Part shown: positions 1 through 64,000 of the stretch, piece after piece | Position numbering within the stretch: position 1 is the stretch's first letter | How the letters are laid out: each line of letters begins with the position of its first letter | Source: Escherichia phage PSa2 | Sequence record: OL770310 | Strand: one strand, 5' to 3' | Length of the DNA: 64,000 nucleotides | The notes under the pieces: generated by a model | Seen by the model: the letters and a program-made list of their open reading frames with translations, nothing else | Databases searched by the model: none | What the model was told of the DNA's origin: nothing | Position numbers and translations under genes: made by a program

Positions 1-271
1 ATTTTATCTCGGCCTATTTCGAGAGTCTTGAGGAAGCTGAAAGTGCGATAAGGGAAGCACGTGAGAAAGTATGTGGTGAGTTCACAAACCACGGTTAATA
101 GCGCTAATTTGAAAATTTTGAAATTTCATAAGATTACACATGCGGATGTGCTCAGTGGGACGGGGGATAGTTAGTAGTCTAATAATCCCCCTGTGTTACT
201 ATTACCATGCTAACTGTTTCATCCTGTAACCATTTTTTAATTACAAGATGAAACTATTTTATTTTTAATTG

Positions 272-1006
272 TTAGGCAACTTTTAATTTATCAATGAATT
301 GTTGCGGTGTGGTACTATATTCCGCGCGTTCTTCCTCGGTCATACCTTCCCAACACATTTTTAAACGGTCGGCTAGGAATTGATAATCATTATCATCATC
401 TAATGATTCATCAATAAAGGTTTCACCTATCAATGTTACCCCGATTGATAGGATATCGTTAACGGCTTGAGCGTCCAGCGTTTTAAATCCAGCATTTGCC
501 GCCGCTGATAATACACCTTTATGATCATCAATCATCGTAAAATCAGCGTTAGGATATAGCTGTTTAAACAGTTCAAAGTAATAAGACTTATATACAGCGT
601 CTTTGCTGTGGTATATTTCGCTAACCTTACCCGCTTCAAAGTATTTATGTAATGTATCGCGGGAAAATACGCGAATATTACTATTTCCGCGCCCTCTTAG
701 ACTTTGTTTACGCAAGAAATAATAATCAGATTTACCCATTAAGCGAGCGGTACAAATAAGGTTTAAGGTATTGGGATCATTCATACATTGGCGCATATAT
801 TCAACCAATGGCAATAAAGAATCCTGCATAATTAAATCATGCTTGCAGGCTTCGCGGGAATATTTATTTAAATCTAAATTCCCGTTATCGTCAAAGCAAG
901 GCGCTACACGATGGAAAGAATTTATAATCGTTCCGTCTAAATCCCAAATCATAACGCGGGAAATATGCGGGAAAGTGCGGGTAATATTCATTTTAACTTG
1001 ATTCAT
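272..1006 (-). CDS. dmp: 5'-deoxyribonucleotidase, HAD-family phosphatase (T5 Dmp-like)
   Basis: 244-aa ORF; N-terminal HAD motif I (WDLDGTII); position at extreme left of the pre-early block as in T5. Confidence 0.65.
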   Translation of the reverse strand: MNQVKMNITRTFPHISRVMIWDLDGTIINSFHRVAPCFDDNGNLDLNKYSREACKHDLIMQDSLLPLVEYMRQCMNDPNTLNLICTARLMGKSDYYFLRKQSLRGRGNSNIRVFSRDTLHKYFEAGKVSEIYHSKDAVYKSYYFELFKQLYPNADFTMIDDHKGVLSAAANAGFKTLDAQAVNDILSIGVTLIGETFIDESLDDDNDYQFLADRLKMCWEGMTEEERAEYSTTPQQFIDKLKVA

Positions 1007-1093
1007 TTGTTACATTCTCCATTTAAGGGATTTAGGTTAATTCAATCTTGCCAGCTAATTATATTAGATTAGCTGGCAATGTTCAATTAACTA

Positions 1094-1486
1094 TTAATTA
1101 GTGAGGCCATACGCTAGCGCGTCACCAATAAAGCTAAGATCTTCACCATGTACGCTAGAACGAATCCCCGCGCAAGTATAAACCATTGCGCTAGCTTCTG
1201 GATTGCAGACCGGACACGGCTTAACAACTGCAAACGCTAGACCGGATTTAAGCGCATCAATAATAATTGTTTGCACTGTCAAAGTATCAGCGTAAACGCC
1301 TTTTGCTTTCGTATGGCTTGCCACTTTGCCGGTATCATAAGCAAAGGTAGTAACCTGCAAAGCGTCGTTATAATTCAGCAAATCAAAATTAACTTGCCCC
1401 GCCTCGACGTGATAACGTTCACCATTAGAATAAACTAGAACGATGGAAGAAGTAGCGCGGTCAAAAGGAATGTTTTGGTTTTTCAT
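1094..1486 (-). CDS. pre-early hypothetical protein (A2 candidate by size and position)
   Basis: 130-aa ORF between dmp-like and A1-like genes; no motif recognised. Confidence 0.45.
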   Translation of the reverse strand: MKNQNIPFDRATSSIVLVYSNGERYHVEAGQVNFDLLNYNDALQVTTFAYDTGKVASHTKAKGVYADTLTVQTIIIDALKSGLAFAVVKPCPVCNPEASAMVYTCAGIRSSVHGEDLSFIGDALAYGLTN

Positions 1487-1522
1487 GTTTATGACTCCAG
1501 ATTATTTAATTACGGGATTAAA

Positions 1523-1783
1523 TTATTTAATACTGATTTGCATTTGATAGCCGGTTAATTCGCCTTTGGTCGGATAATCATTATCATCTAACCATTCCGC
1601 AAAATCAGCGGTATTATTAAAGCAAATAACATCACTATCATTTGAATCTATAACTACAACGCCGTTATTATTTTCTGACTCAGCGGCGAATAAATGCCCG
1701 AATTGATAAACCTTGCCCGATAAAATATCATGAGCGTCTACTAAATCGGATTTATTTATATTCTTTGGTAACACTACATTCAT
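1523..1783 (-). CDS. hypothetical acidic protein
   Basis: 86-aa ORF, same strand, tight packing. Confidence 0.4.
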   Translation of the reverse strand: MNVVLPKNINKSDLVDAHDILSGKVYQFGHLFAAESENNNGVVVIDSNDSDVICFNNTADFAEWLDDNDYPTKGELTGYQMQISIK

Positions 1784-1836
1784 TTAATTTTACCTTTTAT
1801 TAATGGCGGTATATTTCAACCGCCGATTAAATTTAA

Positions 1837-3504
1837 TTATGCAAAGAATTTACCGTTTTTGAAATCAATCAAAGTACGTTGCCCGTTTGCATAGGTAATT
1901 AAATGCGTTTGCGTCCAGCTTGACGCGCCCACGTTGTAACCCATATCGAGACTACCAGCAACGCCAGCGGTATAAACGCCGCCGTAAATGCTAGCCGTAT
2001 GAGTATGACCAGTGTTAAGGCGTCCCAACTTTTTAAACTGCTTAGGATTGCCCCGACTGCCGTTAATGCCATTGTGACCATGTACGCCGCACTCAATTCC
2101 TGCAATCTTGAAAGATTGGTCAGTAGTCAGGAAAATAGCGTTAAATTCGCAACCTGCGACGTTCCGCAAGGCGTAATCTAGCACGTTAAAGGTATCATCC
2201 TTTTCAGCAATAGCGGCGTAAATCGCAGCGTTTAGACGGTGATACAATTCCGCGTTTGCGGGATCGTCTTTAATGTTAGCGTTACGATCATCAAGCCAGC
2301 GTGAAAGAGCTAAATCATGGTTAGATTCCACAATGATTGTTTGAGAGAAATCACGCTCCATAGACTCTAATACGCGGCCCGTATCGATAAGATCATCAAT
2401 AACTTTATCACGTCCGGCGGCGTATTGTTTAGCAAGGAATACACCACTTGCGCGGTTATGGTGATTGCGGGATGTAAAATCATGCACATCATGAATAAAT
2501 TGATATTTCGGTTTAAGAATATCAAGCAAGCTGTTTTCACTAGCCCATGAAGCGACGGCGCAATCATCATCTAGTTTTTCGGCGTGAATATCGCCATATT
2601 GCAAGCCTAGAACATGATCGGACGTTTCAAAACATCCGGTAGGCATAGCGCAAACATTCAAATCATAGAACATTCCGCTTTCATCCATTGTTTCAAGTTG
2701 GCGGCAATAAAATTCTCCGTCGTCGTCAAATTCTACCAGCAAAGCGCCGTAATTATGTAAAGCCTCGGCCTTTTGTCCTGCTTTCTGCTGAATGTAGTTT
2801 TTAAGCGTAGCCGTTCCGGTTGAATACATACGGCGCACTACTTCACCTTTTAACGCTGGTACACTTTCAGCGGTAATTTTTGCCGCACCAATTGCCAGAC
2901 CTTCAATATTTAAAGCCGTGGCGGTTTCTGCGAATCCTGTAAGCGGATAATCTGCCGTTGGTAATACGTTAATTTCAGACATGAAAGCAAAGCGGCGATT
3001 ATTCAGGAAAACATTTTTATCACAGATATATTTATCAAATGCGGGATCGTATTTAATTTTTTCTTTGCTGCCGTCGCCGTTCTGGAATCCATTTTTATTG
3101 TAAATGAATTTACTAACCAGCAATTCACCGCCGATATATTCAGCGAATTTTTCCAGACTTGCTAAAAAGTTTTTATGCGGGAAAGTATTATTTTGAATCG
3201 ACGTTAGAATAAAACGGCGACCGGATTTAACTTCCCATTGTTCCACGGTACTAGAAACAATCCCCGCCGCTTCGGGGCGATCATCATTTTTAATCGCCTT
3301 TTCAGCTTTTGCCGCTTTCGGTTTCGCTGGCTTGTTTGCTTCTAACCAGTCACAAATTGCGGTTGAATGTTTCGTTGTATCGTAAACAGCTTTTGAAATA
3401 TCGTCGCAAACTTCTAATTTAGTAGCGCGCAAACGCTTACCATAGAAATTAAAATCAGCGGCCATTTTCAGAATTTGAGCTTGTTTTTCTGCGGAAATAT
3501 TCAT
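1837..3504 (-). CDS. A1: A1-like pre-early protein with calcineurin-like metallophosphoesterase motifs
   Basis: 555-aa ORF; motifs LQYGDIHAEK, GHNGINGSRGN, GHTHT; size and position match T5 A1. Confidence 0.65.
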   Translation of the reverse strand: MNISAEKQAQILKMAADFNFYGKRLRATKLEVCDDISKAVYDTTKHSTAICDWLEANKPAKPKAAKAEKAIKNDDRPEAAGIVSSTVEQWEVKSGRRFILTSIQNNTFPHKNFLASLEKFAEYIGGELLVSKFIYNKNGFQNGDGSKEKIKYDPAFDKYICDKNVFLNNRRFAFMSEINVLPTADYPLTGFAETATALNIEGLAIGAAKITAESVPALKGEVVRRMYSTGTATLKNYIQQKAGQKAEALHNYGALLVEFDDDGEFYCRQLETMDESGMFYDLNVCAMPTGCFETSDHVLGLQYGDIHAEKLDDDCAVASWASENSLLDILKPKYQFIHDVHDFTSRNHHNRASGVFLAKQYAAGRDKVIDDLIDTGRVLESMERDFSQTIIVESNHDLALSRWLDDRNANIKDDPANAELYHRLNAAIYAAIAEKDDTFNVLDYALRNVAGCEFNAIFLTTDQSFKIAGIECGVHGHNGINGSRGNPKQFKKLGRLNTGHTHTASIYGGVYTAGVAGSLDMGYNVGASSWTQTHLITYANGQRTLIDFKNGKFFA

Positions 3505-3542
3505 AACTAATTCAACTCCTATAAAGGGATAAAGATTAAAGC

Positions 3543-3556
3543 TGGCAATATTGCCA
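3543..3556. promoter_or_regulatory. perfect 14-bp palindrome TGGCAATATTGCCA about 40 bp upstream of the A1-like start
   Basis: read directly; half sites TGGCAAT/ATTGCCA. Confidence 0.3.
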
Positions 3557-3613
3557 AATATAACGCCTTGCCTGAAGTGAGGACAATTTAAAAGGCGTTA
3601 TAATTTGCAACAT

Positions 3614-3838
3614 TTAATTAAGCGGCATTAAACTAGAACAAAAGCCAAATACAATGCCAATTGTAAGAAAGATAATTGACAGATATTTTTGAATGTTCGC
3701 GTTTTTGCGGAAATTATTTGCGGCGTAAACGTTATTAATTCCAATTATTGCCAGAATTGACCTCGTATAATTCAGAATAAAAGCGGCGGCAATAATAAAT
3801 AAACCTAAAATAAACGCTTCGCTAGGATAAAAGATCAA
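3614..3838 (-). CDS. small membrane protein (two hydrophobic segments)
   Basis: 74-aa ORF, hydrophobic stretches. Confidence 0.35.
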   Translation of the reverse strand: MIFYPSEAFILGLFIIAAAFILNYTRSILAIIGINNVYAANNFRKNANIQKYLSIIFLTIGIVFGFCSSLMPLN

Positions 3839-3858
3839 GATTATTCTCCTTTAAGGGT

Positions 3859-3880
3859 TAGCGGGGAATATTCCCCGCTA
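3859..3880. terminator. perfect 22-bp palindrome TAGCGGGGAATATTCCCCGCTA (hairpin, terminator-like)
   Basis: read directly; lies between two minus-strand ORFs; same arms as hairpin at 7308. Confidence 0.35.
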
Positions 3881-3888
3881 GTTAAAAT

Positions 3889-4305
3889 TTATTCACCTGC
3901 GGCCTGTTTTACTTCCTCCGCTACGCCTAACAATTGCGCTACAGCTTCCAGCGTTTCCAGTTTTGCACTTTCCAGACTTGCCAGATCGTCGGCGTCTTTA
4001 ATAACGCCGCTATCAATAGCGTGTTTAGCGATGACGCGCACATAGTGAGCTTTACGGACACTAGACCCGCCGCCAACTTTACGCGGTTTATCGCTTTTCT
4101 GGTATGCTTTTGCGCTTGTCAGTTTAGAACGTACAGAAACAGGACTTGCAGCGCCAACGGCGGCGGCAATTTCTTTCAGGCCGTCACTGTTAGCAAATTC
4201 AATTCCGCTTTTAGCGACCATTTCAGAATACATAGAAACAGCTTTTTCGGTGTTTTCTTCGTTCCAAGAGAATTTTGCGGTTTTTTCGGTTTTAACGTTA
4301 GACAT
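3889..4305 (-). CDS. hypothetical protein
   Basis: 138-aa ORF. Confidence 0.5.
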   Translation of the reverse strand: MSNVKTEKTAKFSWNEENTEKAVSMYSEMVAKSGIEFANSDGLKEIAAAVGAASPVSVRSKLTSAKAYQKSDKPRKVGGGSSVRKAHYVRVIAKHAIDSGVIKDADDLASLESAKLETLEAVAQLLGVAEEVKQAAGE

Positions 4306-4591
4306 AATTTAATACTCCATTCAATTATTAATTAAGGGATTATGATTAACTAAATGTTAATCGCTATATATTCTATTAGCTAGAATATATAACGGAAACA
4401 TTTTATTTTTATTTCCAGTTTCAAGCGGTTTATTAATTCCCGAATATATTTATATTCTCACCTTATCCGGCTTGCCAGAGAATTAATAAGGCAACATTGT
4501 ATTTATACGCTGTTTATTATTCCGTTCACGCTAGGAATATTTCGAGTTATCTTTATTGCCTAACTAAGCATGATATGTAAGGCGCATTAAT

Positions 4592-4843
4592 TTATGCGAT
4601 AGCTTGCCATTTATCATCTTTCTGAATGATTTTTACAACGTCGCCAGATTTAACACGGACGTTATAAATCGGCTTGCCGTTGTTACTGCGTTCCGTTTCC
4701 GCATAGACCGCTTCAATCTTATCAAAGGGATCAAGCGCCGCGCCTTTGATACGTTCGGCTTTTCCGGTTAATTCATCCGTTTTAGTTACAAAAGGAATGA
4801 ATACAGATTGACCTACTTTCGGCGCGGTAATAACGTTTTGCAT
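4592..4843 (-). CDS. hypothetical protein
   Basis: 83-aa ORF. Confidence 0.45.
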   Translation of the reverse strand: MQNVITAPKVGQSVFIPFVTKTDELTGKAERIKGAALDPFDKIEAVYAETERSNNGKPIYNVRVKSGDVVKIIQKDDKWQAIA

Positions 4844-5007
4844 TTTTAATACTCCGGTTTATTGGGGATTATTCCACAATAGCGCCTCGATACTTTGAAA
4901 CGCTATTAGATTATAATCCGCTAGGAGTTAGCCTAAACATTACCGTTATCCAAATTTTTAAAGAGCAGTTACTACAGGGAACATCTTAAAACCTATCGGC
5001 TAGCGTG

Positions 5008-5226
5008 TCAAGCGTTTTTTAAACTTTTTTCGATTTGATGGGAGTTATATAAATCAATCATTATATTACGCCACACCATTTCCAGACCTTGCTGCTTGCC
5101 TTTCTTGTATTGCTTGAATCGGTATTTTATCGATCGTTGCGCTACTGTCAACAAATTTTTTGTTCTGCTATCTAATGCACTAGCAGGTTTCGCACTAATC
5201 ACTAAAGCGTTTTTTGATTTGATCAT
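5008..5226 (-). CDS. small basic protein
   Basis: 72-aa Lys/Arg-rich ORF. Confidence 0.35.
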   Translation of the reverse strand: MIKSKNALVISAKPASALDSRTKNLLTVAQRSIKYRFKQYKKGKQQGLEMVWRNIMIDLYNSHQIEKSLKNA

Positions 5227-5602
5227 TATCGTCGATTCCTTATATTATATAAGTTTACCGCCGATAGGCTTTAAGATGTTCCCTAGTTTTTAAAGAGCGC
5301 GGCGGTAAACTTCCCCGCCGTGTAGTTCGTCATTGCCGCCCTACGTGATAAATAATAGGAGAATACCGAGAAGGGCGCAACCTTATTTTTGTAAAGAAAC
5401 GTAAAGATAAACGCCACTGCACCACGTCCAGCGGCGCACTAAATTTAATGAAACGGGCGCGCGAATAACACCAAAACAACCATTTTAGCAAGTAATTTTT
5501 TCATTTATATTTGCTTTGCCCTACTTGACAAAATCTAAAATCCTCGTGGTGAGGTTTTCTCGGTGTACCCCTTATGATTGCCTATCTTTTCCTTTGAGGC
5601 GC

Positions 5603-5629
5603 TTAGAATGCGTTACAGAGCGTTTTAGA
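5603..5629 (+). repeat. 27-bp direct repeat TTAGAATGCGTTACAGAGCGTTTTAGA, copy 1
   Basis: identical copy at 9681-9707; related TAGAATGCG motifs near 6107 (inverted) and 10778. Confidence 0.6.
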
Positions 5630-5946
5630 CCCTGTTAATAACTTATACAAAAAGCAAAAATGAAATTTAATGAGTTATCCACTTGATTTTTCAAAAAAGT
5701 ATTTTCTGCTATTATTTTTCATTGACAAATAAGTTTAGACGTGCATTGATTGGTTAGCAGACTAACAATCGCTAGGATGATAATCACGCTGGTGGATTGT
5801 AACAGCTGAAACAGTTAGCAGACTATTAATACTCTAAAAACCTATTAGCCAACTAACTATTTCATATTATATAATATACTTATAAATTAAAGAGAAATAA
5901 TAACTATAAGAAACTATCGGCTAAGTGAGAACCACTATCATTTAGG

Positions 5947-5967
5947 TTATTCACAAAGTTATCCACA
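5947..5967 (+). promoter_or_regulatory. two adjacent DnaA-box-like 9-mers (TTATTCACA, TTATCCACA)
   Basis: matches to DnaA box consensus TTATNCACA read directly. Confidence 0.5.
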
Positions 5968-6007
5968 GCACAAAATAACTTGACGCAATAGGTGACGTTT
6001 TGGCGAC

Positions 6008-6016
6008 TTATCCACA
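6008..6016 (+). promoter_or_regulatory. DnaA box TTATCCACA
   Basis: exact consensus 9-mer. Confidence 0.5.
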
Positions 6017-6036
6017 GACTTATATACAGGTTATCC

Positions 6037-6056
6037 TACTGTATAAATATACAGGG
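6037..6056. promoter_or_regulatory. LexA/SOS-box-like palindrome TACTGTATAAATATACAGGG
   Basis: CTGT-N8-ACAG with AT-rich spacer; about 17/20 match to TACTGTATATATATACAGTA. Confidence 0.5.
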
Positions 6057-6303
6057 TAAATAGGTAGCAGTAACAACCGCAATCAAATTTAAGCGGCCTA
6101 GAACGCATTCTAAGCGATTTTCTCACTGCTACCCTTATTATAATAAAGCCTTGTGTACGCTTACATAGAGCTAGAAATAGAAAACGCGCGGTTATCATAA
6201 AAACAGGCAGTAAGCAAGAAATAAAAAACCTTTTCTTTTTTCTTGCCCCTAGTGAACAATTATCTATATCATTCACTCACCGATTAACGAGGGAGACAAA
6301 GAA

Positions 6304-7299
6304 ATGTCTACTGTAAGAATTGCAGTACCAGCAAACGCCACTATTATTAAGGGTAGTTTGCGCAACCTGCTAGACGGATCAAGTCCAGCAAGCCTACAGC
6401 ATACGGCGGCAATGGTTGAAAAGATTCACGATGATATTTTAGATAATAATGATACTCATTATTGTTTAAGTGATTTCACACAACTACTAGACCCTACCCG
6501 CGTTCTAGTGCTTTACAACCGTGACTATCACATCATGCGAAATCAGCGGGGAAGCGATATTGATTTTATCATTGTAGGTCACGACGAAAAAAGCTATATT
6601 GCCCGTGGTTACAATGTACAAGAAAAGGAAATGGTTTTCGCTACTAGCGTAAATGGTATTAATTCCAGCGATGTAGAAGATTTACTATCTAGTATTTGGG
6701 GCGAATTGACAAGCGCCATTAAACGTGCTGATAGTGACGCAATCGAAACAACTGGCGTATTGTGTTTTGAACGCGCTAGCGGTAACATGTTGATCCCTAA
6801 CGATTATTTAGAGTATGGGAATGAATCAAACGTTGCAAACGCTGGATTTACACTTTTACCGCTTGACAATGTAACAAAACAGGATGTAAACTCTCAAACT
6901 TCAAGCGCAAATGCGCAAACTACTGAAAATAAAGGAAATATTATGTCTAAAGTATCTTCTATCGTTGCCGCTAACAAATCTGCCGTTGTAAACGCTGCTA
7001 AACTGGAAGCGGGTAAAATTGCACTAACTCAAATCACAAAAGTAGCGGCTAAAAAAGCGCCGTTTATGATCAAAGGTTATATTGATACTCCGATTGGTCG
7101 CGTAGTGATCGCTAACCTGTTAAGCGTAGCGGTTGACCAGTACGCCCCGACTAATGCGAAAGCGAAAGCGGTAGCAGGCGCAGCAATGGAAGCGGCAATG
7201 CTGGAAATGGTACAGAGTTTCAATATTGCTGAAATGATCGATGAAATGGTAAAAGGTATTGACATTTCTACCTTTACCCAAAACACCGAAACAGAATAA
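6304..7299 (+). CDS. hypothetical protein
   Basis: 331-aa ORF with GAGGGAG RBS; followed by hairpin terminator. Confidence 0.6.
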   Translation: MSTVRIAVPANATIIKGSLRNLLDGSSPASLQHTAAMVEKIHDDILDNNDTHYCLSDFTQLLDPTRVLVLYNRDYHIMRNQRGSDIDFIIVGHDEKSYIARGYNVQEKEMVFATSVNGINSSDVEDLLSSIWGELTSAIKRADSDAIETTGVLCFERASGNMLIPNDYLEYGNESNVANAGFTLLPLDNVTKQDVNSQTSSANAQTTENKGNIMSKVSSIVAANKSAVVNAAKLEAGKIALTQITKVAAKKAPFMIKGYIDTPIGRVVIANLLSVAVDQYAPTNAKAKAVAGAAMEAAMLEMVQSFNIAEMIDEMVKGIDISTFTQNTETE

Positions 7300-7307
7300 T
7301 AATTACT

Positions 7308-7336
7308 AGCGGGGATTATTTCCCCGCTTTACTATT
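7308..7336 (+). terminator. intrinsic terminator hairpin AGCGGGGA-TTATT-TCCCCGCT plus T-rich tail
   Basis: read directly downstream of 6304-7299. Confidence 0.5.
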
Positions 7337-7363
7337 TCCCTGTTAATTGTTAGGAGACTAATT

Positions 7364-7858
7364 ATGTCAGAAGAAAAATATGGCTTTTCGCTAGAAAGTG
7401 TGAATGAAGCTAAACACGATATGATCGTTTTAGTTGATTGTCATACTGGCTATTGCGGGGAGGGCTGGACGGAGGAACATTTTGTTCCCGCTGGCTGTGA
7501 TCTGGACGCTTTCGCAAACGAACACGCATATGATAATGCTTCTCGTTTCGGTAGTGACGGGGAAGAAGATGAAGAAACAGGGGAATGGATTGAAAATGAT
7601 AATGTATATGCGAGTATTTATCATTATCAATTGAGTAAGTCCGGTACTTATGTAAATGGCGGCGATCCTATTAATACCGTTATGAAACTAATTATTAAAC
7701 ACGGTGGCGCGGAAATAATTGGTAACAAGGCGTTATTATACGCAAATCGATTAAAACAGCTTGTTTATATTCCTGATAATTCCCGTTGGGATGAATATGC
7801 CGTTTTACAGAAAGAATTAAAACGCTGTTTCAACATTGAAGCATTAGAAATAGTCTAA
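7364..7858 (+). CDS. hypothetical acidic protein
   Basis: 164-aa ORF. Confidence 0.6.
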   Translation: MSEEKYGFSLESVNEAKHDMIVLVDCHTGYCGEGWTEEHFVPAGCDLDAFANEHAYDNASRFGSDGEEDEETGEWIENDNVYASIYHYQLSKSGTYVNGGDPINTVMKLIIKHGGAEIIGNKALLYANRLKQLVYIPDNSRWDEYAVLQKELKRCFNIEALEIV

Positions 7859-7874
7859 TGTAAAGTTTTGTAAA

Positions 7875-7900
7875 GGTCGCCTATGTTGGCGGCCTTTTTT
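7875..7900 (+). terminator. intrinsic terminator (GGTCGCC-TATGTT-GGCGGCC followed by TTTTTT)
   Basis: 7-bp stem with one G-U, T6 tract. Confidence 0.6.
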
Positions 7901-7965
7901 GTTATAATGCCTTTACACCTAAACGGTGGATTGAAAATTTTCCCTGATTTCTAGGAGGCGTTAAA

Positions 7966-8193
7966 ATGGTGCATTCATCATCTTCTGCAATTTTTAACGG
8001 TATGGAATGGGTATCCGTTCCCGCTATTGTCAGCGTTATGGTTTCTGAATTTGGGATCGGTAAAACTTATGTTACCATTCAGGAGCTTTACGACAACGAC
8101 AAGATTGACCAGCAAACCGCCGGATTTTTGCTGGATGAATTGAAAGCTAACCATTGCACCAAAAAGCAAGCGGCAAAAATTGTTTTAATGTAA
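7966..8193 (+). CDS. hypothetical protein
   Basis: 75-aa ORF with RBS AGGAGG. Confidence 0.5.
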   Translation: MVHSSSSAIFNGMEWVSVPAIVSVMVSEFGIGKTYVTIQELYDNDKIDQQTAGFLLDELKANHCTKKQAAKIVLM

Positions 8194-8200
8194 TTATTAA

Positions 8201-8219
8201 AGGGGATATATTATCCCCT
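8201..8219 (+). terminator. hairpin AGGGGATA-TAT-TATCCCCT (weak T tail)
   Basis: palindrome directly after 7966-8193. Confidence 0.3.
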
Positions 8220-8239
8220 AATTTCTAGGAGCTAATAAA

Positions 8240-8389
8240 ATGGTTATTTTTCGATCTATTCTGGCTAGTATCTTGGGCGCTATTTTATCGCTGTTTGTAA
8301 TAGCTTTCGGCGTTCACGTGGTTATTATTGGAGCAGGTATCGCGGGGTTTTCTTACTTGTTAGGCTGTATGACTGGTAAAGGGGAATAA
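8240..8389 (+). CDS. small hydrophobic membrane peptide (49 aa, below ORF-track cutoff)
   Basis: ATG at 8240 preceded by TAGGAG; MVIFRSILASILGAILSLFVIAFGVHVVIIGAGIAGF. Confidence 0.4.
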   Translation: MVIFRSILASILGAILSLFVIAFGVHVVIIGAGIAGFSYLLGCMTGKGE

Positions 8390-8391
8390 AA

Positions 8392-8604
8392 ATGTTAAAG
8401 AATGTTTCCCTTGCCCGTTCCAAAGGTTTTAAGCTGGTGGATGTTAACACGTTCGAGCGTCCAGATTGTAAAATCGAATATGTAGCACGCAACAAAAACG
8501 CTTTCCGTGTTACAGAAAAGAAATTTGACAAGCGCGGAAATTTGGTAGCCGAAACGGTTAAACACTTTGCCACCTTTTACGCTGCTTTTCGTGGGGTATT
8601 ATGA
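8392..8604 (+). CDS. hypothetical protein
   Basis: 70-aa ORF. Confidence 0.5.
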   Translation: MLKNVSLARSKGFKLVDVNTFERPDCKIEYVARNKNAFRVTEKKFDKRGNLVAETVKHFATFYAAFRGVL

Positions 8605-8713
8605 GATCCTTATATATTGCTCTAGCGTTTGCTACCGTTGGCGTTGTTTGCTCATTCGCTGCATTTGTTTTAAAAATGTACCTGATATTTTCCCAGCTTT
8701 AGGAGGTTGACAA

Positions 8714-9058
8714 ATGGTAATTTATGAGGGTAATCGTTTTGTTACTAATTGCCGTCCGGCATTATTAGCAAACTATTTAAATCAGCTTTCACCAGTTTAT
8801 AAAGGCGTAGTTAATATCTATGAGGGCAAAGCACATTATAAGATTAATGCCATTGTTGCCCGTGAACTAGCGTTTCAATTTTTAACTTTTGGGTCTTGTG
8901 ACGTTCAGGTTATGGGGGAAGCGTTAATAGCGGAAAATGAAAATGAATTTATTGACATTTTCCGCAAAGTATGTACAGAGCGCCTGATTATGAAAGGCGC
9001 ATATATTCAATCAACCGCTGATAGTATTGAAACAGCGTTTCGAAAGGTGGCGCAATGA
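8714..9058 (+). CDS. hypothetical protein
   Basis: 114-aa ORF with AGGAGG RBS. Confidence 0.55.
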   Translation: MVIYEGNRFVTNCRPALLANYLNQLSPVYKGVVNIYEGKAHYKINAIVARELAFQFLTFGSCDVQVMGEALIAENENEFIDIFRKVCTERLIMKGAYIQSTADSIETAFRKVAQ

Positions 9059-9267
9059 AAAAGTTTACTTTAGTTATTAATAATCGTGTAACTATTTCAC
9101 TGGAAGCGGTTACTATAGCCGGTTTTATTGCTAATCTTGCATCGCTAGGGATTTTAAGCGGATACCCTGAATTGTGGGACTGGCTACCTGATGTAAGAAA
9201 CAAGGGAGGCGAATTATACGGAATTACTATTCGCGCAAAATTAACTATAGAGAATTTAAAACCGTGA
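9055..9267 (+). CDS. hypothetical protein
   Basis: 70-aa ORF, start overlaps upstream stop. Confidence 0.5.
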   Translation: MKKFTLVINNRVTISLEAVTIAGFIANLASLGILSGYPELWDWLPDVRNKGGELYGITIRAKLTIENLKP

Positions 9268-9310
9268 ATAGCTGGTGGCGAAAAACACAAAGCCATAAAT
9301 CTAATAATAC

Positions 9311-9341
9311 CGCTGGGAAACATTCCCAGCGTTTACTATTT
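9311..9341 (+). terminator. intrinsic terminator CGCTGGGAAACATTCCCAGCG plus T-rich tail
   Basis: read directly. Confidence 0.5.
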
Positions 9342-9397
9342 GGTAATGGCTTTACAATGATATTGATAATCATTCTCATTCTAGGAGCGATGGCGTT

Positions 9398-9592
9398 ATG
9401 AGTGATAAAATTGTTGTAACTAAAACTACTGTTACCGTTGATACTTTCTTTGTGCCTGATACGCTGGAAAATCGGCAAGCGGTGGAGCGTGGCGATTATG
9501 ATATAGTGATTTATGATAACGATGGTTACTACCAACATTTGGTAGACTCCTACGGCGAAAGCGAAAAGATCACACATCGACTACCAGACTAA
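9398..9592 (+). CDS. hypothetical protein
   Basis: 64-aa ORF with AGGAG RBS. Confidence 0.5.
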   Translation: MSDKIVVTKTTVTVDTFFVPDTLENRQAVERGDYDIVIYDNDGYYQHLVDSYGESEKITHRLPD

Positions 9593-9598
9593 TAATAA

Positions 9599-9628
9599 CG
9601 GGGCGCAACTATCGGCCCCGCCTTTTCT
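9599..9628 (+). terminator. intrinsic terminator CGGGGC-N10-GCCCCG followed by CCTTTTCT
   Basis: read directly after last plus-strand cassette gene. Confidence 0.55.
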
Positions 9629-9680
9629 GCCTGCAAACAAATTTCCCCTTATTAAAGTACCTCCTCCAAAAATAAACGCG

Positions 9681-9707
9681 TTAGAATGCGTTACAGAGCG
9701 TTTTAGA
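9681..9707 (+). repeat. 27-bp direct repeat TTAGAATGCGTTACAGAGCGTTTTAGA, copy 2
   Basis: identical to 5603-5629. Confidence 0.6.
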
Positions 9708-9737
9708 GCTATATTAGAGTTATTCACTACGTAGGAA

Positions 9738-9757
9738 TACTGTATAAATATACAGTA
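9738..9757. promoter_or_regulatory. LexA/SOS box TACTGTATAAATATACAGTA
   Basis: 19/20 match to SOS-box consensus; embedded in a ~28-bp element inverted relative to the copy at 6030-6056. Confidence 0.55.
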
Positions 9758-9838
9758 GAATAACCTGTTGATAAGTCTGTTGAAAACGTCTCAAAATCGC
9801 TAGGATTTTGTCAAGTCAAATCGTGCTGTTAATAAACC

Positions 9839-9847
9839 TGTGGATAA
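9839..9847 (-). promoter_or_regulatory. DnaA box (TGTGGATAA on plus)
   Basis: exact reverse complement of TTATCCACA. Confidence 0.45.
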
Positions 9848-9882
9848 CTTAAATAACAGTGTTTCTCACTTCGCTTTGTAAA

Positions 9883-10023
9883 TGCGAGTCATTCTCATTA
9901 TGCGACTCATTCGCATTCCGCCAATCAAATGATAACCATTCTCATTCCTCTTTCTAAACGCGAATCATTCTCATTCGCATTCAACTTCTCAAATGCGAAT
10001 CAATCTCATTATCATTTGCATTT
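9883..10023 (+). repeat. array of about 5 degenerate direct repeats GCGA(A/G)TCATTCTCATT
   Basis: copies near 9883, 9901, 9932, 9960, 9994. Confidence 0.55.
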
Positions 10024-10060
10024 CGGCAGGCAGGGCATTTTCTATTTGCCCTGCGCTTTT

Positions 10061-10663
10061 GTGCAAATCCGACATTTGCCCCCACGGATTACGTGCCAGC
10101 GTGTATGTGCGAATCCGACAATTTTTGGTGGTGTGCAAATCCGATGGGAAATATTTTTATAATGTGCGAATCCGACAATGAATTTTCCTAAAAACTCCAG
10201 CAATCACGAGCGTGGCTCGATTCCTGTGGAATTAGCTAGAATATGTGCAGAACCGACAAGCGTTAAGGTGTGCGAATCCGACAAGATTTTTGTGACTTCG
10301 ATGAGAGGGTGTGTAATTGTGTGAGTTTGGGGAGAAGTGCGAATCCGACGAGGTTTTTGGGAGGAACTATGGAGGGTGCAGCTGTAGTGGTGCTTCAGCA
10401 CCGGTTTGCTGCGTTTTTGGGGATAATGTGGGATGTTTTGGCTAGAATTGAGATTAGTGGAGATAAAGCGAAATTTTTATTAGCAAAATGGGGCAAAATC
10501 GCTTGACAAGTGAAAATTCCTGTGGCTCCAAAAACTCAGGCAATCAAGGGCCTTCGGCCCGAAATAATGCTGCTATTTTCAGGAGAGTATGTGTTCATGA
10601 AAACTTAGGCAATTGTGCAAATCCGACCATAAATTTCTAGAAACACAATGTGCAAATCCGACA
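10061..10663 (+). repeat. array of 9 dispersed direct repeats TGCGAATCCGACA (variants TGCAAATCCGACA, TGCAGAACCGACA)
   Basis: copies near 10061, 10108, 10133, 10164, 10246, 10270, 10338, 10616, 10651, all same orientation, irregular spacing. Confidence 0.65.
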
Positions 10664-10707
10664 GTAATTTCCAGAAATGTGTTTTCAAAAAAATGTTGTC
10701 TAGAAAT

Positions 10708-10779
10708 AACCGCCCTCCCTATAACCGCCCTGTATAGGAAACCGCCCTAGGATATCTATAGTAGGTGAGAAACTGCCCT
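10708..10779 (+). repeat. four direct repeats AACCGCCCT (one AACTGCCCT)
   Basis: copies at 10708, 10723, 10740, 10771. Confidence 0.55.
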
Positions 10780-11197
10780 AGAATGCGTGAGAAACAGATT
10801 TAAAGTTTGATGTAAACTCTAGAGTTAGTGCTCAACTATTCCTAGAAACTTAGGAGTCTAGAGGAAAGTGTTGTGCCATCCTAGCAGATGAGCGGCAACA
10901 GGTGTATCATCTTGAACATAAATATTGCCTTTAAATATTTATAAGGTAAATAAAAGTAAATATACCCCCATTTCATGAGAGTTAGCCCCTCTAGGCGCGT
11001 GCGATTTGATACATCCTCCTGAGTCTCGGGGAGGAAGAACAATTGACGAGAACCTGCAAGCAGAACCGTCATCAAGTGTTTTCCTACGAGGAATGATGTA
11101 AATCTACGGCCTAGAGGTAAAAACAAGTTGATGTTTTTAATCTATGAGATTATTATAACATGCAGCTCAAATAATGTCAAGAAGATTTTATTAACAT

Positions 11198-11584
11198 TTA
11201 TACATCGTGATTGACTTTGAGTATGACTCCCTTCGATGCCATGAAAAGGAATGTTGCTAAGTAAGATGACTCGGAGTTTAGCGCAGAATAATCTACACTT
11301 CCTCTAGGTCTAGTTTCTTGTTTAGTGTCAAGAATTGTTGATATATCAAACTTAACAAAGTTAGCAATCTTTCTAGCTTGCTCGGGATCACGTAAGAGTT
11401 CATAATGCGCTGCATTTAGAATATTAGTGGATTCAATTACATCATCATTAATTATACTTAGATGAACCTGCGCAAGTATCGAGACAATCCCTAGCTTTAA
11501 CTCAGATACAGAAGAATAAGGTGGTTCTACTTTCTTTGTAAGTCTAGGAAGATGATCATATTTACATTGTTTTTGTGGAATCAT
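11198..11584 (-). CDS. hypothetical protein; reading frame stays open upstream to 11917 (possible frameshifted 238-aa gene)
   Basis: 128-aa ORF from ATG 11584; same frame has no stop back to TAA at 11918-11920; ATG at 11927 lies in +1 frame across an A7 run. Confidence 0.4.
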   Translation of the reverse strand: MIPQKQCKYDHLPRLTKKVEPPYSSVSELKLGIVSILAQVHLSIINDDVIESTNILNAAHYELLRDPEQARKIANFVKFDISTILDTKQETRPRGSVDYSALNSESSYLATFLFMASKGVILKVNHDV

Positions 11585-11923
11585 CAGAATGTTGGGATAA
11601 CATTCTAAACATGACTTTGCATTTCCTTCTTTAAAATGTGGGAGTTCTTTATCAGCAAAGACATGGAATGAATCTGCTGAGAATCCTTTAATAGTAGGGT
11701 CAACAGTTTGAATCAGACGACGTAGACTAATGTATGAAGGAGCTAATGTAACTTCTTCTGCATCTTTATTATACTTGGGCTGTCCACTAGCATTAATATA
11801 TGCAGGATAAAACTCTGCACAAAATGCTATTGCATGTGCCTCTAACTCATTAAGCTGAGAAACACATTTTCCATTACAAGCTCTAGCTAATTTAATAATC
11901 TCTGCTAAATTCTTTTTTTATAC

Positions 11924-12232
11924 TCATATATAATCATCCGGTCTGGGTTTAAGTTCTGTTATTGATTTTGCTGAGGGCTCTAACTTAATCCATGTAAATC
12001 CTAGCTGTTCTGATAGGTGAGAGATATTTCTAGGTGTTATCTTTATATCTGGAGGTAATTTAAATACTAGGTCTTTAAGTAACTTCATATCATCTGAACC
12101 AATGAAGAGAATATACTGCATTTCATCTCTTAGTTCATATTCAGATTCACTCAGGGAGCTAACACCAGCAGTAAATTTATTGAGTTGGGCCACTTTGCAG
12201 CGACCCACGGTAAACTGAGTAATTATATCCAT
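11924..12232 (-). CDS. hypothetical protein
   Basis: 102-aa ORF; start overlaps upstream stop, stop overlaps downstream ATG. Confidence 0.5.
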   Translation of the reverse strand: MDIITQFTVGRCKVAQLNKFTAGVSSLSESEYELRDEMQYILFIGSDDMKLLKDLVFKLPPDIKITPRNISHLSEQLGFTWIKLEPSAKSITELKPRPDDYI

Positions 12233-12843
12233 TAACGACCTCTAGCCTTATCTGCATCAATAGCTTCGAATACTTTCGTTAACATTTCTTCAAGCTCTCC
12301 ATCTTTGCTAGGGTTGCTCAGATGAATAGTATATGAGTTCCTAGAAACTCCGGAGTCTTCCTGTGCTCCGCGATCTTTAGCAAAACTCATCATTGTAACA
12401 CCAGCTTTGTTCCACTCATCTACGTTAGACGCTTCCCCAAACTTATATGACTGTGTACTATTTACTATACCACCACACTTAATATTGTGCATATCCGACA
12501 TTAATCTTTTATCAGAATTATTTAACATCGTGATTGGTCCAGACTGCCACGGATCTCGAATAGTCACTGGAGTACTAGGGCGGTTCACCTCAGTCTTCAC
12601 AAGTTTGTATCCAGCATCGATTAGTGAATTAATCAGATTATCAGCCGGGATGCGAGCCGTGCCAAAGATCTTACTAGCATTCATAAGTTTAGCCTGAAAC
12701 TCTTTGCAAGCCTGAAGATCAATGTGCAAAAACGACAGCTGCATAGATTTAAACTGTACTGTAGCAGTCAGATCTTTAAAGTTGTAATCCCATGTATCGA
12801 GTTCATGATCTGCAACTACTTTAATGGTTTGTTGTGTAAACAT
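12232..12843 (-). CDS. hypothetical protein
   Basis: 203-aa ORF; translationally coupled on both sides. Confidence 0.55.
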   Translation of the reverse strand: MFTQQTIKVVADHELDTWDYNFKDLTATVQFKSMQLSFLHIDLQACKEFQAKLMNASKIFGTARIPADNLINSLIDAGYKLVKTEVNRPSTPVTIRDPWQSGPITMLNNSDKRLMSDMHNIKCGGIVNSTQSYKFGEASNVDEWNKAGVTMMSFAKDRGAQEDSGVSRNSYTIHLSNPSKDGELEEMLTKVFEAIDADKARGR

Positions 12844-13028
12844 TATCTATTCTCCAGTTTATCTAACAGCTTACGAGCTGCGATATTGTGTTGTTTAATT
12901 TCTCTGTTAAGAATCTCGTTCTCACAGTTTAACTCTAGATTCTTAGTATTAAGACGACTGCAGATCAGTATCAAGCCTAGAATAGTTAAGAGGGATACGC
13001 CAAGTATTATTAGTAATAAGGTTTCCAT
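12843..13028 (-). CDS. small single-pass membrane protein with coiled-coil tail
   Basis: 61-aa ORF; N-terminal hydrophobic helix LLLIILGVSLLTILGLILI. Confidence 0.45.
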   Translation of the reverse strand: METLLLIILGVSLLTILGLILICSRLNTKNLELNCENEILNREIKQHNIAARKLLDKLENR

Positions 13029-13261
13029 TATTTGATTCCCATGTAACGTTTAAGATAAACAATGAAGTCTTCCGCTGTATGTTCTAGGCTACCTTGAGCC
13101 ACGAATAACTTGAGAGACTCACGTTGTAATTTAAGAGTAGCTATCTCGCCACGTAACTTCACGTTATCGTCAATAATCTTATTAGCTTCACGAGTCTTGT
13201 GCACAGCAGTGTTAATGGCAAAGACTAATACGATTGCTAAGATAATTAATACATATTCCAT
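13028..13261 (-). CDS. small single-pass membrane protein with coiled-coil tail (paralog-like of 12843-13028)
   Basis: 77-aa ORF; N-terminal hydrophobic helix VLIILAIVLVFAI. Confidence 0.45.
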   Translation of the reverse strand: MEYVLIILAIVLVFAINTAVHKTREANKIIDDNVKLRGEIATLKLQRESLKLFVAQGSLEHTAEDFIVYLKRYMGIK

Positions 13262-13548
13262 TAGTTACTCCATATTAGCATCCAGCTCTTGTCGAACGTG
13301 GCTGCTCTATTAATTAATTCGCCCATGGAGACGTTATTGTCGTCTATGGCTTCTTGTACAAACTCTTTACCGAAATCATCTACTAGGTATTCTGTACCAT
13401 TTATAATAATCTTGTAGAGAGCTGGGACTAAAGGATGTTGATGATTAAGAGGACTCTCGTTAACAATTATCTCATTCTTTCCCCATGTCGTCTTGAACAG
13501 TTTGTGGGAGAGTAGAGCTAATGGGTTTGACCAGACTACGTACTCCAT
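13261..13548 (-). CDS. hypothetical protein
   Basis: 95-aa ORF; 5' end overlaps 3' end of 13472-14014 in another frame. Confidence 0.4.
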   Translation of the reverse strand: MEYVVWSNPLALLSHKLFKTTWGKNEIIVNESPLNHQHPLVPALYKIIINGTEYLVDDFGKEFVQEAIDDNNVSMGELINRAATFDKSWMLIWSN

Positions 13549-14014
13549 CTTTCTTTAACTCCTGTTTTAACTTTTGATCTTTATTATACCAAATTATATG
13601 CTCACCGTCAACTACAAATTTGTGGAAAGGTGCTGGTACAGTGTACACTCCATATTCTGTTAAGCGTGTCACAACTTTATGAGCACACAATCGGCAACCA
13701 TGTCCTTCTAAGTGAGACCGTGCAGTTTGCAAGAAGTAACCATCGTGATCTGGACAATAGATCTCAACCTGCTGTTGCATCGTTCTATATTTAACTCTTT
13801 CATACCCAAAGAACTTATCATGTGCTTCAACAGCTCTTCTGATAAAGATAAGATTAAGTGCGTCTTGCTGGAAGTCTGGATGAAGTTGTTTGAGCTTAGT
13901 TCTATTAATAGATCCATCTGATTTAGTGAATCTATTTATGGGGAATTGTAATGCTTCCTCATAAAGTAATTCGTTTATTTTATCTCTCATAGTATACACG
14001 AAAGGCCAGAACAA
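13472..14014 (-). CDS. hypothetical Cys/His-rich protein (possible zinc-binding nuclease)
   Basis: 180-aa ORF; CPDHDG...HLEGHGCRLCAH cluster. Confidence 0.45.
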   Translation of the reverse strand: MFWPFVYTMRDKINELLYEEALQFPINRFTKSDGSINRTKLKQLHPDFQQDALNLIFIRRAVEAHDKFFGYERVKYRTMQQQVEIYCPDHDGYFLQTARSHLEGHGCRLCAHKVVTRLTEYGVYTVPAPFHKFVVDGEHIIWYNKDQKLKQELKKDGVRSLVKPISSTLPQTVQDDMGKE

Positions 14015-14028
14015 TTAAGTCCTGGCCT
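14003..14028 (-). terminator. hairpin AGGCCAG-N12-CTGGCCT
   Basis: inverted repeat downstream of 14036-14458. Confidence 0.3.
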
Positions 14029-14035
14029 CTAGAAA

Positions 14036-14458
14036 TTAGGTAGCGTCAATGCTCACTAAATCCGTTATAAATTCACCTGATTCCATAGGGATAGAGATCG
14101 CAGGGTCACATTCACAGGAGGTTATCCATTCGTCCCATTTACTATCAAGTAAAGAGATAAAGCTATCAGGACTTCCTCTTTCTTTATACCTAGCTAAATA
14201 TTCTTCTTTTAGCTCTCGTTCTGGATAAAGCAGAATAAAATCTATTCCAGCAGCATGAAGAGCATCTCGTACTTCTTTATGGCTAGAAACTAAGATCAGT
14301 TTACCTTCTTCTATAGCTTGTGAAATGTGCTCAATATAGTTCGCTGGAAAGTTATCCTTCGGGAACTTAGAAGAATCTGAATCTAGTACACGTGGAAAAC
14401 ACTTAGTAAAGTAAGTCTTACCACACCCTGGAAAAGCAGATATAACGTTAAATTGCAT
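14036..14458 (-). CDS. small P-loop NTPase (Walker A GCGKT)
   Basis: 140-aa ORF; AFPGCGKTY. Confidence 0.5.
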   Translation of the reverse strand: MQFNVISAFPGCGKTYFTKCFPRVLDSDSSKFPKDNFPANYIEHISQAIEEGKLILVSSHKEVRDALHAAGIDFILLYPERELKEEYLARYKERGSPDSFISLLDSKWDEWITSCECDPAISIPMESGEFITDLVSIDAT

Positions 14459-14468
14459 AATTATTTCC

Positions 14469-14852
14469 TTAGTGAAGTTTCTTGCCGTTTAAGGCCATAT
14501 CAGCAGTTTCTAGAAGAGATTCAGTAATCTCACGAGATACTGAATACTCATTAATTGCATGGCGACGTTTATAAGCATAGGCATTAACAACCAGATCTAC
14601 AGCACCAAGAACATCTTGAACAGTAACTTCTTCACCATTATCAATCTCTTCCTGAGTAATGTCCATTAACTGGCCAACTGCCATTAAGAGACCAATAAGA
14701 TCTGCTGTTTCACCTGCAACGATTGGGTCAACATGGTCTGTAGTAAGATCGAAGGCATGATTAACAATATCTCGACCTTCTAGAGTACCTTCCTCAATCC
14801 GCTTCTCCAACTGCTTCATCTGCTCTAGCACTGGATTTTTCTTTTGTGTCAT
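14469..14852 (-). CDS. hypothetical acidic protein (possible MazG-like pyrophosphohydrolase)
   Basis: track ORF 14469-14918 trimmed to internal Met; Glu/Asp-rich helices. Confidence 0.35.
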   Translation of the reverse strand: MTQKKNPVLEQMKQLEKRIEEGTLEGRDIVNHAFDLTTDHVDPIVAGETADLIGLLMAVGQLMDITQEEIDNGEEVTVQDVLGAVDLVVNAYAYKRRHAINEYSVSREITESLLETADMALNGKKLH

Positions 14853-15261
14853 GATAAAGATTTCCTGTATCAGTTGGAAGGAATGCCGATTGTGCCTTCG
14901 GCGGATGTTGTTTTGCAATCCAGTTGAGGATCAGTACACGGCTAGGAACGATATCAGTATTATACCAGAAGTCATGAACCCAATGTCGTGCATCTTCGAA
15001 CTTACCAAATTTATATGCTTTCTTAAACAATTCAAAACCAAAACAGTCAGGTGCAAAATCTACATCACGATAAGGAATTACCTTAGAACCTGTGAGATCT
15101 TGGATAGCTGCATTAATTTCTGTGTGGGAGTATTTCGACTCATGGAATGTATTGAAGAAGCGATAATTGAAGCGTCCATTTGTTTCGACAAACAACTGAA
15201 TGAATAAATCATTAAATTGTCCATCAAACCAGTAATTCTGTAATCTTTGCAGTGCTGTCAT
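14794..15261 (-). CDS. hypothetical protein
   Basis: 155-aa ORF. Confidence 0.5.
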   Translation of the reverse strand: MTALQRLQNYWFDGQFNDLFIQLFVETNGRFNYRFFNTFHESKYSHTEINAAIQDLTGSKVIPYRDVDFAPDCFGFELFKKAYKFGKFEDARHWVHDFWYNTDIVPSRVLILNWIAKQHPPKAQSAFLPTDTGNLYHDTKEKSSARADEAVGEAD

Positions 15262-15458
15262 TTACGAACTCCATTAATTGCTGCGATAACGCCTTCATAC
15301 ATGAAGGGAAGAACTTGTGAAACGTGGAAATCTTGAATTGTCCAGCCCGCTTCTTGATACATAATGTTAATGATTGCACAACTTAACATAAAAGCGGGTA
15401 GAATTATAAAGTAATCCCACGTTGCTTTCTGCAAGTTAGGGTTATAAAAATTAATCAT
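15258..15458 (-). CDS. small membrane protein
   Basis: 66-aa ORF. Confidence 0.4.
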   Translation of the reverse strand: MINFYNPNLQKATWDYFIILPAFMLSCAIINIMYQEAGWTIQDFHVSQVLPFMYEGVIAAINGVRK

Positions 15459-15558
15459 CTATTTTTAAGTCTCCGTATTACTTTGGCCTGCTCAACGATT
15501 ATGAAAATGGCAACCACTAAACCGAAGATTAGGATTGCCATAACAGTTGTTAAATCAA

Positions 15559-15891
15559 TCAAGGTAGACGCCAAACGTAATGGGCTGTCCAAAGTGTTTC
15601 TGGTTCATCGTCATGATGCATCACTAAGGACTCTGGAGAATAACTATTAGCTAGTTCTTTACGAACCATCTCACGTTCTTCACCAGTTTCAATATTTTTA
15701 ACAATCACTTTCATATTAAGAGGAGTTAACTCAGAAAGCGGTCGCCATAAATCTTCCAGATCTGTTTTAGTTTTATTCTGGATAGATTGAAGGACTTCTA
15801 GTGTCTGGGGGTCTACGTTAATAAACCCACGTTCAGTAACAAAACCTAGAAACTCGTCCAGCAGGGTTAATTCACTAAAATTAAGCTTCAT
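15559..15891 (-). CDS. hypothetical protein
   Basis: 110-aa ORF. Confidence 0.5.
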   Translation of the reverse strand: MKLNFSELTLLDEFLGFVTERGFINVDPQTLEVLQSIQNKTKTDLEDLWRPLSELTPLNMKVIVKNIETGEEREMVRKELANSYSPESLVMHHDDEPETLWTAHYVWRLP

Positions 15892-16126
15892 CTTTCAGAA
15901 TATCCTCGATCATGTCAGAAGATTGCTGTAGTTCGTCTACAATGCGTTTAACGTCAGTTTTTGTCACTTTACCAGCCAACATCGTGAACAGCATTGCAAC
16001 GATGATGATAGGAACTGACAGAACAAACAGTGCTACTTTACCAACGTTCTTCGGGGTCCAGGTATGATACTTAGTAACCAGAACACCAACAATAACCAGA
16101 TAAAAAGCTAAGATAATTAACATCAT
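15881..16126 (-). CDS. small membrane protein
   Basis: 81-aa ORF, two hydrophobic segments. Confidence 0.45.
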   Translation of the reverse strand: MMLIILAFYLVIVGVLVTKYHTWTPKNVGKVALFVLSVPIIIVAMLFTMLAGKVTKTDVKRIVDELQQSSDMIEDILKDEA

Positions 16127-16404
16127 TTCTTAATCTCCGTGATTACCTGAGCGCGCAGGACTTTAATAGGAAGTTTAGTGTTACCAACAAGAGTTTCAAT
16201 ATTCGTTAGCTTTTCTTTAAGAAGATCTGAACGTCTTTGCGTGTCCTCAATATCTTTCTCAGCAGCTATATACTTTTCCCATAGTGCATTGTTGGTGGCC
16301 TTCATTGCTTCCATATTTTTATTAGCATTAATAATACCAATGATTCCACCAATTGCTGCTAAAGTCGTGAGAACCAGTAATCCAATTAAAATTTCTGTAA
16401 TCAT
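16123..16404 (-). CDS. single-pass membrane protein with coiled coil
   Basis: 93-aa ORF. Confidence 0.45.
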   Translation of the reverse strand: MITEILIGLLVLTTLAAIGGIIGIINANKNMEAMKATNNALWEKYIAAEKDIEDTQRRSDLLKEKLTNIETLVGNTKLPIKVLRAQVITEIKK

Positions 16405-16808
16405 TTAAATACTCCATTAGCACACCACATGGATGGTGGGACTTCTTCTACATTTCCATAAAATTTGATCTTAAATAAGACACTACCTTTATTTTGGCAG
16501 AAAATCTTTCCTTCCTCTACCATAATTTTTGCTTGATTTGTGTCACCAGATCTTAAAACATCTATTACTGTAACCCCTGTAAATCTGGAGAATTGTTCAT
16601 CAGCATATTCACCTTGTTGACGGTGTCTCTGCTCCATTTCCATGGCTGCTTTCTTTGCCTCTTCCCATTTATCCTTATGCTGAGTTGGGGCTTCCTTAAC
16701 TTCTACTTTATCACGCTGGTTAAGCATGAAATCGGTAACACCGAGTGTGATAGCTAGAGAGACTAGGGCATTCAGCCCTAGTACAAGTAAGAATTTTCCG
16801 TTAGTCAT
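16401..16808 (-). CDS. membrane-anchored protein
   Basis: 135-aa ORF, N-terminal hydrophobic segment. Confidence 0.5.
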   Translation of the reverse strand: MTNGKFLLVLGLNALVSLAITLGVTDFMLNQRDKVEVKEAPTQHKDKWEEAKKAAMEMEQRHRQQGEYADEQFSRFTGVTVIDVLRSGDTNQAKIMVEEGKIFCQNKGSVLFKIKFYGNVEEVPPSMWCANGVFK

Positions 16809-17077
16809 TATTTCTTACCTTTTAGTTGCTTAACTTCACGCTCAAAAGATGCTGCACGACGTTCGGCGGTTGCCTGATGCTCTTTCGCAAAACGTACTTC
16901 CTGTTTAGCGAGGTTGAATGCCATAGCATTCTTGTTCAGAGAATCATACATCTTTTTCATTGCCGGAATAGACATCTTCATAAGCTGACCTTCAAAACCC
17001 TGCATATCGAGGAGAATTGCCAGAACGTTAGCCATTTCAGTTTTAGTCATGTTTTCCATTAGAATTTCCTCTCTCAT
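16808..17077 (-). CDS. hypothetical protein
   Basis: 89-aa ORF. Confidence 0.5.
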   Translation of the reverse strand: MREEILMENMTKTEMANVLAILLDMQGFEGQLMKMSIPAMKKMYDSLNKNAMAFNLAKQEVRFAKEHQATAERRAASFEREVKQLKGKK

Positions 17078-17091
17078 TAATTTATGAACTT

Positions 17092-17120
17092 ATTATACAG
17101 AATTTTAAAGCTAAAAGCAA
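17092..17120 (-). promoter_or_regulatory. sigma70 early promoter (TTGCTT-17-TGTATAAT on minus strand)
   Basis: -10 complement at 17092-17097, -35 complement at 17115-17120, 17-bp spacer. Confidence 0.6.
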
Positions 17121-17137
17121 CTGAATTTTTTAATTAC

Positions 17138-17569
17138 TTACCAATCGTTAACGAAACCTGAGAACTCAGAAGCAAATACTAGCTCAAATTTCTCAGCAAT
17201 TTCAGGGTGATCTTTACAGATCAGTTCAATGCACTTCTCAGGTTCCATACCATCTTCCTCAGGATCACCGTAATACTTGTCCCAAAGATCATCAGGAATA
17301 ACTTGCTCAGCTAGATCTTGGAAGTTCACTAACTGATAGCGTGGAGTATCCTCATTAATAAAGATCTCATGCAATTCCTCAGATACTTCTCCCTTATAAT
17401 CGGAAATTAGCAGAGCATTGCAAGCAAAACATTCCCACATCATCAAACGCTCAGAAATCGGGTTCGATTTGTCTTGAACATAGGACTGAAAGACTGCCTT
17501 AAAAGTAGCTTTAACTTGCTCAAACTTATCTGCTGTTGCGATTAAAAGTGCTTTATCAATCTTTTGCAT
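17138..17569 (-). CDS. hypothetical protein
   Basis: 143-aa ORF. Confidence 0.55.
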   Translation of the reverse strand: MQKIDKALLIATADKFEQVKATFKAVFQSYVQDKSNPISERLMMWECFACNALLISDYKGEVSEELHEIFINEDTPRYQLVNFQDLAEQVIPDDLWDKYYGDPEEDGMEPEKCIELICKDHPEIAEKFELVFASEFSGFVNDW

Positions 17570-17599
17570 TTTGATTCCTTCTCATCAATTTATAAAGTA

Positions 17600-17627
17600 A
17601 TTATACAGAAAACTAAGCATTTTAGCA
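17600..17627 (-). promoter_or_regulatory. sigma70 early promoter (TTGCTA-17-TGTATAAT)
   Basis: same architecture as promoter family. Confidence 0.55.
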
Positions 17628-17730
17628 AATGAAGTTTTAAAATAAAAGGCCTAAGCCTAGGCCCGTAAAGAAAGAGATAAGAACTACTATCCCTATTGCT
17701 ATAAATATCTCACGAGCCATGCCATCAAAA

Positions 17731-18321
17731 TCAAACATTGATATCTCCCCTCAATACCGCTGCCACATCTTCATCAATTTGGAGTACTTCACCAGTAGTA
17801 CAGTTAACCACTTTATCATAGCTTGTGAATTTGCCAGACACAATATCCTCTAGAGGAATAGGAGTCTTGCTCATCTCAAAAGAGACGTTGATATAACGTG
17901 GGTCACGCACAGAATTAGTATGCACATGTCCGTGAATGTTTAGCCTACCACGAAGTTCTGCTTCATGCAATGGACAATGTGACAGCCAAAACTTCTTGCC
18001 ACCACCTGTTTGCTTACCTAGAGCCTGAATATCATCATAAACGTCTATAAGATCTTTAATATGCAGACCCTGACGCTCAGCATCGTGGTTTCCCATAATT
18101 AGTTGGTTAGGCACGTTGTGGATAACCGACTTCAACTTGGCCAACCCTTCTCGCCCCACGGCACTATCTCCTAGCAGCACAAGTTTTGTACGCTTGCCAA
18201 TGTGCTTGGACAAAGTATCTAGGATATACTCATCGTGCTCTTTCATGTTCTTAAACCAGGGGCGAAAACGAAGAATCCCTGGGTGGTCTAAGTGGAGTTC
18301 ACTCCAGAATTTAACTTTCAT
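17731..18321 (-). CDS. calcineurin-like metallophosphoesterase
   Basis: 196-aa ORF; motifs LGDSA, GNHD, HGHVH. Confidence 0.6.
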   Translation of the reverse strand: MKVKFWSELHLDHPGILRFRPWFKNMKEHDEYILDTLSKHIGKRTKLVLLGDSAVGREGLAKLKSVIHNVPNQLIMGNHDAERQGLHIKDLIDVYDDIQALGKQTGGGKKFWLSHCPLHEAELRGRLNIHGHVHTNSVRDPRYINVSFEMSKTPIPLEDIVSGKFTSYDKVVNCTTGEVLQIDEDVAAVLRGDINV

Positions 18322-18527
18322 TATTTATTCCTTACACATGTGGATGTAATAGTATAACTATCGTAGAATATACCTTTTGTGAGTCCAATTTGAATACTGG
18401 AATAATCTAGCTCACCTCCAGCTACATCACATAAGTGTTTTGTATCTTCTGCAGTAAATCTCATATTATCGTCGTAGGAATCACATCCAGCTAACAGTAA
18501 TGTAGATAAGAATACCAGCTTTTTCAT
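18321..18527 (-). CDS. small lipoprotein
   Basis: 68-aa ORF; signal peptide with lipobox LLAGC. Confidence 0.5.
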   Translation of the reverse strand: MKKLVFLSTLLLAGCDSYDDNMRFTAEDTKHLCDVAGGELDYSSIQIGLTKGIFYDSYTITSTCVRNK

Positions 18528-18826
18528 TAATACCTCTTTTTAGTTAACCAATACATATTGTGCTCATATTGATAGCGATTCCACTTATCTTTAAATTCAT
18601 TCATATGATTAAAGATATGTTTGGCTAAATCGTTAGCATTCTCTAGTGTTTTAGCGTAAAGTTTTACTGGTTCGCCATTTTCATATGAGATAATAATAAA
18701 GAGCCTATTATCTTCTTCAAATGCGGGGGATATAGAACGTATCCCCTTAACATCAATAAAGCCAGCCCAGCCTAGAGACTCAAAGTTACAATACTTAGTA
18801 ATTGTTGGTATAATAGGTTTTTCCAT
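18527..18826 (-). CDS. hypothetical protein
   Basis: 99-aa ORF. Confidence 0.5.
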   Translation of the reverse strand: MEKPIIPTITKYCNFESLGWAGFIDVKGIRSISPAFEEDNRLFIIISYENGEPVKLYAKTLENANDLAKHIFNHMNEFKDKWNRYQYEHNMYWLTKKRY

Positions 18827-19704
18827 TACAGAATCCTCTGTACACCACAGCTATCATTTTTATCTGTGGTAAATGTCATGATCTTACCGGCTTCATCATT
18901 AACTTGCGCAACCGTCAACTGCCCGTTGAAAACACCGCCAGTATCGAGATAAACACGGTTCTTGTACAGAATTGGGTAAGGAACACCAGTGTGGCCATGG
19001 AATACGAAATCTACACTTTCAACTTCTGGCACTTCCACAGTCAGTTCATCTTTAAATCCTGCATAACGCTGGAAATAGGGGTGCTCTGCACCTTGCTTAG
19101 ACAGATGAAAACCAATTTCCTGAATTACATCACGATCCCATAGATACGGCTCAATGTAATAGCTAGGATGATCATTAGGATCATTTTCACTTGCAGCGAT
19201 ATGATCAATAATATCATCCCAATTAGGTGTATGTACATCGAATCCAGCATCTTTATACTGAAACGGTATTCCGCCATGAACAACACCGTATTTCTTGCCA
19301 CGATGGAGTACGGTCATGAATACAGGCATTTTAGCTGCCATATCTTCTGCGATACCTTTAATTGTATCGGTATCCAGATCATTCATTGCCCACATCCCTC
19401 CATTATACATCCAGTTGGCATAGTCACCCGCAATCATAAACTGATCATGGTTGCCACGAACGCTACGGAAGCGTGGGTTATATAAGAATTTGGCTAGGAC
19501 CTGTAAGTTCTGCGGGCCACGGTCAATTAAGTCGCCAACACAGACAACATAGTCACGCTTTTCTTTATATCCTGCTAGTTTAAGAGCATCTTCCAGCATA
19601 TCATTACAGCCGTGAATATCTCCTACGAAGAACAGGTTAACATCGTCTGGTACTACTAACATTTCGTGCAGGTTAAATTCTTTTTTCATTATCGAGTCAT
19701 CCAA
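18826..19704 (-). CDS. Ser/Thr protein phosphatase (PPP-family metallophosphatase)
   Basis: 292-aa ORF; GDIHGC, GDLIDRG, GNHD, HGHTG motifs. Confidence 0.7.
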   Translation of the reverse strand: MDDSIMKKEFNLHEMLVVPDDVNLFFVGDIHGCNDMLEDALKLAGYKEKRDYVVCVGDLIDRGPQNLQVLAKFLYNPRFRSVRGNHDQFMIAGDYANWMYNGGMWAMNDLDTDTIKGIAEDMAAKMPVFMTVLHRGKKYGVVHGGIPFQYKDAGFDVHTPNWDDIIDHIAASENDPNDHPSYYIEPYLWDRDVIQEIGFHLSKQGAEHPYFQRYAGFKDELTVEVPEVESVDFVFHGHTGVPYPILYKNRVYLDTGGVFNGQLTVAQVNDEAGKIMTFTTDKNDSCGVQRIL

Positions 19705-20069
19705 TTAGTGTGTTTTTCAGCTTCTGTATCATTTGGCTCAAAGACAACGTGACAGTCTACTACTTCCCAGAAAGATTGACGGATGATAGCATTTTGTTCT
19801 GCAATATCCAATCCTTCCCATTCTTCAAGTGTTTCTAGATCTGTATCAACTTCGGTATCACAGCCCACCAGCCCCAAAGTAACAACAATAGTAACACGGC
19901 CTTCACGTTCTTCGGGATAAACTTCAGCATATTCCCAAGCAGCCTGTTCAACATAGTATTCTTGCTCCGATTTAGACAAAGAGTTATACTTTTCTTCTGT
20001 GATTCCCATCTCTACAGCACGAGTACCACAGACCACGTTGTTATGTATTATAAGATATGCGTAATTCAA
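19689..20069 (-). CDS. hypothetical acidic protein
   Basis: 126-aa ORF. Confidence 0.5.
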   Translation of the reverse strand: MNYAYLIIHNNVVCGTRAVEMGITEEKYNSLSKSEQEYYVEQAAWEYAEVYPEEREGRVTIVVTLGLVGCDTEVDTDLETLEEWEGLDIAEQNAIIRQSFWEVVDCHVVFEPNDTEAEKHTNWMTR

Positions 20070-20100
20070 TGTGATACTCCCCTCATCAATTTATACATAT

Positions 20101-20130
20101 ATTATATCAAAATTTTTAGCAGAAAGCAAG
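20101..20130 (-). promoter_or_regulatory. sigma70 early promoter
   Basis: promoter family motif. Confidence 0.5.
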
Positions 20131-20132
20131 TA

Positions 20133-20164
20133 ATAAAAAACCCAGATCAGCTAAGATCTGGGTT
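20133..20164 (-). terminator. intrinsic terminator AACCCAGATC-AGCTAA-GATCTGGGTT with U6 tail on minus strand
   Basis: 10-bp stem, A6 on plus immediately 5' of hairpin. Confidence 0.65.
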
Positions 20165-20171
20165 AGATTTA

Positions 20172-20462
20172 TTAATCTTCTGGATTATCTTCCAGGAAGT
20201 TTTTGATTGCGTCATGCATAGTTTCTTTACGAAGTTGACGACCAATCAGAATGTGGTTGGCTTCCACACGACCATTAGGGAGACGATCTGCTAGAACTAC
20301 TACAGGAACCTGACGAACGCCAAATTTCTGCATAAGTTCTGCATTATCAGTCTCTTTATGAACTTCTAGACTGTAGTCCTGTACTACTTTATCGAATACA
20401 GGCTCGAACATTTTGCACGGATTGCAGGTAGATCCCTTCAATAGATATACTAATTTACTCAT
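20172..20462 (-). CDS. thioredoxin/glutaredoxin-like protein
   Basis: 96-aa ORF; CNPC redox motif. Confidence 0.5.
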   Translation of the reverse strand: MSKLVYLLKGSTCNPCKMFEPVFDKVVQDYSLEVHKETDNAELMQKFGVRQVPVVVLADRLPNGRVEANHILIGRQLRKETMHDAIKNFLEDNPED

Positions 20463-20865
20463 GTTTATTAACTGCCTCTAAAAACGCACGCATCACTTTT
20501 ACTGTTGCAGTGCTAAGATCTAAGGTAGCACCTAAGCACTCAGATACAGCAGCCTGATAAGGGGCTTTTAGCCTGCCTTCCGGTACTTGTACTTTCTTAT
20601 AGGTTTTCTTTTTGACTTTATCCAGCATCGTTTCAAGAACATTGAGAGGCAACTTCTGACCTTCAATATTCACGCCAAGCTCTTCCATTAGCATGGTATT
20701 TAAGTCAATACGAGTAAGTTTCTTGCCCTTGCTAGACATACGAATTCCCGCCTTTTTCTCAAGTTTTGCACGCTCTGGTGAATCGAGGTCACGTAATGCG
20801 ATGTTCAATTCATACGGAGCCATATTGTAATGGTTAGCCATCTGAGTGTAGTAACGATCTGACAT
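20455..20865 (-). CDS. hypothetical protein
   Basis: 136-aa ORF. Confidence 0.5.
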   Translation of the reverse strand: MSDRYYTQMANHYNMAPYELNIALRDLDSPERAKLEKKAGIRMSSKGKKLTRIDLNTMLMEELGVNIEGQKLPLNVLETMLDKVKKKTYKKVQVPEGRLKAPYQAAVSECLGATLDLSTATVKVMRAFLEAVNKHE

Positions 20866-20898
20866 TTGTGAAACTCCTCTGATTCAATTTATACAAAT

Positions 20899-20928
20899 AT
20901 TATATAAAAATTTCAGCGGAAAGTCAAC
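20899..20928 (-). promoter_or_regulatory. sigma70 early promoter (TTGACT-17-TATAAT)
   Basis: promoter family motif. Confidence 0.5.
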
Positions 20929-20940
20929 TACTTTTTTATA

Positions 20941-21357
20941 TTAATGTGCTTGATGTGGGAATCTCTTCCTAACTAGGTACATTGTTATTGGATATATTGA
21001 ATACATAAGTATAGGGGAGAAAAGGGTGAAATAAGCCGTGACTCCCCCAGCTAACATCAGTGGTATCAATGCTAGAGTAAGGGCCATAAGAATCATACCG
21101 AATGAGACAGCCAGGGCTACTGTTATGCAGTTCTCTAACTCCATCCAAAGCCAACAATATTTCGTATTTCTCTGGCAGTTGCATTTGCAAACGCCGAATG
21201 TGCCCATAATTATATACTCTAGCCCATGAACGACTTTCTTTAATGTGTCATTTTGGGTAACTAGTGCGACAACCGTAAGAATTATCATTAAAATGAAAAC
21301 TACTAGGCTTATCTTCCATATTCCTAGTAACATCATGGTGAATAGTTCTGCAAACAT
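20941..21357 (-). CDS. membrane protein (lysis-associated candidate)
   Basis: 138-aa ORF with several hydrophobic segments, downstream of endolysin. Confidence 0.45.
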   Translation of the reverse strand: MFAELFTMMLLGIWKISLVVFILMIILTVVALVTQNDTLKKVVHGLEYIIMGTFGVCKCNCQRNTKYCWLWMELENCITVALAVSFGMILMALTLALIPLMLAGGVTAYFTLFSPILMYSIYPITMYLVRKRFPHQAH

Positions 21358-21432
21358 GGCTTTCTCCTATCATTAAGTTTTTAAAGCCCCCTTTGCTTTA
21401 AAAGGCGGGAATTACCCCACCTTGATTTATTA

Positions 21433-21846
21433 TCAGACTAATTCTACGTGACCACCGTCGTAAGTACCACGATCGATCTCATCATGATAATCACCAGAAC
21501 TATTCCAGTCGGCACCAAAACGAAGTTTGACACCAAGTTCCTTACCAGCTTGTTCAAAAGCCTTCTTAACAGCCCAAAATGCTTCCAGATCTTTCCAATC
21601 AATCTTACCATTAATATATGGTGCAAAATCGATAGCGTCTCCAGTTACATGCTTACTTTTGCTAGGGTCTTTCAAAAATGAAGTACCATTAGCAATGTTT
21701 TGGGCACTTTGTGCTACTGTACGAATACCTTGTACGATTGTGAAATCATATGGGGATAGTTCTAAAGCCCTACGAGCTACCTTTTGTAGCTCGGGCTTAA
21801 CAGTTGCTAATTGTTTTTCGCTATTTTTACCAAATTTAAAACTCAT
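21433..21846 (-). CDS. lys: endolysin, L-alanyl-D-glutamate peptidase (T5 Lys-like)
   Basis: 137-aa ORF; His/Asp zinc-peptidase residues; size and neighbourhood match T5 endolysin. Confidence 0.7.
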   Translation of the reverse strand: MSFKFGKNSEKQLATVKPELQKVARRALELSPYDFTIVQGIRTVAQSAQNIANGTSFLKDPSKSKHVTGDAIDFAPYINGKIDWKDLEAFWAVKKAFEQAGKELGVKLRFGADWNSSGDYHDEIDRGTYDGGHVELV

Positions 21847-22499
21847 ATAGATCTACCTAATGATCTTTGCTGCGGTGAGCAAAGCTTTGTTAAGTACTCC
21901 TTAAATTGTTCCGAGTCAGCTGTATCTACGGGTTTATCCTTCCAGGCAATACCTATGTATCCAGCATAGATATTATTTAGGTTGAAATACGGACAAGTAT
22001 AGACGTAATTAAAAGTAACGTTCTTAAACGCGGGTATATTTGACCCCATATATTTATTTACTTTTACACTTAAATCCGAAGCGTAGTTAAAGCCTTCCAG
22101 GTGACGTCTATAAAGTTCAGACGTCTTGTTTACTGCTTTATCGGCCAAGTCAGCCCTATCCAATTGCGCATTGCTTTCCCATGCAATAATGTTCGAATAA
22201 TCGTTTATAGCATCGGGTTTATACTTGACTACAAAAACAGCATCCGCACCCGTCTGAGAGAAAAGAACCATGCTCTTTTCTCGTGCTACATTAGGAAAGT
22301 TATCTATCCTTTGGGTTTGAACATCCTGTAAAACCGCAGACGTGGAGAAAGTCTTTAAAAATGACATCACCTCGCTAGTGTTACTTACAAACAAGAAAAT
22401 AATGACAGCAACTAAGATAGTTAGCAGACGTTTTAGTAGCGAAGCTGGATCTTTCGCTTCTTGGAGCAGTACCGTTAATAGTTGTAGAAACTTTTCCAC
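21843..22499 (-). CDS. holin candidate
   Basis: 218-aa ORF directly upstream of endolysin; TM segment LLTILVAVIIFLFV. Confidence 0.5.
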   Translation of the reverse strand: MEKFLQLLTVLLQEAKDPASLLKRLLTILVAVIIFLFVSNTSEVMSFLKTFSTSAVLQDVQTQRIDNFPNVAREKSMVLFSQTGADAVFVVKYKPDAINDYSNIIAWESNAQLDRADLADKAVNKTSELYRRHLEGFNYASDLSVKVNKYMGSNIPAFKNVTFNYVYTCPYFNLNNIYAGYIGIAWKDKPVDTADSEQFKEYLTKLCSPQQRSLGRSI

Positions 22500-22607
22500 T
22501 TGTAACCTCCTCTAACCATTACCATTATACTAATTCTAGAGGAAAATTACAACGTGTTTTTAAAGATCACTTCTGGAGCATAATTTTTTGTCGTTGTCAA
22601 GAAGAAT

Positions 22608-22647
22608 TTTAGGCAAAAGAAAAGCCAGAGTCGTTAAACTCTGGCTT
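22608..22647 (-). terminator. intrinsic terminator AGCCAGAGT-CGTTAA-ACTCTGGCT with U-rich tail
   Basis: read directly downstream of ClpP-like gene. Confidence 0.55.
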
Positions 22648-22655
22648 AAAACTAC

Positions 22656-23255
22656 TTACACTTCTCCATGTTCTTCTGGATGCGGAGCTTGAGCTTTACT
22701 ATATTGCTCTTTGCGATAATTCGCCAAAATTTCAATACGCTTATTGATTTCTTTACTGTTGAGGTAGATATTCTTATTCTCTTTTACCATGTCCTCGATC
22801 TCGTCAATAGAGAAGAACGGGAAGTAAACATCGAGCATCATATCTTCTACAAACTGGTTGTAAGATTCATAGGCTTTCTTGATTTCTTGACCTTTCTCAC
22901 AGAATCCGCCAGAGAACGTATGTCCCATAAGCGTAGCATGTGGATGTACAACCCAACCGTGGCAAGACAGGAAGATTGTGCAGTAAGCAGAAGCACTAGG
23001 ACCGAGCAGGTGTCCAATAACCGTTCCACGACAGTTAGCGATTAGGTTAGATAGTTGTGCAGCAGTATCAACGTAACCACCAGGCCCATTAATCATCAGA
23101 TTAATTTCATCATCTTCACCAGCCTGCATCAGTATCATGGATAGGTCACGATACTCATCCGGTGAGCCTAATTCTTCATCAAAGAAAAAGGTATATTCGT
23201 TAGATTGGCGAACAGTGTGAAACAGGTTAGTCTTTTCTTCTTTCTTATTAGTCAT
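22656..23255 (-). CDS. ClpP-like serine protease
   Basis: 199-aa ORF; NGPGG, GPSASAYC, HPHATLMGH resemble ClpP catalytic motifs. Confidence 0.6.
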   Translation of the reverse strand: MTNKKEEKTNLFHTVRQSNEYTFFFDEELGSPDEYRDLSMILMQAGEDDEINLMINGPGGYVDTAAQLSNLIANCRGTVIGHLLGPSASAYCTIFLSCHGWVVHPHATLMGHTFSGGFCEKGQEIKKAYESYNQFVEDMMLDVYFPFFSIDEIEDMVKENKNIYLNSKEINKRIEILANYRKEQYSKAQAPHPEEHGEV

Positions 23256-23267
23256 AGTGATCCTTAA

Positions 23268-24020
23268 TTATCCAACTAGTGGTTCTAGCTCTAAGTCACA
23301 GAAGTGGTACACATCGGTACGAAGTGCATCAAGTCCGTTGAAGGTATTCTCAAATTTATGAGAAATGTATTTTTCAGGAATACCGCTTTCAGACGGATGA
23401 TCTGTCTCGATGCGATACTTATTAGTAATACCAGATTCAACCTTAATAAGCATGGAATCCATATCTAGAGTATTGGTTTCCATGATTAGCTCTCCCTCAT
23501 TGGGGAAACGCACATCGGTAACGATTGCGACGTCTGGGTCGTCTTTATCGATGGATTGCTCCAGAATTATGAGCCAAATGCGTTCATGCACCAGCTGCCT
23601 TCCTAACTCAGTACCTACAAGCTGTAGCATTTTTCTTGGGGAGATAAATACGCTATACAGCGCATCATCAGCTTGCCCAATTAACTGCTGAGGATCAAGG
23701 TATTTTCCTTCAAAAATCGGCCAAACGTACGAGAAGTCCTCAAACTTATCGATACCATACTTAAACCATACGTCTCTAGCTCGCTCCAATTGAGATTGTG
23801 TGACTGTAAACCATTGGTCAATCTCTTTTCCCCTGCGCTCTCCCAGAAACTCTGGAGTTACCCCGAGGATTACGGATGCAAGTTCGTAAACGGGTTTAGC
23901 AAAACTGTAACTACGGGATAAACACGTTGGGAACGTGTCATTACACCAGTCAATCATTAATTCTGCAACGGTATCTTTTCCCGCACCAGCCTCACCATGT
24001 AAACCGACTAATACTGACAT
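23268..24020 (-). CDS. dnk: deoxynucleoside monophosphate kinase
   Basis: 250-aa ORF; Walker A GEAGAGKDT. Confidence 0.55.
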   Translation of the reverse strand: MSVLVGLHGEAGAGKDTVAELMIDWCNDTFPTCLSRSYSFAKPVYELASVILGVTPEFLGERRGKEIDQWFTVTQSQLERARDVWFKYGIDKFEDFSYVWPIFEGKYLDPQQLIGQADDALYSVFISPRKMLQLVGTELGRQLVHERIWLIILEQSIDKDDPDVAIVTDVRFPNEGELIMETNTLDMDSMLIKVESGITNKYRIETDHPSESGIPEKYISHKFENTFNGLDALRTDVYHFCDLELEPLVG

Positions 24021-24373
24021 TAATCTTTCCTATTTGTAATGGGTGGATAGTAAACTAAGCAACGTTTTTCTTGTAAATCTTGACGATAGAAGCAAACCAT
24101 ACCGGTCAGTCGTGAAATGTAAGAGTAAACTGCTTCCTCGCATTTTGCTTTTGCATTCCAATCTTTGTAAGGTACAACAACTACTACGCCATCTTCACCA
24201 TTTGTAGCTAATTTCTTTTCGAATTTGAAATCAAAGCTACACGGCTGAAGTCCTTTAGGCCAGTCAACATGAGCTTGTTTTAACTCATGGGATGGCTCCG
24301 GTTTTATTTCTTCTGCACAGCCTGTGATTGTGATTGCGGCTGCGAGCAGTACTCCAAGTTTCCAGTTAAACAC
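24020..24373 (-). CDS. lipoprotein (o-spanin candidate)
   Basis: 117-aa ORF; signal peptide with lipobox ITGC; 5' end overlaps 3' end of 24304-24753. Confidence 0.45.
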   Translation of the reverse strand: MFNWKLGVLLAAAITITGCAEEIKPEPSHELKQAHVDWPKGLQPCSFDFKFEKKLATNGEDGVVVVVPYKDWNAKAKCEEAVYSYISRLTGMVCFYRQDLQEKRCLVYYPPITNRKD

Positions 24374-24753
24374 GCTAATCTTTCCTCGAACTCTTTATTC
24401 TGCTTTTTAGCAATTAATGTTACCAATCCAGGCTTTGCAGCGATAACATCTTGACGACTAAGAGCTTTATCTAACTGCTTAATCTTTTTGTCTAGATCTG
24501 CTTGCGAAATATTATTCATTGTGAAATACTGGTTCATTCGAGTCTCACGAAGTTCACTCTCAGTTTTCACTTTATTAAGATAAGTCTCTAGAGTGGAGAT
24601 CTTTTTAGTCGCAACTGCAAGATCTCCCGCTAAAGTTTCAACCTTATTTACTAAATGATAAGCACCGAATCCGATACCTATCGCAAGACCAGCTCCCAGG
24701 ATATACCACTTACCTTGCCATATTCCTGAAAGAAGTTTTTGTATCAAATCCAT
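24304..24753 (-). CDS. N-terminal TM plus coiled-coil protein (i-spanin candidate)
   Basis: 149-aa ORF; TM helix YILGAGLAIGIGFGAY then helical region. Confidence 0.45.
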   Translation of the reverse strand: MDLIQKLLSGIWQGKWYILGAGLAIGIGFGAYHLVNKVETLAGDLAVATKKISTLETYLNKVKTESELRETRMNQYFTMNNISQADLDKKIKQLDKALSRQDVIAAKPGLVTLIAKKQNKEFEERLACLTGNLEYCSQPQSQSQAVQKK

Positions 24754-25408
24754 GTGCTGCTAACCTGTCTTTATCTGATACGGTAATCATATCAGGCTCA
24801 CCAGTTCCTAGTACACCGAAGATATACTGTTCGAGAACTTGGTGTAAACGGTATAAGTTACTTTCAATTTCCTGCCACGGAATACCTGACTGATGGAAAC
24901 GAATGTTTGTCTGAATTACGAAGTTACGAATATCATCGTTATCGTTCTTCTTAATACCTTTCACATATGCAATTGGTACGCGCAGTTCAGATAAGATACG
25001 TTCTGCTTTAGGTTTTGCTTCAACCAACATATCTCGCATGGTTTCACGAACATCACCACGATTCTTGTCTAGTAAGTAAGAACGGGCATGTAATCCCATT
25101 TCTTCCATTTTATCAAATACAGCATCGATGTTGAACGTTTTGAAACTGAATGCCGGATGCCAGCAGGACAGCTCATGTAACCAGTAAACTTCACCTGCAA
25201 TAAACAGCGGATTTACTGAGTATTCGAAATCACCACGGAAGGATAAGGAACCTTCACGAAACACCTGACGATTATGAACAATATTCTTTTCTACATCGTC
25301 GGTTACTTTTACTAGCAGCTCTTCAGTTTTACGCTCCCAGACACGATCTGGATCAAATAAACTATTCTGCAAATCGTATACATCATTGAACTTTGAAATG
25401 ATTCTCAT
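24710..25408 (-). CDS. hypothetical protein
   Basis: 232-aa ORF. Confidence 0.55.
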   Translation of the reverse strand: MRIISKFNDVYDLQNSLFDPDRVWERKTEELLVKVTDDVEKNIVHNRQVFREGSLSFRGDFEYSVNPLFIAGEVYWLHELSCWHPAFSFKTFNIDAVFDKMEEMGLHARSYLLDKNRGDVRETMRDMLVEAKPKAERILSELRVPIAYVKGIKKNDNDDIRNFVIQTNIRFHQSGIPWQEIESNLYRLHQVLEQYIFGVLGTGEPDMITVSDKDRLAAHGFDTKTSFRNMAR

Positions 25409-25437
25409 AAATTATCCTTTTGCCTCAATCTATAAAC

Positions 25438-25468
25438 ATATTATATAATACTTGTGGCGTCTGAGCAA
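25438..25468 (-). promoter_or_regulatory. sigma70 early promoter
   Basis: promoter family motif. Confidence 0.45.
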
Positions 25469-25554
25469 CTGAAATTTTATTACAAAAAATAGCCCAGCCT
25501 GCAATTTTGCGACTGGGCTTTGTCATTATTATTCTTGCTAGGAGGTGATTATCA

Positions 25555-25944
25555 TCACTCTTGTTTACTTAATTCTCTAGCACGACGTAGCGATCCAGCG
25601 GTTCTCCATAGTTTAATGTCGTCAATAACTTCTTTGTAAGGAGCAATAGTAAGACCTAGCGGTCCTGCTACCAACAGTCCAAAGAAACCAATTACACGCA
25701 TGTATAGCAAGCATTCTTTGGGAGTCATTGACTGGACAGCCTGCCTTTCCTCATCACTGTCGAACTCGTATTCTTGATCGTCTAAACGTAGGTACTTAAT
25801 AAACCATTCAGCAGAATATTCATCCAGATGACTAATAACTGCAATAGCATAGCCTAAACCAATAATAAACCATGCTGCTACAATGAATAAAATAAAGCTC
25901 ATGATATCTCCAGTTAAAGTTGAGGTCCGCGACCAACTCACCAC
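25555..25944 (-). CDS. membrane protein
   Basis: 129-aa ORF. Confidence 0.5.
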   Translation of the reverse strand: MVSWSRTSTLTGDIMSFILFIVAAWFIIGLGYAIAVISHLDEYSAEWFIKYLRLDDQEYEFDSDEERQAVQSMTPKECLLYMRVIGFFGLLVAGPLGLTIAPYKEVIDDIKLWRTAGSLRRARELSKQE

Positions 25945-26018
25945 TTACCGCACTAAGGGGCACGACTCCCTTATCCGTAACAGTTGCAGGTGACGCAACT
26001 CGGTCCTACGCGAGTTCT

Positions 26019-26303
26019 TTACTTGCTCTGCATTTCAGCACGGAATTTTTTCATCTTACGAGTTTTACGGAAGAAGAAATAAGTAGCTACTGGCCCGAAC
26101 AAGGTGTCCATAATAAGCATACCTGACATGATGAATTTGAACATCTTTTCATCGTCAAATTCTGCTAATTCTGGTGGACGATATTTGTTTATAACATAAA
26201 GAATAACATCTTTATTTTTAGAGATATACAGATCATCAATCAGACTGTAAATCGCGACAACTGCACCAATAACAAACCACAAAGCAAATGGAGAGATAAT
26301 CAT
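26019..26303 (-). CDS. membrane protein
   Basis: 94-aa ORF. Confidence 0.45.
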   Translation of the reverse strand: MIISPFALWFVIGAVVAIYSLIDDLYISKNKDVILYVINKYRPPELAEFDDEKMFKFIMSGMLIMDTLFGPVATYFFFRKTRKMKKFRAEMQSK

Positions 26304-26596
26304 TTAAGATCCTTTTCATCAATTAGAATAGTAACAAACAAGGGTACACAACCTGGGCACAAATCTTTACCAAACTTTTCCATTACATCCCAAAGTGGTA
26401 AGGTAATCATATCATTCTTAACTCTAGGATCTGTATACTCAGCTATTCGTTTATCCGCGAATGTTATTGCACTAGAAGTTTCTTCGTACTGTTCTGCATA
26501 GTTAGTCCAGAACTTAATATGTTCCTGTTTGAGGAAGCCTAGTACAGCATCAGTTGCTGGAATCTGTACTAGACTGTTGAGATTTAGCTCTTTCAC
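26300..26596 (-). CDS. hypothetical protein
   Basis: 98-aa ORF. Confidence 0.5.
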   Translation of the reverse strand: MKELNLNSLVQIPATDAVLGFLKQEHIKFWTNYAEQYEETSSAITFADKRIAEYTDPRVKNDMITLPLWDVMEKFGKDLCPGCVPLFVTILIDEKDLK

Positions 26597-27047
26597 GTTC
26601 TGCTCTCCGACGTTTGCGTTCTTTCATCATGTAAGCTGCTACAACTTCATGATAGTAGTCATTAATGTTATCTTCTGGCAAGAAATGTTTAATTGTTTCT
26701 AGCTGACAGATAACACGGTAAAGATGTTTATTTGGCAAACATAATTTCATGCCCATAACAAATCCAGAGAAACCTGGAACACTGAACGTGGGTTGGGCTT
26801 CTACGTTGCCCTCGGGATTGATACTAAGTTCAATCGAGATACCCATTTTCATACTATAAAGCTGACAACCCTCACCATTACCGAATTTTGACCAAACAGT
26901 GAAATCCTCATCGATTTGATCTTGGATTTCTTCGACTGCAAGTTTAATTCTAGGGTCTAAATTACTCATCTTCACCTTCAAAGCCGCAGTCATAACGGCA
27001 AGTAAAAGAATCAGAACTATTAGTACGTTGAGTAGTGATTTCACCAC
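26550..27047 (-). CDS. hypothetical protein
   Basis: 165-aa ORF. Confidence 0.5.
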   Translation of the reverse strand: MVKSLLNVLIVLILLLAVMTAALKVKMSNLDPRIKLAVEEIQDQIDEDFTVWSKFGNGEGCQLYSMKMGISIELSINPEGNVEAQPTFSVPGFSGFVMGMKLCLPNKHLYRVICQLETIKHFLPEDNINDYYHEVVAAYMMKERKRRRAERERAKSQQSSTDSSN

Positions 27048-27327
27048 GTTTACTAACAGTAATAGCCGGAGTAGAGAAGTTTTTATTAGTATATATTTCT
27101 ACTTTGCCATTACGTTCTTTTACATCACGTACTTTACCATATTCGGTGGTAATGCCATTCTGCTGAACTTTAACATTACCATTTTTCATAGAAACTTTGG
27201 TAGATGCCAGAGAACCGAAACTAACTGCTGAGATTACTAGAGCAATAATAAACTTATTCATCTTCATCGTCCTCTTTACAGTCACGGCATACATCATAAT
27301 CATTGAAAGAATGTTCGTGAGCTTCAC
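26962..27327 (-). CDS. secreted protein (signal peptide)
   Basis: 121-aa ORF. Confidence 0.45.
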   Translation of the reverse strand: MKLTNILSMIMMYAVTVKRTMKMNKFIIALVISAVSFGSLASTKVSMKNGNVKVQQNGITTEYGKVRDVKERNGKVEIYTNKNFSTPAITVSKRGEITTQRTNSSDSFTCRYDCGFEGEDE

Positions 27328-27553
27328 ACCACCAAGAACAAGAATCGCACAAGAAAATTTCTGTTTTCTCTATTGCCTGTCCAAGCAGTTCGTCTGCTTC
27401 ATCTTCGGTGATTTTCAAACTACAAACATCAGCAACACGTTTAACAATCATTCTGCCTGCTTCATGATAGGACATACAAGTCCCAACAACATCATGCTCA
27501 AGTACATGAACAGCACAGTCTAAGCGAGTTTTCATTTCAAAGCTCCTTATCAA
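27254..27553 (-). CDS. Cys-rich small protein
   Basis: 99-aa ORF. Confidence 0.45.
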   Translation of the reverse strand: MIRSFEMKTRLDCAVHVLEHDVVGTCMSYHEAGRMIVKRVADVCSLKITEDEADELLGQAIEKTEIFLCDSCSWWCEAHEHSFNDYDVCRDCKEDDEDE

Positions 27554-27564
27554 TTTATATAAAT

Positions 27565-27593
27565 ATTATACCAAGAAAAGAGGGTTTTAGCAA
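27565..27593 (-). promoter_or_regulatory. sigma70 early promoter
   Basis: promoter family motif. Confidence 0.55.
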
Positions 27594-27610
27594 ATGAATT
27601 ATTTACGAAA

Positions 27611-27967
27611 TTAGTCGTAGCACCACCATAATCCTTTCTTTCTCAGATCATGGTCTCGGTTATAGTCATAATTATCCGGATCTTTTAATACGCGGTGTAG
27701 TTCAATACGATTGCTCTGACGTACCAGTTTGTTTGAGTGCCACTTAACACTCTTACTAATGGAATTCCACCAGTGCCCATCCTTCTTCTCGTTATTAACG
27801 ATGCCTCTTTGAATCTCAGCATCAATCTCATCCCATGAGAGTACTTCGAATTCTTTTACTTCACAAAATCTAATTCTAGCGCACATATTAATACGGTAGT
27901 TCCACTTAGAACGATGTGCATCACGCCAGTGACGATTACCAGATTGTTTACGATATGTACGGCTCAT
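27611..27967 (-). CDS. hypothetical basic protein
   Basis: 118-aa ORF. Confidence 0.5.
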   Translation of the reverse strand: MSRTYRKQSGNRHWRDAHRSKWNYRINMCARIRFCEVKEFEVLSWDEIDAEIQRGIVNNEKKDGHWWNSISKSVKWHSNKLVRQSNRIELHRVLKDPDNYDYNRDHDLRKKGLWWCYD

Positions 27968-28025
27968 ATTACCTCCATTAAGTCTTTTAAATTAACTTAA
28001 TGTGGACGAACTTCAAAATATAACA

Positions 28026-28211
28026 TTAGTAATCTCCGTTGTCGTTGTATACTACCCCACTGCTAGGGAGTTCTTCTACTGTCAGATTCTCGAATTCTAT
28101 AGAACTTCTATGATTTCTAGCCAGTTCGATTGCTTCTTCCGCAGTTTCCGCAACAACAATAGCTGTACCACCTAACCACAGGCCGCTATAGTTCACTTTA
28201 AAAATTTTCAT
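28026..28211 (-). CDS. hypothetical protein
   Basis: 61-aa ORF. Confidence 0.4.
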   Translation of the reverse strand: MKIFKVNYSGLWLGGTAIVVAETAEEAIELARNHRSSIEFENLTVEELPSSGVVYNDNGDY

Positions 28212-28229
28212 TTCGAAAATCCTATATAC

Positions 28230-28270
28230 AAGAAAACCCCAGACTACGTATTCAATAGCTGGGGTTTATT
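28230..28270 (-). terminator. hairpin AAACCCCAG-N16-CTGGGGTTT
   Basis: 9-bp inverted repeat downstream of 28276-28575. Confidence 0.45.
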
Positions 28271-28275
28271 ATTAA

Positions 28276-28575
28276 TTAGATAATTTCGACAATATCCTGA
28301 GTTACAAAACCGTCGAATTCATCAGAGATACCACCTGTAAAGGTGATGCCCATAATCATTGCATCCATCTTTTTAATCTCCGAAATTTTCATGCCTGCTT
28401 TACTATTCTTATAGTATTTGCGAGGATTCCCACACATCCAACAAGAACAGATGCAAGGAGTGGTAGTGATAATGCCTAACCTCTTAGGGCTTTCTTCATG
28501 TGGGAAGACTGTCCAATACTTCTTGCGATTGTTTTTCACACGTTGCCGATGATGGCGTCTTAATGCTCGATCCAC
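28276..28575 (-). CDS. Cys-rich small protein
   Basis: 99-aa ORF. Confidence 0.45.
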   Translation of the reverse strand: MDRALRRHHRQRVKNNRKKYWTVFPHEESPKRLGIITTTPCICSCWMCGNPRKYYKNSKAGMKISEIKKMDAMIMGITFTGGISDEFDGFVTQDIVEII

Positions 28576-28656
28576 ACATTTCTCCTAAAACTTGGGAGAT
28601 AAATGGAGTTTGCTCGACTACTTTGCGTAGCTGGGAGAAATCGTATCCAAACCCCA

Positions 28657-29025
28657 TTATATCGCCTGAGTAAATGTACGACTAATAACGTCGTTCTGTT
28701 GTTCACGCGTCAGTGCATTAAATCGAACAGCATAGCCAGAGACACGAATGGTCAACTGAGGGTATTTTTCAGGATGTTTCTGTGCATCCAAAAGCTGATC
28801 ACGACTTAACACATTGACATTTAGGTGCTGACCTCCCTCGACCTGAGGAATTACTTCAACATCTACGATGCGAAAGGCTTCAGGATCAAAGTGAGGTGTA
28901 ATACCTTCTAGATCTTCAACTAGAACTTTTTGTTTAAGTTCACCATCTTTAGAGTATAATTGAATGATCTGATTGTCATGAACAAGGTTAATTACGCCGG
29001 ATTTAAGGTTTTGGTACGCTTTCAT
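28657..29025 (-). CDS. hypothetical protein
   Basis: 122-aa ORF. Confidence 0.5.
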
Positions 29026-29208
29026 TAGATCTCCCTGATGTTAGAATTTGGCTCAGCTTTTTGTTAACCCAGAAGCAAGATAAAAACTGGGAGGCAGGCT
29101 GTTTATTAAGTGAATACCCGATAATCGCTCGTAGTCCGGCTTGTGGATTGATAGTCCCATTCAGTTTAATAAACACAGAGATCTGGCACAAAGGCCTGAT
29201 CTTATCTT

Positions 29209-29284
29209 TGGTAGTTAGTAGTGGATTTGAACCACTGTAGTCGCTCCGTATGAAGGAGGTGCATAACCTCTCTGCCAACTAACT
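29209..29284 (-). tRNA. tRNA, anticodon CAU (Met / fMet / Ile2 type)
   Basis: hand-folded: acceptor 7/7 Watson-Crick, T-arm AGTGG-TTCAAAT-CCACT, anticodon loop UUCAUAC, CCA encoded. Confidence 0.55.
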
Positions 29285-29380
29285 ATTATGTTTTACTAGA
29301 CTAAGTAAGTATTCTTTATACTCTTTAGACCAATTAGCTTTTTTAAACTTTCCTGGACGCATAGTCTTACTTCCTAAATT

Positions 29381-29457
29381 TGGTACTCCAGGAGGGATTT
29401 AAACCCCCGATCTCTCGGTTATCAGCCGAGTGCTTTAGATCGCTAAGCTACCGAAGC
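29381..29457 (-). tRNA. tRNA-Ile (GAU)
   Basis: hand-folded: anticodon arm CUCGG-CUGAUAA-CCGAG; acceptor stem has 3 G-U pairs. Confidence 0.5.
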
Positions 29458-29458
29458 A

Positions 29459-29665
29459 TTAACATTTAATTACAGAACGTTTACCATTTCTAGGCGCACC
29501 TGGAAGTCGTGCACGTTCTGCCATTCTTCGCTTAATCTTTGGGATATTTTCTAGTGTTTGTTCTTCAGGCTTAATACCTGAAACACTACACCACTGATTA
29601 CCATCCCATGCGGTAATGATCATAACACCATTACCCATAATCTTTTCTGTGAAAGTAATTCTCAT
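29459..29665 (-). CDS. hypothetical protein
   Basis: 68-aa ORF. Confidence 0.4.
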   Translation of the reverse strand: MRITFTEKIMGNGVMIITAWDGNQWCSVSGIKPEEQTLENIPKIKRRMAERARLPGAPRNGKRSVIKC

Positions 29666-29958
29666 TATAACAACTCGTCTAAGTAAGAGGTATACTGGTA
29701 TTTAGCTTCACCAGTTTTATCTACTTCGACTTCTGTTCTAGGTACTTTTCGTACCAGACCGTGAATCATCTTATATTGAATAGATTTAGATGGTTCGTGA
29801 TCTTTAGGAAAGACCTGCTTAACTGTAACTACTTTAAATCCCTCACGTGGTGTTAGTACAACAACTTGATCACCTTCTTTGATTTTCCAAGACTCAGGAA
29901 ATTCATAAGTGTAGCGTTGACCACCGGTAAGGAATATAACAGAAAGATAACGTTTCAT
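29665..29958 (-). CDS. hypothetical protein
   Basis: 97-aa ORF. Confidence 0.45.
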   Translation of the reverse strand: MKRYLSVIFLTGGQRYTYEFPESWKIKEGDQVVVLTPREGFKVVTVKQVFPKDHEPSKSIQYKMIHGLVRKVPRTEVEVDKTGEAKYQYTSYLDELL

Positions 29959-29988
29959 TTGGTTTTCCTCTCATTAATTTATACAAAC

Positions 29989-30018
29989 ATTATATCAAGA
30001 AATAAGAGGAAAGGCAAA
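29989..30018 (-). promoter_or_regulatory. sigma70 early promoter
   Basis: promoter family motif. Confidence 0.5.
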
Positions 30019-30032
30019 TGAATTTTTAAATT

Positions 30033-30107
30033 TGGTGCTCCCACCAGGAATCGAACCCGGTTCAGATGCTTACAAGGCAACTGCATCGCCAGCAATGCTT
30101 TAGGAGC
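30033..30107 (-). tRNA. tRNA-Thr (UGU)
   Basis: hand-folded: T-arm CCGGG-TTCGATT-CCTGG, loop CUUGUAA. Confidence 0.55.
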
Positions 30108-30274
30108 AATAAACCCGTTATTTCAACGGGATTTCTTTTTCAAATACAGGAGACTTATCAGACATTACTGTCATAGCCAACTGCTGTAGAAATTCGAATG
30201 AGAGTTTTAAACGTTCTTCGCCCAACTCAACCTCAACGCGCTTCATTCGTTTATCTACCTTTATCTTTAGATTA

Positions 30275-30496
30275 TCAGCCATCTTCGGGTTCTCTTTGCT
30301 CAGCTATTGCTAGCCAGTCTGGTAAAAGAAACTTAGTACGAAATTCTTCATATGTTTCTTCCGGATGAAAGCTATAGCCTTGCTTTTCATCATTTAATAA
30401 AACCGAACCGTCTTCCTGCTCATAAGCTCGGTATGTTTCACCAATAATTAAAACTCGCCTATTAGGGTTTTTATTACGAAACTCAAAAACGTCCAT
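30275..30496 (-). CDS. hypothetical protein
   Basis: 73-aa ORF. Confidence 0.4.
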   Translation of the reverse strand: MDVFEFRNKNPNRRVLIIGETYRAYEQEDGSVLLNDEKQGYSFHPEETYEEFRTKFLLPDWLAIAEQREPEDG

Positions 30497-30511
30497 AACG
30501 TTTCCTTAAAT

Positions 30512-30586
30512 TGGTGCGGGATACGAGAGTCGAACTCGTGTCTACTGGTTGGAAGCCAGTTATTCTAGCCACTGAACTAATCACGC
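30512..30586 (-). tRNA. tRNA-Gly (UCC)
   Basis: hand-folded: anticodon arm ACUGG-CUUCCAA-CCAGU; 3' half resembles bacterial tRNA-Gly. Confidence 0.6.
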
Positions 30587-30592
30587 ATAAAT

Positions 30593-30668
30593 TGGCTGGA
30601 GAAGGAGGAATCGAACCTACCATTAACGGAGTCAAAGGCCGTTGTGCTAACCGTTACACTACTCTCCA
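30593..30668 (-). tRNA. tRNA-Gln (UUG)
   Basis: hand-folded: loop CUUUGAC, 3' end CCAGCCA as in bacterial tRNA-Gln. Confidence 0.55.
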
Positions 30669-30674
30669 AGTATT

Positions 30675-30750
30675 TGGCTGGGATGCCACGGATCGAACGT
30701 GGAACCTTCGGAGTCAGAGGCCGACGATCTGCCAATTGATCTACATCCCA
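30675..30750 (-). tRNA. tRNA-Gln (CUG)
   Basis: hand-folded: acceptor 7/7, loop CUCUGAC. Confidence 0.55.
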
Positions 30751-30758
30751 ATAATTTT

Positions 30759-30959
30759 TTATTCTTCAGGAACCGTGGCTATTGGATCTGGTTCTTCTAG
30801 ACGTTTACCATTATGATCGACACGAATAATGCCACAACCTTCACAGATTACAACAGCACCATAGCCTTCTTTAACTTCGGCTTCTGTAATCAGACCAGAT
30901 AAATCACCAGTATCTTTGCCCCACATATCAATAGAGCATTCTTTGCAGAAATCAGCCAT
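30759..30959 (-). CDS. zinc-ribbon-like small protein (CxxC...CxxC)
   Basis: 66-aa ORF. Confidence 0.4.
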   Translation of the reverse strand: MADFCKECSIDMWGKDTGDLSGLITEAEVKEGYGAVVICEGCGIIRVDHNGKRLEEPDPIATVPEE

Positions 30960-30983
30960 ATTTTATTTCCTATTTAAGTTAAT

Positions 30984-31058
30984 TGGTGCATCCTCAGGGA
31001 ATCGAACCCCGATCGTAAAGTTCGTAGCTTTACATTCTTTCCGTTGAAATAAGGACGC
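30984..31058 (-). tRNA. tRNA-Arg (ACG)
   Basis: hand-folded: anticodon arm UAAAG-CUACGAA-CUUUA. Confidence 0.6.
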
Positions 31059-31064
31059 AATATT

Positions 31065-31141
31065 TGGGGTGGCTAGTGGAATTCGAATCCACATAGGCCT
31101 GATTCACAATCAGGATCATTAACCAATTATGATATAGCCAC
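31065..31141 (-). tRNA. tRNA-His (GUG)
   Basis: hand-folded: anticodon arm CCUGA-UUGUGAA-UCAGG, discriminator C. Confidence 0.6.
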
Positions 31142-31502
31142 AATTGAAAACTCGTAGGGTTAGCGAAACCATCCTCAAATAGTATTTTCTAGAATACTAA
31201 TCAAGTTATCTCCTATTGCACGAAGCTCAAGACGAGTACGAATTTTCAATTGTGGCGGCTCTCCGAAACTCATCACACTAACAACTAGTTGATTACACCT
31301 GGATTCTCGCCCAGGAAATTCTCTAGAAAGGTGCACCGTTACTCTTTGAGCCATTGAATATCAAGAAGCAGAAGGACTTGAACCTTCATGAGATAGACCA
31401 TTTATCTCAGCCTCGTTTTCGGGTATCTTATGAGGAGTGGATGTTCCCCTTACGCCCTTTAGGAAGCCCCGTCTACCGATTCCGGCATACTTCAAGAATT
31501 AT

Positions 31503-31706
31503 TTAAAACTTGTAACCTTCGGGAACCTTATCCTTAACACCAATATACTCAGCTTGGATGTAGTATGTTGGCACATGATCTTTAGGTAGATCTTTATTTA
31601 CATCATTAACTTCCATCAAGGCTTCGGCCTCGGTGTCAAATGGACGATACCAGATTTCACCACCCCAGCCACGTTCGCTTTCGGTATACTTAACAATGTG
31701 TTTCAT
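31503..31706 (-). CDS. hypothetical protein
   Basis: track ORF 31503-31757 trimmed to internal Met so it does not overlap the tRNA. Confidence 0.4.
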   Translation of the reverse strand: MKHIVKYTESERGWGGEIWYRPFDTEAEALMEVNDVNKDLPKDHVPTYYIQAEYIGVKDKVPEGYKF

Positions 31707-31724
31707 AAGGTTTTCCTTATTAGT

Positions 31725-31814
31725 TGGAGGAAGGTAATGGAGTCGAACCATCACCATATCGCTACAGCGGGCAGGTTTTCAAGACCTGTTACATACCACT
31801 ATGTCCTACCTTCC
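31725..31814 (-). tRNA. tRNA-Ser (UGA), long variable arm
   Basis: hand-folded: acceptor 7/7, loop CUUGAAA, ~90 nt. Confidence 0.55.
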
Positions 31815-31821
31815 AGTTGTT

Positions 31822-31914
31822 TGGCGGAAGAAGAGAGATTCGAACTCTCAAGCCTGCTTTCACAAGTCAGCCACTTTCCAAGCGGTTTTCGTCACCTAAT
31901 CGATTTGCTCTTCC
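31822..31914 (-). tRNA. type II tRNA, anticodon tentatively GGA (Ser)
   Basis: acceptor and T-arm (GAGAG-TTCGAAT-CTCTC) clear; anticodon arm assignment uncertain. Confidence 0.4.
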
Positions 31915-32088
31915 GTAGATCTTAGGATTAAATCATAAACCTCATTAGCGCATACTGGAAGTATGAGATTGTACATCTTTTGGTCGTACCTCTGACCATA
32001 TTCTATAAACACATACTCTTTAGTTAATGTATTAATAGCCAACCAGATATCAGTTACAGGAGTTTTCATCGTGATTTAATCCAATGTT

Positions 32089-32169
32089 TGGTAGGGATGG
32101 AGGGACTCGAACCCACACCCGAAGACTAGAACCTAAATCTAGCGCGTCTGCCAATTTCGCCACATCCCC
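32089..32169 (-). tRNA. tRNA-Leu (UAG)
   Basis: hand-folded: anticodon arm CUAGA-UUUAGGU-UCUAG. Confidence 0.45.
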
Positions 32170-32176
32170 ATTTTAT

Positions 32177-32395
32177 TTAGTTAGAAATAAATAATAATCC
32201 CGCAACAATGGAACCTACGCCACTGAATACCATTATCAGCATAGCTTCTAAGCTGATAAAGCGGACAGTATATGGAGCGCCCCAAGAATAATCAGTAAAG
32301 AAAGTTTTCTTTTCTTTAGCTAAATCTTTAACAATTCTAAAATAGATAGCTAGTGCTAAAGCTGCAAGAACTACAGAGGCTGCTAAGAATACCAT
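32177..32395 (-). CDS. small membrane protein
   Basis: 72-aa ORF, two hydrophobic segments. Confidence 0.4.
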   Translation of the reverse strand: MVFLAASVVLAALALAIYFRIVKDLAKEKKTFFTDYSWGAPYTVRFISLEAMLIMVFSGVGSIVAGLLFISN

Positions 32396-32415
32396 ATTAT
32401 TTCCTTAATTTGTTT

Positions 32416-32490
32416 GGTGGAGTCACTCAGAATTGAACTGAGTTCCACTGCTTGCAAGGCAGTAAGTTTAACCAAATAACCTATGACCCC
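32416..32490 (-). tRNA. tRNA-Ala (UGC)
   Basis: hand-folded: G3-U70 pair present, loop CUUGCAA. Confidence 0.55.
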
Positions 32491-32496
32491 GAATTT

Positions 32497-32570
32497 TGGT
32501 GGAGAAAGAGGGAGTTGAACCCTCGTCTTCTGCGTGCAAAGCAGATGTTCTACCATTAAACTATATCCCC
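32497..32570 (-). tRNA. tRNA, anticodon UGC by simplest fold (Ala-like, second copy)
   Basis: hand-folded: anticodon arm UCUGC-UUUGCAC-GCAGA, G3-U70; one acceptor mismatch. Confidence 0.45.
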
Positions 32571-32925
32571 AAAATCTTTAAGTTTACTAAGGCTATTAGC
32601 TCGGTGTGCGTACTGCCCTCAGACATTAGCCAGTAGAGAACAGCCGCTCTTCACAAACCCGATACACTATTCAGTTGCCGCTGAATCTAGTGGACTAATC
32701 TAGAACTTATTGCAAAGTATCCCCCGCCATTAGGGGTCTAATTGCAACTGTGCTTGTTGGCAGCCAGTCCTAGGTCGAGCTAATACCTTAGTGAACTAAA
32801 TTGATGGATATCAGACTAATTTTGCTACGGCGTTTATCCTGAGGATCTCTTTTTCGGTAGCTCTGCTAGTGTAGACGTCATACACCTGATATCTAGGCAG
32901 CTATTTTCACATCAATTTATATAAA

Positions 32926-32955
32926 TATTATAACAAGAAATTAAGCATCAAGCAA
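32926..32955 (-). promoter_or_regulatory. sigma70 early promoter
   Basis: promoter family motif. Confidence 0.5.
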
Positions 32956-33307
32956 GTACATTTTTAGCAATTTCTTGTAGTTCCTTAACGTCACTAACGA
33001 AAAGGTAGTCAGAGCTTCCAGAGTGCATACTCTGCATAACCACACCACCATCCGGTGCATCTTCTTTCAAGGTAAGTCCTAACCAGAACTCGGCAAAACT
33101 AGGTGTTACCTCACCTTGACTTGCCTTGAACACATCGCCTTCTGTGATCTCTTGACCAGTGGAGAGTCCCATGTATGGTACGTTCAGATCAATATCTTTG
33201 TAGAACTCAGCTAGATCTTGCTCGAAATCCCAACCTTTAGAGATAGCGAACTCCATTGTTACATGACCGAAATAGCCTTGAACCTTGCTTGATAATTGCA
33301 TTTGCAA
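32948..33307 (-). CDS. hypothetical protein
   Basis: 119-aa ORF. Confidence 0.5.
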   Translation of the reverse strand: MQMQLSSKVQGYFGHVTMEFAISKGWDFEQDLAEFYKDIDLNVPYMGLSTGQEITEGDVFKASQGEVTPSFAEFWLGLTLKEDAPDGGVVMQSMHSGSSDYLFVSDVKELQEIAKNVLA

Positions 33308-33326
33308 TTCCTTATTTTGAGTTAAT

Positions 33327-33400
33327 TGGTACTCGGTGATAGAATCGAACTATCGCAACCGCCGTGTAAAGACGGGGTTCTCCCATTAAACTAACCGAGC
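33327..33400 (-). tRNA. tRNA-Val (UAC)
   Basis: hand-folded: T-arm GATAG-TTCGATT-CTATC, loop UUUACAC. Confidence 0.55.
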
Positions 33401-33404
33401 AATT

Positions 33405-33482
33405 TGGTGGATTGCCTGGGATTCGAACCCAGAACTGACGGATTAAAGGTCCGCTACTCTTATCCAGTTGAGCTAGCAATCC
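33405..33482 (-). tRNA. tRNA-Lys (UUU)
   Basis: hand-folded: acceptor 7/7, loop CCUUUAA (C at position 33). Confidence 0.5.
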
Positions 33483-33868
33483 AATTTTTCTACTAATAAT
33501 TTAAAAGCATCTAGTACAGGTACTTCAAACCATTCTCCAGATACTCTATAATCTTTAAGAAGATTATGTAATTCTTTCTCTGTACGTCTTTTATCCGACG
33601 AAAATCTGAAATGGTATAGCTTGTAGTCTCTATTAGGTGAATAAGTTTGATAACTTGTTAACCTCTCATTCACATCTATAGTCATACCTATTTTATACAT
33701 GCCTGGCCATGCTGGATTACCAATTACATATACAAAACCTTCCGTTATAGGTATTTTATGCTCCCTTTTATACTTTAAGAGATTTAAGGCTGCCATTCGA
33801 TAACAGAATCTAAACTCTGAAGTTTTTAACTTACCTTCTTTACCTGAAATTTCGTTATATTTGCTCAT
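33473..33868 (-). CDS. T5orf172 / GIY-YIG-like domain protein
   Basis: 131-aa ORF; GFVYVIGNPAWPGMYKIGMT ... GEWFE pattern. Confidence 0.55.
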   Translation of the reverse strand: MSKYNEISGKEGKLKTSEFRFCYRMAALNLLKYKREHKIPITEGFVYVIGNPAWPGMYKIGMTIDVNERLTSYQTYSPNRDYKLYHFRFSSDKRRTEKELHNLLKDYRVSGEWFEVPVLDAFKLLVEKLDC

Positions 33869-34122
33869 ATAAGCTCTTATGAGCTTATCATCTATAATGA
33901 AGTTATCAGGAAGGTTTAAGGCAGCTAAAAACTTTATTAATTAGCATAGACTTCTTTAATAGAGTAAACTTTTAAGTAAGGATGATTAATACCAAATTCC
34001 GCCATCACTTCATTTTCATCTTTACCGTAATAGGCTAATGGATACTTCTTACGATCTTTACTAGAACGTAAATCACTTACTTTTAAACGAAATAATTTCA
34101 TTTCGAAATCCTTCTATTAAAT

Positions 34123-34200
34123 TGGAAGCGGGTGCAGGAATCGAACCTACCTCTTTCTAGCTTATGAGACTAGAGATCTCTACCAGAGATCTAACCCGCA
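34123..34200 (-). tRNA. tRNA-Met (CAU)
   Basis: hand-folded: D-arm GATC/GATC, loop CUCAUAA; one acceptor mismatch. Confidence 0.5.
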
Positions 34201-34206
34201 ATTGTT

Positions 34207-34284
34207 TGGTCTCCGTGGGAGGATTTGAACCCACGACCCTATCGCCCCAAACGAAACGCTCTGGCCAAACTGAGCTACACGGAG
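34207..34284 (-). tRNA. tRNA-Pro (UGG)
   Basis: hand-folded: acceptor 7/7, loop UUUGGGG. Confidence 0.55.
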
Positions 34285-34317
34285 AATATTCTTTGTTAAC
34301 TCACTTTATAAAATATA

Positions 34318-34346
34318 TTATACAGAGAATTAAGCTAAATAGCAAC
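34318..34346 (-). promoter_or_regulatory. sigma70 early promoter
   Basis: promoter family motif. Confidence 0.5.
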
Positions 34347-34593
34347 TACATTTTTTAATAAATTTACTTATTAGGTAAGTCACCGAGCTATCAACTCATG
34401 CTAGCGAGAAAGTTTGCGAGACCTTCTTTAAGTACTAGAACACACCCGCCGATGTGTCGGACTTACTTAATAAGTAAACTTTCGTTTACTTACACCTACC
34501 TGGTCGGGAGGATTTTCAGCGACTAGAACCGGCCGGAAACTCATCGCCTTGTTTATCTAGGAGTCCGTTCTCTAGGAAGCAGAAACCTAAATT

Positions 34594-34667
34594 TGGTGCG
34601 GTCGGAGGGAATCGAACCCTCAACTTTTGGTTGGCAACCAAAAATTATACCTTTTAACTACGAACGC
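34594..34667 (-). tRNA. tRNA-Gly (GCC)
   Basis: hand-folded: anticodon arm UUUGG-UUGCCAA-CCAAA. Confidence 0.55.
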
Positions 34668-34669
34668 AT

Positions 34670-34880
34670 AATAAGTCAATCTAGGCAGGACTTGAACCTG
34701 CTATCACTTGTGCGGATTTACGAGAACCATTCTTTCACTCGAATCGAACGAGCTTCTACCCTCGGCAAGCTGGTGTCCCCTCTCCACCACGCTAGAATGA
34801 TAATTAATGCCTGCTCCTTTGAATCAAGAAGTCCACCCCGGACTTTGGGTCTTTGCAGTACATCACGCTGCTCTGATGTT
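34670..34880 (-). other. tRNA-like segment: two canonical T-arm motifs but no pairing acceptor stems found
   Basis: minus-strand GCAGG-TTCAAGT-CCTGC and GCTCG-TTCGATT-CGAGT without matching 5' acceptor strands. Confidence 0.3.
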
Positions 34881-34956
34881 TGGTACACCCACTAGGACTT
34901 GAACCTAGAACCCTCCGCTTAAGAGGCGGTAGCTCTAACCATTGAGCTATGGATGT
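34881..34956 (-). tRNA. tRNA, anticodon CUU by simplest fold (Lys-like)
   Basis: hand-folded: T-arm CTAGG-TTCAAGT-CCTAG, loop CUCUUAA. Confidence 0.45.
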
Positions 34957-35032
34957 ATTATTATGTTTTGCAGTGCTCTAAATATAGACACTTCCCACGC
35001 GGTGGTTATCTATACCAGCGTCCTGCAAAAAT

Positions 35033-35109
35033 TGGCGCGACCGATGGGATTCGAACCCACATTTTCTCCCGTGACAGGGGAGTACCATTACCAAGCCAGC
35101 CCCGATCGC
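35033..35109 (-). tRNA. tRNA-Asp (GUC)
   Basis: hand-folded: anticodon arm CUCCC-CUGUCAC-GGGAG. Confidence 0.6.
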
Positions 35110-35118
35110 ATAATTTAT

Positions 35119-35304
35119 TTACTCAGTTTTGAGTTTTTCGATAGCTTCCTCAACCTCTTTTAGAGCTTCACGACGGGCATTCTGTTGCTGCATATCTTGA
35201 ATTAATGTCAGTTTTTGGTTTTCAATTTCTTGATCCCAAACCTTAATATTATTAATCAGACTATCACGATCAGCTTCTAGTCGAGCAATTGCACGAGTTG
35301 TCAT
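35119..35304 (-). CDS. small coiled-coil protein
   Basis: 61-aa ORF. Confidence 0.4.
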   Translation of the reverse strand: MTTRAIARLEADRDSLINNIKVWDQEIENQKLTLIQDMQQQNARREALKEVEEAIEKLKTE

Positions 35305-35405
35305 ATCTATTTCCTCAGTTATTAATGAAAATGGTATCTGTGACTGAATTCAATATCAGTAATGATAGCTGGTTGGCTACCGGTTTACTTAACTCTACAC
35401 AGAAT

Positions 35406-35488
35406 ATGGCGGGCCGTGTAGGATTCGAACCTACGTTGTCTTTCGACATGGATTAACAGTCCACCGCCAAACCGCTTGGCTAACGACC
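35406..35488 (-). tRNA. tRNA with anticodon GUU (Asn) and an unusual 13-nt variable arm
   Basis: hand-folded: anticodon arm GUGGA-CUGUUAA-UCCAU; variable hairpin GTCGAAAGAC. Confidence 0.4.
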
Positions 35489-35495
35489 CTAAAAT

Positions 35496-35571
35496 TTGGA
35501 CGACCGCATGAGATTCGAACTCACATAAGGAGGTTTTGCAGGCCTCCGCCTAAGCCATTCAGCCAACGGTC
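35496..35571 (-). tRNA. tRNA, anticodon tentatively GCA (Cys), enlarged anticodon loop
   Basis: acceptor and T-arm clear; anticodon stem GGAGG/CCTCC encloses a 9-nt loop. Confidence 0.35.
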
Positions 35572-35750
35572 GAGTTATCTTGCTTTTCGAGATTAGTAAA
35601 CTCTAGATCTTTAGAATGTCCTATAGATCTAGCATAATAGCCATCTCCAGCATCATAGCCTGATTTACCACACTTACACATCTTAAACTCGCGTAAACGT
35701 GTAAATATATGTTCAGAACCACAACACTTAAATTTAACTAGCTTTTTCAT
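35559..35750 (-). CDS. Cys-rich small protein
   Basis: 63-aa ORF; 3' end overlaps tRNA, true extent uncertain. Confidence 0.35.
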   Translation of the reverse strand: MKKLVKFKCCGSEHIFTRLREFKMCKCGKSGYDAGDGYYARSIGHSKDLEFTNLEKQDNSTVG

Positions 35751-35989
35751 CCAACACGCTCCGGCAGGTCTTCCAGTTTATATTCAGTAGCCACATTAGC
35801 AGCATCTAGTAACAAACCCATATGTTTAAGAATTCTAGTGATAGCCTCGCCTTCTGCTTCTTCTACAAAGCAGCGTAGTTGCATGAAGTCAATACCACCA
35901 TCCATACCAGAGAAAATGTTAAGTAAGCGAAGCATTACCAGCTTACGTTCTTTCAATTCTTGTTCTGTCATGTTGCTTCTCCAGTTCAA
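35747..35989 (-). CDS. hypothetical protein
   Basis: 80-aa ORF. Confidence 0.45.
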   Translation of the reverse strand: MNWRSNMTEQELKERKLVMLRLLNIFSGMDGGIDFMQLRCFVEEAEGEAITRILKHMGLLLDAANVATEYKLEDLPERVG

Positions 35990-36000
35990 TTTATGAAATA

Positions 36001-36030
36001 ATTATACAGAACTTTAAGCGGTTAAGCAAC
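36001..36030 (-). promoter_or_regulatory. sigma70 early promoter
   Basis: promoter family motif. Confidence 0.55.
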
Positions 36031-36309
36031 TACATTTTTCAGAAATATGATGCCTTTCTTTTTCTTCTTATACTTCCACGTTAACGGGTTCTGTCTATTA
36101 TGAACGCTTGAGATCTTTGTCTCGTCAAAGTTCTTCAATACCATGTAATCACAGGCCAACTGTTCTAGTGGAATGTGATCTCCGTCAAAAGCGTAAACGT
36201 AAGGCTGTTGACTGGCACGATAATGATAGACTTTGTTAATTCTGCGTTTCAGTGACTTATCCGCACAGTAAATAAAGAAGTTTTCAGGATGCATCAGCAT
36301 CTCCTTCAA
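36022..36309 (-). CDS. hypothetical protein
   Basis: 95-aa ORF. Confidence 0.45.
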   Translation of the reverse strand: MKEMLMHPENFFIYCADKSLKRRINKVYHYRASQQPYVYAFDGDHIPLEQLACDYMVLKNFDETKISSVHNRQNPLTWKYKKKKKGIIFLKNVVA

Positions 36310-36311
36310 AT

Positions 36312-36386
36312 TGGTGCACCCTGTTCGAATTGAACGAACCTCTCAAGCTCTTCAGGCAAGCGCTAATCCATCTCAGCTAAAGGTGC
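36312..36386 (-). tRNA. tRNA-Phe (GAA)
   Basis: hand-folded: T-arm GTTCG-TTCAATT-CGAAC, loop CUGAAGA; weak anticodon stem. Confidence 0.45.
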
Positions 36387-36392
36387 AAATAT

Positions 36393-36470
36393 TGGCAAAC
36401 CTACTAGGACTCGAACCTAGACCGTACGGTTTTGGAGACCGACATGCTGTCCAGTAACACTCTAGGAATG
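36393..36470 (-). tRNA. tRNA-Trp (CCA) candidate
   Basis: anticodon arm UCGGU-CUCCAAA-ACCGU resembles bacterial tRNA-Trp; acceptor pairing poor, 5' end uncertain. Confidence 0.35.
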
Positions 36471-36477
36471 CAGAAAT

Positions 36478-36554
36478 TGGCGTCCTGTGCGGGGATCGAA
36501 CCCGCAAATCCTACCTTGAAAGGGTAGTGACTTTACCAGTTTGTCTAACAGGAC
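36478..36554 (-). tRNA. tRNA-Glu (UUC)
   Basis: hand-folded: acceptor 7/7, T-arm GCGGG-TTCGATC-CCCGC, loop CUUUCAA. Confidence 0.6.
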
Positions 36555-36561
36555 TTAAATT

Positions 36562-36652
36562 TGGTGTTGGATGATGGAGTCGAACCACCCGAGACCCTTC
36601 CGAGTCGGCAGATTTACAGTCTGCTTCGCTACCTCTACGATACTAATCCAAC
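36562..36652 (-). tRNA. tRNA-Tyr (GUA), long variable arm
   Basis: hand-folded: acceptor 7/7, anticodon arm GCAGA-CUGUAAA-UCUGC. Confidence 0.6.
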
Positions 36653-36777
36653 ATATTTGAATGAAAAGTAAGTCGGTTAAACTCAAGGTGGAATATTTCA
36701 GGATTTCCTGACTTTACCCATAAAAGTAACTCGCTTAGTTACTTCTCATTCAGATATGTTTTCCAAATTAGATAACT

Positions 36778-36807
36778 ATTATATCAAGTTTTGAAGGACT
36801 GAGCAAG
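36778..36807 (-). promoter_or_regulatory. sigma70 early promoter
   Basis: promoter family motif, degenerate. Confidence 0.4.
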
Positions 36808-36842
36808 TCAAATTTTAAAGAACTTGCTCAGTGCTACATCAG

Positions 36843-37118
36843 TTACTCGAAGCTAGGAGTGACACTCAGTTTGAATGGAAGCTCGAACACTTCTTCATAA
36901 TCATCATTGAGCGTAATTACACGACCTTCTAGCTTAGTCATGGTGATTTCGATATCAGCCCTTGCATCAGGAGCCATACCAGCTTCCACACATTTAGCTT
37001 TAACTTCCGGCAGAAGTTCTACATCGTAGAAATAAAGCCATTCAATCTCACCTTCCCAGCCACCCCAGGATTTACAAACAGCACTTTCAACACCAGTTGC
37101 AGTAACACGTTTTGACAT
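36843..37118 (-). CDS. hypothetical acidic protein
   Basis: 91-aa ORF. Confidence 0.5.
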   Translation of the reverse strand: MSKRVTATGVESAVCKSWGGWEGEIEWLYFYDVELLPEVKAKCVEAGMAPDARADIEITMTKLEGRVITLNDDYEEVFELPFKLSVTPSFE

Positions 37119-37148
37119 TCGTTAACTCCTTCATCAATTTATATAACT

Positions 37149-37179
37149 ATTATAACAGAAATCTTAAGTAAAAAGCAAG
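37149..37179 (-). promoter_or_regulatory. sigma70 early promoter
   Basis: promoter family motif. Confidence 0.5.
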
Positions 37180-37208
37180 TACATTTTTAAAATTTCTGCT
37201 TGGAGGAG

Positions 37209-37460
37209 TTAAACTCCTGATTCTTCAGCCAGATCAAGCCCAACCAACGTGATTGCCATAATAGCCGCGCCATGTTCTTTCTCTCCTAGCTCTTTGGCTT
37301 GAGTGAGAATATTAAGGAATTGCTTTTGAAAATCTGCAACTTCTTCTGTCATGCCTGCTTCAGCAATGATTCCTTTCAGCATAAAGCGTTGTGCCGTAAT
37401 TTCAGAATTAGCCATTTGTTTTCTCCAGTTGTTTAGAATGTAAGCCAAACTTAGGATCAT
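37209..37460 (-). CDS. hypothetical protein
   Basis: 83-aa ORF. Confidence 0.45.
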   Translation of the reverse strand: MILSLAYILNNWRKQMANSEITAQRFMLKGIIAEAGMTEEVADFQKQFLNILTQAKELGEKEHGAAIMAITLVGLDLAEESGV

Positions 37461-37566
37461 AGCGATCGTAAGTAGTACCGTTAGTTGAAGCCTTGATGCT
37501 ATGAAAACGACAGTACATAAATTTACGTAGTGCTTTCTTAATAGCTTTCATTTTATTTCCTTAATT

Positions 37567-37643
37567 TGGTAGGGGTGGTGGGATTCGAACCCACAAAACC
37601 TGAATTTTAAGTCCAGTACCTATGCCAATTCGATTACACCCCC
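37567..37643 (-). tRNA. class I tRNA with anticodon UAA by simplest fold (Leu-decoding)
   Basis: hand-folded: T-arm GTGGG-TTCGAAT-CCCAC, anticodon arm CUGGA-CUUAAAA-UUCAG, short variable loop. Confidence 0.4.
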
Positions 37644-37651
37644 ATGTAATC

Positions 37652-38005
37652 TTAGCGAATCTCTAAACCCTGGAAATATCGAGGGAATGGAGAGCCAACT
37701 TCAAAATTGATGCCCCAATTAAGTTCAACGAGTTCAGATTTATTAAGATCTAGGCCATTACCTTCAAAGATATAGCCGTAAACCGCAGGGAACATAGCTG
37801 CTAGATCTTCCATATCGGAATGAGCATTGTGTTCTTCACGGAACTGCTCAAACTCTTCAAAGAACTTTTCTAGGAAGAACTCAGGTACGATGAACGTTAC
37901 CACATCAGTAGAATCATCGGTACGATACACCGTAGCTTGGAACAAGCCAACACCTAAAAGGTTTATTGCCGGAGTAGTAAAAATATCCATCTTAGCCTCG
38001 CTCAA
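37652..38005 (-). CDS. hypothetical protein
   Basis: 117-aa ORF. Confidence 0.5.
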   Translation of the reverse strand: MSEAKMDIFTTPAINLLGVGLFQATVYRTDDSTDVVTFIVPEFFLEKFFEEFEQFREEHNAHSDMEDLAAMFPAVYGYIFEGNGLDLNKSELVELNWGINFEVGSPFPRYFQGLEIR

Positions 38006-38177
38006 TGTCTAGACAAATTGCATATTCAGGGTTGATACCAGTACCTTTACATGTAGGACATTCCCATTCTCTACAGAAAATATCCCCAGGTTCTGCATCA
38101 TCCTGCCTACCACCACCATGACAATCCTTACACCGACATTCTTCTAAGGCTTTCTTCATTTCATAGAATCTAGACAT
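37992..38177 (-). CDS. zinc-finger-like small protein
   Basis: 61-aa ORF; CRCKDCHG ... CPTCKGTG. Confidence 0.4.
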   Translation of the reverse strand: MSRFYEMKKALEECRCKDCHGGGRQDDAEPGDIFCREWECPTCKGTGINPEYAICLDIERG

Positions 38178-38194
38178 ATAGTCTCCTAGTTAAT

Positions 38195-38272
38195 TGGTGG
38201 CTCCCGGAGGATTCGAACCTACCTACCTTTCGCTTATGAGGCGACGGCTCATACCAAATGAGCTTGAGAACC
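38195..38272 (-). tRNA. tRNA, anticodon CAU (Met / fMet / Ile2 type)
   Basis: hand-folded: D-arm GCTC/GAGC, loop CUCAUAA. Confidence 0.5.
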
Positions 38273-38277
38273 AAATT

Positions 38278-38371
38278 TGGAGGAAGATGCCAGATTCGAA
38301 CTGGCACACCGTGTCTCCACAGCTACTGGCTGTTTAGCAAACAGCTCCCTTACCTTTAGGGTTAATCTTCC
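38278..38371 (-). tRNA. tRNA-Ser (GCU), long variable arm
   Basis: hand-folded: acceptor 7/7, anticodon arm GCUGU-UUGCUAA-ACAGC. Confidence 0.5.
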
Positions 38372-38386
38372 GAATTTATGAATATA

Positions 38387-38414
38387 TTATACAGAAAATT
38401 TCGGCATTAAGCAA
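38387..38414 (-). promoter_or_regulatory. sigma70 early promoter
   Basis: promoter family motif. Confidence 0.55.
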
Positions 38415-38422
38415 GTGAAATT

Positions 38423-38719
38423 TTACTGAACACTGCACTGATACACTTGTTTGATACGTGTCACTGACTTCTTAGTTGGATTGATAGAAGAACCTTGCCA
38501 CCAACGTGATTCTGAGCTGAGAACAGCACCAGGAACAGCTTGTTCTTTTGGCAGAACAATATCAAAACATTGCTCACCCATATTATCTTTAATGTGTGAC
38601 CAAATATCCAAAGTAAATCGTTCTAACTTATTACAAACCTGAACTTGACAAAGTTCCTGTTGCGGAGCAGCAAATACAGAAGTAGATACTAGAGTCAATG
38701 CAAGTACAGTGCGTTTCAT
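38423..38719 (-). CDS. secreted small protein (signal peptide)
   Basis: 98-aa ORF. Confidence 0.45.
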   Translation of the reverse strand: MKRTVLALTLVSTSVFAAPQQELCQVQVCNKLERFTLDIWSHIKDNMGEQCFDIVLPKEQAVPGAVLSSESRWWQGSSINPTKKSVTRIKQVYQCSVQ

Positions 38720-38749
38720 GTTTGATTCCTCTCTCGAATTTATAAATAT

Positions 38750-38778
38750 ATTATACAGAAATTTTCTATATTAAGCAA
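38750..38778 (-). promoter_or_regulatory. sigma70 early promoter
   Basis: promoter family motif. Confidence 0.55.
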
Positions 38779-38795
38779 GTGAAAATTTCTGTATA

Positions 38796-38818
38796 ATAGC
38801 CCTCTAAGCGAGGGCTAT
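38796..38818 (-). terminator. hairpin ATAGCCCTC-TAAGC-GAGGGCTAT downstream of pnuC-like gene
   Basis: 9-bp inverted repeat. Confidence 0.45.
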
Positions 38819-38825
38819 AACTACT

Positions 38826-39518
38826 TTATTTGTTAACGCGTACAAAGTATCCTTTATAAGCTCCAAGAATAGAGTTGCCTAAGAATACTAGCCACATTGC
38901 TAGGATTGCGTAAGATGCACCTGTAGATTGAGCAGTTACAAGCCAAATATATACAGTACCAATATTAATAGCAATCCAGATCAGCCACTGCTCGGCGTAC
39001 TGCTTAACCATAAGCCACATAGCGATCACACTACCTACCGCAGTAAATGCATCCAACATTGGGAATGGATCAGCCGTAGTAGCTAAGAAACTACCATACC
39101 CTAACGTGGCTACTGCTAGAATCCCTAGAGTTAGCAAAGCTTGGGCTTTAGTCAGAATCTTAGTTGGAACATCCGGCAGATTACTTGGCTTATTTTTATG
39201 CCATAAGTACATTCCATAAAACTGCATAGGAACGTAGTATAGCAGGTTTAGTGCAGCGTTACCATAAAGATCTGCGTTTAAAGCTGTAATACCATATGTA
39301 AGAACACCCACTAAGCCCCAAATATAGTTGGAAACACGTCCTTTTGCAACCAGAATAACACAAACCACATTGGTTATTGCAGTAGCCCAATCTAGAGCTG
39401 TACCATTATAGTTTGCTAAACTAATAAAGGCGACTGCTATAAACAGCCACAGATATTCCAGAGGTTTCCAGTTTTTAAAGTCATTTACGAGATAGTTAGT
39501 CATATTAAAACTCTCCAA
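38826..39518 (-). CDS. pnuC: nicotinamide riboside transporter PnuC-like
   Basis: 230-aa polytopic membrane ORF with PnuC-like pattern. Confidence 0.65.
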   Translation of the reverse strand: MESFNMTNYLVNDFKNWKPLEYLWLFIAVAFISLANYNGTALDWATAITNVVCVILVAKGRVSNYIWGLVGVLTYGITALNADLYGNAALNLLYYVPMQFYGMYLWHKNKPSNLPDVPTKILTKAQALLTLGILAVATLGYGSFLATTADPFPMLDAFTAVGSVIAMWLMVKQYAEQWLIWIAINIGTVYIWLVTAQSTGASYAILAMWLVFLGNSILGAYKGYFVRVNK

Positions 39519-40578
39519 CGTTAAAGTGATGAATCAGCCAGTCTACTGCGTTTACTGCTTCGTCCATACGAACTTTGTAGTCCGGAGAGTCGATGTAAAC
39601 AGTACGCCCTTCAGGGAACTGATTTGGAAATTCTTTCTTCATCTGCTCGAACAGTTCAGAAGTAATTGAACGATCGGAGTTAATACGTAAACCATCATCT
39701 ACCCACTTGACAGTAGGCGCTAGAACAATTACTAAATCGTAATGTTCTTCTTTTGCAATTGCTGTAACCACAGGGTTCTTACTATGTTCATAAAGTCTGT
39801 GGTAGAACTCAGTAATAAAAGCATTTGTATCCACAAACATGATCTTATTTGCAGTACGTTCTGCTTCAAACTCTAGCTCTTTGTGTCTGAACGCAATTTT
39901 ACTATAGTCTTCGCTGGTAAGCAGATTTTCGTTACCAACTAGATCAACTTCACAATACGTTCGGCCATATTCTTCTACCCACGAAGTGTTGTATAGCTTC
40001 GCAAGGTATTTTGTTAAAGTAGTCTTTCCTGAGCTTTCAGTCCCAATGATTACAACCTTACGCACGTAATCTTTACGAACTACGCTAGGAAGAAACTCCC
40101 AATACTTCATAAGATCATTACGAATCATTGTAGCTGAGACTGGAACACGAGTCCGATCAGAATCTACAATATAATGACCAAACTTCGGCAGATATTTCTT
40201 ATATTCTGCATCATAGTCTAGTTCGCTAGAGAAAATGGTGATCTCAGGCAAATGTCCGTAATTTTCATTAAGGATTCTAGCATATTCCGGCCAACCATTC
40301 GGATATTCAGGAATATCATCTTCAATAATGTACTCTACCGAAATGTGCTCAATATCCGCGTAAGTTTGTTCTAACCAACGAAGTCGATTCTTTAACTGTA
40401 ATACTTCCTGATCACGTGTGTTCTGCTTATCCAGCCAACGATTATCATGACTAACTACAATAATAACTCGTTCACACATAGTTGCTGCTGTGTTTATTAG
40501 GTTAATATGACCACGCGTTAATGGCGCGAACTTACCAATTACTAGACCAGTCTTAATCATATTTGATTCCTCTCTCAA
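39505..40578 (-). CDS. nadR: NadR-like bifunctional NMN adenylyltransferase / ribosylnicotinamide kinase
   Basis: 357-aa ORF; N-terminal GKFAPLTRGH motif, C-terminal Walker A GTESSGKTT. Confidence 0.65.
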   Translation of the reverse strand: MREESNMIKTGLVIGKFAPLTRGHINLINTAATMCERVIIVVSHDNRWLDKQNTRDQEVLQLKNRLRWLEQTYADIEHISVEYIIEDDIPEYPNGWPEYARILNENYGHLPEITIFSSELDYDAEYKKYLPKFGHYIVDSDRTRVPVSATMIRNDLMKYWEFLPSVVRKDYVRKVVIIGTESSGKTTLTKYLAKLYNTSWVEEYGRTYCEVDLVGNENLLTSEDYSKIAFRHKELEFEAERTANKIMFVDTNAFITEFYHRLYEHSKNPVVTAIAKEEHYDLVIVLAPTVKWVDDGLRINSDRSITSELFEQMKKEFPNQFPEGRTVYIDSPDYKVRMDEAVNAVDWLIHHFNVGEF

Positions 40579-40590
40579 ATTTATAAATAT

Positions 40591-40619
40591 ATTATACAGA
40601 TAATTTAGCGTTCAAGCAA
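40591..40619 (-). promoter_or_regulatory. sigma70 early promoter
   Basis: promoter family motif. Confidence 0.55.
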
Positions 40620-40776
40620 TCGAATTTTTAAACTTTTTAGTGGAAAAATCTCAAGGCATTTAGTGGTAGCACGTTGTTGCTACAATAATAGTATATGATT
40701 CTAAAGAATTAAAGAATTAAATACTAAAGACCTTAGTTGAATAACTTATGGGCTTTTCTTTTGCCTTAAATACAGA

Positions 40777-40808
40777 AAAGCCCGCGCTCTCGGAGGAAAC
40801 GCGGGCTT
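40777..40808 (-). terminator. hairpin AAAGCCCGCG-N13-CGCGGGCTT
   Basis: GC-rich inverted repeat downstream of SPFH gene. Confidence 0.5.
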
Positions 40809-40831
40809 GGTTCGAAGATTACGTGTAACTA

Positions 40832-41776
40832 TTACTTGTTACGCATATCCATGATCATTTGACCATCGTAGCCAGTACCAACAACAGTCTGCGGTACACC
40901 ACCTTGGTATTTTTCAGCACGAAGCATTTCAACTTCCAGCTGCTTCCAACGAATCATTTCAGGAGTAATGGTACGTTGCAGAGCGGCGTTAGCTTCAGCC
41001 TCTTTCTTAGCTGCGTACAGTTTAGCATCTGCGTCACGTTCGTTAGCTACTGCCATGTTTTCACGAGCGGAACGATCTGCCTCAGCTTGCTTAACTTTCT
41101 GCTGTGCTTCTTGTTCAACACGAGCCAGTTCAGCTTTTGCAGCGTTAACTTGTTCTTCACGAACTTTGGTGTTCTGTACCTGTTCCATGATTACCGGTGG
41201 CAGAGTAATATCCTGAAGGAATACTTGCTTAACGGTGTAACCATAAGGACGCGCATACTCTTCTACTTCTTGCTGAATAGCGGTTTGCAGTTGAGCCTGA
41301 ATCTTAGCGTCGAACAGATCTTGTGCTTTTGGTACAGACTTACCAAACTCACGAATCGTAGATAGCATCTTCTCTTCAACGTACTTGTTCAGAGCTTGAT
41401 CCTGAGTACCTGCGTTAACACGGTTCATAGGAGCTTTAGCTCCATCAAACTGCAACATAACGGTAATGTCAACAGTAGACTTAAACTTATCCTGGCTAGG
41501 AACCTGAAGTTTATCCAGTTTCATAGAAATATCTTTCGTACTAAAAGTATCAAAAGAAGCAAATGGGTTAACAATATGGAAGCCTGGCAATACAGGATTA
41601 GGGCTAACTTTACCCAGGAAAGTTTGGGTCTTAACAGTACCATCCTGAACAACTGTATAGGAATTGAGAGCCAGAATAAGAGCACCAAGACCAACAGCAG
41701 CACCAACACCCCAACGTTTAATAGTACGAATTACTTTTTGCTCAGAAGTCAGTTCTTTAGTGTTTTTAGTAAACAT
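40832..41776 (-). CDS. SPFH/band-7 (prohibitin/HflC-like) domain membrane protein
   Basis: 314-aa ORF; N-terminal TM, SPFH-like core, Ala/Glu/Gln-rich coiled coil. Confidence 0.55.
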   Translation of the reverse strand: MFTKNTKELTSEQKVIRTIKRWGVGAAVGLGALILALNSYTVVQDGTVKTQTFLGKVSPNPVLPGFHIVNPFASFDTFSTKDISMKLDKLQVPSQDKFKSTVDITVMLQFDGAKAPMNRVNAGTQDQALNKYVEEKMLSTIREFGKSVPKAQDLFDAKIQAQLQTAIQQEVEEYARPYGYTVKQVFLQDITLPPVIMEQVQNTKVREEQVNAAKAELARVEQEAQQKVKQAEADRSARENMAVANERDADAKLYAAKKEAEANAALQRTITPEMIRWKQLEVEMLRAEKYQGGVPQTVVGTGYDGQMIMDMRNK

Positions 41777-41787
41777 ATATTTCCTTA

Positions 41788-41988
41788 TTATTTAGAAGAG
41801 TTAGCTACTACAGTTACTTTAGTTGCAGAAATAAACAGGCTAGCATCCACAGCAAATTCAGGAGCTTTGATATCTCCATTATGAAATATGACTATACCGG
41901 AGACTACTTCAAATGCTAGTGCTGTAACATCGGTGGTATTTACTTGTGAATGTTCACCTACTACTTTTACTATATATCGTGTTTTCAC
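41788..41988 (-). CDS. hypothetical protein
   Basis: 66-aa ORF. Confidence 0.4.
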   Translation of the reverse strand: MKTRYIVKVVGEHSQVNTTDVTALAFEVVSGIVIFHNGDIKAPEFAVDASLFISATKVTVVANSSK

Positions 41989-42014
41989 TTTATTTTCCTA
42001 GCAGTTAATAAAAT

Positions 42015-42089
42015 TGGCCGAGGTGACAGGATTCGAACCTGCATAAAGGAATTTAGAAGACTCCTGCCTATCCCTTAGACTACACCCCG
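42015..42089 (-). tRNA. tRNA-Arg (UCU)
   Basis: hand-folded: D-arm GUCU/AGGC, anticodon arm GGAGU-CUUCUAA-AUUCC. Confidence 0.55.
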
Positions 42090-42099
42090 TTTAGGTATT

Positions 42100-42900
42100 T
42101 TTAAGAACTCTCGTAAAAGTCCTTAAAGATACCCGACGGTAGGTAGGGTCAGCCCCCTCAGATTAAGCTCTGCAGCCCTTCCGTCAGACAATATCTTCCA
42201 GTTTAAGTCAAGGTGACTTTGTGGTTATGTTCTCCGTATGTGAAGAACTCGGTTAGGCTTAGGTCATGACTCCCAGCCTACTGCTGCCGCTCAACAGGAA
42301 TTATCGCGAATTACCTGTACTATTGGGCACCATTAGTGACATCTCTCATGTCAGCGTTTCCCACTCTCATATTCACGCGGTCTGTTAGAATCGCACCTCC
42401 GATTTTCGATGCGAAGCTGGATGCCTAGTCTCAGGTTAAACGGGGTACACACTAGGCAGTGATCCCGAGTTCCGAGTTTGGTTGAGGCCGTCAGGTTTCC
42501 TCGTGGTTTAGCTGTTTCGATTCTAACCTAATACTGATCAGGCGGCGTACCTCCTGAACCGTCATAGTATGTACTCCAGCAGCGAATGCTTATCCGGTAT
42601 AAGCCCGAGTTATCCGATTCTTTCCAGAAGGAGCAGTGAAGCTCAATGTCAGCCTGTGAGCATCTGGCAGTGTTATCACATAAGTCAGTTCGACACCCCA
42701 CTAACATAAACTAGAGAAGAGTTTACGAGATTTCGGGACAGCTCCCGAGTTTTCCACAGATTTTCAGTTCCCTATCAATAGCAATAAGCGTTAGCTCGTA
42801 GCCTCTCTCAGAGTACTTACTAGTCTCCAACTCACCGACTCTATTCAGTGGAATAGCTATCCTACTAGGAATCACTAAACTCACTCAGCGTAATCGGCTC
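42100..42900 (-). other. ORF-free, GC-richer 0.8-kb transcribed leader (candidate structured RNA)
   Basis: no ORF of 60 aa or more on either strand; between promoter at 42914-42942 and tRNA-Arg. Confidence 0.35.
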
Positions 42901-42913
42901 GCTGTTCTCTAAT

Positions 42914-42942
42914 TTATGAATCTATTATACAGAATTTTAAAG
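42914..42942 (-). promoter_or_regulatory. sigma70 early promoter
   Basis: promoter family motif. Confidence 0.55.
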
Positions 42943-42960
42943 CATTTAGCAAATCAATTT

Positions 42961-43404
42961 TTAATTAAATTCGCCAGCAACCTGAGCAGCAATGCCACCG
43001 TCGTAACGACCAGGAAACTCTTCCTTAATCGCTTTCATCAGCATACCCTTTGTAATCCCAGGATTCAGCTTAACTAATTCTGCGAAGTATTTGCGAATCT
43101 CAGAATCAGATAGCTGAGGAGGCAAATACTGCTGTAACCATTTGTTCAGTATATATTCATACTGAGCAGACTGCAAGCTATAATTATCAAGGTCTTGACC
43201 GTGAAGTTTAGCTTTTGTCTGATTAATGCTTTTCAGTTGAGCTTTTAGATAAGATACAAACTGTTCAGAAGTAATGAAGTCTTTATCAACACGCTGAAGA
43301 TCTCCGATTATGGTTTGGTAGCTTTTAGCTACTTCTTTATCAGAACCATCAACCTTAGATTCCTGCAAAGCCCTACGCAAAACATCTAGAATATTCTCTT
43401 CCAT
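42961..43404 (-). CDS. GatB/YqeY-domain-like protein
   Basis: 147-aa ORF; C-terminal pattern resembles YqeY family. Confidence 0.45.
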   Translation of the reverse strand: MEENILDVLRRALQESKVDGSDKEVAKSYQTIIGDLQRVDKDFITSEQFVSYLKAQLKSINQTKAKLHGQDLDNYSLQSAQYEYILNKWLQQYLPPQLSDSEIRKYFAELVKLNPGITKGMLMKAIKEEFPGRYDGGIAAQVAGEFN

Positions 43405-43574
43405 TATTTAATTCCCAGTGCTTGGTTAAAAGATTGTTCTGTCATAACTGCCGAGACTTTAGCGAAATCAAACTTCTTAGGGTTTGTAGTAATTTCAGCA
43501 ACGTTAGTAGTTTTAACTGTTTTCGTAGTACGGATACCACGAGTATTAACACCAATAATTACAACTGATTTCAT
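43405..43574 (-). CDS. small protein (56 aa, below ORF-track cutoff)
   Basis: stop immediately abuts ATG of 42961-43404. Confidence 0.35.
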
Positions 43575-43606
43575 ATTTCGCTTCCTCTCATTAATTTATG
43601 AAAGTA

Positions 43607-43634
43607 TTATACAGAAATTTAAGGCTTTAAGCAA
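43607..43634 (-). promoter_or_regulatory. sigma70 early promoter
   Basis: promoter family motif. Confidence 0.55.
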
Positions 43635-43642
43635 TCGAATTT

Positions 43643-44110
43643 TTAAGTTTTCTTAACCACAGGCTTGTAGAACGTATGGCCTTGAATCTTCGTTGTTTTC
43701 TTAAACTTCTTTGTCCAGTACGGTTTATCTTTACCACTATGGAAGTATAACGCTCCATGTGTTGGATCTTGTGGTAAATCAACGTAGTATATCACTCTAG
43801 CTAAATTCTTAGCAACTTGCCAAGCCTCATCGGTTTTATCAACTTTTGGTCTCTTGGCCACCCAAGAGAACTGGTTAGACTGATATACTACTTTACAGTA
43901 AGAATCAGGAAAAGTACCAGAGTTAACACGGTTTTTAGTAACCTGTGCAACTGCGATCATTCCTTTAGTGCCCTCACCTCGTGCTTCGAAGTAGATATTT
44001 TTTGCAATGCAATCAATCTGCTTTGAGTCGTAGGTCGCATGACTATTGAAGCTATAGGTTAGGGCAGCTATTAAAAGCAAAGCTGCCTTCATTTTATTTA
44101 CTCCGGCCAA
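43643..44110 (-). CDS. secreted cell-wall hydrolase, SleB/Hydrolase_2-like
   Basis: 155-aa ORF; signal peptide; NIYFEARGEG and VAQVTKNR motifs. Confidence 0.5.
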   Translation of the reverse strand: MAGVNKMKAALLLIAALTYSFNSHATYDSKQIDCIAKNIYFEARGEGTKGMIAVAQVTKNRVNSGTFPDSYCKVVYQSNQFSWVAKRPKVDKTDEAWQVAKNLARVIYYVDLPQDPTHGALYFHSGKDKPYWTKKFKKTTKIQGHTFYKPVVKKT

Positions 44111-44415
44111 TCGTACTCAATACGATTAGGGCTTTCTTGATACCCTTCGTCTAAGAGATCATTACGCATGGTCTCTTTAGCTACTGGGTTCGAGGTTACT
44201 AGTACCACTTTCTTGGGTCTCTGACCAAATTCTAGGAGTAAACGAAGAATTTGATAACCTTCCATACCCTCTACAGCCAGATCGTTATCCATATAAACGA
44301 AATGACCTGTGGTATCGGTTTTATTCAGAAACTCAACAGCGGCTTCGGGGGTTCTAATGATAATGTCCATTCCATGAAGGTTACGCACATCATCAATCAG
44401 AATATGAAAAATCAT
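44098..44415 (-). CDS. hypothetical protein
   Basis: 105-aa ORF. Confidence 0.45.
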   Translation of the reverse strand: MIFHILIDDVRNLHGMDIIIRTPEAAVEFLNKTDTTGHFVYMDNDLAVEGMEGYQILRLLLEFGQRPKKVVLVTSNPVAKETMRNDLLDEGYQESPNRIEYDWPE

Positions 44416-44445
44416 AATAGCCTCGTCTCATCAATTTAAAAATAT

Positions 44446-44473
44446 ATTATACAGAAAACTAAACTAATTAGCA
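44446..44473 (-). promoter_or_regulatory. sigma70 early promoter
   Basis: promoter family motif. Confidence 0.55.
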
Positions 44474-44858
44474 AATACATTTTTAAATTGAGAGACTAGT
44501 AAACCGATAAACAGCCTAGAGGCGCCACAGGCCATATCTTATGAGCCATGTACCTTTGATCTAGGGTTTGAATCATCAACGAATACTTTGCATCTTTTAG
44601 CTTTAGAAGGTTAGAAGTTTGAGTGCTTTTAACTTTTCAGCTTTCATACTTGAGCGTTGATCTTTGAAGTTGTGTTGGTACTACCAACGACCTTTTGTTT
44701 TTACGTGTCAGATTAAATGTCTGATGTAATAAACATAATCTCCAATAGATTATACTTTATAGTATGGTCAGCGGTCTTATTTAACCTCGTATTTCAACCG
44801 CTGCTGCGAGGTAAGATGCTTGGGCTTTCGTCTACCGATTTACTAGTCTTTTAAATTA

Positions 44859-45497
44859 TTACTCTACTTCGATAAAAGTAGAGGCGTTGGACTCAGACAG
44901 AACAAAGTCAACGTTAGTTGCAAAGTCCTGGTATTCTTCGTCGTGTTGCTTGATCAGCTTTTCCAGCTCCAGCGGATCGATCAGGAACGGAGTGTTCTTG
45001 AGTTCCAGCAGGTTAAGCTGCATCTTAACTTCATCCTCGGAAGTCTTCTTGTCGCGGGTAGCCATGGTATCCTGCAAACGCTCATACTTGGCATCAAACT
45101 GAGCCTTCTGAGTGTTAAACTTAACAGTAGCAGCATGGAACTGCTTACGCATGTTAGCCAGCAACTGAGCCTTGAGTTCCATAGAACGCTTAGCTTCGAT
45201 TGCTTCCGCAACAGTCATAGAGCGAGAGCCGATCTCTACAACAGTTTCAGCATTGCTCTTGATCAGCGCAGCTTTCAGACGATCACGCTGGGACATCATA
45301 TCCAGCAGAGACTGGAAATCAGTCTTAATACGAGTAGACAGAGCATCTACTTCGATTGCAGCGCCAACTACAACTTGGTTCTTGTCCTTACCTTCACCAA
45401 CAGCAATCAAAAGCTGTTGTTCAGTAGCTTTACGGATTTTAGCTTCCAGAGACTTGATAGTTGCCAGAGCACGAGTTTTAGAGATACGAGTAGTCAT
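44859..45497 (-). CDS. coiled-coil protein
   Basis: 212-aa ORF, helical, Ala/Lys/Glu-rich. Confidence 0.5.
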   Translation of the reverse strand: MTTRISKTRALATIKSLEAKIRKATEQQLLIAVGEGKDKNQVVVGAAIEVDALSTRIKTDFQSLLDMMSQRDRLKAALIKSNAETVVEIGSRSMTVAEAIEAKRSMELKAQLLANMRKQFHAATVKFNTQKAQFDAKYERLQDTMATRDKKTSEDEVKMQLNLLELKNTPFLIDPLELEKLIKQHDEEYQDFATNVDFVLSESNASTFIEVE

Positions 45498-45550
45498 TAT
45501 TTGCTTCCTTATACGAAGTTTGAGATTTGAATTTGTTTTAAAATGGTCTA

Positions 45551-45733
45551 TTACAGACCGATTGCCAGCAGAGTGCGCAGAACAGTATCAGAACTGTTAT
45601 CAATATTCGTATTAGCGCGATTCAGCACGTTAAAGATTTTCTGGATGCCGGACTGACGCTCAGCCATACGACGCAGACCCAGGTTACGTTTTGCTACTTT
45701 ACCATTTTTACGGACGTTTTTAGATACTGGCAT
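45551..45733 (-). CDS. small basic protein
   Basis: 60-aa ORF. Confidence 0.35.
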   Translation of the reverse strand: MPVSKNVRKNGKVAKRNLGLRRMAERQSGIQKIFNVLNRANTNIDNSSDTVLRTLLAIGL

Positions 45734-45773
45734 AATTATTTTCCTTTTGTTGTTCTCTCAAATTTATGAATAT

Positions 45774-45802
45774 ATTATACAGAATTTTGGAGCTGAAAGC
45801 AA
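45774..45802 (-). promoter_or_regulatory. sigma70 early promoter
   Basis: promoter family motif. Confidence 0.55.
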
Positions 45803-45803
45803 A

Positions 45804-46505
45804 TCAAATTTTGATTTTTTCGATCATGATGGCTACACAATAACTTTCAACTAAAGCATCGAATGCGGGATCATGTTTCACTGGATAGATTCCATAACGA
45901 ATGGTATCCATCTTTTCCATTTTAGCTTTTGCCCAGCTAGCACCTTCGGCTTCTAGATCTTTATAGCTATAACCAGCTTGCATCCACTGATTACGGAAAG
46001 ATCGAACGTTACCTAAGTTCCAGAATTTCCACGGAACTATTTCTTCATGGGTTCCGGCATGGAACGTATTTGCAGAGTAGATTGTCATATCAAACTCTGG
46101 GCCATTGCCGTAATACAGAGCATTATCTCCTAGAGACAATTCCATAATGTTCTGAGCCATAGAGAAGGCAGCATAATTAGAGCCTACGTCATTAGTGCAG
46201 TGATGCTTACCATCACGGAAGGCAATCAGTTTAGGATTACGACCATTTAGAGCCTCCATAATATGGAGCGCAGATGGACTGTTTTTAGCTTGATCCATCC
46301 AGAATGCAATAGTAGAGGCAGTTACCTTAGCACCCGCATTAAGCTGATCTTGAACGTCTAGAGTAACGAATACCAGATCAGGATCTTTATCAATTCCGTG
46401 CATCGCTACAAAAGCGAAAGAAGGCATTGCAATATGAGTAGTACCGCAATTTCCTGGAGTACCTAGAGATTCAATGTCCAGCATACCAAAGGGCTTGAAT
46501 TTCAT
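45804..46505 (-). CDS. hypothetical protein (possible DEDD-type exonuclease)
   Basis: 233-aa ORF; N-terminal MLDIESLG resembles exonuclease motif I. Confidence 0.4.
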   Translation of the reverse strand: MKFKPFGMLDIESLGTPGNCGTTHIAMPSFAFVAMHGIDKDPDLVFVTLDVQDQLNAGAKVTASTIAFWMDQAKNSPSALHIMEALNGRNPKLIAFRDGKHHCTNDVGSNYAAFSMAQNIMELSLGDNALYYGNGPEFDMTIYSANTFHAGTHEEIVPWKFWNLGNVRSFRNQWMQAGYSYKDLEAEGASWAKAKMEKMDTIRYGIYPVKHDPAFDALVESYCVAIMIEKIKI

Positions 46506-46535
46506 AATTATGTCCTTTATTGTTGTAGAAAACTA

Positions 46536-46748
46536 TTAAAGAGCTGTCTCTTTAATAGACTCCCACTGTTTGGGGTCTTTCAGAGGAAGTTCCTCTTCTT
46601 CAAACAGGTCTGTTCCATTTTCACTAACATCCCAGTTTTCTTCCATGATTTCTTCTAGAAGCTCATGTTTAGAAAGACGAGTGTAGTCTCTAGCAGACTT
46701 GTGAGTGCTAGCACGGTTAAAATCATTCTTTGCAACGAAGTTACGCAT
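46536..46748 (-). CDS. hypothetical protein
   Basis: 70-aa ORF. Confidence 0.45.
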   Translation of the reverse strand: MRNFVAKNDFNRASTHKSARDYTRLSKHELLEEIMEENWDVSENGTDLFEEEELPLKDPKQWESIKETAL

Positions 46749-46763
46749 AGTTTCTCCAAATAA

Positions 46764-46781
46764 GAGGGGCTTTCGCCCCCT
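46764..46781 (-). terminator. intercistronic hairpin GAGGGGC-TTTC-GCCCCC
   Basis: same hairpin core as 47043-47058. Confidence 0.4.
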
Positions 46782-46789
46782 GATTTAAA

Positions 46790-47059
46790 TTACTTGCCAA
46801 GCAGTTTAAGGATATTTTCCTTAATAGTTTGAGCAGATTTTTCACTCTTATTGGTTTCAGCCAGTTTCAGAGCGAGTTCTTCCTGCTGTTTCTGAATATC
46901 AGCAGCAGTTTTCTGATCAGCTTCAATACGAGCTTGAAGTTCGTCAGTAATAGTGGTAAAGGAAGCAACGATTTCAGTAACGGAACGTGGTTTCTTAGAG
47001 AACATAAAATATCCTTGATTAGTCAGAGAAAGAGTTAGTATATGGGGCTTTCGCCCCAT
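46790..47059 (-). CDS. coiled-coil small protein
   Basis: track ORF begins at TTG 47062; ATG at 47059. Confidence 0.45.
   Translation of the reverse strand: MGRKPHILTLSLTNQGYFMFSKKPRSVTEIVASFTTITDELQARIEADQKTAADIQKQQEELALKLAETNKSEKSAQTIKENILKLLGK
47043..47058 (-). terminator. intercistronic hairpin TGGGGC-TTTC-GCCCCA
   Basis: overlaps start region of 46790-47059. Confidence 0.35.
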
Positions 47060-47065
47060 CAATCA

Positions 47066-47590
47066 TTACTTCGCTTTACGCTTACGAGCAGGTTTAGCGG
47101 ATTTAGCGGATTTACGATCAGAAGCACCAGTAAACTTAATACCGATACCATAGCACAGAGCGCGAACGTTGTCACGGCTATACTCTACCCCGAAGATATT
47201 CGGTTTAATGGAGCCAAACTGTCCACGGGATTCACGCATTACGTCGGCCATTGGCTTACGCTTCTGATTGACTGCTTTTTCGTAGTCTTTCAGAGCCATA
47301 CCGTTGCGGGCGAACATCTCAGCACCGCCGTTAAAGCTCAGAGTTACCGGTACAGACTTATGACCTTCACCCTTGATGAACACAACCTGCTTAGCAGTTG
47401 CGCGAGTAGAGTTCTTGGCCTTCGGCTTCTGGCGAACCGGAGCCGCAGACTTCAGGGCAGTCTGAGCCTGAGCATCAGTAGGATGCTTACGCAGATGACG
47501 TTCCAGACGAGCCTTACGATTGGCTTCGGTCTGAGCGAAAGTTTTAACTGCCGGAGCTGCCTGAGTTTTTGCGTTTTTCTGCTTAGCCAT
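47066..47590 (-). CDS. basic Lys/Ala-rich protein (possible nucleic-acid-binding)
   Basis: 174-aa ORF. Confidence 0.5.
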   Translation of the reverse strand: MAKQKNAKTQAAPAVKTFAQTEANRKARLERHLRKHPTDAQAQTALKSAAPVRQKPKAKNSTRATAKQVVFIKGEGHKSVPVTLSFNGGAEMFARNGMALKDYEKAVNQKRKPMADVMRESRGQFGSIKPNIFGVEYSRDNVRALCYGIGIKFTGASDRKSAKSAKPARKRKAK

Positions 47591-47628
47591 TATTTGTTTT
47601 CCTTTTTGTTGATCAATTTATGAGATAT

Positions 47629-47657
47629 ATTATACGAAATTTTGAAGCGTTTAGCAA
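47629..47657 (-). promoter_or_regulatory. sigma70 early promoter
   Basis: promoter family motif. Confidence 0.55.
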
Positions 47658-47673
47658 ATGAATTTTTTAAAAA

Positions 47674-47952
47674 TTATCTGCCGATCATCTTAGCTTGTTC
47701 CTCACTGAAAACGTACTGATAACCACCCTTGTTATATGCAGGAGCAGTACACAGTTTCTTGCGCTCAATTTCTTCTTGAGCTTTGCGTTCCCTTTCGGCT
47801 AATTCTTCATCTAGGTAAACTAGACGTTGCTCCGGAGGTGGTGGAAGCCTAGTTTCTGGCTCACCAATATTTGCCTTTCTGATCTGACGCGGAGATTGTG
47901 CGCGTTTTCTCAAAGGTTTAAATCCTAATGAATTTGAGTTGTAAATTCGCAT
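47674..47952 (-). CDS. hypothetical protein
   Basis: 92-aa ORF. Confidence 0.45.
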   Translation of the reverse strand: MRIYNSNSLGFKPLRKRAQSPRQIRKANIGEPETRLPPPPEQRLVYLDEELAERERKAQEEIERKKLCTAPAYNKGGYQYVFSEEQAKMIGR

Positions 47953-47978
47953 AAAGCCCTCCTCACTTTCAATACGAA

Positions 47979-48008
47979 TATTATACTAAATTCGAGGGCT
48001 TTAAGCAA
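47979..48008 (-). promoter_or_regulatory. sigma70 early promoter
   Basis: promoter family motif. Confidence 0.5.
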
Positions 48009-48028
48009 GTGAATTTTTAAATTATTTA

Positions 48029-48517
48029 TTACATCTCAGCAAGTTCTTGCTCAGTAATTACAGTATTGCATAGAGCATCAACTTCTTCATTACCACGAAT
48101 ACCTGAGTGACCTTTAACCTTAACAAAGGTTGGATTGGTATCATGGAAGTTAATATACTGTTGAGTTAGTTTAAATGCTTCTTGCCAGAGTTCTAGATTA
48201 AGAGGAGTTTCACCATCTCCCTTCTTCCAGCCTTTCTTCTGCCAAGACCACATCCAGCTTTCCATACCATTTTTGCAGTAAGCAGAATCAGTATAGATAA
48301 TTACTGGACGATTATCTTTCTTAGTAGACCAACGAAGAACTTCTACAATTGCAGTGAGTTCCATTTCGTTATTAGTAGTTTTAGGACTGAAGCCGGATTT
48401 AGATCCGATACGATCATCATTATCATTATAGACAACGAATCCCCATGCACCTAACCCAGGATTGCCTTTACATGCACCATCTGTATATATGTGGAAAACT
48501 GACATTATTTGCTCCAA
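48029..48517 (-). CDS. rnhA: ribonuclease HI
   Basis: 162-aa ORF; TDGACKGNPG, NNEMEL, TDS pattern collinear with E. coli RNase HI. Confidence 0.75.
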   Translation of the reverse strand: MEQIMSVFHIYTDGACKGNPGLGAWGFVVYNDNDDRIGSKSGFSPKTTNNEMELTAIVEVLRWSTKKDNRPVIIYTDSAYCKNGMESWMWSWQKKGWKKGDGETPLNLELWQEAFKLTQQYINFHDTNPTFVKVKGHSGIRGNEEVDALCNTVITEQELAEM

Positions 48518-48774
48518 TCAATTTCAAGCCAAAAACCTTCACGCTGCTCATACTTAGCTTCCACAACATAACCTAGTTTACTAAGTTTTTGCATGACGCT
48601 ATTTCTAGCGTTTTCTGAGTATTCAGTCAGTCCCTGGATGTGGCAATTAAATTCTTTATCTTTGATGGCTTTGTCAATCTCTACGGCAATAAGTGACTCT
48701 AAGTCAATTACTTCCTTTTTAATACTAGCAATAGTATTTTGTTTTGCTTCTAAAGCAGATAAAAGAATAGACAT
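48505..48774 (-). CDS. hypothetical protein
   Basis: 89-aa ORF. Confidence 0.45.
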   Translation of the reverse strand: MSILLSALEAKQNTIASIKKEVIDLESLIAVEIDKAIKDKEFNCHIQGLTEYSENARNSVMQKLSKLGYVVEAKYEQREGFWLEIDWSK

Positions 48775-48776
48775 AT

Positions 48777-49355
48777 TTATTCTCCAATTACTAAAACATC
48801 ATGTTGGGAAGATACACCACACATATAATCTGCACAATGCGTAAAAGCCAGATCAATGATTTCAAATATATCATCTACATCTAAATCTGTGGCTCGACAA
48901 TCCGCAATAGCTAAACCTGTACGAATACTGGAAAGTACATCTTCTCCTCCACAGCCTACACCGGCATATTCAACTTCTAGAATAGAAGCATTAGATTGGA
49001 AAATAAAGATTCTTCCTTTGTAGAGCATAATAAATTGTCCCAGATTAGGTTCAGCATATTTTTCATTTTTCTTTTCGCCAAAGTCTTTCTGGTTAAACAT
49101 ATCACGTAATTTAGGTACTATTTCCGTATATAAATATTTATCATCGGAAATATCTGCTAAACGTGGTGGTACAGTAAAGCTATGCTCTAGTAATTGTCCC
49201 ATGTAGAAGGAACTAGTGTATCCGAAGTACAAATCATCAGAGATTTTGAATACTTTCGGATTTTTAACCAGCAGTTTCGTATAGCCATTAGAACCCATAC
49301 GATCACCAGCTAAGTATACTTTATCTTTATATTTAAATGCTACTATGGCTGTCAT
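48777..49355 (-). CDS. hypothetical protein, possible Ntn-hydrolase (HslV/proteasome beta-like) fold
   Basis: 192-aa ORF; N-terminus MTAIVAFKYKDKVYLAGDR resembles HslV start. Confidence 0.35.
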   Translation of the reverse strand: MTAIVAFKYKDKVYLAGDRMGSNGYTKLLVKNPKVFKISDDLYFGYTSSFYMGQLLEHSFTVPPRLADISDDKYLYTEIVPKLRDMFNQKDFGEKKNEKYAEPNLGQFIMLYKGRIFIFQSNASILEVEYAGVGCGGEDVLSSIRTGLAIADCRATDLDVDDIFEIIDLAFTHCADYMCGVSSQHDVLVIGE

Positions 49356-49386
49356 TATTAAATCCTTCTGTCAAATTAGAAGTATA

Positions 49387-49415
49387 TTATATTTGAATTT
49401 CACTCAGTAAGCAAA
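49387..49415 (-). promoter_or_regulatory. sigma70 early promoter
   Basis: -10 complement at 49387-49392, -35 complement at 49410-49415, 17-bp spacer. Confidence 0.55.
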
Positions 49416-49431
49416 TGAAATTTAAATATAA

Positions 49432-49449
49432 TAGCCCCGAAGGGCTATT
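49432..49449 (-). terminator. hairpin ATAGCCCC-GAA-GGGGCTAT with U-rich tail
   Basis: read directly downstream of 49454-49807. Confidence 0.5.
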
Positions 49450-49453
49450 TGAA

Positions 49454-49807
49454 TTAGATTATAATCAAGATTATTAGAGCGTATGTCAGATAATGCAGTA
49501 ACTGATCAAATCCTAAAGCTATCCAAAACTTAGCATCGCTTATAGCGTATTTACAGCGTTGTGCTTTCCAATAATCTATAATAAAGTGTAGAATTAATTC
49601 CATAATAGCTAAAGCTATAGACATTCCTGGTGATGTGAATAGGATTAGAATTGCAAATGTTAATCCAGCATGTACTAGCGAATGGGTTAATAATGGAAGT
49701 TTCCACCCTATTTTATGCGTCTTTCTTAGCATATATGGTGTTTGGAGTGGATAATCGGCCATAAAATGTTTTAGAAAGAATATGACAAATAATAGTATAA
49801 TTAACAT
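49454..49807 (-). CDS. membrane protein
   Basis: 117-aa ORF, multiple hydrophobic segments. Confidence 0.45.
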   Translation of the reverse strand: MLIILLFVIFFLKHFMADYPLQTPYMLRKTHKIGWKLPLLTHSLVHAGLTFAILILFTSPGMSIALAIMELILHFIIDYWKAQRCKYAISDAKFWIALGFDQLLHYLTYALIILIII

Positions 49808-49810
49808 ATG

Positions 49811-50665
49811 CTACACCGTAAATGGATATGCAATAGCAGGATGGTGTTCATAGCCACGAACAGTAAAATCATCCTTACTTACCCACGTTAATACATCATC
49901 CAAAGTTCTAATATTTGGATTGATTTCTAAAGTAGGAGGTGCAAAAGGTTCACGATCGAATTGCTTGTGCTCCATCAGAACATTATACTGATCTTCATAG
50001 ATATGAAGATTGATAATCTTTTGACGAGCAATACCTGGCTTAAGACCTGTAATCTGTGCCATAATAGCTAGAAGTGCATAGCATTGTACCATATTAAATA
50101 CTTGGCCCAGCAAGAAATCATTAGACCTCTGGAAAGAGTTTAGGTATAGTGTATCACCTAAAATAGAGAATTGATGGGTATGCATACACGGACGTAGGCA
50201 TCCTTTACGAAATTCCCCAGGGTTCCAAAAAGTTAAAATTTCTCCACGATCGTCAATCCCTCTTTTCAAATTATGATAGACTTTGGCTAACTGATCAAAT
50301 ACCATACCATCAGAATTAGTCCAATGACGTCCTTGAACACCATAGACTCGTCCCATATCATCTTCGCCTTTACGGAATGGATTACCTAGCCAGGCAATAT
50401 TTTCATTTGCATTAGCATTCCATGTATTAACACCAATAGCGCGGAATTGTGCTGCTGAGTCGTACCCACGGAGATATCCGATCATTTCCATTATTGCTTG
50501 TTTAGCAAATGCTTTACGAGTAGTTACTAGCGGCAGTTCTCCTGCTCCTACGTTAAAGGTAAAGTCTGCATCAATAATGGTTAGGCAACGAACCCCCGTT
50601 CTAGGATTCGTTACCCATACACCCTCTTCTAGAATACGTTTTCCAGTTTCAATATATTGCTTCAT
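49811..50665 (-). CDS. thyA: thymidylate synthase
   Basis: 284-aa ORF collinear with E. coli ThyA incl. catalytic Cys region [10 protein letters not shown]. Confidence 0.85.
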
Positions 50666-51192
50666 TTAAATATCACCAATTCTTGTAAGAAAGAAAGTGT
50701 TTTATCTGCATTCTGTCCTGCTACATAGTCCATTCTAGTTGCCATTGAATTAGTTAAAGTAATGTGATGATGCAGATGTACATCAGCAGATAATGGTGTA
50801 GCTGAAGTAATAGTAGAGATATACGCCATATCTAGATGATTTTTGACATACATTTCAAGAAGCAGAGTTGCTCCCCCTAATACTACAGTTACTTCTTCCT
50901 TGAGGAAATCAGGTAGACTGTATCCAATGTTACTTATGCGTGTGGCTGATCCTACAGAGTTAGGTAGTGGTCTATTTGCATAAATAAATAGGTCAGAATC
51001 TCCTAGTATTCTTTTTTGCAGAGTCTCAGGGAATGCTAACCAAGTTCCTGCTCCTACAATAATATTGTCAGGTGCTAGAGAATCCAAAGTAGCATAGAAG
51101 ATATCTAGTTCTTCTTTGAAAGAACCCCAAGGGAGCTTACCATTGAGGCCGAACTCCCCATTCGGCCCAGTTGCATAGATTGCTGCTATCAT
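50662..51192 (-). CDS. folA: dihydrofolate reductase
   Basis: 176-aa ORF; N-terminus [22 protein letters not shown] resembles DHFR; overlaps thyA start. Confidence 0.65.
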
Positions 51193-52337
51193 TAGAACAT
51201 ATCCTCAAATTCGTTGCCAAGATCTTTCAGAGTATCAGCAGAGGTTTCAGTTACTTGACCTACACGGTACGCTGCACCAATCTGAATCTCTTGCGGAGCA
51301 GGTTGTAAAGATGTAGTATCCAACCAGTTCATAATCCACGGAATAGGGTTCTTAGTAATTACAGGTAAGTGGCTTGGCCATTCTACACCAATGTGCATAA
51401 ATGCGTTACGTCCTACAAAGTAAAGGTATTCTTCAAGCAGTTCTGCATTCAAACCAATCAGACTGCGGCCTTTAAAAATAAAGTGACCCCATTCAATCTC
51501 AGTTTTCAGAGTTTTCAGGAGTTGTGCTGGTGCTTTAGCTAATGCTTCATCTACCAGATCTTTATCAAACTGCTGGAACATAATCTGGATGATAGCTTTA
51601 GACATTTGAGTATGCAGAGCTTCATCTTTAGCGATTAATTGCAGGTTCTTAGCAATACCTTGCAGAATATCGTTCTCTGCTAGAGCAAAGGTACATGCAA
51701 AAGATGCGTAGAACTGCATTGCTTCCAGACCGTAGATTGCAAAGTAAGCATCTAACAGCTTAGCCTGAGTTTCACGTTTAACTTCAGGGAACTCAGTTTC
51801 TGGATAAGTATTATCACCCTGATGATCACGTACTGCAAGGAAATACTGACCTAACAGATACAATTCATCAAACAGTTCAACAGAATCTGCGATACGTGCA
51901 AATGCTTCTTGGTTTTTAGTTACAGAATCAATAAATTCTGCTGGGTCAGTCAGAACGTTACGAATAATGTTACTATACGCACGGCTATGTAGATCTTCGA
52001 AGTAGCTCCACTGCTTGAGCATACCTTCCAATTCAGGACGGCTTACAAGTGGCATAATAGCTGCCTCAGGAGCACGACTAATGAAAGAATCTGTTTGAGT
52101 TTGCCACGCTAAGTTCAGGAGAGTAATTTCCTGGATATCACGCGGAAGGTTTGGCCATTGTTTCTTATCAGCTTCCAGACTGATTTCAGTTTCAGTCCAA
52201 AATTGAGAACGTTGCAGAAGTGCTAGACGCTCAAGTTCAGGATGTGCTACACGAACGTAATCTGCGATACCAAGAGAATCGCCCAGGAAAAGGTCAGCGT
52301 TAGTATGATCCCAATTCAGGTTTAGTAAAGTAGTCAT
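51192..52337 (-). CDS. nrdB: ribonucleotide reductase small subunit
   Basis: 381-aa ORF adjacent to nrdA, ferritin-like helices. Confidence 0.75.
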   Translation of the reverse strand: MTTLLNLNWDHTNADLFLGDSLGIADYVRVAHPELERLALLQRSQFWTETEISLEADKKQWPNLPRDIQEITLLNLAWQTQTDSFISRAPEAAIMPLVSRPELEGMLKQWSYFEDLHSRAYSNIIRNVLTDPAEFIDSVTKNQEAFARIADSVELFDELYLLGQYFLAVRDHQGDNTYPETEFPEVKRETQAKLLDAYFAIYGLEAMQFYASFACTFALAENDILQGIAKNLQLIAKDEALHTQMSKAIIQIMFQQFDKDLVDEALAKAPAQLLKTLKTEIEWGHFIFKGRSLIGLNAELLEEYLYFVGRNAFMHIGVEWPSHLPVITKNPIPWIMNWLDTTSLQPAPQEIQIGAAYRVGQVTETSADTLKDLGNEFEDMF

Positions 52338-52367
52338 TGATTTTCCTCTTTCTCACTATTTCAGGAA

Positions 52368-52397
52368 TATTATAGCAAATCTGGTAGCGATTAGCAA
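52368..52397 (-). promoter_or_regulatory. sigma70 early promoter
   Basis: promoter family motif. Confidence 0.5.
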
Positions 52398-52404
52398 GTA
52401 AAAT

Positions 52405-52440
52405 TTCAAAGAAAAAGGAGACCCGAAGATCTCCTTGTTT
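52405..52440 (-). terminator. intrinsic terminator AAGGAGA-N8-TCTCCTT flanked by A/T runs (bidirectional)
   Basis: read directly downstream of nrdA. Confidence 0.6.
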
Positions 52441-52443
52441 TTA

Positions 52444-54834
52444 TTACAGGTTACAACCACCTGATGCACAACCTGCTGCTTCTTCACCAGCTCCACCACC
52501 ATTTTCAGTGTTGAAGTTAGCGTAGTACCAAGTTTTCCAACCGTACTTAACAGCAGTCATGAAATCACGAACTACTACTGGACCAGGAATGATTTCATTC
52601 TCAAACTTGGTGTAGTCATAGTACATATTTGTACTGATAGACTGACTGAAAAATTTCTGCATGGTTGCTACCCATTTGATCCACTCGATACGATCTACAT
52701 CATAAGCCAGTTTATAGCTCATTAATGTATCCCAATTAGTTGCACCTGGAGCAATTGCAATTACTTTATTCACTGCACTACCCTTGATAGATACGATCTT
52801 ACGAGGCGGTTCGATAGAGTTAGTAACACCTAGCAGTACAGAGGAACTTTCACCTGGCATCTGAGCAGTCAGAACAGAGTTACGCATACCATATTTCAGA
52901 ATATCTGCACGCAGAGATTCCCAATCCATTTCTAGACCTACAGTTACCAGTTCATCAACAGTTTTCTTATACGTGTCGATTACCAGAGTTCCTTGTGAAG
53001 GCTTAGTACGATTAAACCAGTCACATGCACCCTGTTCTTTGGCCAGACGTACAGAGGCTTTGTGCAGGAAGTAGGACAGCTTTTCAGCTTCACGGTGAAT
53101 CCAGTTACGTGCTTCAACACCTTCGTAAGCCAAACCTTCTGCTGCCATTGCACCTGCTGCGTTCATCAGACCAATACCAACGTTACGACGTTTCTTAGCC
53201 GTGTATTCCATAGTTGGGAATGGATAATCCTGAATCTCAATGATTGTATCAACGAATTTCAGAAGGATGTAGCAAGTTTTCTCCCATTCAGCCAGAGATT
53301 CCATGCGGCCTAGTACAACACCACCTAAGTTACACAGAGATACTTCACCAATATCTTCTGGACGCATATCGTCTAACTGATCTTGGGTTTTATACAGTTC
53401 CGTAACGTGATGGAATGGACGGGTTGGCTGAGTAATTTCAACACAAAGGTTGGTCATACGAATCGGGTCAAGGAAGTTACCATGACGGTTAGATTCACCA
53501 ATGTGATGAGCATACATACGCCCTGTTTCCATACGGATACGTAACCAAGTATCTAGGATTTCTTTTGCAGAGATTCTAGGAGCTGCTGGAATTGTTTTTC
53601 CTTCGTGGTCGATCTTTGTAAGAGATGCCACACGTTTCTCCGCTGCCACGTAGATTTCTTCAAACTTAGCCTCATCTTCACCATAAAACGCTTCATGAAC
53701 TTCTGGTGCGTAGAAGTAGGACATTAGCGTAATATCTTCGTTTTTCAGGTAACGTTTTAACAGAAGGTTGTTAAAGCTCAGAGAATAATCCATCTTATCG
53801 ATTTTATTCTCGTCTGTAGCACGTTGCTGCTTAACCTGCATCAACTGAATGATTTCAGGATCGAAGTATGGATAAGACACAGTAGCAGAACCGCCACGGG
53901 TTTGCTGAGTGTTAGCTTTTACTGAACGGTCAATGTGTCGATAATATGGCAGTTTTCCGGAATGCGGGAATGCCCCATTTCGCACCGGATCAGCAATTGA
54001 TCGGCTTTCAAGATGATACCCGATTCCCGCTCTGGCTGCGACCATTTTGAAGACGATATGCTCGGCTGTGTCGATTGAATCGAGGGTATCAGTACTATCA
54101 ACAAGACAACAAGAAGCAAAACCGCGGTCGCTGCTCCTAAGACCCACGAGAGGTGGAGTCGGCACGTTGATTTTATGGAGTGACATTGCGTTGTAGAGGT
54201 CGATTGCATCGAGAATTGTCCAGTTAGGTTGAGATAACATCGCCATTGCCATACCCATATAGGCAAACTGCGGGGTTTCATAAATTTCACCAGTTGCAAT
54301 ATTACGACGAGAATACTTGTCGAAGAACTGTTTCAGTCCACCACTGGTGAATAAACGATCACGATCATGATCAATAACTTGGTTCAGAGCGTCAAACTGA
54401 TCATCGCTAATCCATGCACTCATGTCTTCCCAAGCGCCTGCACGAACCATATGATCGTGGAAGAAACGCAGAGAAGGAGGTTCAAAGGAATCATATAGGC
54501 GTTTACGCATCTGCGCAAGACGTAATTCCTTTGCTACAGTATCATATGCTGGGTTGTCTTTGATAAGACCTTCAGCGGCTTTAATTAACACATCTTGGAG
54601 TGTATCGGAGTCTACAACACCTTTGGGTAGATTTTTCAGGGCAGCCATAACTACGGCAGACCAACTTACGTCAGTATCTTTACATGCCCATGCAGCCCAA
54701 TCATTGAGTTTTTCAGGAGCAAAGTCCTGAACAGTACCGTCACGTTTAATTACTTTTTCGATGCGATGGCTCATTTGGCTTTCCTTTTTGTAGTTATCAG
54801 GATTTAGGAAATATTCTACTTTGTTTTGGGTCAT
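52444..54834 (-). CDS. nrdA: ribonucleotide reductase large subunit (class Ia)
   Basis: 796-aa ORF; N-terminal ATP-cone (VIKRDGTVQDF), RNR core. Confidence 0.85.
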   Translation of the reverse strand: MTQNKVEYFLNPDNYKKESQMSHRIEKVIKRDGTVQDFAPEKLNDWAAWACKDTDVSWSAVVMAALKNLPKGVVDSDTLQDVLIKAAEGLIKDNPAYDTVAKELRLAQMRKRLYDSFEPPSLRFFHDHMVRAGAWEDMSAWISDDQFDALNQVIDHDRDRLFTSGGLKQFFDKYSRRNIATGEIYETPQFAYMGMAMAMLSQPNWTILDAIDLYNAMSLHKINVPTPPLVGLRSSDRGFASCCLVDSTDTLDSIDTAEHIVFKMVAARAGIGYHLESRSIADPVRNGAFPHSGKLPYYRHIDRSVKANTQQTRGGSATVSYPYFDPEIIQLMQVKQQRATDENKIDKMDYSLSFNNLLLKRYLKNEDITLMSYFYAPEVHEAFYGEDEAKFEEIYVAAEKRVASLTKIDHEGKTIPAAPRISAKEILDTWLRIRMETGRMYAHHIGESNRHGNFLDPIRMTNLCVEITQPTRPFHHVTELYKTQDQLDDMRPEDIGEVSLCNLGGVVLGRMESLAEWEKTCYILLKFVDTIIEIQDYPFPTMEYTAKKRRNVGIGLMNAAGAMAAEGLAYEGVEARNWIHREAEKLSYFLHKASVRLAKEQGACDWFNRTKPSQGTLVIDTYKKTVDELVTVGLEMDWESLRADILKYGMRNSVLTAQMPGESSSVLLGVTNSIEPPRKIVSIKGSAVNKVIAIAPGATNWDTLMSYKLAYDVDRIEWIKWVATMQKFFSQSISTNMYYDYTKFENEIIPGPVVVRDFMTAVKYGWKTWYYANFNTENGGGAGEEAAGCASGGCNL

Positions 54835-54897
54835 TTTGCAAGTACAATTTTACAGATAAAAAGAGCCCGGATATTTTCATACCCAGGCTCGTCTGTC

Positions 54898-55140
54898 TTA
54901 CCATTTAAGTTTATCGGCTTGATCAAGTAACTGCTGTCGTATTTCTCGGTTAAAGAGAATATCTACAGAAGTACTTAGTTCATTATAGTTGAAAGGCCGA
55001 TTTGGATTAGAGGCTACAATTTTCCACGCTAGGGTAGTCTTAGGACTTTCTTCCCCTTCCTTACGTGTAATCATATTAGCAGCACTCAATGAAGTACGGT
55101 GGATCTTAGTTTTGCGGTGCAGATGTACGACGTTTCCCAT
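54898..55140 (-). CDS. hypothetical protein
   Basis: 80-aa ORF. Confidence 0.4.
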   Translation of the reverse strand: MGNVVHLHRKTKIHRTSLSAANMITRKEGEESPKTTLAWKIVASNPNRPFNYNELSTSVDILFNREIRQQLLDQADKLKW

Positions 55141-55141
55141 A

Positions 55142-55903
55142 TTACACCTTCCCCATATCCTTAAAGATATCGTAGAATGCTTTAGACTCTGGTGAGCGAA
55201 CGTTGTCGATCAGTTCGATCATAGAGAAAGGAGAGTTTTCGTACTTCTCATAGACTTCCATAAGAAGTGCTAGACCTGAATCACCCTTGATGTCTTTCTG
55301 AGCTATATCCCCACAGATAATTAAACGACAATCTTGTCCTACACGAGTCAGGAGACAGATCATTGCTTCAACGGAGATATTCTGAGCTTCATCGACAATA
55401 ACATAGGAGTTGTTGAAAGTTCGGCCACGGGCATGTTCGATAGCCAGGAATTTGATTTTCTGACGTTCGACATATCCTTTGTAGGCGTGATCACCGATTG
55501 CCCATTTCATGCCATCGGCTATTGGTTCCAACCAAGGCTCTAGCTTTTCTGCTAGATCACCTGGGAGCATACCAAGAGATTTACCTAGAGGTTCGTTCGG
55601 ACGCACGAGGATCACTTGCTCAATATCTGAGTGAATGTCTACGAGTTCCTGAGCTGCAATAACGGATGGAATAAAGGTTTTACCAGTACCTGGTTCACCA
55701 ATACCCACAGTCACTGTGTTGTTCTTGATCATATTGATATATGATTTTTGCTCACGGTTTTTACCAACTAGGGATTTAGCAACTGGATTGGCGTAATCAC
55801 CAGAGAAATCTGCTTGAATTACGTTACTCTCATACTTGTTGCCACGCTTTCTTGAACCATTGCGGTTCTCTCTTTTTTGACGTGCTTTTCCCATAAATAA
55901 CAC
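55142..55903 (-). CDS. phoH: PhoH-like ATPase
   Basis: 253-aa ORF; Walker A GEPGTGKT, PhoH-like core. Confidence 0.8.
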   Translation of the reverse strand: MLFMGKARQKRENRNGSRKRGNKYESNVIQADFSGDYANPVAKSLVGKNREQKSYINMIKNNTVTVGIGEPGTGKTFIPSVIAAQELVDIHSDIEQVILVRPNEPLGKSLGMLPGDLAEKLEPWLEPIADGMKWAIGDHAYKGYVERQKIKFLAIEHARGRTFNNSYVIVDEAQNISVEAMICLLTRVGQDCRLIICGDIAQKDIKGDSGLALLMEVYEKYENSPFSMIELIDNVRSPESKAFYDIFKDMGKV

Positions 55904-55967
55904 TCCTATAGTGTACTTCGCTAACAGAGGATCAACAAAAAGATCTTGTTTATCAACTTACAAATAT

Positions 55968-55997
55968 ATTATACCAATATATGCGGGAGAAAGCAAC
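55968..55997 (-). promoter_or_regulatory. sigma70 early promoter for phoH operon
   Basis: -10 complement at 55968-55973, -35 complement at 55991-55996. Confidence 0.55.
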
Positions 55998-56188
55998 TAC
56001 AATTTTAAATAAGCCTATGATATTGCATTTAAATAAAAAATTTGCTTGCTTTTATTGGGAGATGTATGGTACTAGATAATCATTTTATATCGCGTACACG
56101 GGCGCGTGATTATACTATTTTTAATAGAGGTTGGCAAATAAAATTTTTTGACTCAGATCAATTTACAGAATGTTATAGTAAAATATTG

Positions 56189-56217
56189 TTGACATCCGCC
56201 TTCGAATGAGTTATAAT
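56189..56217 (+). promoter_or_regulatory. consensus sigma70 promoter TTGACA-17-TATAAT for nrdD
   Basis: TTGACA at 56189-56194, TATAAT at 56212-56217. Confidence 0.65.
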
Positions 56218-56246
56218 AGTAGTCTTAGTTAGAGAAGGAGGGTATA

Positions 56247-58121
56247 ATGAATCGCAATGAAGAACTAAAGTATAAAGGAATGCAGTCCTTGATTCGAAAC
56301 TGCAAAGAAATTATCGAAGGTTCAGCAGATGAAGAACTGCTGTTTAATAATGCCAATAAGCCCTCAGAACGTTTCCCTACACAAAGGGACATGCTTGCAG
56401 GGGAATTGAGTAAATATCTGATTCTGGAAGAAATGCCAATCCAGATTCGAAATGCTCACATGATTGGTGATATTCACTTCCATGATGCTGATTACGCTGC
56501 GTTAGGTATGACTAACTGTTGCCTGGTTGCTTTGGAAGATATGTTGAAAAACGGTATGAAGGTTGGTAATGCTGAAATCAGTACGCCAAACTCCATTACT
56601 ACTGCGGCTGCTATTACAGCTCAGATTATTACTCAGGTTAGCTCCCATCAATATGGTGGTACTTCTGTAGACCGATTAGATGAAGTACTGGCTCCTTATG
56701 TTCGTAAGTCTTATGATAAGAATCATGCGTTTGCAAAGCGTTGGACTAAGGATGAAGCCAAAGCATCTGTAATGGCTACGGAAATGACTGAGAAAGAAGT
56801 TTACGATGCCTGTCAAGGTCTAGAGTATGAAATCAATACGATGTTCAACTCTAATGGTCAGAGTCCATTTATTACCTTTGGTTTTGGTCTAGGAACTTCC
56901 TGGGAAGCACGTCTTGTACAGAAAGCAATCTTAGAAGTGCGTATGGATGGTTTGGGTATCAATAAACGTACAGCTATCTTCCCTAAACTGGTATTTGTTT
57001 TGCGTGATGGCGTAAACATGAAACCTGGTGATGTTAACTATGATATCAAGAAGTTAGCTATGAAATGTACTGCTGAACGTATGTATCCTGACTACATCAG
57101 TTATGATAAGGTTGTAGAAGTTACGGGAGACTACAAAGTCTCTATGGGCTGTCGTTCATTCCTGGCTGCTGCGGAAGATGGTGAAACTTCTGGTCGTAAC
57201 AACTTAGGCGTTGTTTCCGTAAACCTTCCTCGAATCGCTATCGAAGCGGAAGGAAATATTGATCTATTCTTCGATCTGCTTGAGCTGCGTGTGGATACCG
57301 CGTTAAAAGCATTGGAGTGGAGGGTTGATCGCTTAAAATACATTCAAGCTAAAGCTGCGCCCATCCTCTATATGTCAGGAGCCTTTGGATTACGTCTGGG
57401 ACCCGATGAATATGTATTTGATCATTTCTACAAGCGTGCTTCTGTATCTCTAGGATATATTGGTTGCCACGAAATGTTGCAGCTCATGTTTGGTAAAGAT
57501 GTAGATACAATGTCTGAGTCTTGTATCAAGTTCGTTCAACGTGTGCTACAATATATGCGTGATCGTGCTGATCAGAAGAAGGAAGAGACTCAATTAGGTT
57601 ATAGTCTGTATGCTACACCATCTGAATCTCTATGTGATCGCTTTTGTCGCCTAGACCGTGAGTATTTCCCAGAGCATGAAGATATTCTGGCTAAAGGATA
57701 TTACACTAACTCCCATCACCTTGATGTAGAACGTAAGGTTGCTCCAAACGTGAAGTTTGATTATGAGTCTAACTTTACCCCTATTGCTTCTGGTGGGTGC
57801 ATTTCCTATGTGGAACTACCGGATATGAAACGATTCCCAGATGCGCTGGAATGGGTTATTAACTATGCCGCAAGTAAAGTTCATTACTTCGGTATTAATA
57901 CTCCAGTAGACTCTTGTGGGGAATGTGGGTTCTTGGGTGAAACTATAGCTTCTGAGGATGGTTTCAAATGCCCTATTTGTGGCAACCATGATCCTGAGAC
58001 TCTTGAGGTAACTCGTCGAGTTTGTGGCTATCTTGGAAATCCAGGTGCTCGTCCGTTTAACCCAGGTAAACAACATGAGGTTATGGGTCGAGTGAAACAT
58101 CAGGACATTCGCGCTAAATAA
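56247..58121 (+). CDS. nrdD: anaerobic ribonucleoside-triphosphate reductase
   Basis: 624-aa ORF; C-terminal glycyl-radical motif RRVCGYLG; RBS AGGAGGG. Confidence 0.85.
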   Translation: MNRNEELKYKGMQSLIRNCKEIIEGSADEELLFNNANKPSERFPTQRDMLAGELSKYLILEEMPIQIRNAHMIGDIHFHDADYAALGMTNCCLVALEDMLKNGMKVGNAEISTPNSITTAAAITAQIITQVSSHQYGGTSVDRLDEVLAPYVRKSYDKNHAFAKRWTKDEAKASVMATEMTEKEVYDACQGLEYEINTMFNSNGQSPFITFGFGLGTSWEARLVQKAILEVRMDGLGINKRTAIFPKLVFVLRDGVNMKPGDVNYDIKKLAMKCTAERMYPDYISYDKVVEVTGDYKVSMGCRSFLAAAEDGETSGRNNLGVVSVNLPRIAIEAEGNIDLFFDLLELRVDTALKALEWRVDRLKYIQAKAAPILYMSGAFGLRLGPDEYVFDHFYKRASVSLGYIGCHEMLQLMFGKDVDTMSESCIKFVQRVLQYMRDRADQKKEETQLGYSLYATPSESLCDRFCRLDREYFPEHEDILAKGYYTNSHHLDVERKVAPNVKFDYESNFTPIASGGCISYVELPDMKRFPDALEWVINYAASKVHYFGINTPVDSCGECGFLGETIASEDGFKCPICGNHDPETLEVTRRVCGYLGNPGARPFNPGKQHEVMGRVKHQDIRAK

Positions 58122-58127
58122 TGAATC

Positions 58128-58162
58128 AGCCAGGTTGCTAGTCGACCTGGCTTTTATTTTAT
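58128..58162 (+). terminator. intrinsic terminator AGCCAGGT-N9-ACCTGGCT plus TTTTATTTTATTT
   Basis: read directly after nrdD. Confidence 0.65.
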
Positions 58163-58219
58163 TTGCTTTCTAGCTAAAACTTATGTATAATTGATTTATA
58201 AATTTGAGAGGAGAAAGCT

Positions 58220-58501
58220 ATGAGTGAATTGCTTCCTAAAGTAGATGTTTCCCATCTTGGAGAGCCTAGTGAAGAACGTAAGGCTCTAGATTGGTTGGGC
58301 GGATTTGATTATCGTCGTGTTGTTGCAACATGGAATGATAAGAAAGTTAAGAAGTTTCGGGTACATTATGTAGGTAAAGACAAGTGGCTCTGGATTGATT
58401 ATGAAGAATCGAAGGGGTCTACTAAGGCTGTGAAAATTTATCGTATGTATGGGTATTATTATGCTCACTGTGATAAGAATGAATTTACAGTACAGAACTA
58501 A
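58220..58501 (+). CDS. hypothetical protein
   Basis: 93-aa ORF with GAGAGGAG RBS. Confidence 0.5.
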   Translation: MSELLPKVDVSHLGEPSEERKALDWLGGFDYRRVVATWNDKKVKKFRVHYVGKDKWLWIDYEESKGSTKAVKIYRMYGYYYAHCDKNEFTVQN

Positions 58502-58510
58502 GGAACAAGA

Positions 58511-58714
58511 ATGAAAAACGTAAAACATCTCAAATATCGCTTAATTTACAACGGACGTATGGAAACAGAAGATCTAGCTCAGCTAGCGATCAATTCAGAT
58601 GAAGTTACAGTTCGTGCTTTGTCCATCGAGAAGCTGCGTGCTTCTTACGAAAATCGTATTATGGAATTGGAGGAAAAACTTTATGGACTTCTTGAATCAG
58701 AATCTAAAAAGTAA
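58511..58714 (+). CDS. hypothetical protein
   Basis: 67-aa ORF. Confidence 0.45.
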   Translation: MKNVKHLKYRLIYNGRMETEDLAQLAINSDEVTVRALSIEKLRASYENRIMELEEKLYGLLESESKK

Positions 58715-58877
58715 TTTAGAAAATATGCTCATGGAGCAGTGGAATGCTGGGTATAATGCTGGAGTAGCTACCTGTATTGCTGGTTTGGATATGCTTATTA
58801 AGCAAGAGAAGGTTCGCCCAGAAGAAGCAATTCTGCTCCAAAATATCATCGAAGGATTCAAGCAAGGAATCGTATAA
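58683..58877 (+). CDS. hypothetical protein
   Basis: track ORF 58599-58877 trimmed to internal Met preceded by GGAGGA. Confidence 0.4.
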   Translation: MDFLNQNLKSNLENMLMEQWNAGYNAGVATCIAGLDMLIKQEKVRPEEAILLQNIIEGFKQGIV

Positions 58878-59092
58878 TGCGTAGACTAATCGTTGTTAGT
58901 GGTGCAGGTTTGAGTGTAGATAGTGGTGTTCGTGCTTTCCGTACTGATACTGCTAGTGGGAAATCCTTGTGGGATGAGTACGATCTAGAGGAAGTATGTA
59001 ATATTCATGCCTTTCGTGGTAATTTTACCATAAAACTCATATGTTTTACAACAAACGTCGTGAAGAGTTACAAACTGTTGAACCTAACCTAG
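58877..59092 (+). CDS. Sir2-family NAD-dependent deacylase, N-terminal fragment (frame-interrupted)
   Basis: VVSGAGLSVDSGVRAFR matches sirtuin GAGIS..SGI..FR motif; ORF ends soon after a T4 run. Confidence 0.5.
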   Translation: MRRLIVVSGAGLSVDSGVRAFRTDTASGKSLWDEYDLEEVCNIHAFRGNFTIKLICFTTNVVKSYKLLNLT

Positions 59093-59691
59093 CTCATTTG
59101 CGTATTGGTGAATGGTATAAACGGTATCCAAATCAAGTGGTAAACCTTACTACCAATGTTGATGATCTAATCGAACGTGCTGGAGTGCCGAGAGAAGATA
59201 TACTCCATATTCATGGATATCTGAAAGAAATTATTGTAGAGCATGCGTTCGACCAGACACGTGATGTTATTGATATTGGGTATAGTTCTATTGATCCAGA
59301 TGACTTTGATTGGGTTAAACCTAACGTTATCTTCTTTGGTGAGGTTGCTCCTGCCTATAAAACAATGTATGAGGTTTTTGATGGTATCACCAGTCATGAT
59401 ATGATCATCATTGTTGGGTGCTCTAACCAAGTAATTAACTTCTACTGGGAGCTATTTCCTGTTCTGAATCTTACTGCTGCAAAACTTATGGTAGTTAACT
59501 ATTACGATAGTGCAGTAGCTATGGAACCAGGCTATCAGGGCATGACTCGTAGTGAAATGTATCAGTTAGAAGAACGTGGTATTCCTTACTGGAGTAAAGG
59601 TGCTGTGGATGCCTTTAGTGATCCCGATTTTATTGCTCGTGTGGAAGCTCATCTAGAAGGTAAACCCTATGTTCAACAAAAGCATGTGTGA
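59041..59691 (+). CDS. Sir2-family NAD-dependent deacylase, C-terminal part
   Basis: FYNKRREEL, NVDDLIERAG, HIHG, VIFFGE collinear with CobB-type sirtuins; frame is -1 relative to N-terminal fragment. Confidence 0.55.
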   Translation: MFYNKRREELQTVEPNLAHLRIGEWYKRYPNQVVNLTTNVDDLIERAGVPREDILHIHGYLKEIIVEHAFDQTRDVIDIGYSSIDPDDFDWVKPNVIFFGEVAPAYKTMYEVFDGITSHDMIIIVGCSNQVINFYWELFPVLNLTAAKLMVVNYYDSAVAMEPGYQGMTRSEMYQLEERGIPYWSKGAVDAFSDPDFIARVEAHLEGKPYVQQKHV

Positions 59692-59851
59692 TCTTTTAGT
59701 GTGGCCGGATGGTAGTTGGTGCTACCGTTTCGAATTTGCTACCGATGATTTCTCATGGAAGAGTGATGATTTCTGTGTTATCTATGAAGATACAGCAGAA
59801 TGGAAAGAGTTCCTTATTAAGGAGGGAGAATATGGTGAAGAAGATTTTTAA
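59669..59851 (+). CDS. hypothetical acidic protein
   Basis: 60-aa ORF. Confidence 0.35.
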   Translation: MFNKSMCDLLVWPDGSWCYRFEFATDDFSWKSDDFCVIYEDTAEWKEFLIKEGEYGEEDF

Positions 59852-60017
59852 GGGTATCTGGAAAGGTCTAGTATGGTTTGTCAACCTAATCGGTATGATT
59901 ACCATTTATTCTCTGTTCCTATCTGTTATGTGGGGTAAAGGTGAGCTGAAGGTTCCAGTTCCTTTTACTGATGAAGTTAAAGTCTGGACGTGGGATGCTA
60001 CTGGTGGAAATAAGTAA
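59832..60017 (+). CDS. small membrane protein
   Basis: track ORF 59709-60017 trimmed to Met preceded by AGGAGGGAG. Confidence 0.45.
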   Translation: MVKKIFKGIWKGLVWFVNLIGMITIYSLFLSVMWGKGELKVPVPFTDEVKVWTWDATGGNK

Positions 60018-60510
60018 TACTCCTATAATTTTCCTGGATATTGATGGGGTGCTCAATTCGAGCATCTCTCACCATCATGCTCCAGATAGTGAAAAGCTAT
60101 TCTTTGGTAGTGATTGGGTTTATAAGCCATTACTCCAGGCTTTTCAGAACTTCCTTAAACCTTCTCCAATAATGATTGTTGGGGTATCTTCATGGTTTTC
60201 TGTACGAAACGAGATGGAGAACGTCCAGATTATGACCGGACTCGGTTTGATCGATCGTTTCCTTGGTACAACAGATTTTACTGGAGGTGGTTTATCTCGA
60301 GGTAATTCTGTCTTACGTTTCGTAGAAAAACATAAGCTCAAGCATTGGTGCGTCCTAGATGATGCTGGTGCTATGATGTACCAATTTCCTACTGTTATTG
60401 TAAATGGCAGGACTGGAATAAACCTTCAAGATTTAAATACTATCAGCTATATGCTGGAATTTAGTCCAGATCTTGAAATGTGTAAGGCTCTTCAGAAACT
60501 CAAGGTGTAA
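59971..60510 (+). CDS. HAD-like phosphatase
   Basis: 179-aa ORF; HAD motif I FLDIDGVLN; exact start uncertain. Confidence 0.5.
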   Translation: MKLKSGRGMLLVEISNTPIIFLDIDGVLNSSISHHHAPDSEKLFFGSDWVYKPLLQAFQNFLKPSPIMIVGVSSWFSVRNEMENVQIMTGLGLIDRFLGTTDFTGGGLSRGNSVLRFVEKHKLKHWCVLDDAGAMMYQFPTVIVNGRTGINLQDLNTISYMLEFSPDLEMCKALQKLKV

Positions 60511-60512
60511 AT

Positions 60513-60941
60513 ATGTTCGATAATCTTTTCATGAAAGAGGTAAATCCTATGCTCCTCAACTTCTGGCGTTCTCTCCCTAATGGTATGTATAATGAAACCA
60601 TCAATCTGCTCAAGATTTGGTGTGAGAATAACGATATCTTCTTATCCTTTAAAGGCCCACTAGAGGAAGCTCCGTGTATTGGAGTTAGCGTGGATTTAGG
60701 GGAGGGAGTAGAAGAGATTGTAGACTGGAAAGAACTCGATGAAATGGGTCTGGTTTTTGCCTTGAACCATAAGCTGTTTATGCCTGCAAATCACCGTCTT
60801 ATTGTAAATTATCGCACTGGTGAAGCTCCTGCTTTCCAGGTAAATGAACGTGAGGGCTGGTCATATTCGCCCGAGGAAGTAAATGAGGGGATTCAGAAAC
60901 TTCGTCGTTTCGGGTATATGATCCCAGGTTTAACTGCTTAA
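60513..60941 (+). CDS. hypothetical protein (paralog pair member 1)
   Basis: 142-aa ORF; shares WxELxxMGL...TGExP...PGL pattern with next ORF. Confidence 0.5.
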   Translation: MFDNLFMKEVNPMLLNFWRSLPNGMYNETINLLKIWCENNDIFLSFKGPLEEAPCIGVSVDLGEGVEEIVDWKELDEMGLVFALNHKLFMPANHRLIVNYRTGEAPAFQVNEREGWSYSPEEVNEGIQKLRRFGYMIPGLTA

Positions 60942-60950
60942 GGAGGCAGA

Positions 60951-61346
60951 ATGGAACAAGTATTTTGGCGTCAGATAGATCCTAGTTTGGTAGAGCGTGC
61001 TGAGGGGCTCCTTGCACGTTGGTTGGGGGTTGACAAGGTTAGTGTAACATTTCCGTTTACTTCTGTAACAGACCCTAGTGTAGGTGTCTTTGTGGACGAA
61101 GATGAAGATGATGGTTGGGAAGCTGACTGGAATGAATTGTCCAGCATGGGCTTGATTGTTGCCCTCAACTTCTCTATATTCCACCCACGTGGTTTAGCTA
61201 TTACACGTGATCCCGAAACCGGTGAATCCCCTTATCTTTTGCAAGTAGAAGATGATATTTGGGAGTACACCGAAGGTATTCTCGAAGAAGCTAAAGGTCA
61301 ATTAAATCGTATTGGGATCTATGTCCCGGGCCTAAATGATGATTGA
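60951..61346 (+). CDS. hypothetical protein (paralog pair member 2)
   Basis: 131-aa ORF with AGGAGG RBS. Confidence 0.5.
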   Translation: MEQVFWRQIDPSLVERAEGLLARWLGVDKVSVTFPFTSVTDPSVGVFVDEDEDDGWEADWNELSSMGLIVALNFSIFHPRGLAITRDPETGESPYLLQVEDDIWEYTEGILEEAKGQLNRIGIYVPGLNDD

Positions 61347-61369
61347 TTTTCATTAGCTCAATCCTGATT

Positions 61370-61397
61370 ACCGAGTCATTTTGGCTCGGTTTTCTCT
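61370..61397 (+). terminator. hairpin ACCGAG-N9-CTCGGT followed by TTTCTCT
   Basis: read directly after 60951-61346. Confidence 0.45.
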
Positions 61398-61437
61398 GTG
61401 CTCAAAGACACTGATAGCACCTTCGGAAAAATTTTAC

Positions 61438-61466
61438 TTGCAGGATGCTCAAAATCTTGATATAAT
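61438..61466 (+). promoter_or_regulatory. sigma70 promoter TTGCAG-17-TATAAT
   Basis: TTGCAG at 61438-61443, TATAAT at 61461-61466. Confidence 0.5.
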
Positions 61467-61962
61467 ATTTATATTGAATTGAGAGACATTAGTAAAAATT
61501 GATTTTGCTAATTTTTCTTGTTTACAATCCGCAATACGGAACAGTTAGGCTGCCCCATTAAGGGTTGTTTTAACTATTACTAGTGTTTATACTGCATTAG
61601 TTAATTATCAATTAAGTGATCTGCGTACCCTGAATTCGGAAAGGTAAATCCAAACCGTGCATATTTAGCTCGTTATATAGGCAGAGCTTTATATGGGGGT
61701 GCGAACGAAAAGAGCAGCGAATGGTGACACGTCCAGTAGCCACCTACCAATAGGATAGTGAGGGCAATCAGAATCGGCTTAGCGGCCAATGACCTAGGTT
61801 CTGATCTGGATAAGAGTTAAGAGAGCGCAGCACTGAGGTATGATAACTTATTCATACTGCTTGATGATGATTAATGTTTGTGTAAATGGTAGTAATAGTT
61901 GTTCTATTCTTTTGAATAGTCCTAAAGAAAGATATTCGAATAACCAACATAGGAGTATTGTT

Positions 61963-64000
61963 GTGTTCTCAATCCTACAAGGCCACGCAGGATTTTCCAG
62001 AGATAAAGCTACTGGCATCTGGAAAGAGATCAAAGTGGAAGATTATACCTTTGCAAAGCGATTCTCTAAAGAGCATCCAGAAGGTAAACCAGCTTCCATG
62101 CCCTTCAAATTTGATGTACTTGAAGAACTTGACCCGCAAAACCTTGCTGAAATGTTACCTATCATGCGTCGTCTTACCAAAGACCCGCATATTGTAGCTA
62201 TTCGGGGTAAATGTCTAGCTCCAAAAGATAATGTGCGTCGTACCAGGGGAAACTTTAACGTATCCAATCCTAGTCATATTATTGCTATGGACGTGGATGG
62301 TATTGTAGATACTGGTGGCTATGACAAGTTTAATCTTGTTGGCATGGCACGTCATATTATTAAGATGTTGAATAGTATTAGTGAGGATATGTTTCCTCTT
62401 GATGCAGGGTTTATTGCCCATGCATCGTCTTCGGCTGGGTTAAAACCAGGTATCCGAATGCACTTAATGCTAGAATCTAATGTCAAGGTAACGCAGGGAC
62501 AGTTAAAGTTCTTATTTACATCTATCAATGATAGTAGTAAGCAAAAGTACGGCTTTGATATTGCTGACTTAGCTTATTATTCTTCTGTTCAGCTTCACTA
62601 TTTCGCAGATCCCTTATTTGATGATGGTATAGTCGATCCGTTTAAAGCGGAGAATAAACCACGTCTTGTGTATGTTAAGGGTTCGAAGGTAAATCTACCT
62701 AATAACCTAGTTGACTTTGAAACAACTAGAGGTGAGTTTAAAGAAGAGTTCTACTCCTTACTTGACCAAATTAAAGGCAAGAAGGCTGCATCTGATAAAG
62801 TGGAAGAAACCATCAGCGAACTAGAAGAAGCTGAGGATGGAGTGTACCTGCGTATTATTCCAAAACTTTATCACAGAGCGTTAGAAGATGGTGTTGACTT
62901 TACGTGGTTAGAACGTGAGATTAAACCAGCTTTATCTGAGTATATTGCGACTAAAGATAATAGTCGTAATATTCAAGATTACTTTAATAACGGTCGTAAG
63001 CAGGCTCTCAAAGCCTTTGTAAATAACTCCAAACGTGAGATTCCACCAAACTTAAAAGGTGTACCATTAAAACGTCTAGACACAGATTCTCCACCAGAAG
63101 TTCCATACCTGAAAATTAACATTGTACCACCAAAAGGACATTTAACATTTGTTAAGGCAAGTCTTGGTACGGGTAAAACTACAGCAGTAACTAAGTGGCT
63201 AGATGCAGGTGTTCTTCCAGGGAACTTTATTGCAATCACAAATACTAGAGCACTTGTATCTTCTAACGCGAAGAAATTCGGTGCTGGCCAGTATGATAAG
63301 TCAGTTGATATGCTGAACTTCAAACGTGGTGCTATTGATCGTATGTCTTCAACTATTCACTCTATCCATAAGTTCAAGAGCTTTGTGGGTCAGATTGATA
63401 CGATCTTTATTGATGAATGTGACGCAGTAATGAATGATCTGTTATTCGCTCCGGTTGTTAAAAACCGTCGTGAATGTATTCAGGTTCTTCGTGATATCCT
63501 TATTACTGCTAAAACTGTTATCTTATCTGATGGTGATATCAGTGCAGAAACGATTGAAGCCTATGGTTCTTTGATTGATTTTGATAAACCAGTTGCATTC
63601 TATAATCATCACCGTAAAATGCTGGCGAAAGCTCACGCTTATGAATTCCCTGACGAATCCAGTATTTGGGTTGCACTTCAAACATCTCTAGAGATGGGTG
63701 AGAAGTCAATCCTAGTATCTGACTGTGGACCAGATGAACTGAATGAAAAGGGAATGGCGTTACGTCGTAATACTGGTGCGTTAGTTAAAGAAATTCACTC
63801 AAACTCTACGTCTGATATAGATATCCGACGTATTCTGGATTATACAACTAATGAGCTAATTGATCAACAGATTGATTGTTTGTTATGTAGTCCATCTGTA
63901 ACGAGTGGTGTTGACTTTAACTATTTTGATAACGTATTCGTAATCACTAGAACCTCAAACCAAGCGCCAAACATGCGTTTTCAAGCAATCAGGCGCGACC
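61963..64000 (+). CDS. replication protein, P-loop NTPase (primase/helicase-like), 5' partial in window
   Basis: open frame from GTG 61963 preceded by AGGAG, runs to window end (>675 aa); Walker A LGTGKTT, Walker B IFIDECD. Confidence 0.5.
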   Translation, partial: MFSILQGHAGFSRDKATGIWKEIKVEDYTFAKRFSKEHPEGKPASMPFKFDVLEELDPQNLAEMLPIMRRLTKDPHIVAIRGKCLAPKDNVRRTRGNFNVSNPSHIIAMDVDGIVDTGGYDKFNLVGMARHIIKMLNSISEDMFPLDAGFIAHASSSAGLKPGIRMHLMLESNVKVTQGQLKFLFTSINDSSKQKYGFDIADLAYYSSVQLHYFADPLFDDGIVDPFKAENKPRLVYVKGSKVNLPNNLVDFETTRGEFKEEFYSLLDQIKGKKAASDKVEETISELEEAEDGVYLRIIPKLYHRALEDGVDFTWLEREIKPALSEYIATKDNSRNIQDYFNNGRKQALKAFVNNSKREIPPNLKGVPLKRLDTDSPPEVPYLKINIVPPKGHLTFVKASLGTGKTTAVTKWLDAGVLPGNFIAITNTRALVSSNAKKFGAGQYDKSVDMLNFKRGAIDRMSSTIHSIHKFKSFVGQIDTIFIDECDAVMNDLLFAPVVKNRRECIQVLRDILITAKTVILSDGDISAETIEAYGSLIDFDKPVAFYNHHRKMLAKAHAYEFPDESSIWVALQTSLEMGEKSILVSDCGPDELNEKGMALRRNTGALVKEIHSNSTSDIDIRRILDYTTNELIDQQIDCLLCSPSVTSGVDFNYFDNVFVITRTSNQAPNMRFQAIRRD

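What the first reader, a model, noticed from the sequence alone, without database searches (positions are those of the whole stretch)
29209..38371. Near-complete tRNA set (about 29 genes plus tRNA-Arg at 42 kb) with several non-canonical members
Hand folding finds minus-strand tRNAs for nearly all amino acids, including three CAU tRNAs (29209, 34123, 38195), two Gln, two Gly, two Arg, two Lys-type and three or four Ser. Unusual candidates: a class I tRNA whose simplest fold gives anticodon UAA (37567-37643), a GUU-anticodon tRNA with a 13-nt variable hairpin (35406-35488), a tRNA with a 9-nt anticodon loop around GCA (35496-35571), and a Trp-like tRNA with poor acceptor pairing (36393-36470). 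All folds here are manual and approximate.
Basis: seen in the sequence. Interest (0 to 1): 0.45.

Follow-up and report, generated by a model that had tools for sequence, protein, structure and literature searches.

The report
T5-like phage full tRNA gene cluster
This is the well-known tRNA-rich region of a T5-like (EPS7/SP15-type) phage: 30 tRNA genes for all 20 amino acids. The oddly shaped members are real, conserved phage tRNA variants, not errors or decaying genes.

Summary
ARAGORN and the Rfam tRNA model independently call the same 29 minus-strand tRNA genes: 28 in 29209-38371 plus Arg-UCU at 42015-42089. They cover all 20 amino acids and all encode CCA. A thirtieth gene, Ser-GGA at 31822-31914, is missed by both tools.

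The DNA is 97.9% identical to phage EPS7. Gene order matches the annotated T5 tRNA region, including its stable RNAs and early promoters. The cluster itself is therefore already known.

- **Leu-UAA** is a class I tRNA, from a covarying family that is almost entirely phage-borne.
- **Asn-GUU** carries a 13-nt hairpin arm. This arm covaries across T5-like, T4-like and other phages and was absent from 185,579 bacterial genomes.
- **Trp** has tandem U·U mismatches conserved across four genera while neighbouring pairs covary.

tRNA-Tyr is identical to the SP15 tRNA-Tyr, whose longer variable loop is reported as needed to suppress Retron-Eco7.

The best explanation is a self-sufficient tRNA set that is partly resistant to host nucleases and also supplies codons rare in the host. 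Overall interest is modest. The switching of tRNA structural class is the part worth following up.

The parts
29209..29284 (-). tRNA-Met(CAU), elongator type
   Evidence: 49.6 bits. 75/76 identical to T5 tRNAM.
29381..29457 (-). tRNA-Ile(GAU)
   Evidence: 62.3 bits. 75/77 identical to T5.
30033..30107 (-). tRNA-Thr(UGU). Its anticodon arm is identical to that of T5 tRNA-Thr and reads U36AAGCA41, against host U36AAUCA41.
   Evidence: Identical to SP15. T5 Thr is one of three T5 tRNAs that neutralise PARIS (PMC12409363).
30512..30586 (-). tRNA-Gly(UCC)
   Evidence: 65.5 bits.
30593..30668 (-). tRNA-Gln(UUG)
   Evidence: 50 bits. Identical to SP15; divergent from the T5 allele.
30675..30750 (-). 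tRNA-Gln(CUG)
   Evidence: 56.4 bits.
30984..31058 (-). tRNA-Arg(ACG); no tRNA-Arg(ACG) is annotated or called in T5
   Evidence: (53.4 bits).
31065..31141 (-). tRNA-His(GUG) with C73 but T, not G, at position -1
   Evidence: (59.9 bits). Identical to T5 and SP15.
31143..31248 (-). Homolog of T5 stable RNA 'RNAIII' (function unknown)
   Evidence: 95% identity over 106 nt to the T5 misc_RNA.
31353..31496 (-). Homolog of T5 tRNA-like stable RNA 'RNA1'
   Evidence: 81% identity over 145 nt.
31725..31814 (-). tRNA-Ser(UGA), with U73
   Evidence: 29.1 bits; 40.5 bits on the tRNA-Sec model. 80/90 identical to T5 tRNAS1.
31822..31914 (-). Cryptic tRNA-Ser(GGA)-like gene, 93 nt, with G73 and encoded CCA. 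Not called by ARAGORN or RF00005.
   Evidence: 24 bits on the tRNA-Sec model. Homolog of T5 tRNAS2(GGA) and of the annotated Sw2 tRNA-Ser. The D stem TCG/CGA is compensatory relative to T5 TAG/CTA. The MFE fold is a five-arm cloverleaf.
32089..32169 (-). tRNA-Leu(UAG) with the variable region shortened to 9 nt (host leuW has 13). The D arm is 18/20 identical to the host.
   Evidence: (53.5 bits).
32415..32490 (-). tRNA-Ala(UGC), copy 1
   Evidence: 59.6 bits.
32497..32570 (-). tRNA-Ala(UGC), copy 2
   Evidence: 72.3 bits.
32651..32785 (-). Homolog of T5 stable RNA 'RNA2H'
   Evidence: 78% identity over 135 nt.
33327..33400 (-). tRNA-Val(UAC)
   Evidence: 57.8 bits. 71/74 identical to T5.
33405..33482 (-). 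tRNA-Lys(UUU) allele with C33 in place of the near-universal U33. Reads U36AAUCC41 (A41C relative to the host).
   Evidence: (59.9 bits). 77 phage records match at 99% identity or more, and all 40 listed are 100% identical, including BF23 and EPS7.
33473..33868 (-). ORF with a T5orf172/MUG113 domain (GIY-YIG-like, putative homing endonuclease), inserted between tRNA genes
   Evidence: Pfam PF13455 at 2.6e-18 and PF10544 at 4.4e-15.
34123..34200 (-). Initiator-type tRNA(CAU) with a U1·U72 mismatch
   Evidence: (41.6 bits). 77/78 identical to T5 tRNAfM.
34207..34284 (-). tRNA-Pro(UGG)
   Evidence: 49.1 bits.
34410..34461 (-). Partial homolog of T5 stable RNA 'RNAIV'
   Evidence: 81% identity over 53 nt.
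34594..34667 (-). tRNA-Gly(GCC); no tRNA-Gly(GCC) is annotated or called in T5
   Evidence: (64.4 bits).
34675..34799 (-). Homolog of T5 tRNA-like stable RNA 'RNA2'
   Evidence: 90% identity over 125 nt.
34881..34956 (-). tRNA-Lys(CUU); no tRNA-Lys(CUU) is annotated or called in T5
   Evidence: (64.8 bits).
35033..35109 (-). tRNA-Asp(GUC)
   Evidence: 46 bits. 74/77 identical to T5.
35332..35404 (-). Homolog of T5 'RNA3' (putative tRNA-like RNA)
   Evidence: 95% identity over 73 nt.
35407..35489 (-). tRNA-Asn(GUU) with a 13-nt variable arm (GUC-GAAA-GAC + AAC) and G73. Its anticodon arm differs from host asnT only at pair 28-42.
   Evidence: (59 bits). The variable helix covaries in 13 homologs. 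Identical in SP15. Pattern scan: 28 viral contigs against 0 bacterial genomes.
35497..35572 (-). tRNA-Cys(GCA) with a C31·A39 mismatch (equivalent to a 9-nt loop) and U73
   Evidence: (40.7 bits). Against T5, 5 of the 7 differences lie in the anticodon arm (Fisher p=0.007).
36312..36386 (-). tRNA-Phe(GAA)
   Evidence: 45.8 bits. Identical to T5.
36393..36469 (-). tRNA-Trp(CCA) with A1-U72 and G73 plus tandem U2·U71 and U3·U70 mismatches
   Evidence: (36.3 bits). The mismatches are invariant in four Demerecviridae genera while pairs 6-67 and 7-66 and the T stem covary. 238 phage records match at 99% identity or more.
36478..36554 (-). tRNA-Glu(UUC)
   Evidence: 61.1 bits.
36562..36652 (-). tRNA-Tyr(GUA). 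The anticodon arm is identical to host tyrU. The variable region is 18 nt against 13 in the host.
   Evidence: (32.6 bits). Identical to SP15 tRNA-Tyr, which is not cleaved in Retron-Eco7 cells and needs its longer variable loop to suppress the defence (PMC12673091).
37567..37643 (-). Class I tRNA-Leu(UAA): 5-nt variable loop, Leu-type D arm, A73
   Evidence: (57.4 bits). 19-member family with 98.9% of cells paired and 14 of 20 pairs showing double changes. Pattern scan: 60 viral loci against 4 MAG contigs.
38195..38272 (-). tRNA(CAU) of the Ile2 (lysidine) type
   Evidence: 40 bits. 86% identical to T5 tRNAI2(CAU).
38278..38371 (-). tRNA-Ser(GCU), with U73
   Evidence: (48.4 bits).
42015..42089 (-). 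tRNA-Arg(UCU)
   Evidence: 49.3 bits. 74/75 identical to T5.
42090..42723 (-). Homolog of T5 stable RNA 'RNAX', upstream of tRNA-Arg
   Evidence: Four BLAST segments at 80-93% identity.
38386..38414 (-). T5-type early promoter motif (TTGCTT-N-TATAAT...ATAAATT), directly upstream of Ser-GCU
   Evidence: Motif search. Equivalent to promoters annotated in T5.
37149..37178 (-). T5-type early promoter motif
36778..36806 (-). T5-type early promoter motif upstream of the Tyr-Glu-Trp-Phe group
   Evidence: T5 P14a lies in the same position. A strong promoter for phage tRNA-Tyr is reported in PMC11555353.
36001..36029 (-). T5-type early promoter motif
34317..34345 (-). T5-type early promoter motif upstream of Pro and fMet
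32927..32955 (-). T5-type early promoter motif
29989..30017 (-). T5-type early promoter motif
42924..42952 (-). T5-type early promoter motif upstream of RNAX and Arg-UCU

Best explanation
The region is the tRNA-rich early region of a T5-like phage (Demerecviridae, EPS7/SP15 type).

About 30 tRNA genes lie on one strand. They are interspersed with small ORFs, a GIY-YIG-like endonuclease gene and T5-type stable RNAs. Transcription from at least eight strong T5-type early promoters is inferred. Processing by host enzymes is also inferred; CCA is encoded in the genes.

Together the tRNAs cover all 20 amino acids and, by wobble rules, nearly all sense codons. This serves two purposes:
- **Keeping translation running under attack.** Host defence nucleases such as PARIS AriB, Retron-Eco7/Septu PtuAB, PrrC and P2 OLD cleave host tRNAs. 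The phage set replaces them.
- **Supplying rare codons.** The AT-rich phage uses several codons far more than its host does.

The 'non-canonical' members are functional alleles whose structural departures are under selection. Shown directly:
- The tRNA-Tyr here is identical to SP15 tRNA-Tyr. That tRNA is reported to stay uncleaved in Retron-Eco7 cells and to need its 5-nt-longer variable loop to suppress the defence.
- tRNA-Thr has the same anticodon arm as the T5 tRNA-Thr that helps neutralise PARIS.

Inferred only: the hairpin arm added to Asn, the arm removed or shortened in Leu, C33 in Lys-UUU, C31·A39 in Cys and the tandem U·U in Trp are likewise adaptations that change what host nucleases see, while keeping the host synthetase identity elements.
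For: **Identity of the region**
- 97.9% identity to EPS7 over 97% of the queried stretch (29000-38500), with 604 phage records matching.
- Same gene order as the annotated T5 region, including stable RNAs and promoters.
- Eight tRNAs, including Tyr, Asn, Leu-UAA and Trp, are identical to SP15.

**Gene calls**
- Two independent methods give the same 29 tRNAs.

**Selection on the odd members**
- Asn family: 98.1% of cells paired, and 2 of 4 variable-helix pairs show double changes.
- Class I Leu-UAA family: 98.9% paired, 14 of 20 pairs with double changes. A73, A15, U48, G18G19 and A20a are invariant. Those are the E. coli LeuRS determinants, and the long arm is dispensable for LeuRS (PMC9976931).
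- Trp: the U·U pairs are invariant while neighbouring pairs covary across four genera.

**Restriction to phages**
- Long-arm Asn pattern: 28 viral contigs against 0 of 185,579 bacterial genomes.
- Class I Leu-UAA pattern: 60 viral loci against 4 MAG contigs. Two of the four contigs carry dense tRNA arrays.
- Among bystander tRNAs, short variable regions occur in 24 of 49 Leu but only 1 of 75 Ser plus Tyr. This fits the synthetases' known need for the arm.

**Published function in T5-like phages**
- PARIS.
- Retron-Eco7 and PrrC.
- OLD.

**Codon usage of window ORFs**
- CTA 16.3, TTA 20.5, ATA 8.4, AGA 6.4 and GGA 14.3 per thousand, with GC3 of 0.35.
- All of these are rare codons in E. coli (my own knowledge), and each is read by a phage tRNA here.
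Against: - No expression, charging or cleavage data exist for this exact phage.
- The window's Asn keeps the host AriB site sequence U36AAUC|C41, and its Lys-UUU carries only the weaker of the two protective T5 substitutions. Resistance of these two alleles to PARIS is therefore unproven.
- Across the 14 near-identical window/T5 orthologs, differences are not concentrated in the anticodon arm: 10/204 against 23/675, p=0.30.
- tRNA-His lacks the G-1 that E. coli HisRS needs, and Trp lacks G2-C71 and G3-C70. Efficient charging of these two is uncertain.
- The loci in the survey were chosen with sequence patterns, so the Asn and Leu-UAA frequencies are biased.
Confidence: 0.85

Rival explanations
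1. Pure codon supplementation. The tRNAs exist only to match the AT-rich phage codon usage to a GC-richer host, and the odd structures are neutral drift tolerated by host enzymes.
For: - Phage ORFs use CTA, TTA, ATA, AGA, GGA, ACA and GTA heavily, with GC3 of 0.35.
- The cluster carries the matching U34 or Ile2-type tRNAs.
Against: - The set also includes tRNAs for codons that are abundant in the host, such as Gln-CUG, Lys-CUU and Gly-GCC.
- Published genetics show that T5-like tRNAs are needed specifically against PARIS, Retron-Eco7 and OLD.
- The odd features are conserved while neighbouring pairs covary, which is not drift.
- The same arm module recurs in unrelated phage families.
Confidence: 0.15
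2. The non-canonical members (Trp, Cys, Asn, Leu-UAA, Ser-GGA) are decaying pseudogenes or tRNA-like relics, like the T5 tRNA-like stable RNAs.
For: - Trp and Ser score low on the tRNA model: 36.3 and 29.1 bits, and 24 bits for Ser-GGA.
- The T5 annotation says several tRNAs, including Trp, Asn and Cys, do not become amber suppressors when given the suppressor anticodon.
- The MFE fold of Trp is not a cloverleaf.
Against: - Compensatory changes maintain every helix in the Asn, Leu and Trp families.
- The sequences are identical in tens to hundreds of phage records.
- Failure as amber suppressors is expected for tRNAs whose identity lies in the anticodon, which is the case for Asn, Trp and Cys (PMC9976931).
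Confidence: 0.05
3. Recoding or decoy. The arm-bearing tRNA-Asn(GUU) is not an ordinary Asn tRNA. Either SerRS charges it (G73 plus an extra arm), by analogy with the nematode nev-tRNAs that LeuRS charges, or it acts as an uncharged sponge for a nuclease.
For: - It carries several bacterial Ser determinants: G73, C72, G2-C71, C11-G24 and G30-C40, plus an extra arm.
- The AriB paper raises the idea that some viral tRNAs could act as inhibitors.
Against: - The Asn determinants GUU and G73 are invariant, and the anticodon arm is almost identical to the host's.
- The arm has only 3-4 bp, like tRNA-Tyr, which SerRS does not charge (my own knowledge of the Tyr-to-Ser conversion experiments).
- Pair 4-69 is U·G rather than R-Y, and the D arm is of class I type.
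- It is the only Asn tRNA in the cluster, and Asn codons make up 5% of phage codons.
Confidence: 0.06

Closest known systems
Phage T5 tRNA region (AY543070, about 28-41 kb)
   Same: - Same strand, order and neighbours.
- 14 tRNAs are near-identical (0-10 differences each).
- Same stable RNAs (RNAIII, RNA1, RNA2H, RNAIV, RNA2, RNA3, RNAX) and the same type of early promoter.
   Different: - The window adds Arg-ACG, Gly-GCC, Lys-CUU, Leu-UAA and a second Ala.
- It carries divergent alleles for both Gln, Leu-UAG, Ala, Lys-UUU, Pro, Asn, Tyr, Ser-GCU and Trp.
- T5 Asn is class I, and T5 Leu-UAG has a full-length arm.
- T5 has HNH endonuclease genes in the region where the window has a T5orf172 ORF.
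tRNA-rich region of phages EPS7 and SP15
   Same: - 97.9% DNA identity to EPS7.
- SP15 Tyr, Asn, Leu-UAA, Trp, His, Thr, Gln-UUG and Glu are identical to the window's.
- The SP15 region has been shown experimentally to defeat Retron-Eco7 through tRNA-Tyr.
   Different: - SP15 has a different Lys-UUU allele (with U33), a class I Leu-UAG and a different Ser-GCU.
- EPS7's own record annotates no tRNAs in this stretch.
Nuclease-resistant phage tRNA variants (T5 Lys/Thr/Asn against PARIS; mycobacteriophage anticodon-loop variants, eLife 2023)
   Same: A phage copy of a targeted host tRNA, with changes near the cleavage site. The window's Thr has the T5 anticodon arm, and its Lys carries A41C.
   Different: Several members here keep a host-like anticodon arm (Tyr 0/17, Asn 2/17, Trp 2/17 and Leu-UAG 2/17 differences). 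They differ instead in the variable arm or acceptor stem.
[quoted passage not shown]
   Same: [quoted passage not shown]
   Different: - nev-tRNAs are charged with Leu and carry full-length arms.
- Here the arm is a 3-4 bp mini-hairpin on a tRNA that otherwise looks like Asn.
- The class I Leu keeps the bacterial LeuRS determinants.

Membership tests
T5-like (Demerecviridae) tRNA-rich early region | DNA homology and shared gene order with the T5/EPS7 tRNA region | tested here: met
   97.9% identity to EPS7. Order matches the T5 annotation.
T5-like (Demerecviridae) tRNA-rich early region | More than 20 same-strand tRNA genes interspersed with small ORFs, T5 stable RNAs and T5-type early promoters | tested here: met
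   29 called tRNAs plus 1 cryptic. Seven stable-RNA homologs. Eight promoter motifs.
Canonical tRNA (Rfam RF00005) | Score at or above the 29-bit gathering threshold, and a cloverleaf called by an independent tool | tested here: met
   29 of 29 pass (29.1-72.3 bits) and are called by ARAGORN. Ser-GGA at 31822-31914 does not pass.
Bacterial tRNA-Leu (E. coli LeuRS identity set) | A73, the A15-U48 pair, G18G19 and A20a | tested here: met
   All are present in Leu-UAA 37567-37643 and invariant in 19 family members. The determinant list is from PMC9976931.
Bacterial tRNA-Leu (class II architecture) | Long variable arm of 10 nt or more | tested here: not met
   Leu-UAA has 5 nt and Leu-UAG has 9 nt. 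Host leuZ has 15 and leuW has 13.
Bacterial tRNA-Leu | Aminoacylation with leucine by the host LeuRS | not testable with these tools
   Needs a charging assay. Arm-less E. coli tRNA-Leu variants are reported to be active.
Bacterial tRNA-Asn (AsnRS identity set) | G34 U35 U36 and G73 | tested here: met
   Present in the window gene and invariant in 13 homologs.
Bacterial tRNA-Asn (class I architecture) | 4-5 nt variable loop | tested here: not met
   13 nt forming a 3-bp helix with a GAAA loop. Host asnT has 5 nt.
Bacterial tRNA-Ser (SerRS identity set), considered for the arm-bearing Asn | G73, C72, G2-C71, R4-Y69, C11-G24, G30-C40 and a large variable region | tested here: inconclusive
   G73, C72, G2-C71, C11-G24 and G30-C40 are present. 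Pair 4-69 is U·G. The arm is 13-15 nt against 19-23 nt in the phage's own Ser tRNAs.
Bacterial tRNA-Trp (TrpRS identity set) | CCA anticodon, G73 and A1-U72 | tested here: met
Bacterial tRNA-Trp (TrpRS identity set) | G2-C71 and G3-C70 | tested here: not met
   U2·U71 and U3·U70 in all four genera compared.
Bacterial tRNA-His | Encoded G-1 opposite C73 | tested here: not met
   T at -1 with C73 present. E. coli hisR has G-1.
Nuclease-resistant phage tRNA (PtuAB / Retron-Eco7) | Same sequence as a tRNA shown experimentally to escape cleavage | tested here: met
   Window tRNA-Tyr is identical to SP15 tRNA-Tyr. The experiments are in PMC12673091.
Nuclease-resistant phage tRNA (PARIS AriB) | Substitutions at the U36AAUC|A41 site like the tested T5 alleles | tested here: inconclusive
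   Thr has the T5 arm. Lys has only A41C and lacks U39A. Asn keeps the host sequence UAAUCC.

The most novel reading that the evidence does not exclude
Phage tRNA arrays may switch tRNA structural class systematically as a counter-defence.

- **Arms are dropped only where the host synthetase allows it.** Leu loses the variable arm. Ser and Tyr never do.
- **A portable mini-arm is added elsewhere.** A hairpin of 3-4 bp with a GNRA-like loop appears on Asn, Thr-UGU and occasionally Lys. These three are exactly the reported PARIS AriB targets. AriB cuts at 40|41, next to where the arm emerges.
- **Acceptor ends are also altered.** Trp carries tandem U·U, and His lacks G-1.

The arm-bearing Asn and Thr keep the host cleavage-site sequence. 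That would make steric shielding, rather than mutation of the site, the escape route.
Probability: 0.3. Interest if true: 0.6.

Novelty: already known. Interest (0 to 1): 0.3.

Why it matters
As a tRNA cluster it matters little: T5-like phages have long been known to carry one, and every allele here already sits in public phage records.

The value lies in the comparative by-products. The 'odd' tRNAs belong to conserved, almost exclusively phage-borne structural families. One such change, the longer variable loop of tRNA-Tyr, is already reported as needed to suppress a retron defence. If the Asn, Thr and Lys mini-arm and the arm-less Leu work the same way, they would be simple sequence markers for which host tRNA nucleases a phage has met. 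They would also provide ready-made nuclease-resistant tRNA scaffolds.

Tried and rejected
- **Permissive Rfam scan of 28500-42500.** It found nothing beyond tRNAs except chance-level hits (plastid UTR models on the antisense strand of tRNAs, permuted tmRNA at 27 bits, leader peptides). Rejected.
- **Generic sigma-70 and terminator scan.** It found no more sites than shuffled sequence (26 against 33 expected). I replaced it with a T5-specific promoter motif.
- **Test for differences concentrated in the anticodon arm.** Across the 14 window/T5 orthologs the difference is not significant (p=0.30). Only Cys stands out (p=0.007, uncorrected for 14 tests).
- **Pseudogene reading of Trp.** Rejected, because the U·U pairs are conserved while flanking pairs covary.
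- **Literature searches** for an arm-bearing tRNA-Asn or an arm-less tRNA-Leu in phages. None of the papers found describes them. The library lacks most subscription journals, so this is not proof of absence.
- **PARIS-sensitive phage Bas34.** I tried to link it to the window's alleles. Bas34 is SelmaRatti, not one of the phages I had matched, and no supplements were held. Left open.
- **Confirming the SP15 tRNA-Tyr sequence from the paper text.** This failed. Fetching the SP15 genome settled it.

Full report

Yes. ARAGORN finds 29 tRNA genes in the window, all on the minus strand. Twenty-eight lie between 29209 and 38371 and one (Arg-UCU) at 42015-42089. The Rfam tRNA covariance model finds the same 29 at its curated threshold, at 29.1-72.3 bits. 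Nothing else in the 64 kb reaches any Rfam threshold.

The anticodons are CAU x3, GAU, UGU, UCC, UUG, CUG, ACG, GUG, UGA, UAG, UGC x2, UAC, UUU, UGG, GCC, CUU, GUC, GUU, GCA, GAA, CCA, UUC, GUA, UAA, GCU and UCU. All 20 amino acids are covered. Every gene encodes its 3' CCA.

A thirtieth gene lies at 31822-31914. Neither tool calls it; it scores only 24 bits on the tRNA-Sec model. It is the homolog of T5 tRNA-Ser2(GGA) and of a tRNA-Ser annotated in phage Sw2. Its D stem has changed in a compensatory way relative to T5 (TCG/CGA against TAG/CTA). It folds into a five-arm cloverleaf with anticodon GGA.

**2. What is the region?**

The 9.5-kb stretch is 97.9% identical to Escherichia phage EPS7 and matches 604 phage records, nearly all T5-like Demerecviridae.

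The richly annotated T5 record shows the same gene order. By position and identity, the window's three CAU tRNAs correspond to:
- T5 tRNA-Met, 75/76 identical;
- initiator tRNA-fMet, 77/78 identical;
- tRNA-Ile2, 86% identical.

The non-coding gaps between tRNA genes hold homologs of T5's stable RNAs of unknown function:
- RNAIII at 31143-31248
- RNA1 at 31353-31496
- RNA2H at 32651-32785
- RNAIV at 34410-34461
- RNA2 at 34675-34799
- RNA3 at 35332-35404
- RNAX at 42090-42723

Eight copies of the T5 early-promoter motif face the tRNA genes. One sits immediately upstream of Ser-GCU and one upstream of the Tyr-Glu-Trp-Phe group. An ORF with a T5orf172/MUG113 domain, a GIY-YIG-like putative homing endonuclease, sits between Lys-UUU and fMet.

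Relative to T5 the cluster is a mosaic:
- 14 tRNAs are near-identical.
- About ten are replaced by divergent alleles: both Gln, Leu-UAG, Ala, Lys-UUU, Pro, Asn, Tyr, Ser-GCU and Trp.
- Five are extra: Arg-ACG, Gly-GCC, Lys-CUU, Leu-UAA and a second Ala.

Eight alleles, including Tyr, Asn, Leu-UAA and Trp, are identical to those of phage SP15.

**3. The four flagged oddities**

*(a) Leu-UAA, 37567-37643.*

It is a class I tRNA with a 5-nt variable loop, where host leuZ has 15 nt.

It is not an isolated curiosity. A pattern scan found 60 viral loci. Nineteen distinct homologs align without gaps. In that alignment 98.9% of cells are paired and 14 of 20 pairs show changes on both sides, well above the shuffled and slid controls.

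A73, A15, U48, G18G19 and A20a are invariant. These are the E. coli LeuRS determinants. The long arm is documented as dispensable for that enzyme.

The same pattern hit only four contigs in 185,579 bacterial and archaeal genomes. All four are MAG contigs. Two of them carry dense tRNA arrays of the phage kind.

*(b) Asn-GUU, 35407-35489.*

The 13-nt variable region forms GUC-GAAA-GAC.

Homologs occur in several unrelated groups:
- other Demerecviridae genera (Novosibvirus, Priunavirus);
- T4-like Klebsiella phages of 165-175 kb;
- a Phapecoctavirus.

Across 13 distinct sequences the variable helix is 100% paired. Two of its four pairs show double changes (C-G to U-A, and C-G to A-U). All other helices covary too. 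GUU and G73, the AsnRS determinants, are invariant.

The pattern was found in 28 viral contigs and in no bacterial genome. The pattern is narrow, so it excludes only this form of the tRNA.

The anticodon arm differs from host asnT only at pair 28-42. T5's own Asn is an unrelated class I tRNA.

*(c) Cys-GCA, 35497-35572.*

The canonical loop-closing pair is C31·A39. ARAGORN draws a 7-nt loop with a mismatch.

Against the T5 ortholog, 5 of 7 differences fall in the 17-nt anticodon arm. The Fisher test gives p=0.007, uncorrected for 14 tests.

*(d) Trp-CCA, 36393-36469.*

A1-U72 and G73 are kept, but positions 2·71 and 3·70 are both U·U.

The sequence matches 238 phage records at 99% identity or more. 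In Sugarlandvirus and Hongcheonvirus homologs, about 81% identical, pairs 6-67 and 7-66 and four T-stem pairs have changed in a compensatory way. The two U·U positions are unchanged. That is selection, not decay.

**4.

- Lys-UUU has C33 in place of the near-universal U33. 77 phage records match it at 99% identity or more, and the 40 listed, including BF23 and EPS7, are all 100% identical.
- tRNA-His has T, not G, at -1. This holds in every enterobacterial phage His gene I checked, from T5-like and T4-like phages. E. coli hisR has G-1.
- Leu-UAG has a 9-nt variable region containing a C-UUCG-G mini-hairpin, on an otherwise host-like body.
- Tyr has a host-identical anticodon arm but an 18-nt variable region where the host has 13.
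- Ser-UGA and Ser-GCU have U73.

**5. How it most likely works**

Published work on T5 and close relatives establishes the following:
- T5 tRNA-Lys, tRNA-Thr and tRNA-Asn neutralise PARIS. Its nuclease AriB cuts host Lys-UUU, Thr-UGU and Asn-GUU between positions 40 and 41.
- SP15 and T5 tRNA-Tyr defeat Retron-Eco7. Its PtuAB effector cuts host tRNA-Tyr in the variable loop, between U47 and C48. SP15 tRNA-Tyr is not cut, and it loses its protective effect when its 5-nt-longer variable loop (G47-C60) is deleted or swapped for the host loop.
- Phage tRNA-Lys overcomes a PrrC nuclease.
- Phage tRNA-Thr overcomes P2 OLD.

The window's tRNA-Tyr is base-for-base the SP15 tRNA-Tyr, so that result transfers directly. 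Its Thr has the T5 anticodon arm.

The window's ORFs are AT-rich at third positions (GC3 0.35). They use CTA, TTA, ATA, AGA and GGA at 16.3, 20.5, 8.4, 6.4 and 14.3 per thousand. By my own knowledge these rates are several-fold above E. coli usage. The cluster supplies tRNAs for exactly these codons.

I therefore read the cluster as a self-sufficient tRNA complement that does both jobs: replacing cleaved host tRNAs and supplying codons rare in the host.

What is shown and what is inferred:
- *Shown here:* the genes, their homology, their conservation and covariation, and the identity of the Tyr allele to the tested one.
- *Inferred:* transcription from the motifs, processing, charging, and the idea that the Asn arm, the arm-less Leu, C33, C31·A39 and the U·U pairs are nuclease-evasion features.

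**6. A pattern worth noting**

I surveyed the 688 distinct tRNAs found in the phage loci I had fetched. The sample is biased for Asn and Leu-UAA, because those loci were chosen with patterns for them. The other tRNAs are bystanders.
- Short variable regions occur in 24 of 49 non-UAA Leu tRNAs, but in only 1 of 75 Ser plus Tyr (p=5e-11). This fits the fact that LeuRS does not need the arm, while SerRS does.
- Mini-arms also appear on Thr-UGU (5 of 29), Lys-UUU (1 of 26), Lys-CUU (1 of 7), Cys (1 of 15) and CAU tRNAs (2 of 57). Those on Thr-UGU, Lys-CUU and one of the CAU tRNAs visibly form 3-4 bp with a GAAA or GUAA loop.
- Asn, Thr-UGU and Lys-UUU are the three reported AriB targets.
- The arm-bearing Asn, and the 87-nt Thr of two other T5-like phages, keep the host UAAUC site.

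This suggests steric shielding as an alternative to mutating the cleavage site. It is a hypothesis only.

Evidence against it:
- The resistance of the window's Asn and Lys alleles to AriB is untested.

**7. Comparison with what is known, and verdict**

The thing in the window is a member of the known T5-like tRNA-rich region. It meets every defining feature I could test. Individual tRNAs meet the identity sets of their host synthetases but fail class-level or acceptor-stem features:
- Leu lacks the long arm.
- Asn has an extra arm.
- Trp lacks G2-C71 and G3-C70.
- His lacks G-1.

The papers I could search did not describe the arm-bearing Asn or the arm-less Leu of phages. These genes are, however, routinely annotated as tRNA-Asn and tRNA-Leu in GenBank records.

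The novelty of the finding as given is 'already known', and interest is modest.

Noticed in passing
window 31065-31141 (-) and base 31142: tRNA-His has T rather than G at position -1, opposite C73. The same holds in the six other phage tRNA-His genes checked from phages of enteric bacteria (Proteus PM135, Providencia PSTCR5, four T4-like loci). E. coli hisR has G-1, the main HisRS determinant.
   Followed up: partly
window 33405-33482 (-): tRNA-Lys(UUU) has C33 instead of the near-universal U33, next to the bond that PrrC-type nucleases cut. 77 phage records match at 99% identity or more; the 40 listed, including BF23 and EPS7, are all 100% identical. SP15 and T5 carry other alleles with U33.
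   Followed up: partly
L009 4406-4492 and L019 8998-9084 (other T5-like phages); L095 2695-2786; L093 4379-4466: tRNA-Thr(UGU) of 87-92 nt and tRNA-Lys(UUU) of 88 nt with hairpin variable arms. The L009 and L019 Thr keep the host-like U36AAUCA41 AriB site. The window has no such Thr or Lys.
   Followed up: partly
window 31143-31248, 31353-31496, 32651-32785, 34410-34461, 34675-34799, 35332-35404, 42090-42723 (-): Homologs (78-95% identity) of T5's seven stable RNAs of unknown function, three of them tRNA-like. They fill the non-coding gaps of the cluster.
   Followed up: partly
window 33473-33868 (-): ORF with T5orf172/MUG113 domains (GIY-YIG-like putative homing endonuclease) between tRNA-Lys and tRNA-fMet. 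T5 has a small hypothetical ORF (T5.065) at that spot, and its endonuclease genes in the tRNA region are HNH-type and lie elsewhere. This fits cassette-like exchange of tRNA alleles.
   Followed up: partly
window 17079-58204, mostly minus strand: Eighteen copies of a long conserved T5-type early promoter motif (A-rich, then TTGCTT, N17-18, TATAAT, then ATAAATT). Seventeen of the eighteen are on the minus strand.
   Followed up: partly
window 28657-29025 (-), 38826-39518 (-), 39505-40578 (-), 40832-41776 (-): Flanking genes typical of T5-like phages: a small glycyl-radical (YfiD/GrcA-like) protein, a PnuC nicotinamide mononucleotide transporter, a NadR-like adenylyltransferase/AAA protein and an SPFH/Band 7 protein.
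   Followed up: no
window 31725-31814 and 38278-38371 (-): Both called tRNA-Ser genes have U73 rather than the G73 listed as a bacterial SerRS determinant. The cryptic Ser-GGA has G73.
   Followed up: no
window 34123-34200 (-): The initiator-type tRNA has a U1·U72 mismatch and U73. Its anticodon stem lacks the three consecutive G-C pairs typical of bacterial initiators (ARAGORN fold).
   Followed up: no
L101 31047-31123 (SP15), L022, L024, L027, L009, L020: Class I (77-nt) versions of tRNA-Leu(UAG) also exist in other T5-like phages. In the surveyed loci, 8 of 12 distinct tRNA-Leu(CAA) sequences are class I as well.
   Followed up: partly

What the first reader, a model, noticed from the sequence alone, without database searches (positions are those of the whole stretch)
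31142..31502. ORF-free segment with a stray T-arm motif between tRNA-His and the next gene
About 360 bp without ORFs; contains one canonical minus-strand T-arm (GAAGG-TTCAAGT-CCTTC near 31368-31386) preceded by a 6-bp stem-loop (GAGATA-AATGGTC-TATCTC), but no acceptor stem or CCA. Possibly a degenerate tRNA or tRNA-derived structured RNA.
Basis: seen in the sequence. Interest (0 to 1): 0.35.

Follow-up and report, generated by a model that had tools for sequence, protein, structure and literature searches.

The report
T5-type stable tRNA-like RNA genes
The "empty" 360 bases hold this T5-like phage's copies of three small stable RNA genes already annotated in phage T5 (RNA1, RNAI, RNAIII), and the stray T-arm belongs to RNA1, a complete leucine-type tRNA body whose anticodon loop is replaced by a long conserved rod, so it cannot decode and its function is still unknown.

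Summary
The window is a T5-like Salmonella phage (Epseptimavirus, about 99% identical to Sw2, SH9 and SP76) with about 30 tRNA genes on the minus strand. Region 31142-31502 is 81% identical to phage T5 at the place where GenBank AY692264.1 annotates three misc_RNA genes, rna1, rnaI and rnaIII, directly upstream of tRNA-His. A sister record calls two of them "stable RNA with unknown functions".

- **RNA1 (31353-31496, minus strand).** Its "anticodon" stem carries a 48-nt extension capped by a near-invariant loop, ACAUCCAC. Across 22 distinct sequences from four genera, 14 of 38 pairs show compensatory changes.
- **RNAI (31253-31352).** This is an acceptor-stem rod that ends in an encoded GCCA.
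- **RNAIII (31143-31248).** This is nearly invariant across 282 phage genomes.
- **Negative results.** There is no tmRNA, intron or Rfam family here. The 59-aa ORF that some records annotate does not behave like a coding sequence.
- **Status.** Existence is already known and function is unknown. A T5 deletion mutant that appears to lack the block is viable. I favour accessory tRNA mimics, but this is an inference.

The parts
31353..31496 (-). RNA1 homologue (144 nt by the T5 annotation; the conserved core is about 31364-31494). It is a class-II tRNA-like RNA with an extended anticodon arm.
   Evidence: It is 81.4% identical over 144 nt to T5 misc_RNA rna1. Homologues occur in 492 phage records. 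The structure is supported by covariation. It scores 164.6 bits with the covariance model R1.
31488..31494 (-). RNA1 acceptor stem, 5' strand (UGAAGUA). The next two bases, U and G, stand at tRNA positions 8 and 9.
   Evidence: It pairs with 31364-31370. Three of the 7 pairs show both-side changes across phages; the outermost pair is U.U in most sequences.
31469..31485 (-). RNA1 D-arm, CCG-GAAUCGGUAGA-CGG (3-bp stem, with G18 G19 in the loop).
   Evidence: The stem pairs and most of the loop do not vary in 22 sequences. The same 17-mer motif lies inside called tRNA-Leu genes in 53 of 121 bacterial and 16 of 100 viral hits. The best match within the window is tRNA-Leu(tag).
31410..31467 (-). 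RNA1 extended 'anticodon' arm: stem S1 (5 bp), stem S2 (3-5 bp) and stem S3 (5-7 bp) in place of a 7-nt anticodon loop.
   Evidence: S1, S2 and S3 each have 3 pairs with compensatory changes. RNAalifold predicts the same helices independently.
31437..31444 (-). Apical 8-nt loop ACAUCCAC of the extended arm.
   Evidence: It is identical in 21 of 22 distinct sequences from four genera (one has ACAUCCGC), while the stem below it covaries.
31390..31408 (-). RNA1 long variable arm, GAGAUA-AAUGGUC-UAUCUC.
   Evidence: All cells are paired, 2 pairs have compensatory changes, and the loop is nearly invariant.
31371..31387 (-). RNA1 T-arm, GAAGG-UUCAAGU-CCUUC.
   Evidence: All cells are paired in 22 sequences.
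31364..31370 (-). RNA1 acceptor stem, 3' strand (UGCUUCU). It is followed by U-GAUA with no encoded CCA.
   Evidence: The trailer 31353-31362 varies between phages (alignment columns 136-145), which fits a spacer that is removed.
31253..31352 (-). RNAI homologue (100 nt). It is a rod-like RNA with a 5-7 bp acceptor-type terminal stem, discriminator G and an encoded CCA end.
   Evidence: Its ends match T5 rnaI, and its core is a second allele also found in Sugarlandvirus and Hongcheonvirus, 205 records in all. The acceptor stem and apical hairpin covary: 4 pairs, 88% of cells paired against 31-46% when the partners are slid.
31249..31252 (-). CAAU spacer between RNAI and RNAIII.
   Evidence: It is identical in T5. 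CAAU also precedes the 5' ends of RNAI and, after one further U, of tRNA-His.
31143..31248 (-). RNAIII homologue (106 nt). It has a 12-bp terminal stem enclosing four hairpins and abuts tRNA-His.
   Evidence: It is 95.3% identical to T5 rnaIII. All 282 records with a match are at least 90% identical. The minimum-free-energy fold has z = -3.2. There is too little variation to test covariation.
31065..31141 (-). tRNA-His(GUG), the downstream neighbour on the same strand.
   Evidence: ARAGORN and Rfam call it. It is 100% identical to T5 tRNA-His.

Best explanation
The segment encodes three small non-coding RNAs on the minus strand. They are the orthologues of phage T5 RNA1, RNAI and RNAIII, and they lie between a small ORF (31503-31757) and tRNA-His.

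Inferred biogenesis. They are made as part of the long tRNA-cluster transcript. The host's tRNA-processing enzymes cut them out, because each begins with an acceptor-type helix. RNase P would cut at the 5' ends. The 3' ends would be set by trimming or by the 5' cut of the next RNA.

It is a full class-II, tRNA-Leu-type body, with:
- an acceptor stem;
- U8;
- a D-arm with G18 G19;
- a long variable arm;
- a T-arm.

Its 7-nt anticodon loop has been replaced by a 48-nt, three-helix extension capped by the near-invariant loop ACAUCCAC. It therefore should fold into a tRNA-like L-shape but cannot read a codon. RNAI is an acceptor-helix rod ending in GCCA. RNAIII is an almost invariant multi-hairpin RNA.

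Inferred function (about 0.3-0.4 on its own). They are accessory tRNA mimics that engage a tRNA-binding host or phage factor, for example a tRNA-targeting defence nuclease or a tRNA-processing, tRNA-modifying or aminoacylating enzyme. The invariant loops would be the specific contact. They do not take part in decoding.

What is shown: homology, gene order, secondary structure, and the lack of coding signal. What is inferred: expression, processing and function.
For: Homology and synteny:
- The region is 81% identical to T5 AY692264.1 30286-30651, where rna1, rnaI and rnaIII are annotated on the same strand next to tRNA-His.
- The DT571/2 record labels RNAI and RNAIII 'stable RNA with unknown functions'.

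Structure of RNA1:
- Of 38 pairs in 7 helices, 90.8% of cells are paired, against 40-50% when the partners are slid.
- Fourteen pairs have both-side changes. None of 500 shuffles reaches this, and the slid controls give 1-4.
- RNAalifold recovers the same helices.

tRNA-Leu kinship:
- Model R1 scores the window's tRNA-Leu genes at 36.9 and 33.2 bits and all other tRNAs at 16.8 or less.
- The D-arm 17-mer lies inside true tRNA-Leu genes in many genomes.

Conservation:
- RNA1 is in 492 records, RNAI in 205 and RNAIII in 282. RNAIII is at least 90% identical in all 282.
- Against T5, RNAIII (95%) is better conserved than the neighbouring protein gene (87%) and tRNA-Ser (89%).
- In Sugarlandvirus, RNA1 and RNAI sit at separate places in the tRNA cluster, so each behaves as its own module.

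Not coding:
- The ORF is broken in T5.
- In Klebsiella phages the same frame runs on into tRNA-His.
- RNAIII substitutions fall 4, 8 and 2 on codon positions 1, 2 and 3.

Transcription: promoter-like and terminator-like sites in the surrounding 2.3 kb are no more frequent than chance, and the only one inside the segment is the T-arm itself, scored as terminator-like.

Accessory status: T5 mutant T5-123 (deletion 29191-32442) is viable, and by coordinates it removes the block (PMC11464382; the coordinate mapping is my inference).
Against: - No expression or end-mapping data could be examined here. The T5 annotation is the only indication that these are stable RNAs, and for 'RNA1' I cannot tell whether it was seen on gels or only predicted.
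- RNA1 has no encoded CCA and its discriminator base is not conserved (U in T5-likes, A in Klebsiella phages). This argues against any function that needs aminoacylation.
- Single-sequence folding energies of RNA1 and RNAI are no better than shuffled sequence (z = -0.5 and -0.3). The case for their structures rests on covariation.
- RNAIII's structure cannot be tested by covariation.
- Nothing here identifies a binding partner.
- Dispensability in the laboratory is also what a functionless relic would show.
Confidence: 0.7

Rival explanations
1. The RNAs have no function of their own in trans. They are tRNA-shaped processing signals ('punctuation') that let RNase P and other tRNA-processing enzymes cut the polycistronic early transcript. 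This would define the 3' end of the upstream ORF's mRNA and the 5' end of tRNA-His.
For: - They sit between an ORF and tRNAs on one strand, with no promoter or terminator signal above chance.
- Each starts with an acceptor-type helix.
- The motif CAAU precedes successive 5' ends.
Against: - One tRNA-like helix would be enough for punctuation. Three elaborate RNAs with invariant internal loops (ACAUCCAC, AAUGGUC) and a 95%-conserved RNAIII are more than processing needs.
- In Sugarlandvirus, RNA1 is kept at a different place, not adjacent to RNAI.
Confidence: 0.12
2. RNA1 is a decaying tRNA-Leu pseudogene, and RNAI and RNAIII are likewise relics, carried along by linkage to useful tRNA genes.
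For: - It is not recognised by ARAGORN or by the Rfam tRNA model.
- It has no CCA.
- The region seems dispensable in T5 deletion mutants.
Against: - Fourteen pairs carry compensatory changes, and stems change while loops stay fixed.
- RNA1 is present in 492 records from Epseptimavirus, Tequintavirus, Sugarlandvirus and Hongcheonvirus.
- In Klebsiella phages the acceptor sequence has been replaced yet still pairs.
Confidence: 0.06
3. RNA1 is an interrupted tRNA-Leu gene. The 48-nt insert would be an intron that is removed to give a working tRNA.
For: - The insert sits in the anticodon loop, where tRNA introns occur.
- The tRNA-Leu body around it is intact.
Against: - The bases flanking the insert do not keep a U33 or an anticodon: CUAAAG, CGAAUA and CUAACG in different phages.
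- No intron family matches, even at E up to 10.
- From established knowledge, 48 nt is far below the size of self-splicing group I introns, and enterobacteria have no tRNA-splicing endonuclease.
- The phage already has two tRNA-Leu genes.
- No CCA is encoded, whereas the two neighbouring tRNA genes read here (His, Arg) encode it.
Confidence: 0.03
4. The region is protein-coding. The 59-aa ORF at 31175-31354 (minus strand), annotated as a hypothetical protein in Sw2-like genomes, would be the real gene.
For: - The ORF exists.
- It is annotated in relatives.
- It matches phrog_24969 at E = 2e-39.
Against: - The frame is interrupted in T5, where the ORF is 38 aa with a different N-terminal part.
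- In Klebsiella phages the same frame reads on into tRNA-His.
- Substitutions in the RNAIII part avoid third codon positions: 4, 8 and 2 on positions 1, 2 and 3.
- The PHROG family is most simply explained as repeated gene calls on this same DNA in near-identical genomes.
Confidence: 0.03
5. The region encodes a tmRNA-like or two-piece tmRNA, with the T-arm as part of its tRNA-like domain.
For: - The total length (about 360 nt) is similar to a tmRNA.
- A T-arm lies in the middle, as in permuted tmRNA genes.
Against: - ARAGORN searches for tmRNA and finds none.
- No Rfam tmRNA family matches at E up to 10.
- Homology divides the region into three separate RNAs, each with its own terminal helix.
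- No tag reading frame or pseudoknots were seen.
Confidence: 0.01

Closest known systems
Phage T5 misc_RNA genes rna1, rnaI and rnaIII (GenBank AY692264.1; also annotated in BF23, DT57C and DT571/2)
   Same: - They are orthologous. Identity is 81% for RNA1 and 95% for RNAIII, and RNAI shares its ends.
- Order and strand are the same, and the block again lies directly upstream of tRNA-His.
   Different: - The core of RNAI here is a second allele (100 nt against 107 nt). It is shared with Klebsiella and Pectobacterium T5-like phages rather than with T5.
- A different small ORF lies upstream.
- Most Epseptimavirus records examined leave the region blank or annotate a hypothetical ORF over it.
Phage T4 small stable RNAs: species 1 (rnaC, 139 nt) and species 2 (rnaD, 119 nt)
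   Same: - They are stable RNAs of unstated function, encoded on the tRNA strand at the end of a phage tRNA cluster, next to tRNA-Arg.
- rnaC folds into a terminal helix, a long arm, a second hairpin and a canonical T-arm CCGGG-UUCGAAU-CCCGG. This is the same general plan as RNA1.
[quoted passage not shown]
   Different: - There is no detectable sequence homology. R1 gives rnaC only 11 bits.
- rnaC shows no tRNA-Leu-type D-arm.
Class-II tRNA-Leu
   Same: - The acceptor helix, U8, the 3-bp D stem with loop GAAUYGGUAGA, the long variable arm and the T-loop UUCAAGU are all present.
- tRNA-Leu genes are the next-best hits of the RNA1 model.
   Different: - A 48-nt structured extension replaces the anticodon loop.
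- There is no conserved anticodon, and no CCA is encoded.
- The base at the discriminator position is U, not A.
- The Rfam tRNA model and ARAGORN both fail to recognise it.
tmRNA and bacterial Y-RNA-like YrlA (RNAs that contain a tRNA-like module)
   Same: They follow the same idea: a tRNA-shaped module fused to a non-tRNA domain and handled by tRNA enzymes. This comparison rests on established knowledge, not on a test here.
   Different: - No match to any Rfam model of these families, and ARAGORN finds no tmRNA.
- In RNA1 the free ends are at the acceptor stem and the extra domain replaces the anticodon loop.
- There is no tag ORF.

Membership tests
T5 stable-RNA gene block (rna1 / rnaI / rnaIII) | Full-length sequence similarity to each annotated T5 RNA | tested here: met
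   RNA1 is 81.4% identical over 144 nt and RNAIII 95.3% over 106 nt. RNAI shares its first 20 nt or so and its last 22 nt or so; its core is the alternative allele, which is found in 205 records.
T5 stable-RNA gene block (rna1 / rnaI / rnaIII) | Same order and strand, immediately upstream of tRNA-His inside the tRNA cluster | tested here: met
   The order RNA1-RNAI-CAAU-RNAIII-tRNA-His on the minus strand is the same as in AY692264.1.
T5 stable-RNA gene block (rna1 / rnaI / rnaIII) | Accumulates as a discrete stable RNA in infected cells | not testable with these tools
   Only the records' labels are available ('misc_RNA'; 'stable RNA with unknown functions'). The original 1980s papers are not in the paper library.
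Canonical tRNA (Rfam RF00005 / ARAGORN) | Acceptor stem, D-arm and T-arm with the conserved tertiary-contact bases (U8, A14, G18 G19, T-loop UUCRANY) | tested here: met
   All are present in RNA1 by direct reading, and the helices are supported by covariation. They are not present in RNAI or RNAIII.
Canonical tRNA (Rfam RF00005 / ARAGORN) | 7-nt anticodon loop with U33 and an anticodon | tested here: not met
   A 48-nt insert stands in its place, and the flanking bases are not conserved.
Canonical tRNA (Rfam RF00005 / ARAGORN) | Recognised by tRNA detectors (Rfam score of at least 29 bits; ARAGORN call) | tested here: not met
   There is no call in 31142-31502, even at E up to 10.
Canonical tRNA (Rfam RF00005 / ARAGORN) | 3' CCA after the discriminator base | tested here: not met
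   RNA1 continues U-GAUA after the acceptor stem. RNAI does end in G-CCA. Whether CCA is added after transcription cannot be tested here.
tmRNA (one-piece or permuted) | tRNA-like domain plus a tag reading frame and pseudoknots, detectable by ARAGORN or the Rfam tmRNA models | tested here: not met
   ARAGORN finds no tmRNA in the window. There is no Rfam tmRNA hit at E up to 10.
tRNA gene interrupted by a group I intron | Insert in the anticodon loop that matches an intron model, flanked by an intact anticodon loop | tested here: not met
   No intron family matches. The insert is only 48 nt, and the loop flanks are not conserved.
T4 species 1 RNA (rnaC) type | Stable RNA gene in a phage tRNA cluster with a T-arm and a long extra arm | tested here: met
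   The placement and fold plan are comparable. This is a resemblance in design only.
T4 species 1 RNA (rnaC) type | Sequence or profile homology to rnaC | tested here: not met
   Model R1 gives rnaC 11.1 bits, which is below the scores of ordinary class-II tRNAs.
Protein family phrog_24969 | An open frame kept across relatives, with a coding-type substitution pattern | tested here: not met
   The HMM matches. However, the frame is broken in T5, it runs on into tRNA-His in Klebsiella phages, and third codon positions change least.

The most novel reading that the evidence does not exclude
RNA1 would be a purpose-built tRNA-Leu mimic. Its tRNA body would dock on a tRNA-binding protein, and its extended arm and invariant ACAUCCAC loop would block or redirect that protein. 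The target could be a tRNA-targeting immune nuclease, or an enzyme that ignores the anticodon, such as LeuRS.

If so, T5-like phages would carry RNA decoys alongside their nuclease-resistant tRNAs. RNA1 would then be one example of a wider, undescribed class of 130-170-nt 'expanded tRNA-Leu-core' RNAs. I also saw such RNAs in tRNA clusters of unrelated phage contigs. T4 species 1 RNA may be another example.
Probability: 0.2. Interest if true: 0.75.

Novelty: already known. Interest (0 to 1): 0.35.

Why it matters
As a genome feature this is ordinary. It is the local copy of RNA genes annotated in phage T5, and the finding can be closed as explained.

It still touches an old loose end. The small stable RNAs in the tRNA clusters of T4 and T5 have no assigned function. 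Phage tRNA clusters are now known to counter tRNA-cleaving defences, for example the T5 tRNA-Lys that resists PARIS (PMC11464382).

The structure derived here gives concrete targets for mutation and pull-down experiments: a complete tRNA-Leu-type body, a covarying 48-nt rod and a fixed 8-nt loop.

There is also a practical annotation point. Many T5-like genome records leave this block blank or call a hypothetical protein over it, and that call has been carried into a PHROG family.

Tried and rejected
- **tRNA and tmRNA detectors, Rfam.** ARAGORN and all 4227 Rfam families, at gathering threshold and at E up to 10, find nothing in 31142-31502 apart from a noise hit (snoR120, E = 9).
- **tmRNA or permuted tmRNA.** Rejected. 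There is no detector hit, and homology splits the region into three RNAs.
- **Intron-containing tRNA-Leu.** Rejected. There is no conserved anticodon around the insert and no intron model match, and the insert is too short.
- **Small protein gene.** Rejected on frame conservation and codon-position pattern, despite the PHROG hit.
- **Promoter and terminator scan.** Nothing above chance. The only 'terminator' is the T-arm itself.
- **Single-sequence folding.** This was uninformative for RNA1 and RNAI (z about -0.3 to -0.5). Covariation was needed.
- **Host counterpart.** No match to 5,426 complete E. coli genomes. Short complementarities would not be seen at that database size.
- **Target of the apical loop, by eye.** ACAUCCAC can pair with only 6 nt of the tRNA-His T-stem, or with a mismatched 6 of 8 nt of RNAIII. 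The RNAIII site varies between phages. I dropped this as chance.
- **Wider homologues of RNA1's insert.** The covariance model finds true RNA1 only in T5-like contigs. Other 'expanded' tRNA-Leu-like RNAs share just the tRNA core, at 33-42 bits, the same range as real tRNA-Leu genes.
- **Literature.** Eight searches found no open paper describing these RNAs. From memory, the T5 stable RNAs were cloned and sequenced by Ksenzenko, Shlyapnikov, Bayev and colleagues in the 1980s. I could not check this.
- **DNA-level role.** I considered the T-arm as a homing-endonuclease site, since SegB recognises the T-stem-loop DNA motif (PMC2330249). I did not pursue it. It would not explain covariation in the other helices.
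Full report
**What the window is.** ARAGORN finds 29 tRNA genes, all on the minus strand between 29.2 and 42.1 kb. Rfam finds only tRNAs. A 901-nt query around the finding is 98-99% identical to the Salmonella phages Sw2, SH9, EH3 and SP76, which belong to Demerecviridae, genus Epseptimavirus, that is, T5-like phages.

**Checking the observation.**
- On the minus strand the T-arm GAAGG-UUCAAGU-CCUUC lies at 31387-31371. The stem-loop GAGAUA-AAUGGUC-UAUCUC lies at 31408-31390.
- The T-loop core GGTTCRANTCC occurs 21 times in the window, always on the minus strand, against 0.11 expected by chance. Nineteen copies are in called tRNAs. The other two are this site and one at 34688-34698.
- Neither ARAGORN nor Rfam calls anything in 31142-31502, even at E up to 10.
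- The segment is not strictly free of ORFs. ORFs of 59, 50 and 44 aa exist.
- The statement 'no acceptor stem' is wrong, as shown below.

**What it corresponds to.** The 361-nt segment matches 511 phage records. In T5 (AY692264.1, 81% identity) the match lies exactly over three annotated misc_RNA genes on the same strand. These are rna1 (144 nt), rnaI (107 nt) and rnaIII (106 nt), and tRNA-His follows them. The DT571/2 record labels RNAI and RNAIII 'stable RNA with unknown functions'. BF23 and DT57C carry the same labels.

Pairwise alignment to the T5 features gives these window boundaries:

| Element | Window coordinates (minus strand) |
|---|---|
| RNA1 | 31353-31496 |
| RNAI | 31253-31352 |
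| CAAU spacer | 31249-31252 |
| RNAIII | 31143-31248 |

The T5 record annotates six such RNAs in its tRNA region. From memory, these go back to 1980s work by Ksenzenko, Shlyapnikov, Bayev and colleagues. Those papers are not in the library and I could not verify this.

**RNA1: anatomy.** Reading the sequence from 5' to 3' gives these elements:
- a 5' acceptor strand, (U)GAAGUA;
- U and G at tRNA positions 8 and 9;
- a D-arm, CCG-GAAUCGGUAGA-CGG;
- a 5-bp stem where the anticodon stem should be;
- a 48-nt insert in place of the 7-nt anticodon loop;
- the T-arm;
- the 3' acceptor strand UGCUUC(U), followed by U-GAUA with no CCA.

The usual tertiary-contact bases are all present by direct reading: U8, A14, A15 with U48, G18 G19, and the T-loop UUCAAGU.

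**RNA1: covariation.** I aligned 22 distinct sequences. They come from Epseptimavirus, Tequintavirus (T5, BF23), Klebsiella Sugarlandvirus and Pectobacterium Hongcheonvirus. I scored my structure of 38 pairs in 7 helices.
- 90.8% of cells are paired, against 40-50% when the 3' partners are slid by 1-3 columns.
- Fourteen pairs have changes on both sides. None of 500 shuffles reaches this, and the slid controls give 1-4.
- Compensatory changes occur in the acceptor stem (3 pairs), the variable arm (2 pairs) and each of the three helices of the extended arm (3 pairs each).
- RNAalifold independently predicts the same helices, except that it folds the D region differently.
- The apical loop ACAUCCAC is identical in 21 of 22 sequences, while the stem beneath it takes four different forms. 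The variable-arm loop AAUGGUC is also nearly fixed.
- The 10 nt after the acceptor stem vary freely, as expected for a spacer that is removed.

**RNA1: tRNA-Leu kinship.**
- A covariance model built from this alignment scores RNA1 at 164.6 bits. The window's tRNA-Leu(tag) and tRNA-Leu(taa) come next at 36.9 and 33.2 bits, and every other tRNA scores 16.8 or less.
- In T4 the model picks tRNA-Leu (37.4 bits) and tRNA-Ser (34.0 bits), so the safest wording is 'class II, most like Leu'.
- The D-arm 17-mer CCGGAATNGGTAKACGG lies inside called tRNA-Leu genes in 53 of 121 bacterial and 16 of 100 viral hits.
- The insert is not an intron. The bases that would form the anticodon loop are not conserved (CUAAAG, CGAAUA and CUAACG). 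No intron model matches, and 48 nt is too short for a self-splicing intron.

**RNAI.**
- It begins GGCUC and ends GAGCC-G-CCA. This gives a 5-7 bp acceptor-type helix with a discriminator base and an encoded CCA.
- Two alleles exist that share the first 20 nt or so and the last 22 nt or so but have different cores. The window's 100-nt form occurs in 205 records, including Klebsiella and Pectobacterium phages. T5 has the 107-nt form.
- Both alleles fold into one long irregular hairpin.
- In the window-type alignment the acceptor helix and the apical hairpin carry 4 pairs with compensatory changes. 88% of cells are paired, against 31-46% when slid.
- The T5-type set is too uniform to test.
- The middle of the rod is not resolved.

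**RNAIII.**
- All 282 records with a match are at least 90% identical.
- Twelve distinct sequences average 98% identity, so covariation cannot be tested.
- Its minimum-free-energy fold, a 12-bp terminal helix enclosing four hairpins, is better than 199 of 200 shuffles (z = -3.2).
- Against T5 it is better conserved (95%) than the neighbouring protein gene (87%), tRNA-Ser (89%) and RNA1 (81%). Only tRNA-His (100%) is higher.

**Not a protein gene.** The 59-aa ORF at 31175-31354 spans RNAI and RNAIII. It is annotated as hypothetical in Sw2-like records and matches phrog_24969. Three observations argue against it:
- In T5 the frame is broken.
- In Klebsiella phages the same frame runs straight into tRNA-His.
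- The 14 variable RNAIII positions fall 4, 8 and 2 on codon positions 1, 2 and 3, the reverse of a coding pattern.

The PHROG family is therefore probably built from spurious gene calls.

**Context and biogenesis (inferred).** Promoter-like and terminator-like sites in the surrounding 2.3 kb are no more frequent than chance, and none other than the T-arm itself lies inside the segment. The RNAs lie head to tail with tRNAs, and CAAU precedes successive 5' ends. The simplest reading is co-transcription with the tRNAs, followed by excision by the host tRNA-processing enzymes. In Sugarlandvirus, RNAI sits between tRNA-Ser and tRNA-His, while RNA1 sits elsewhere, between tRNA-Val and tRNA-Asp. Each RNA is therefore a separate module.

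**Function.** Function is unknown. [quoted passage not shown] T5-123 lacks 29191-32442 (PMC11464382). That paper's Fragment 1 (31885-32870) holds tRNA-Pro, fMet, Lys and Val, as does AY692264.1 at 32084-32591. The two coordinate systems therefore agree closely, and the deletion should remove rna1, rnaI and rnaIII (30287-30647). This mapping is my inference.

The RNAs are thus accessory, like the phage's tRNAs, some of which are now known to neutralise tRNA-cleaving defences. I favour tRNA mimicry of a tRNA-binding factor at about 0.3-0.4. From established knowledge, leucyl-tRNA synthetase does not read the anticodon, so a Leu-type body could remain recognisable despite the insert. The missing CCA and the U at the discriminator position argue against charging. 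Rival readings are scored separately in the rival explanations.

**Comparison with known systems.**
- The closest known thing is T5's own rna1, rnaI and rnaIII, which are orthologues.
- The closest analogue is T4's species 1 and species 2 RNAs (rnaC, rnaD), which lie at the end of the T4 tRNA cluster. rnaC folds into a terminal helix, a long arm, a second hairpin and a canonical T-arm. It has no detectable homology to RNA1.
- No tmRNA, YrlA or other Rfam family matches.

**Verdict.** This is a real feature that is already known. The structural model of RNA1 and its covariation support are useful, but they do not change the category.

Noticed in passing
window 31824-31915 (-): A probable tRNA-Ser(GGA) that ARAGORN misses and Rfam scores only 24 bits as tRNA-Sec. 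It has acceptor GGAAGAG/UUCUUCC, anticodon loop CUUGGAAAG, T-arm GAGAG-UUCGAAU-CUCUC and an encoded GCCA. Sw2 and T5 both annotate a second tRNA-Ser at this position, but T5's tRNAS2 gave no BLAST match to the window.
   Followed up: partly
window 34675-34799 (-), 32651-32785 (-), 34410-34461 (-): These are homologues of the other three T5 misc_RNA genes: rna2 (89.6%), rna2H (77.8%, partial) and rnaIV (partial). The rna2 homologue is another unrecognised tRNA-like RNA, with acceptor AUUCUAG/CUAGAUU, T-arm GCAGG-UUCAAGU-CCUGC, about 85 nt in between, and no CCA.
   Followed up: partly
window 31175-31354 (-): The 59-aa ORF lying over RNAI and RNAIII matches phrog_24969 (E = 2e-39). That PHROG family looks like an artefact of repeated gene calls on non-coding RNA genes in near-identical T5-like genomes.
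   Followed up: yes
L052 1667-1834, L081 2475-2645, L125 792-958, L104 2832-2989, L043 10076-10240, L044 3507-3640, L050 3562-3694, L117 2391-2522 (IMG/VR viral contigs): Phage contigs that carry no RNA1-type insert (several well outside the T5 genome size range) encode 130-170-nt RNAs with a tRNA-Leu-type acceptor, D-arm and T-arm but a 50-100-nt insert in the anticodon or variable region. ARAGORN does not call them, at least at the scanned D-arm motif, and the six loci tested against Rfam (L043, L052, L081, L104, L125 and the related L045) gave no Rfam family. Most lie inside tRNA clusters, and several have the T-loop UGCAAAU. This may be a wider class of 'expanded' tRNA-like RNAs.
   Followed up: partly
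window 31253-31352 (-) compared with L004 612-718: RNAI exists as two alleles with identical ends but unrelated cores (100 nt against 107 nt). The alleles are distributed across genera in a way that suggests cassette-like exchange inside a fixed acceptor helix.
   Followed up: partly
L038 926-1026 and 2492-2635 (Klebsiella phage K32PH164C1): In Sugarlandvirus, RNAI and RNA1 lie about 1.5 kb apart and RNAIII gave no match in the Sugarlandvirus loci examined. The acceptor stem of RNA1 has a completely different sequence there, yet it still pairs, and its core is about 90% identical to the Salmonella phage version.
   Followed up: partly
viral loci such as L042, L047, L058, L063, L072: Many viral contigs carry the 5' half of a tRNA-Leu, up to CUCAAAA, followed by unrelated sequence. 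These probably mark prophage ends at tRNA-Leu attachment sites, or interrupted tRNA-Leu genes.
   Followed up: no
L101 2895-2949 (-): A type-P5 twister ribozyme just reaches its Rfam gathering score (38.3 against 37.6 bits) in a viral contig that was fetched for another reason.
   Followed up: no
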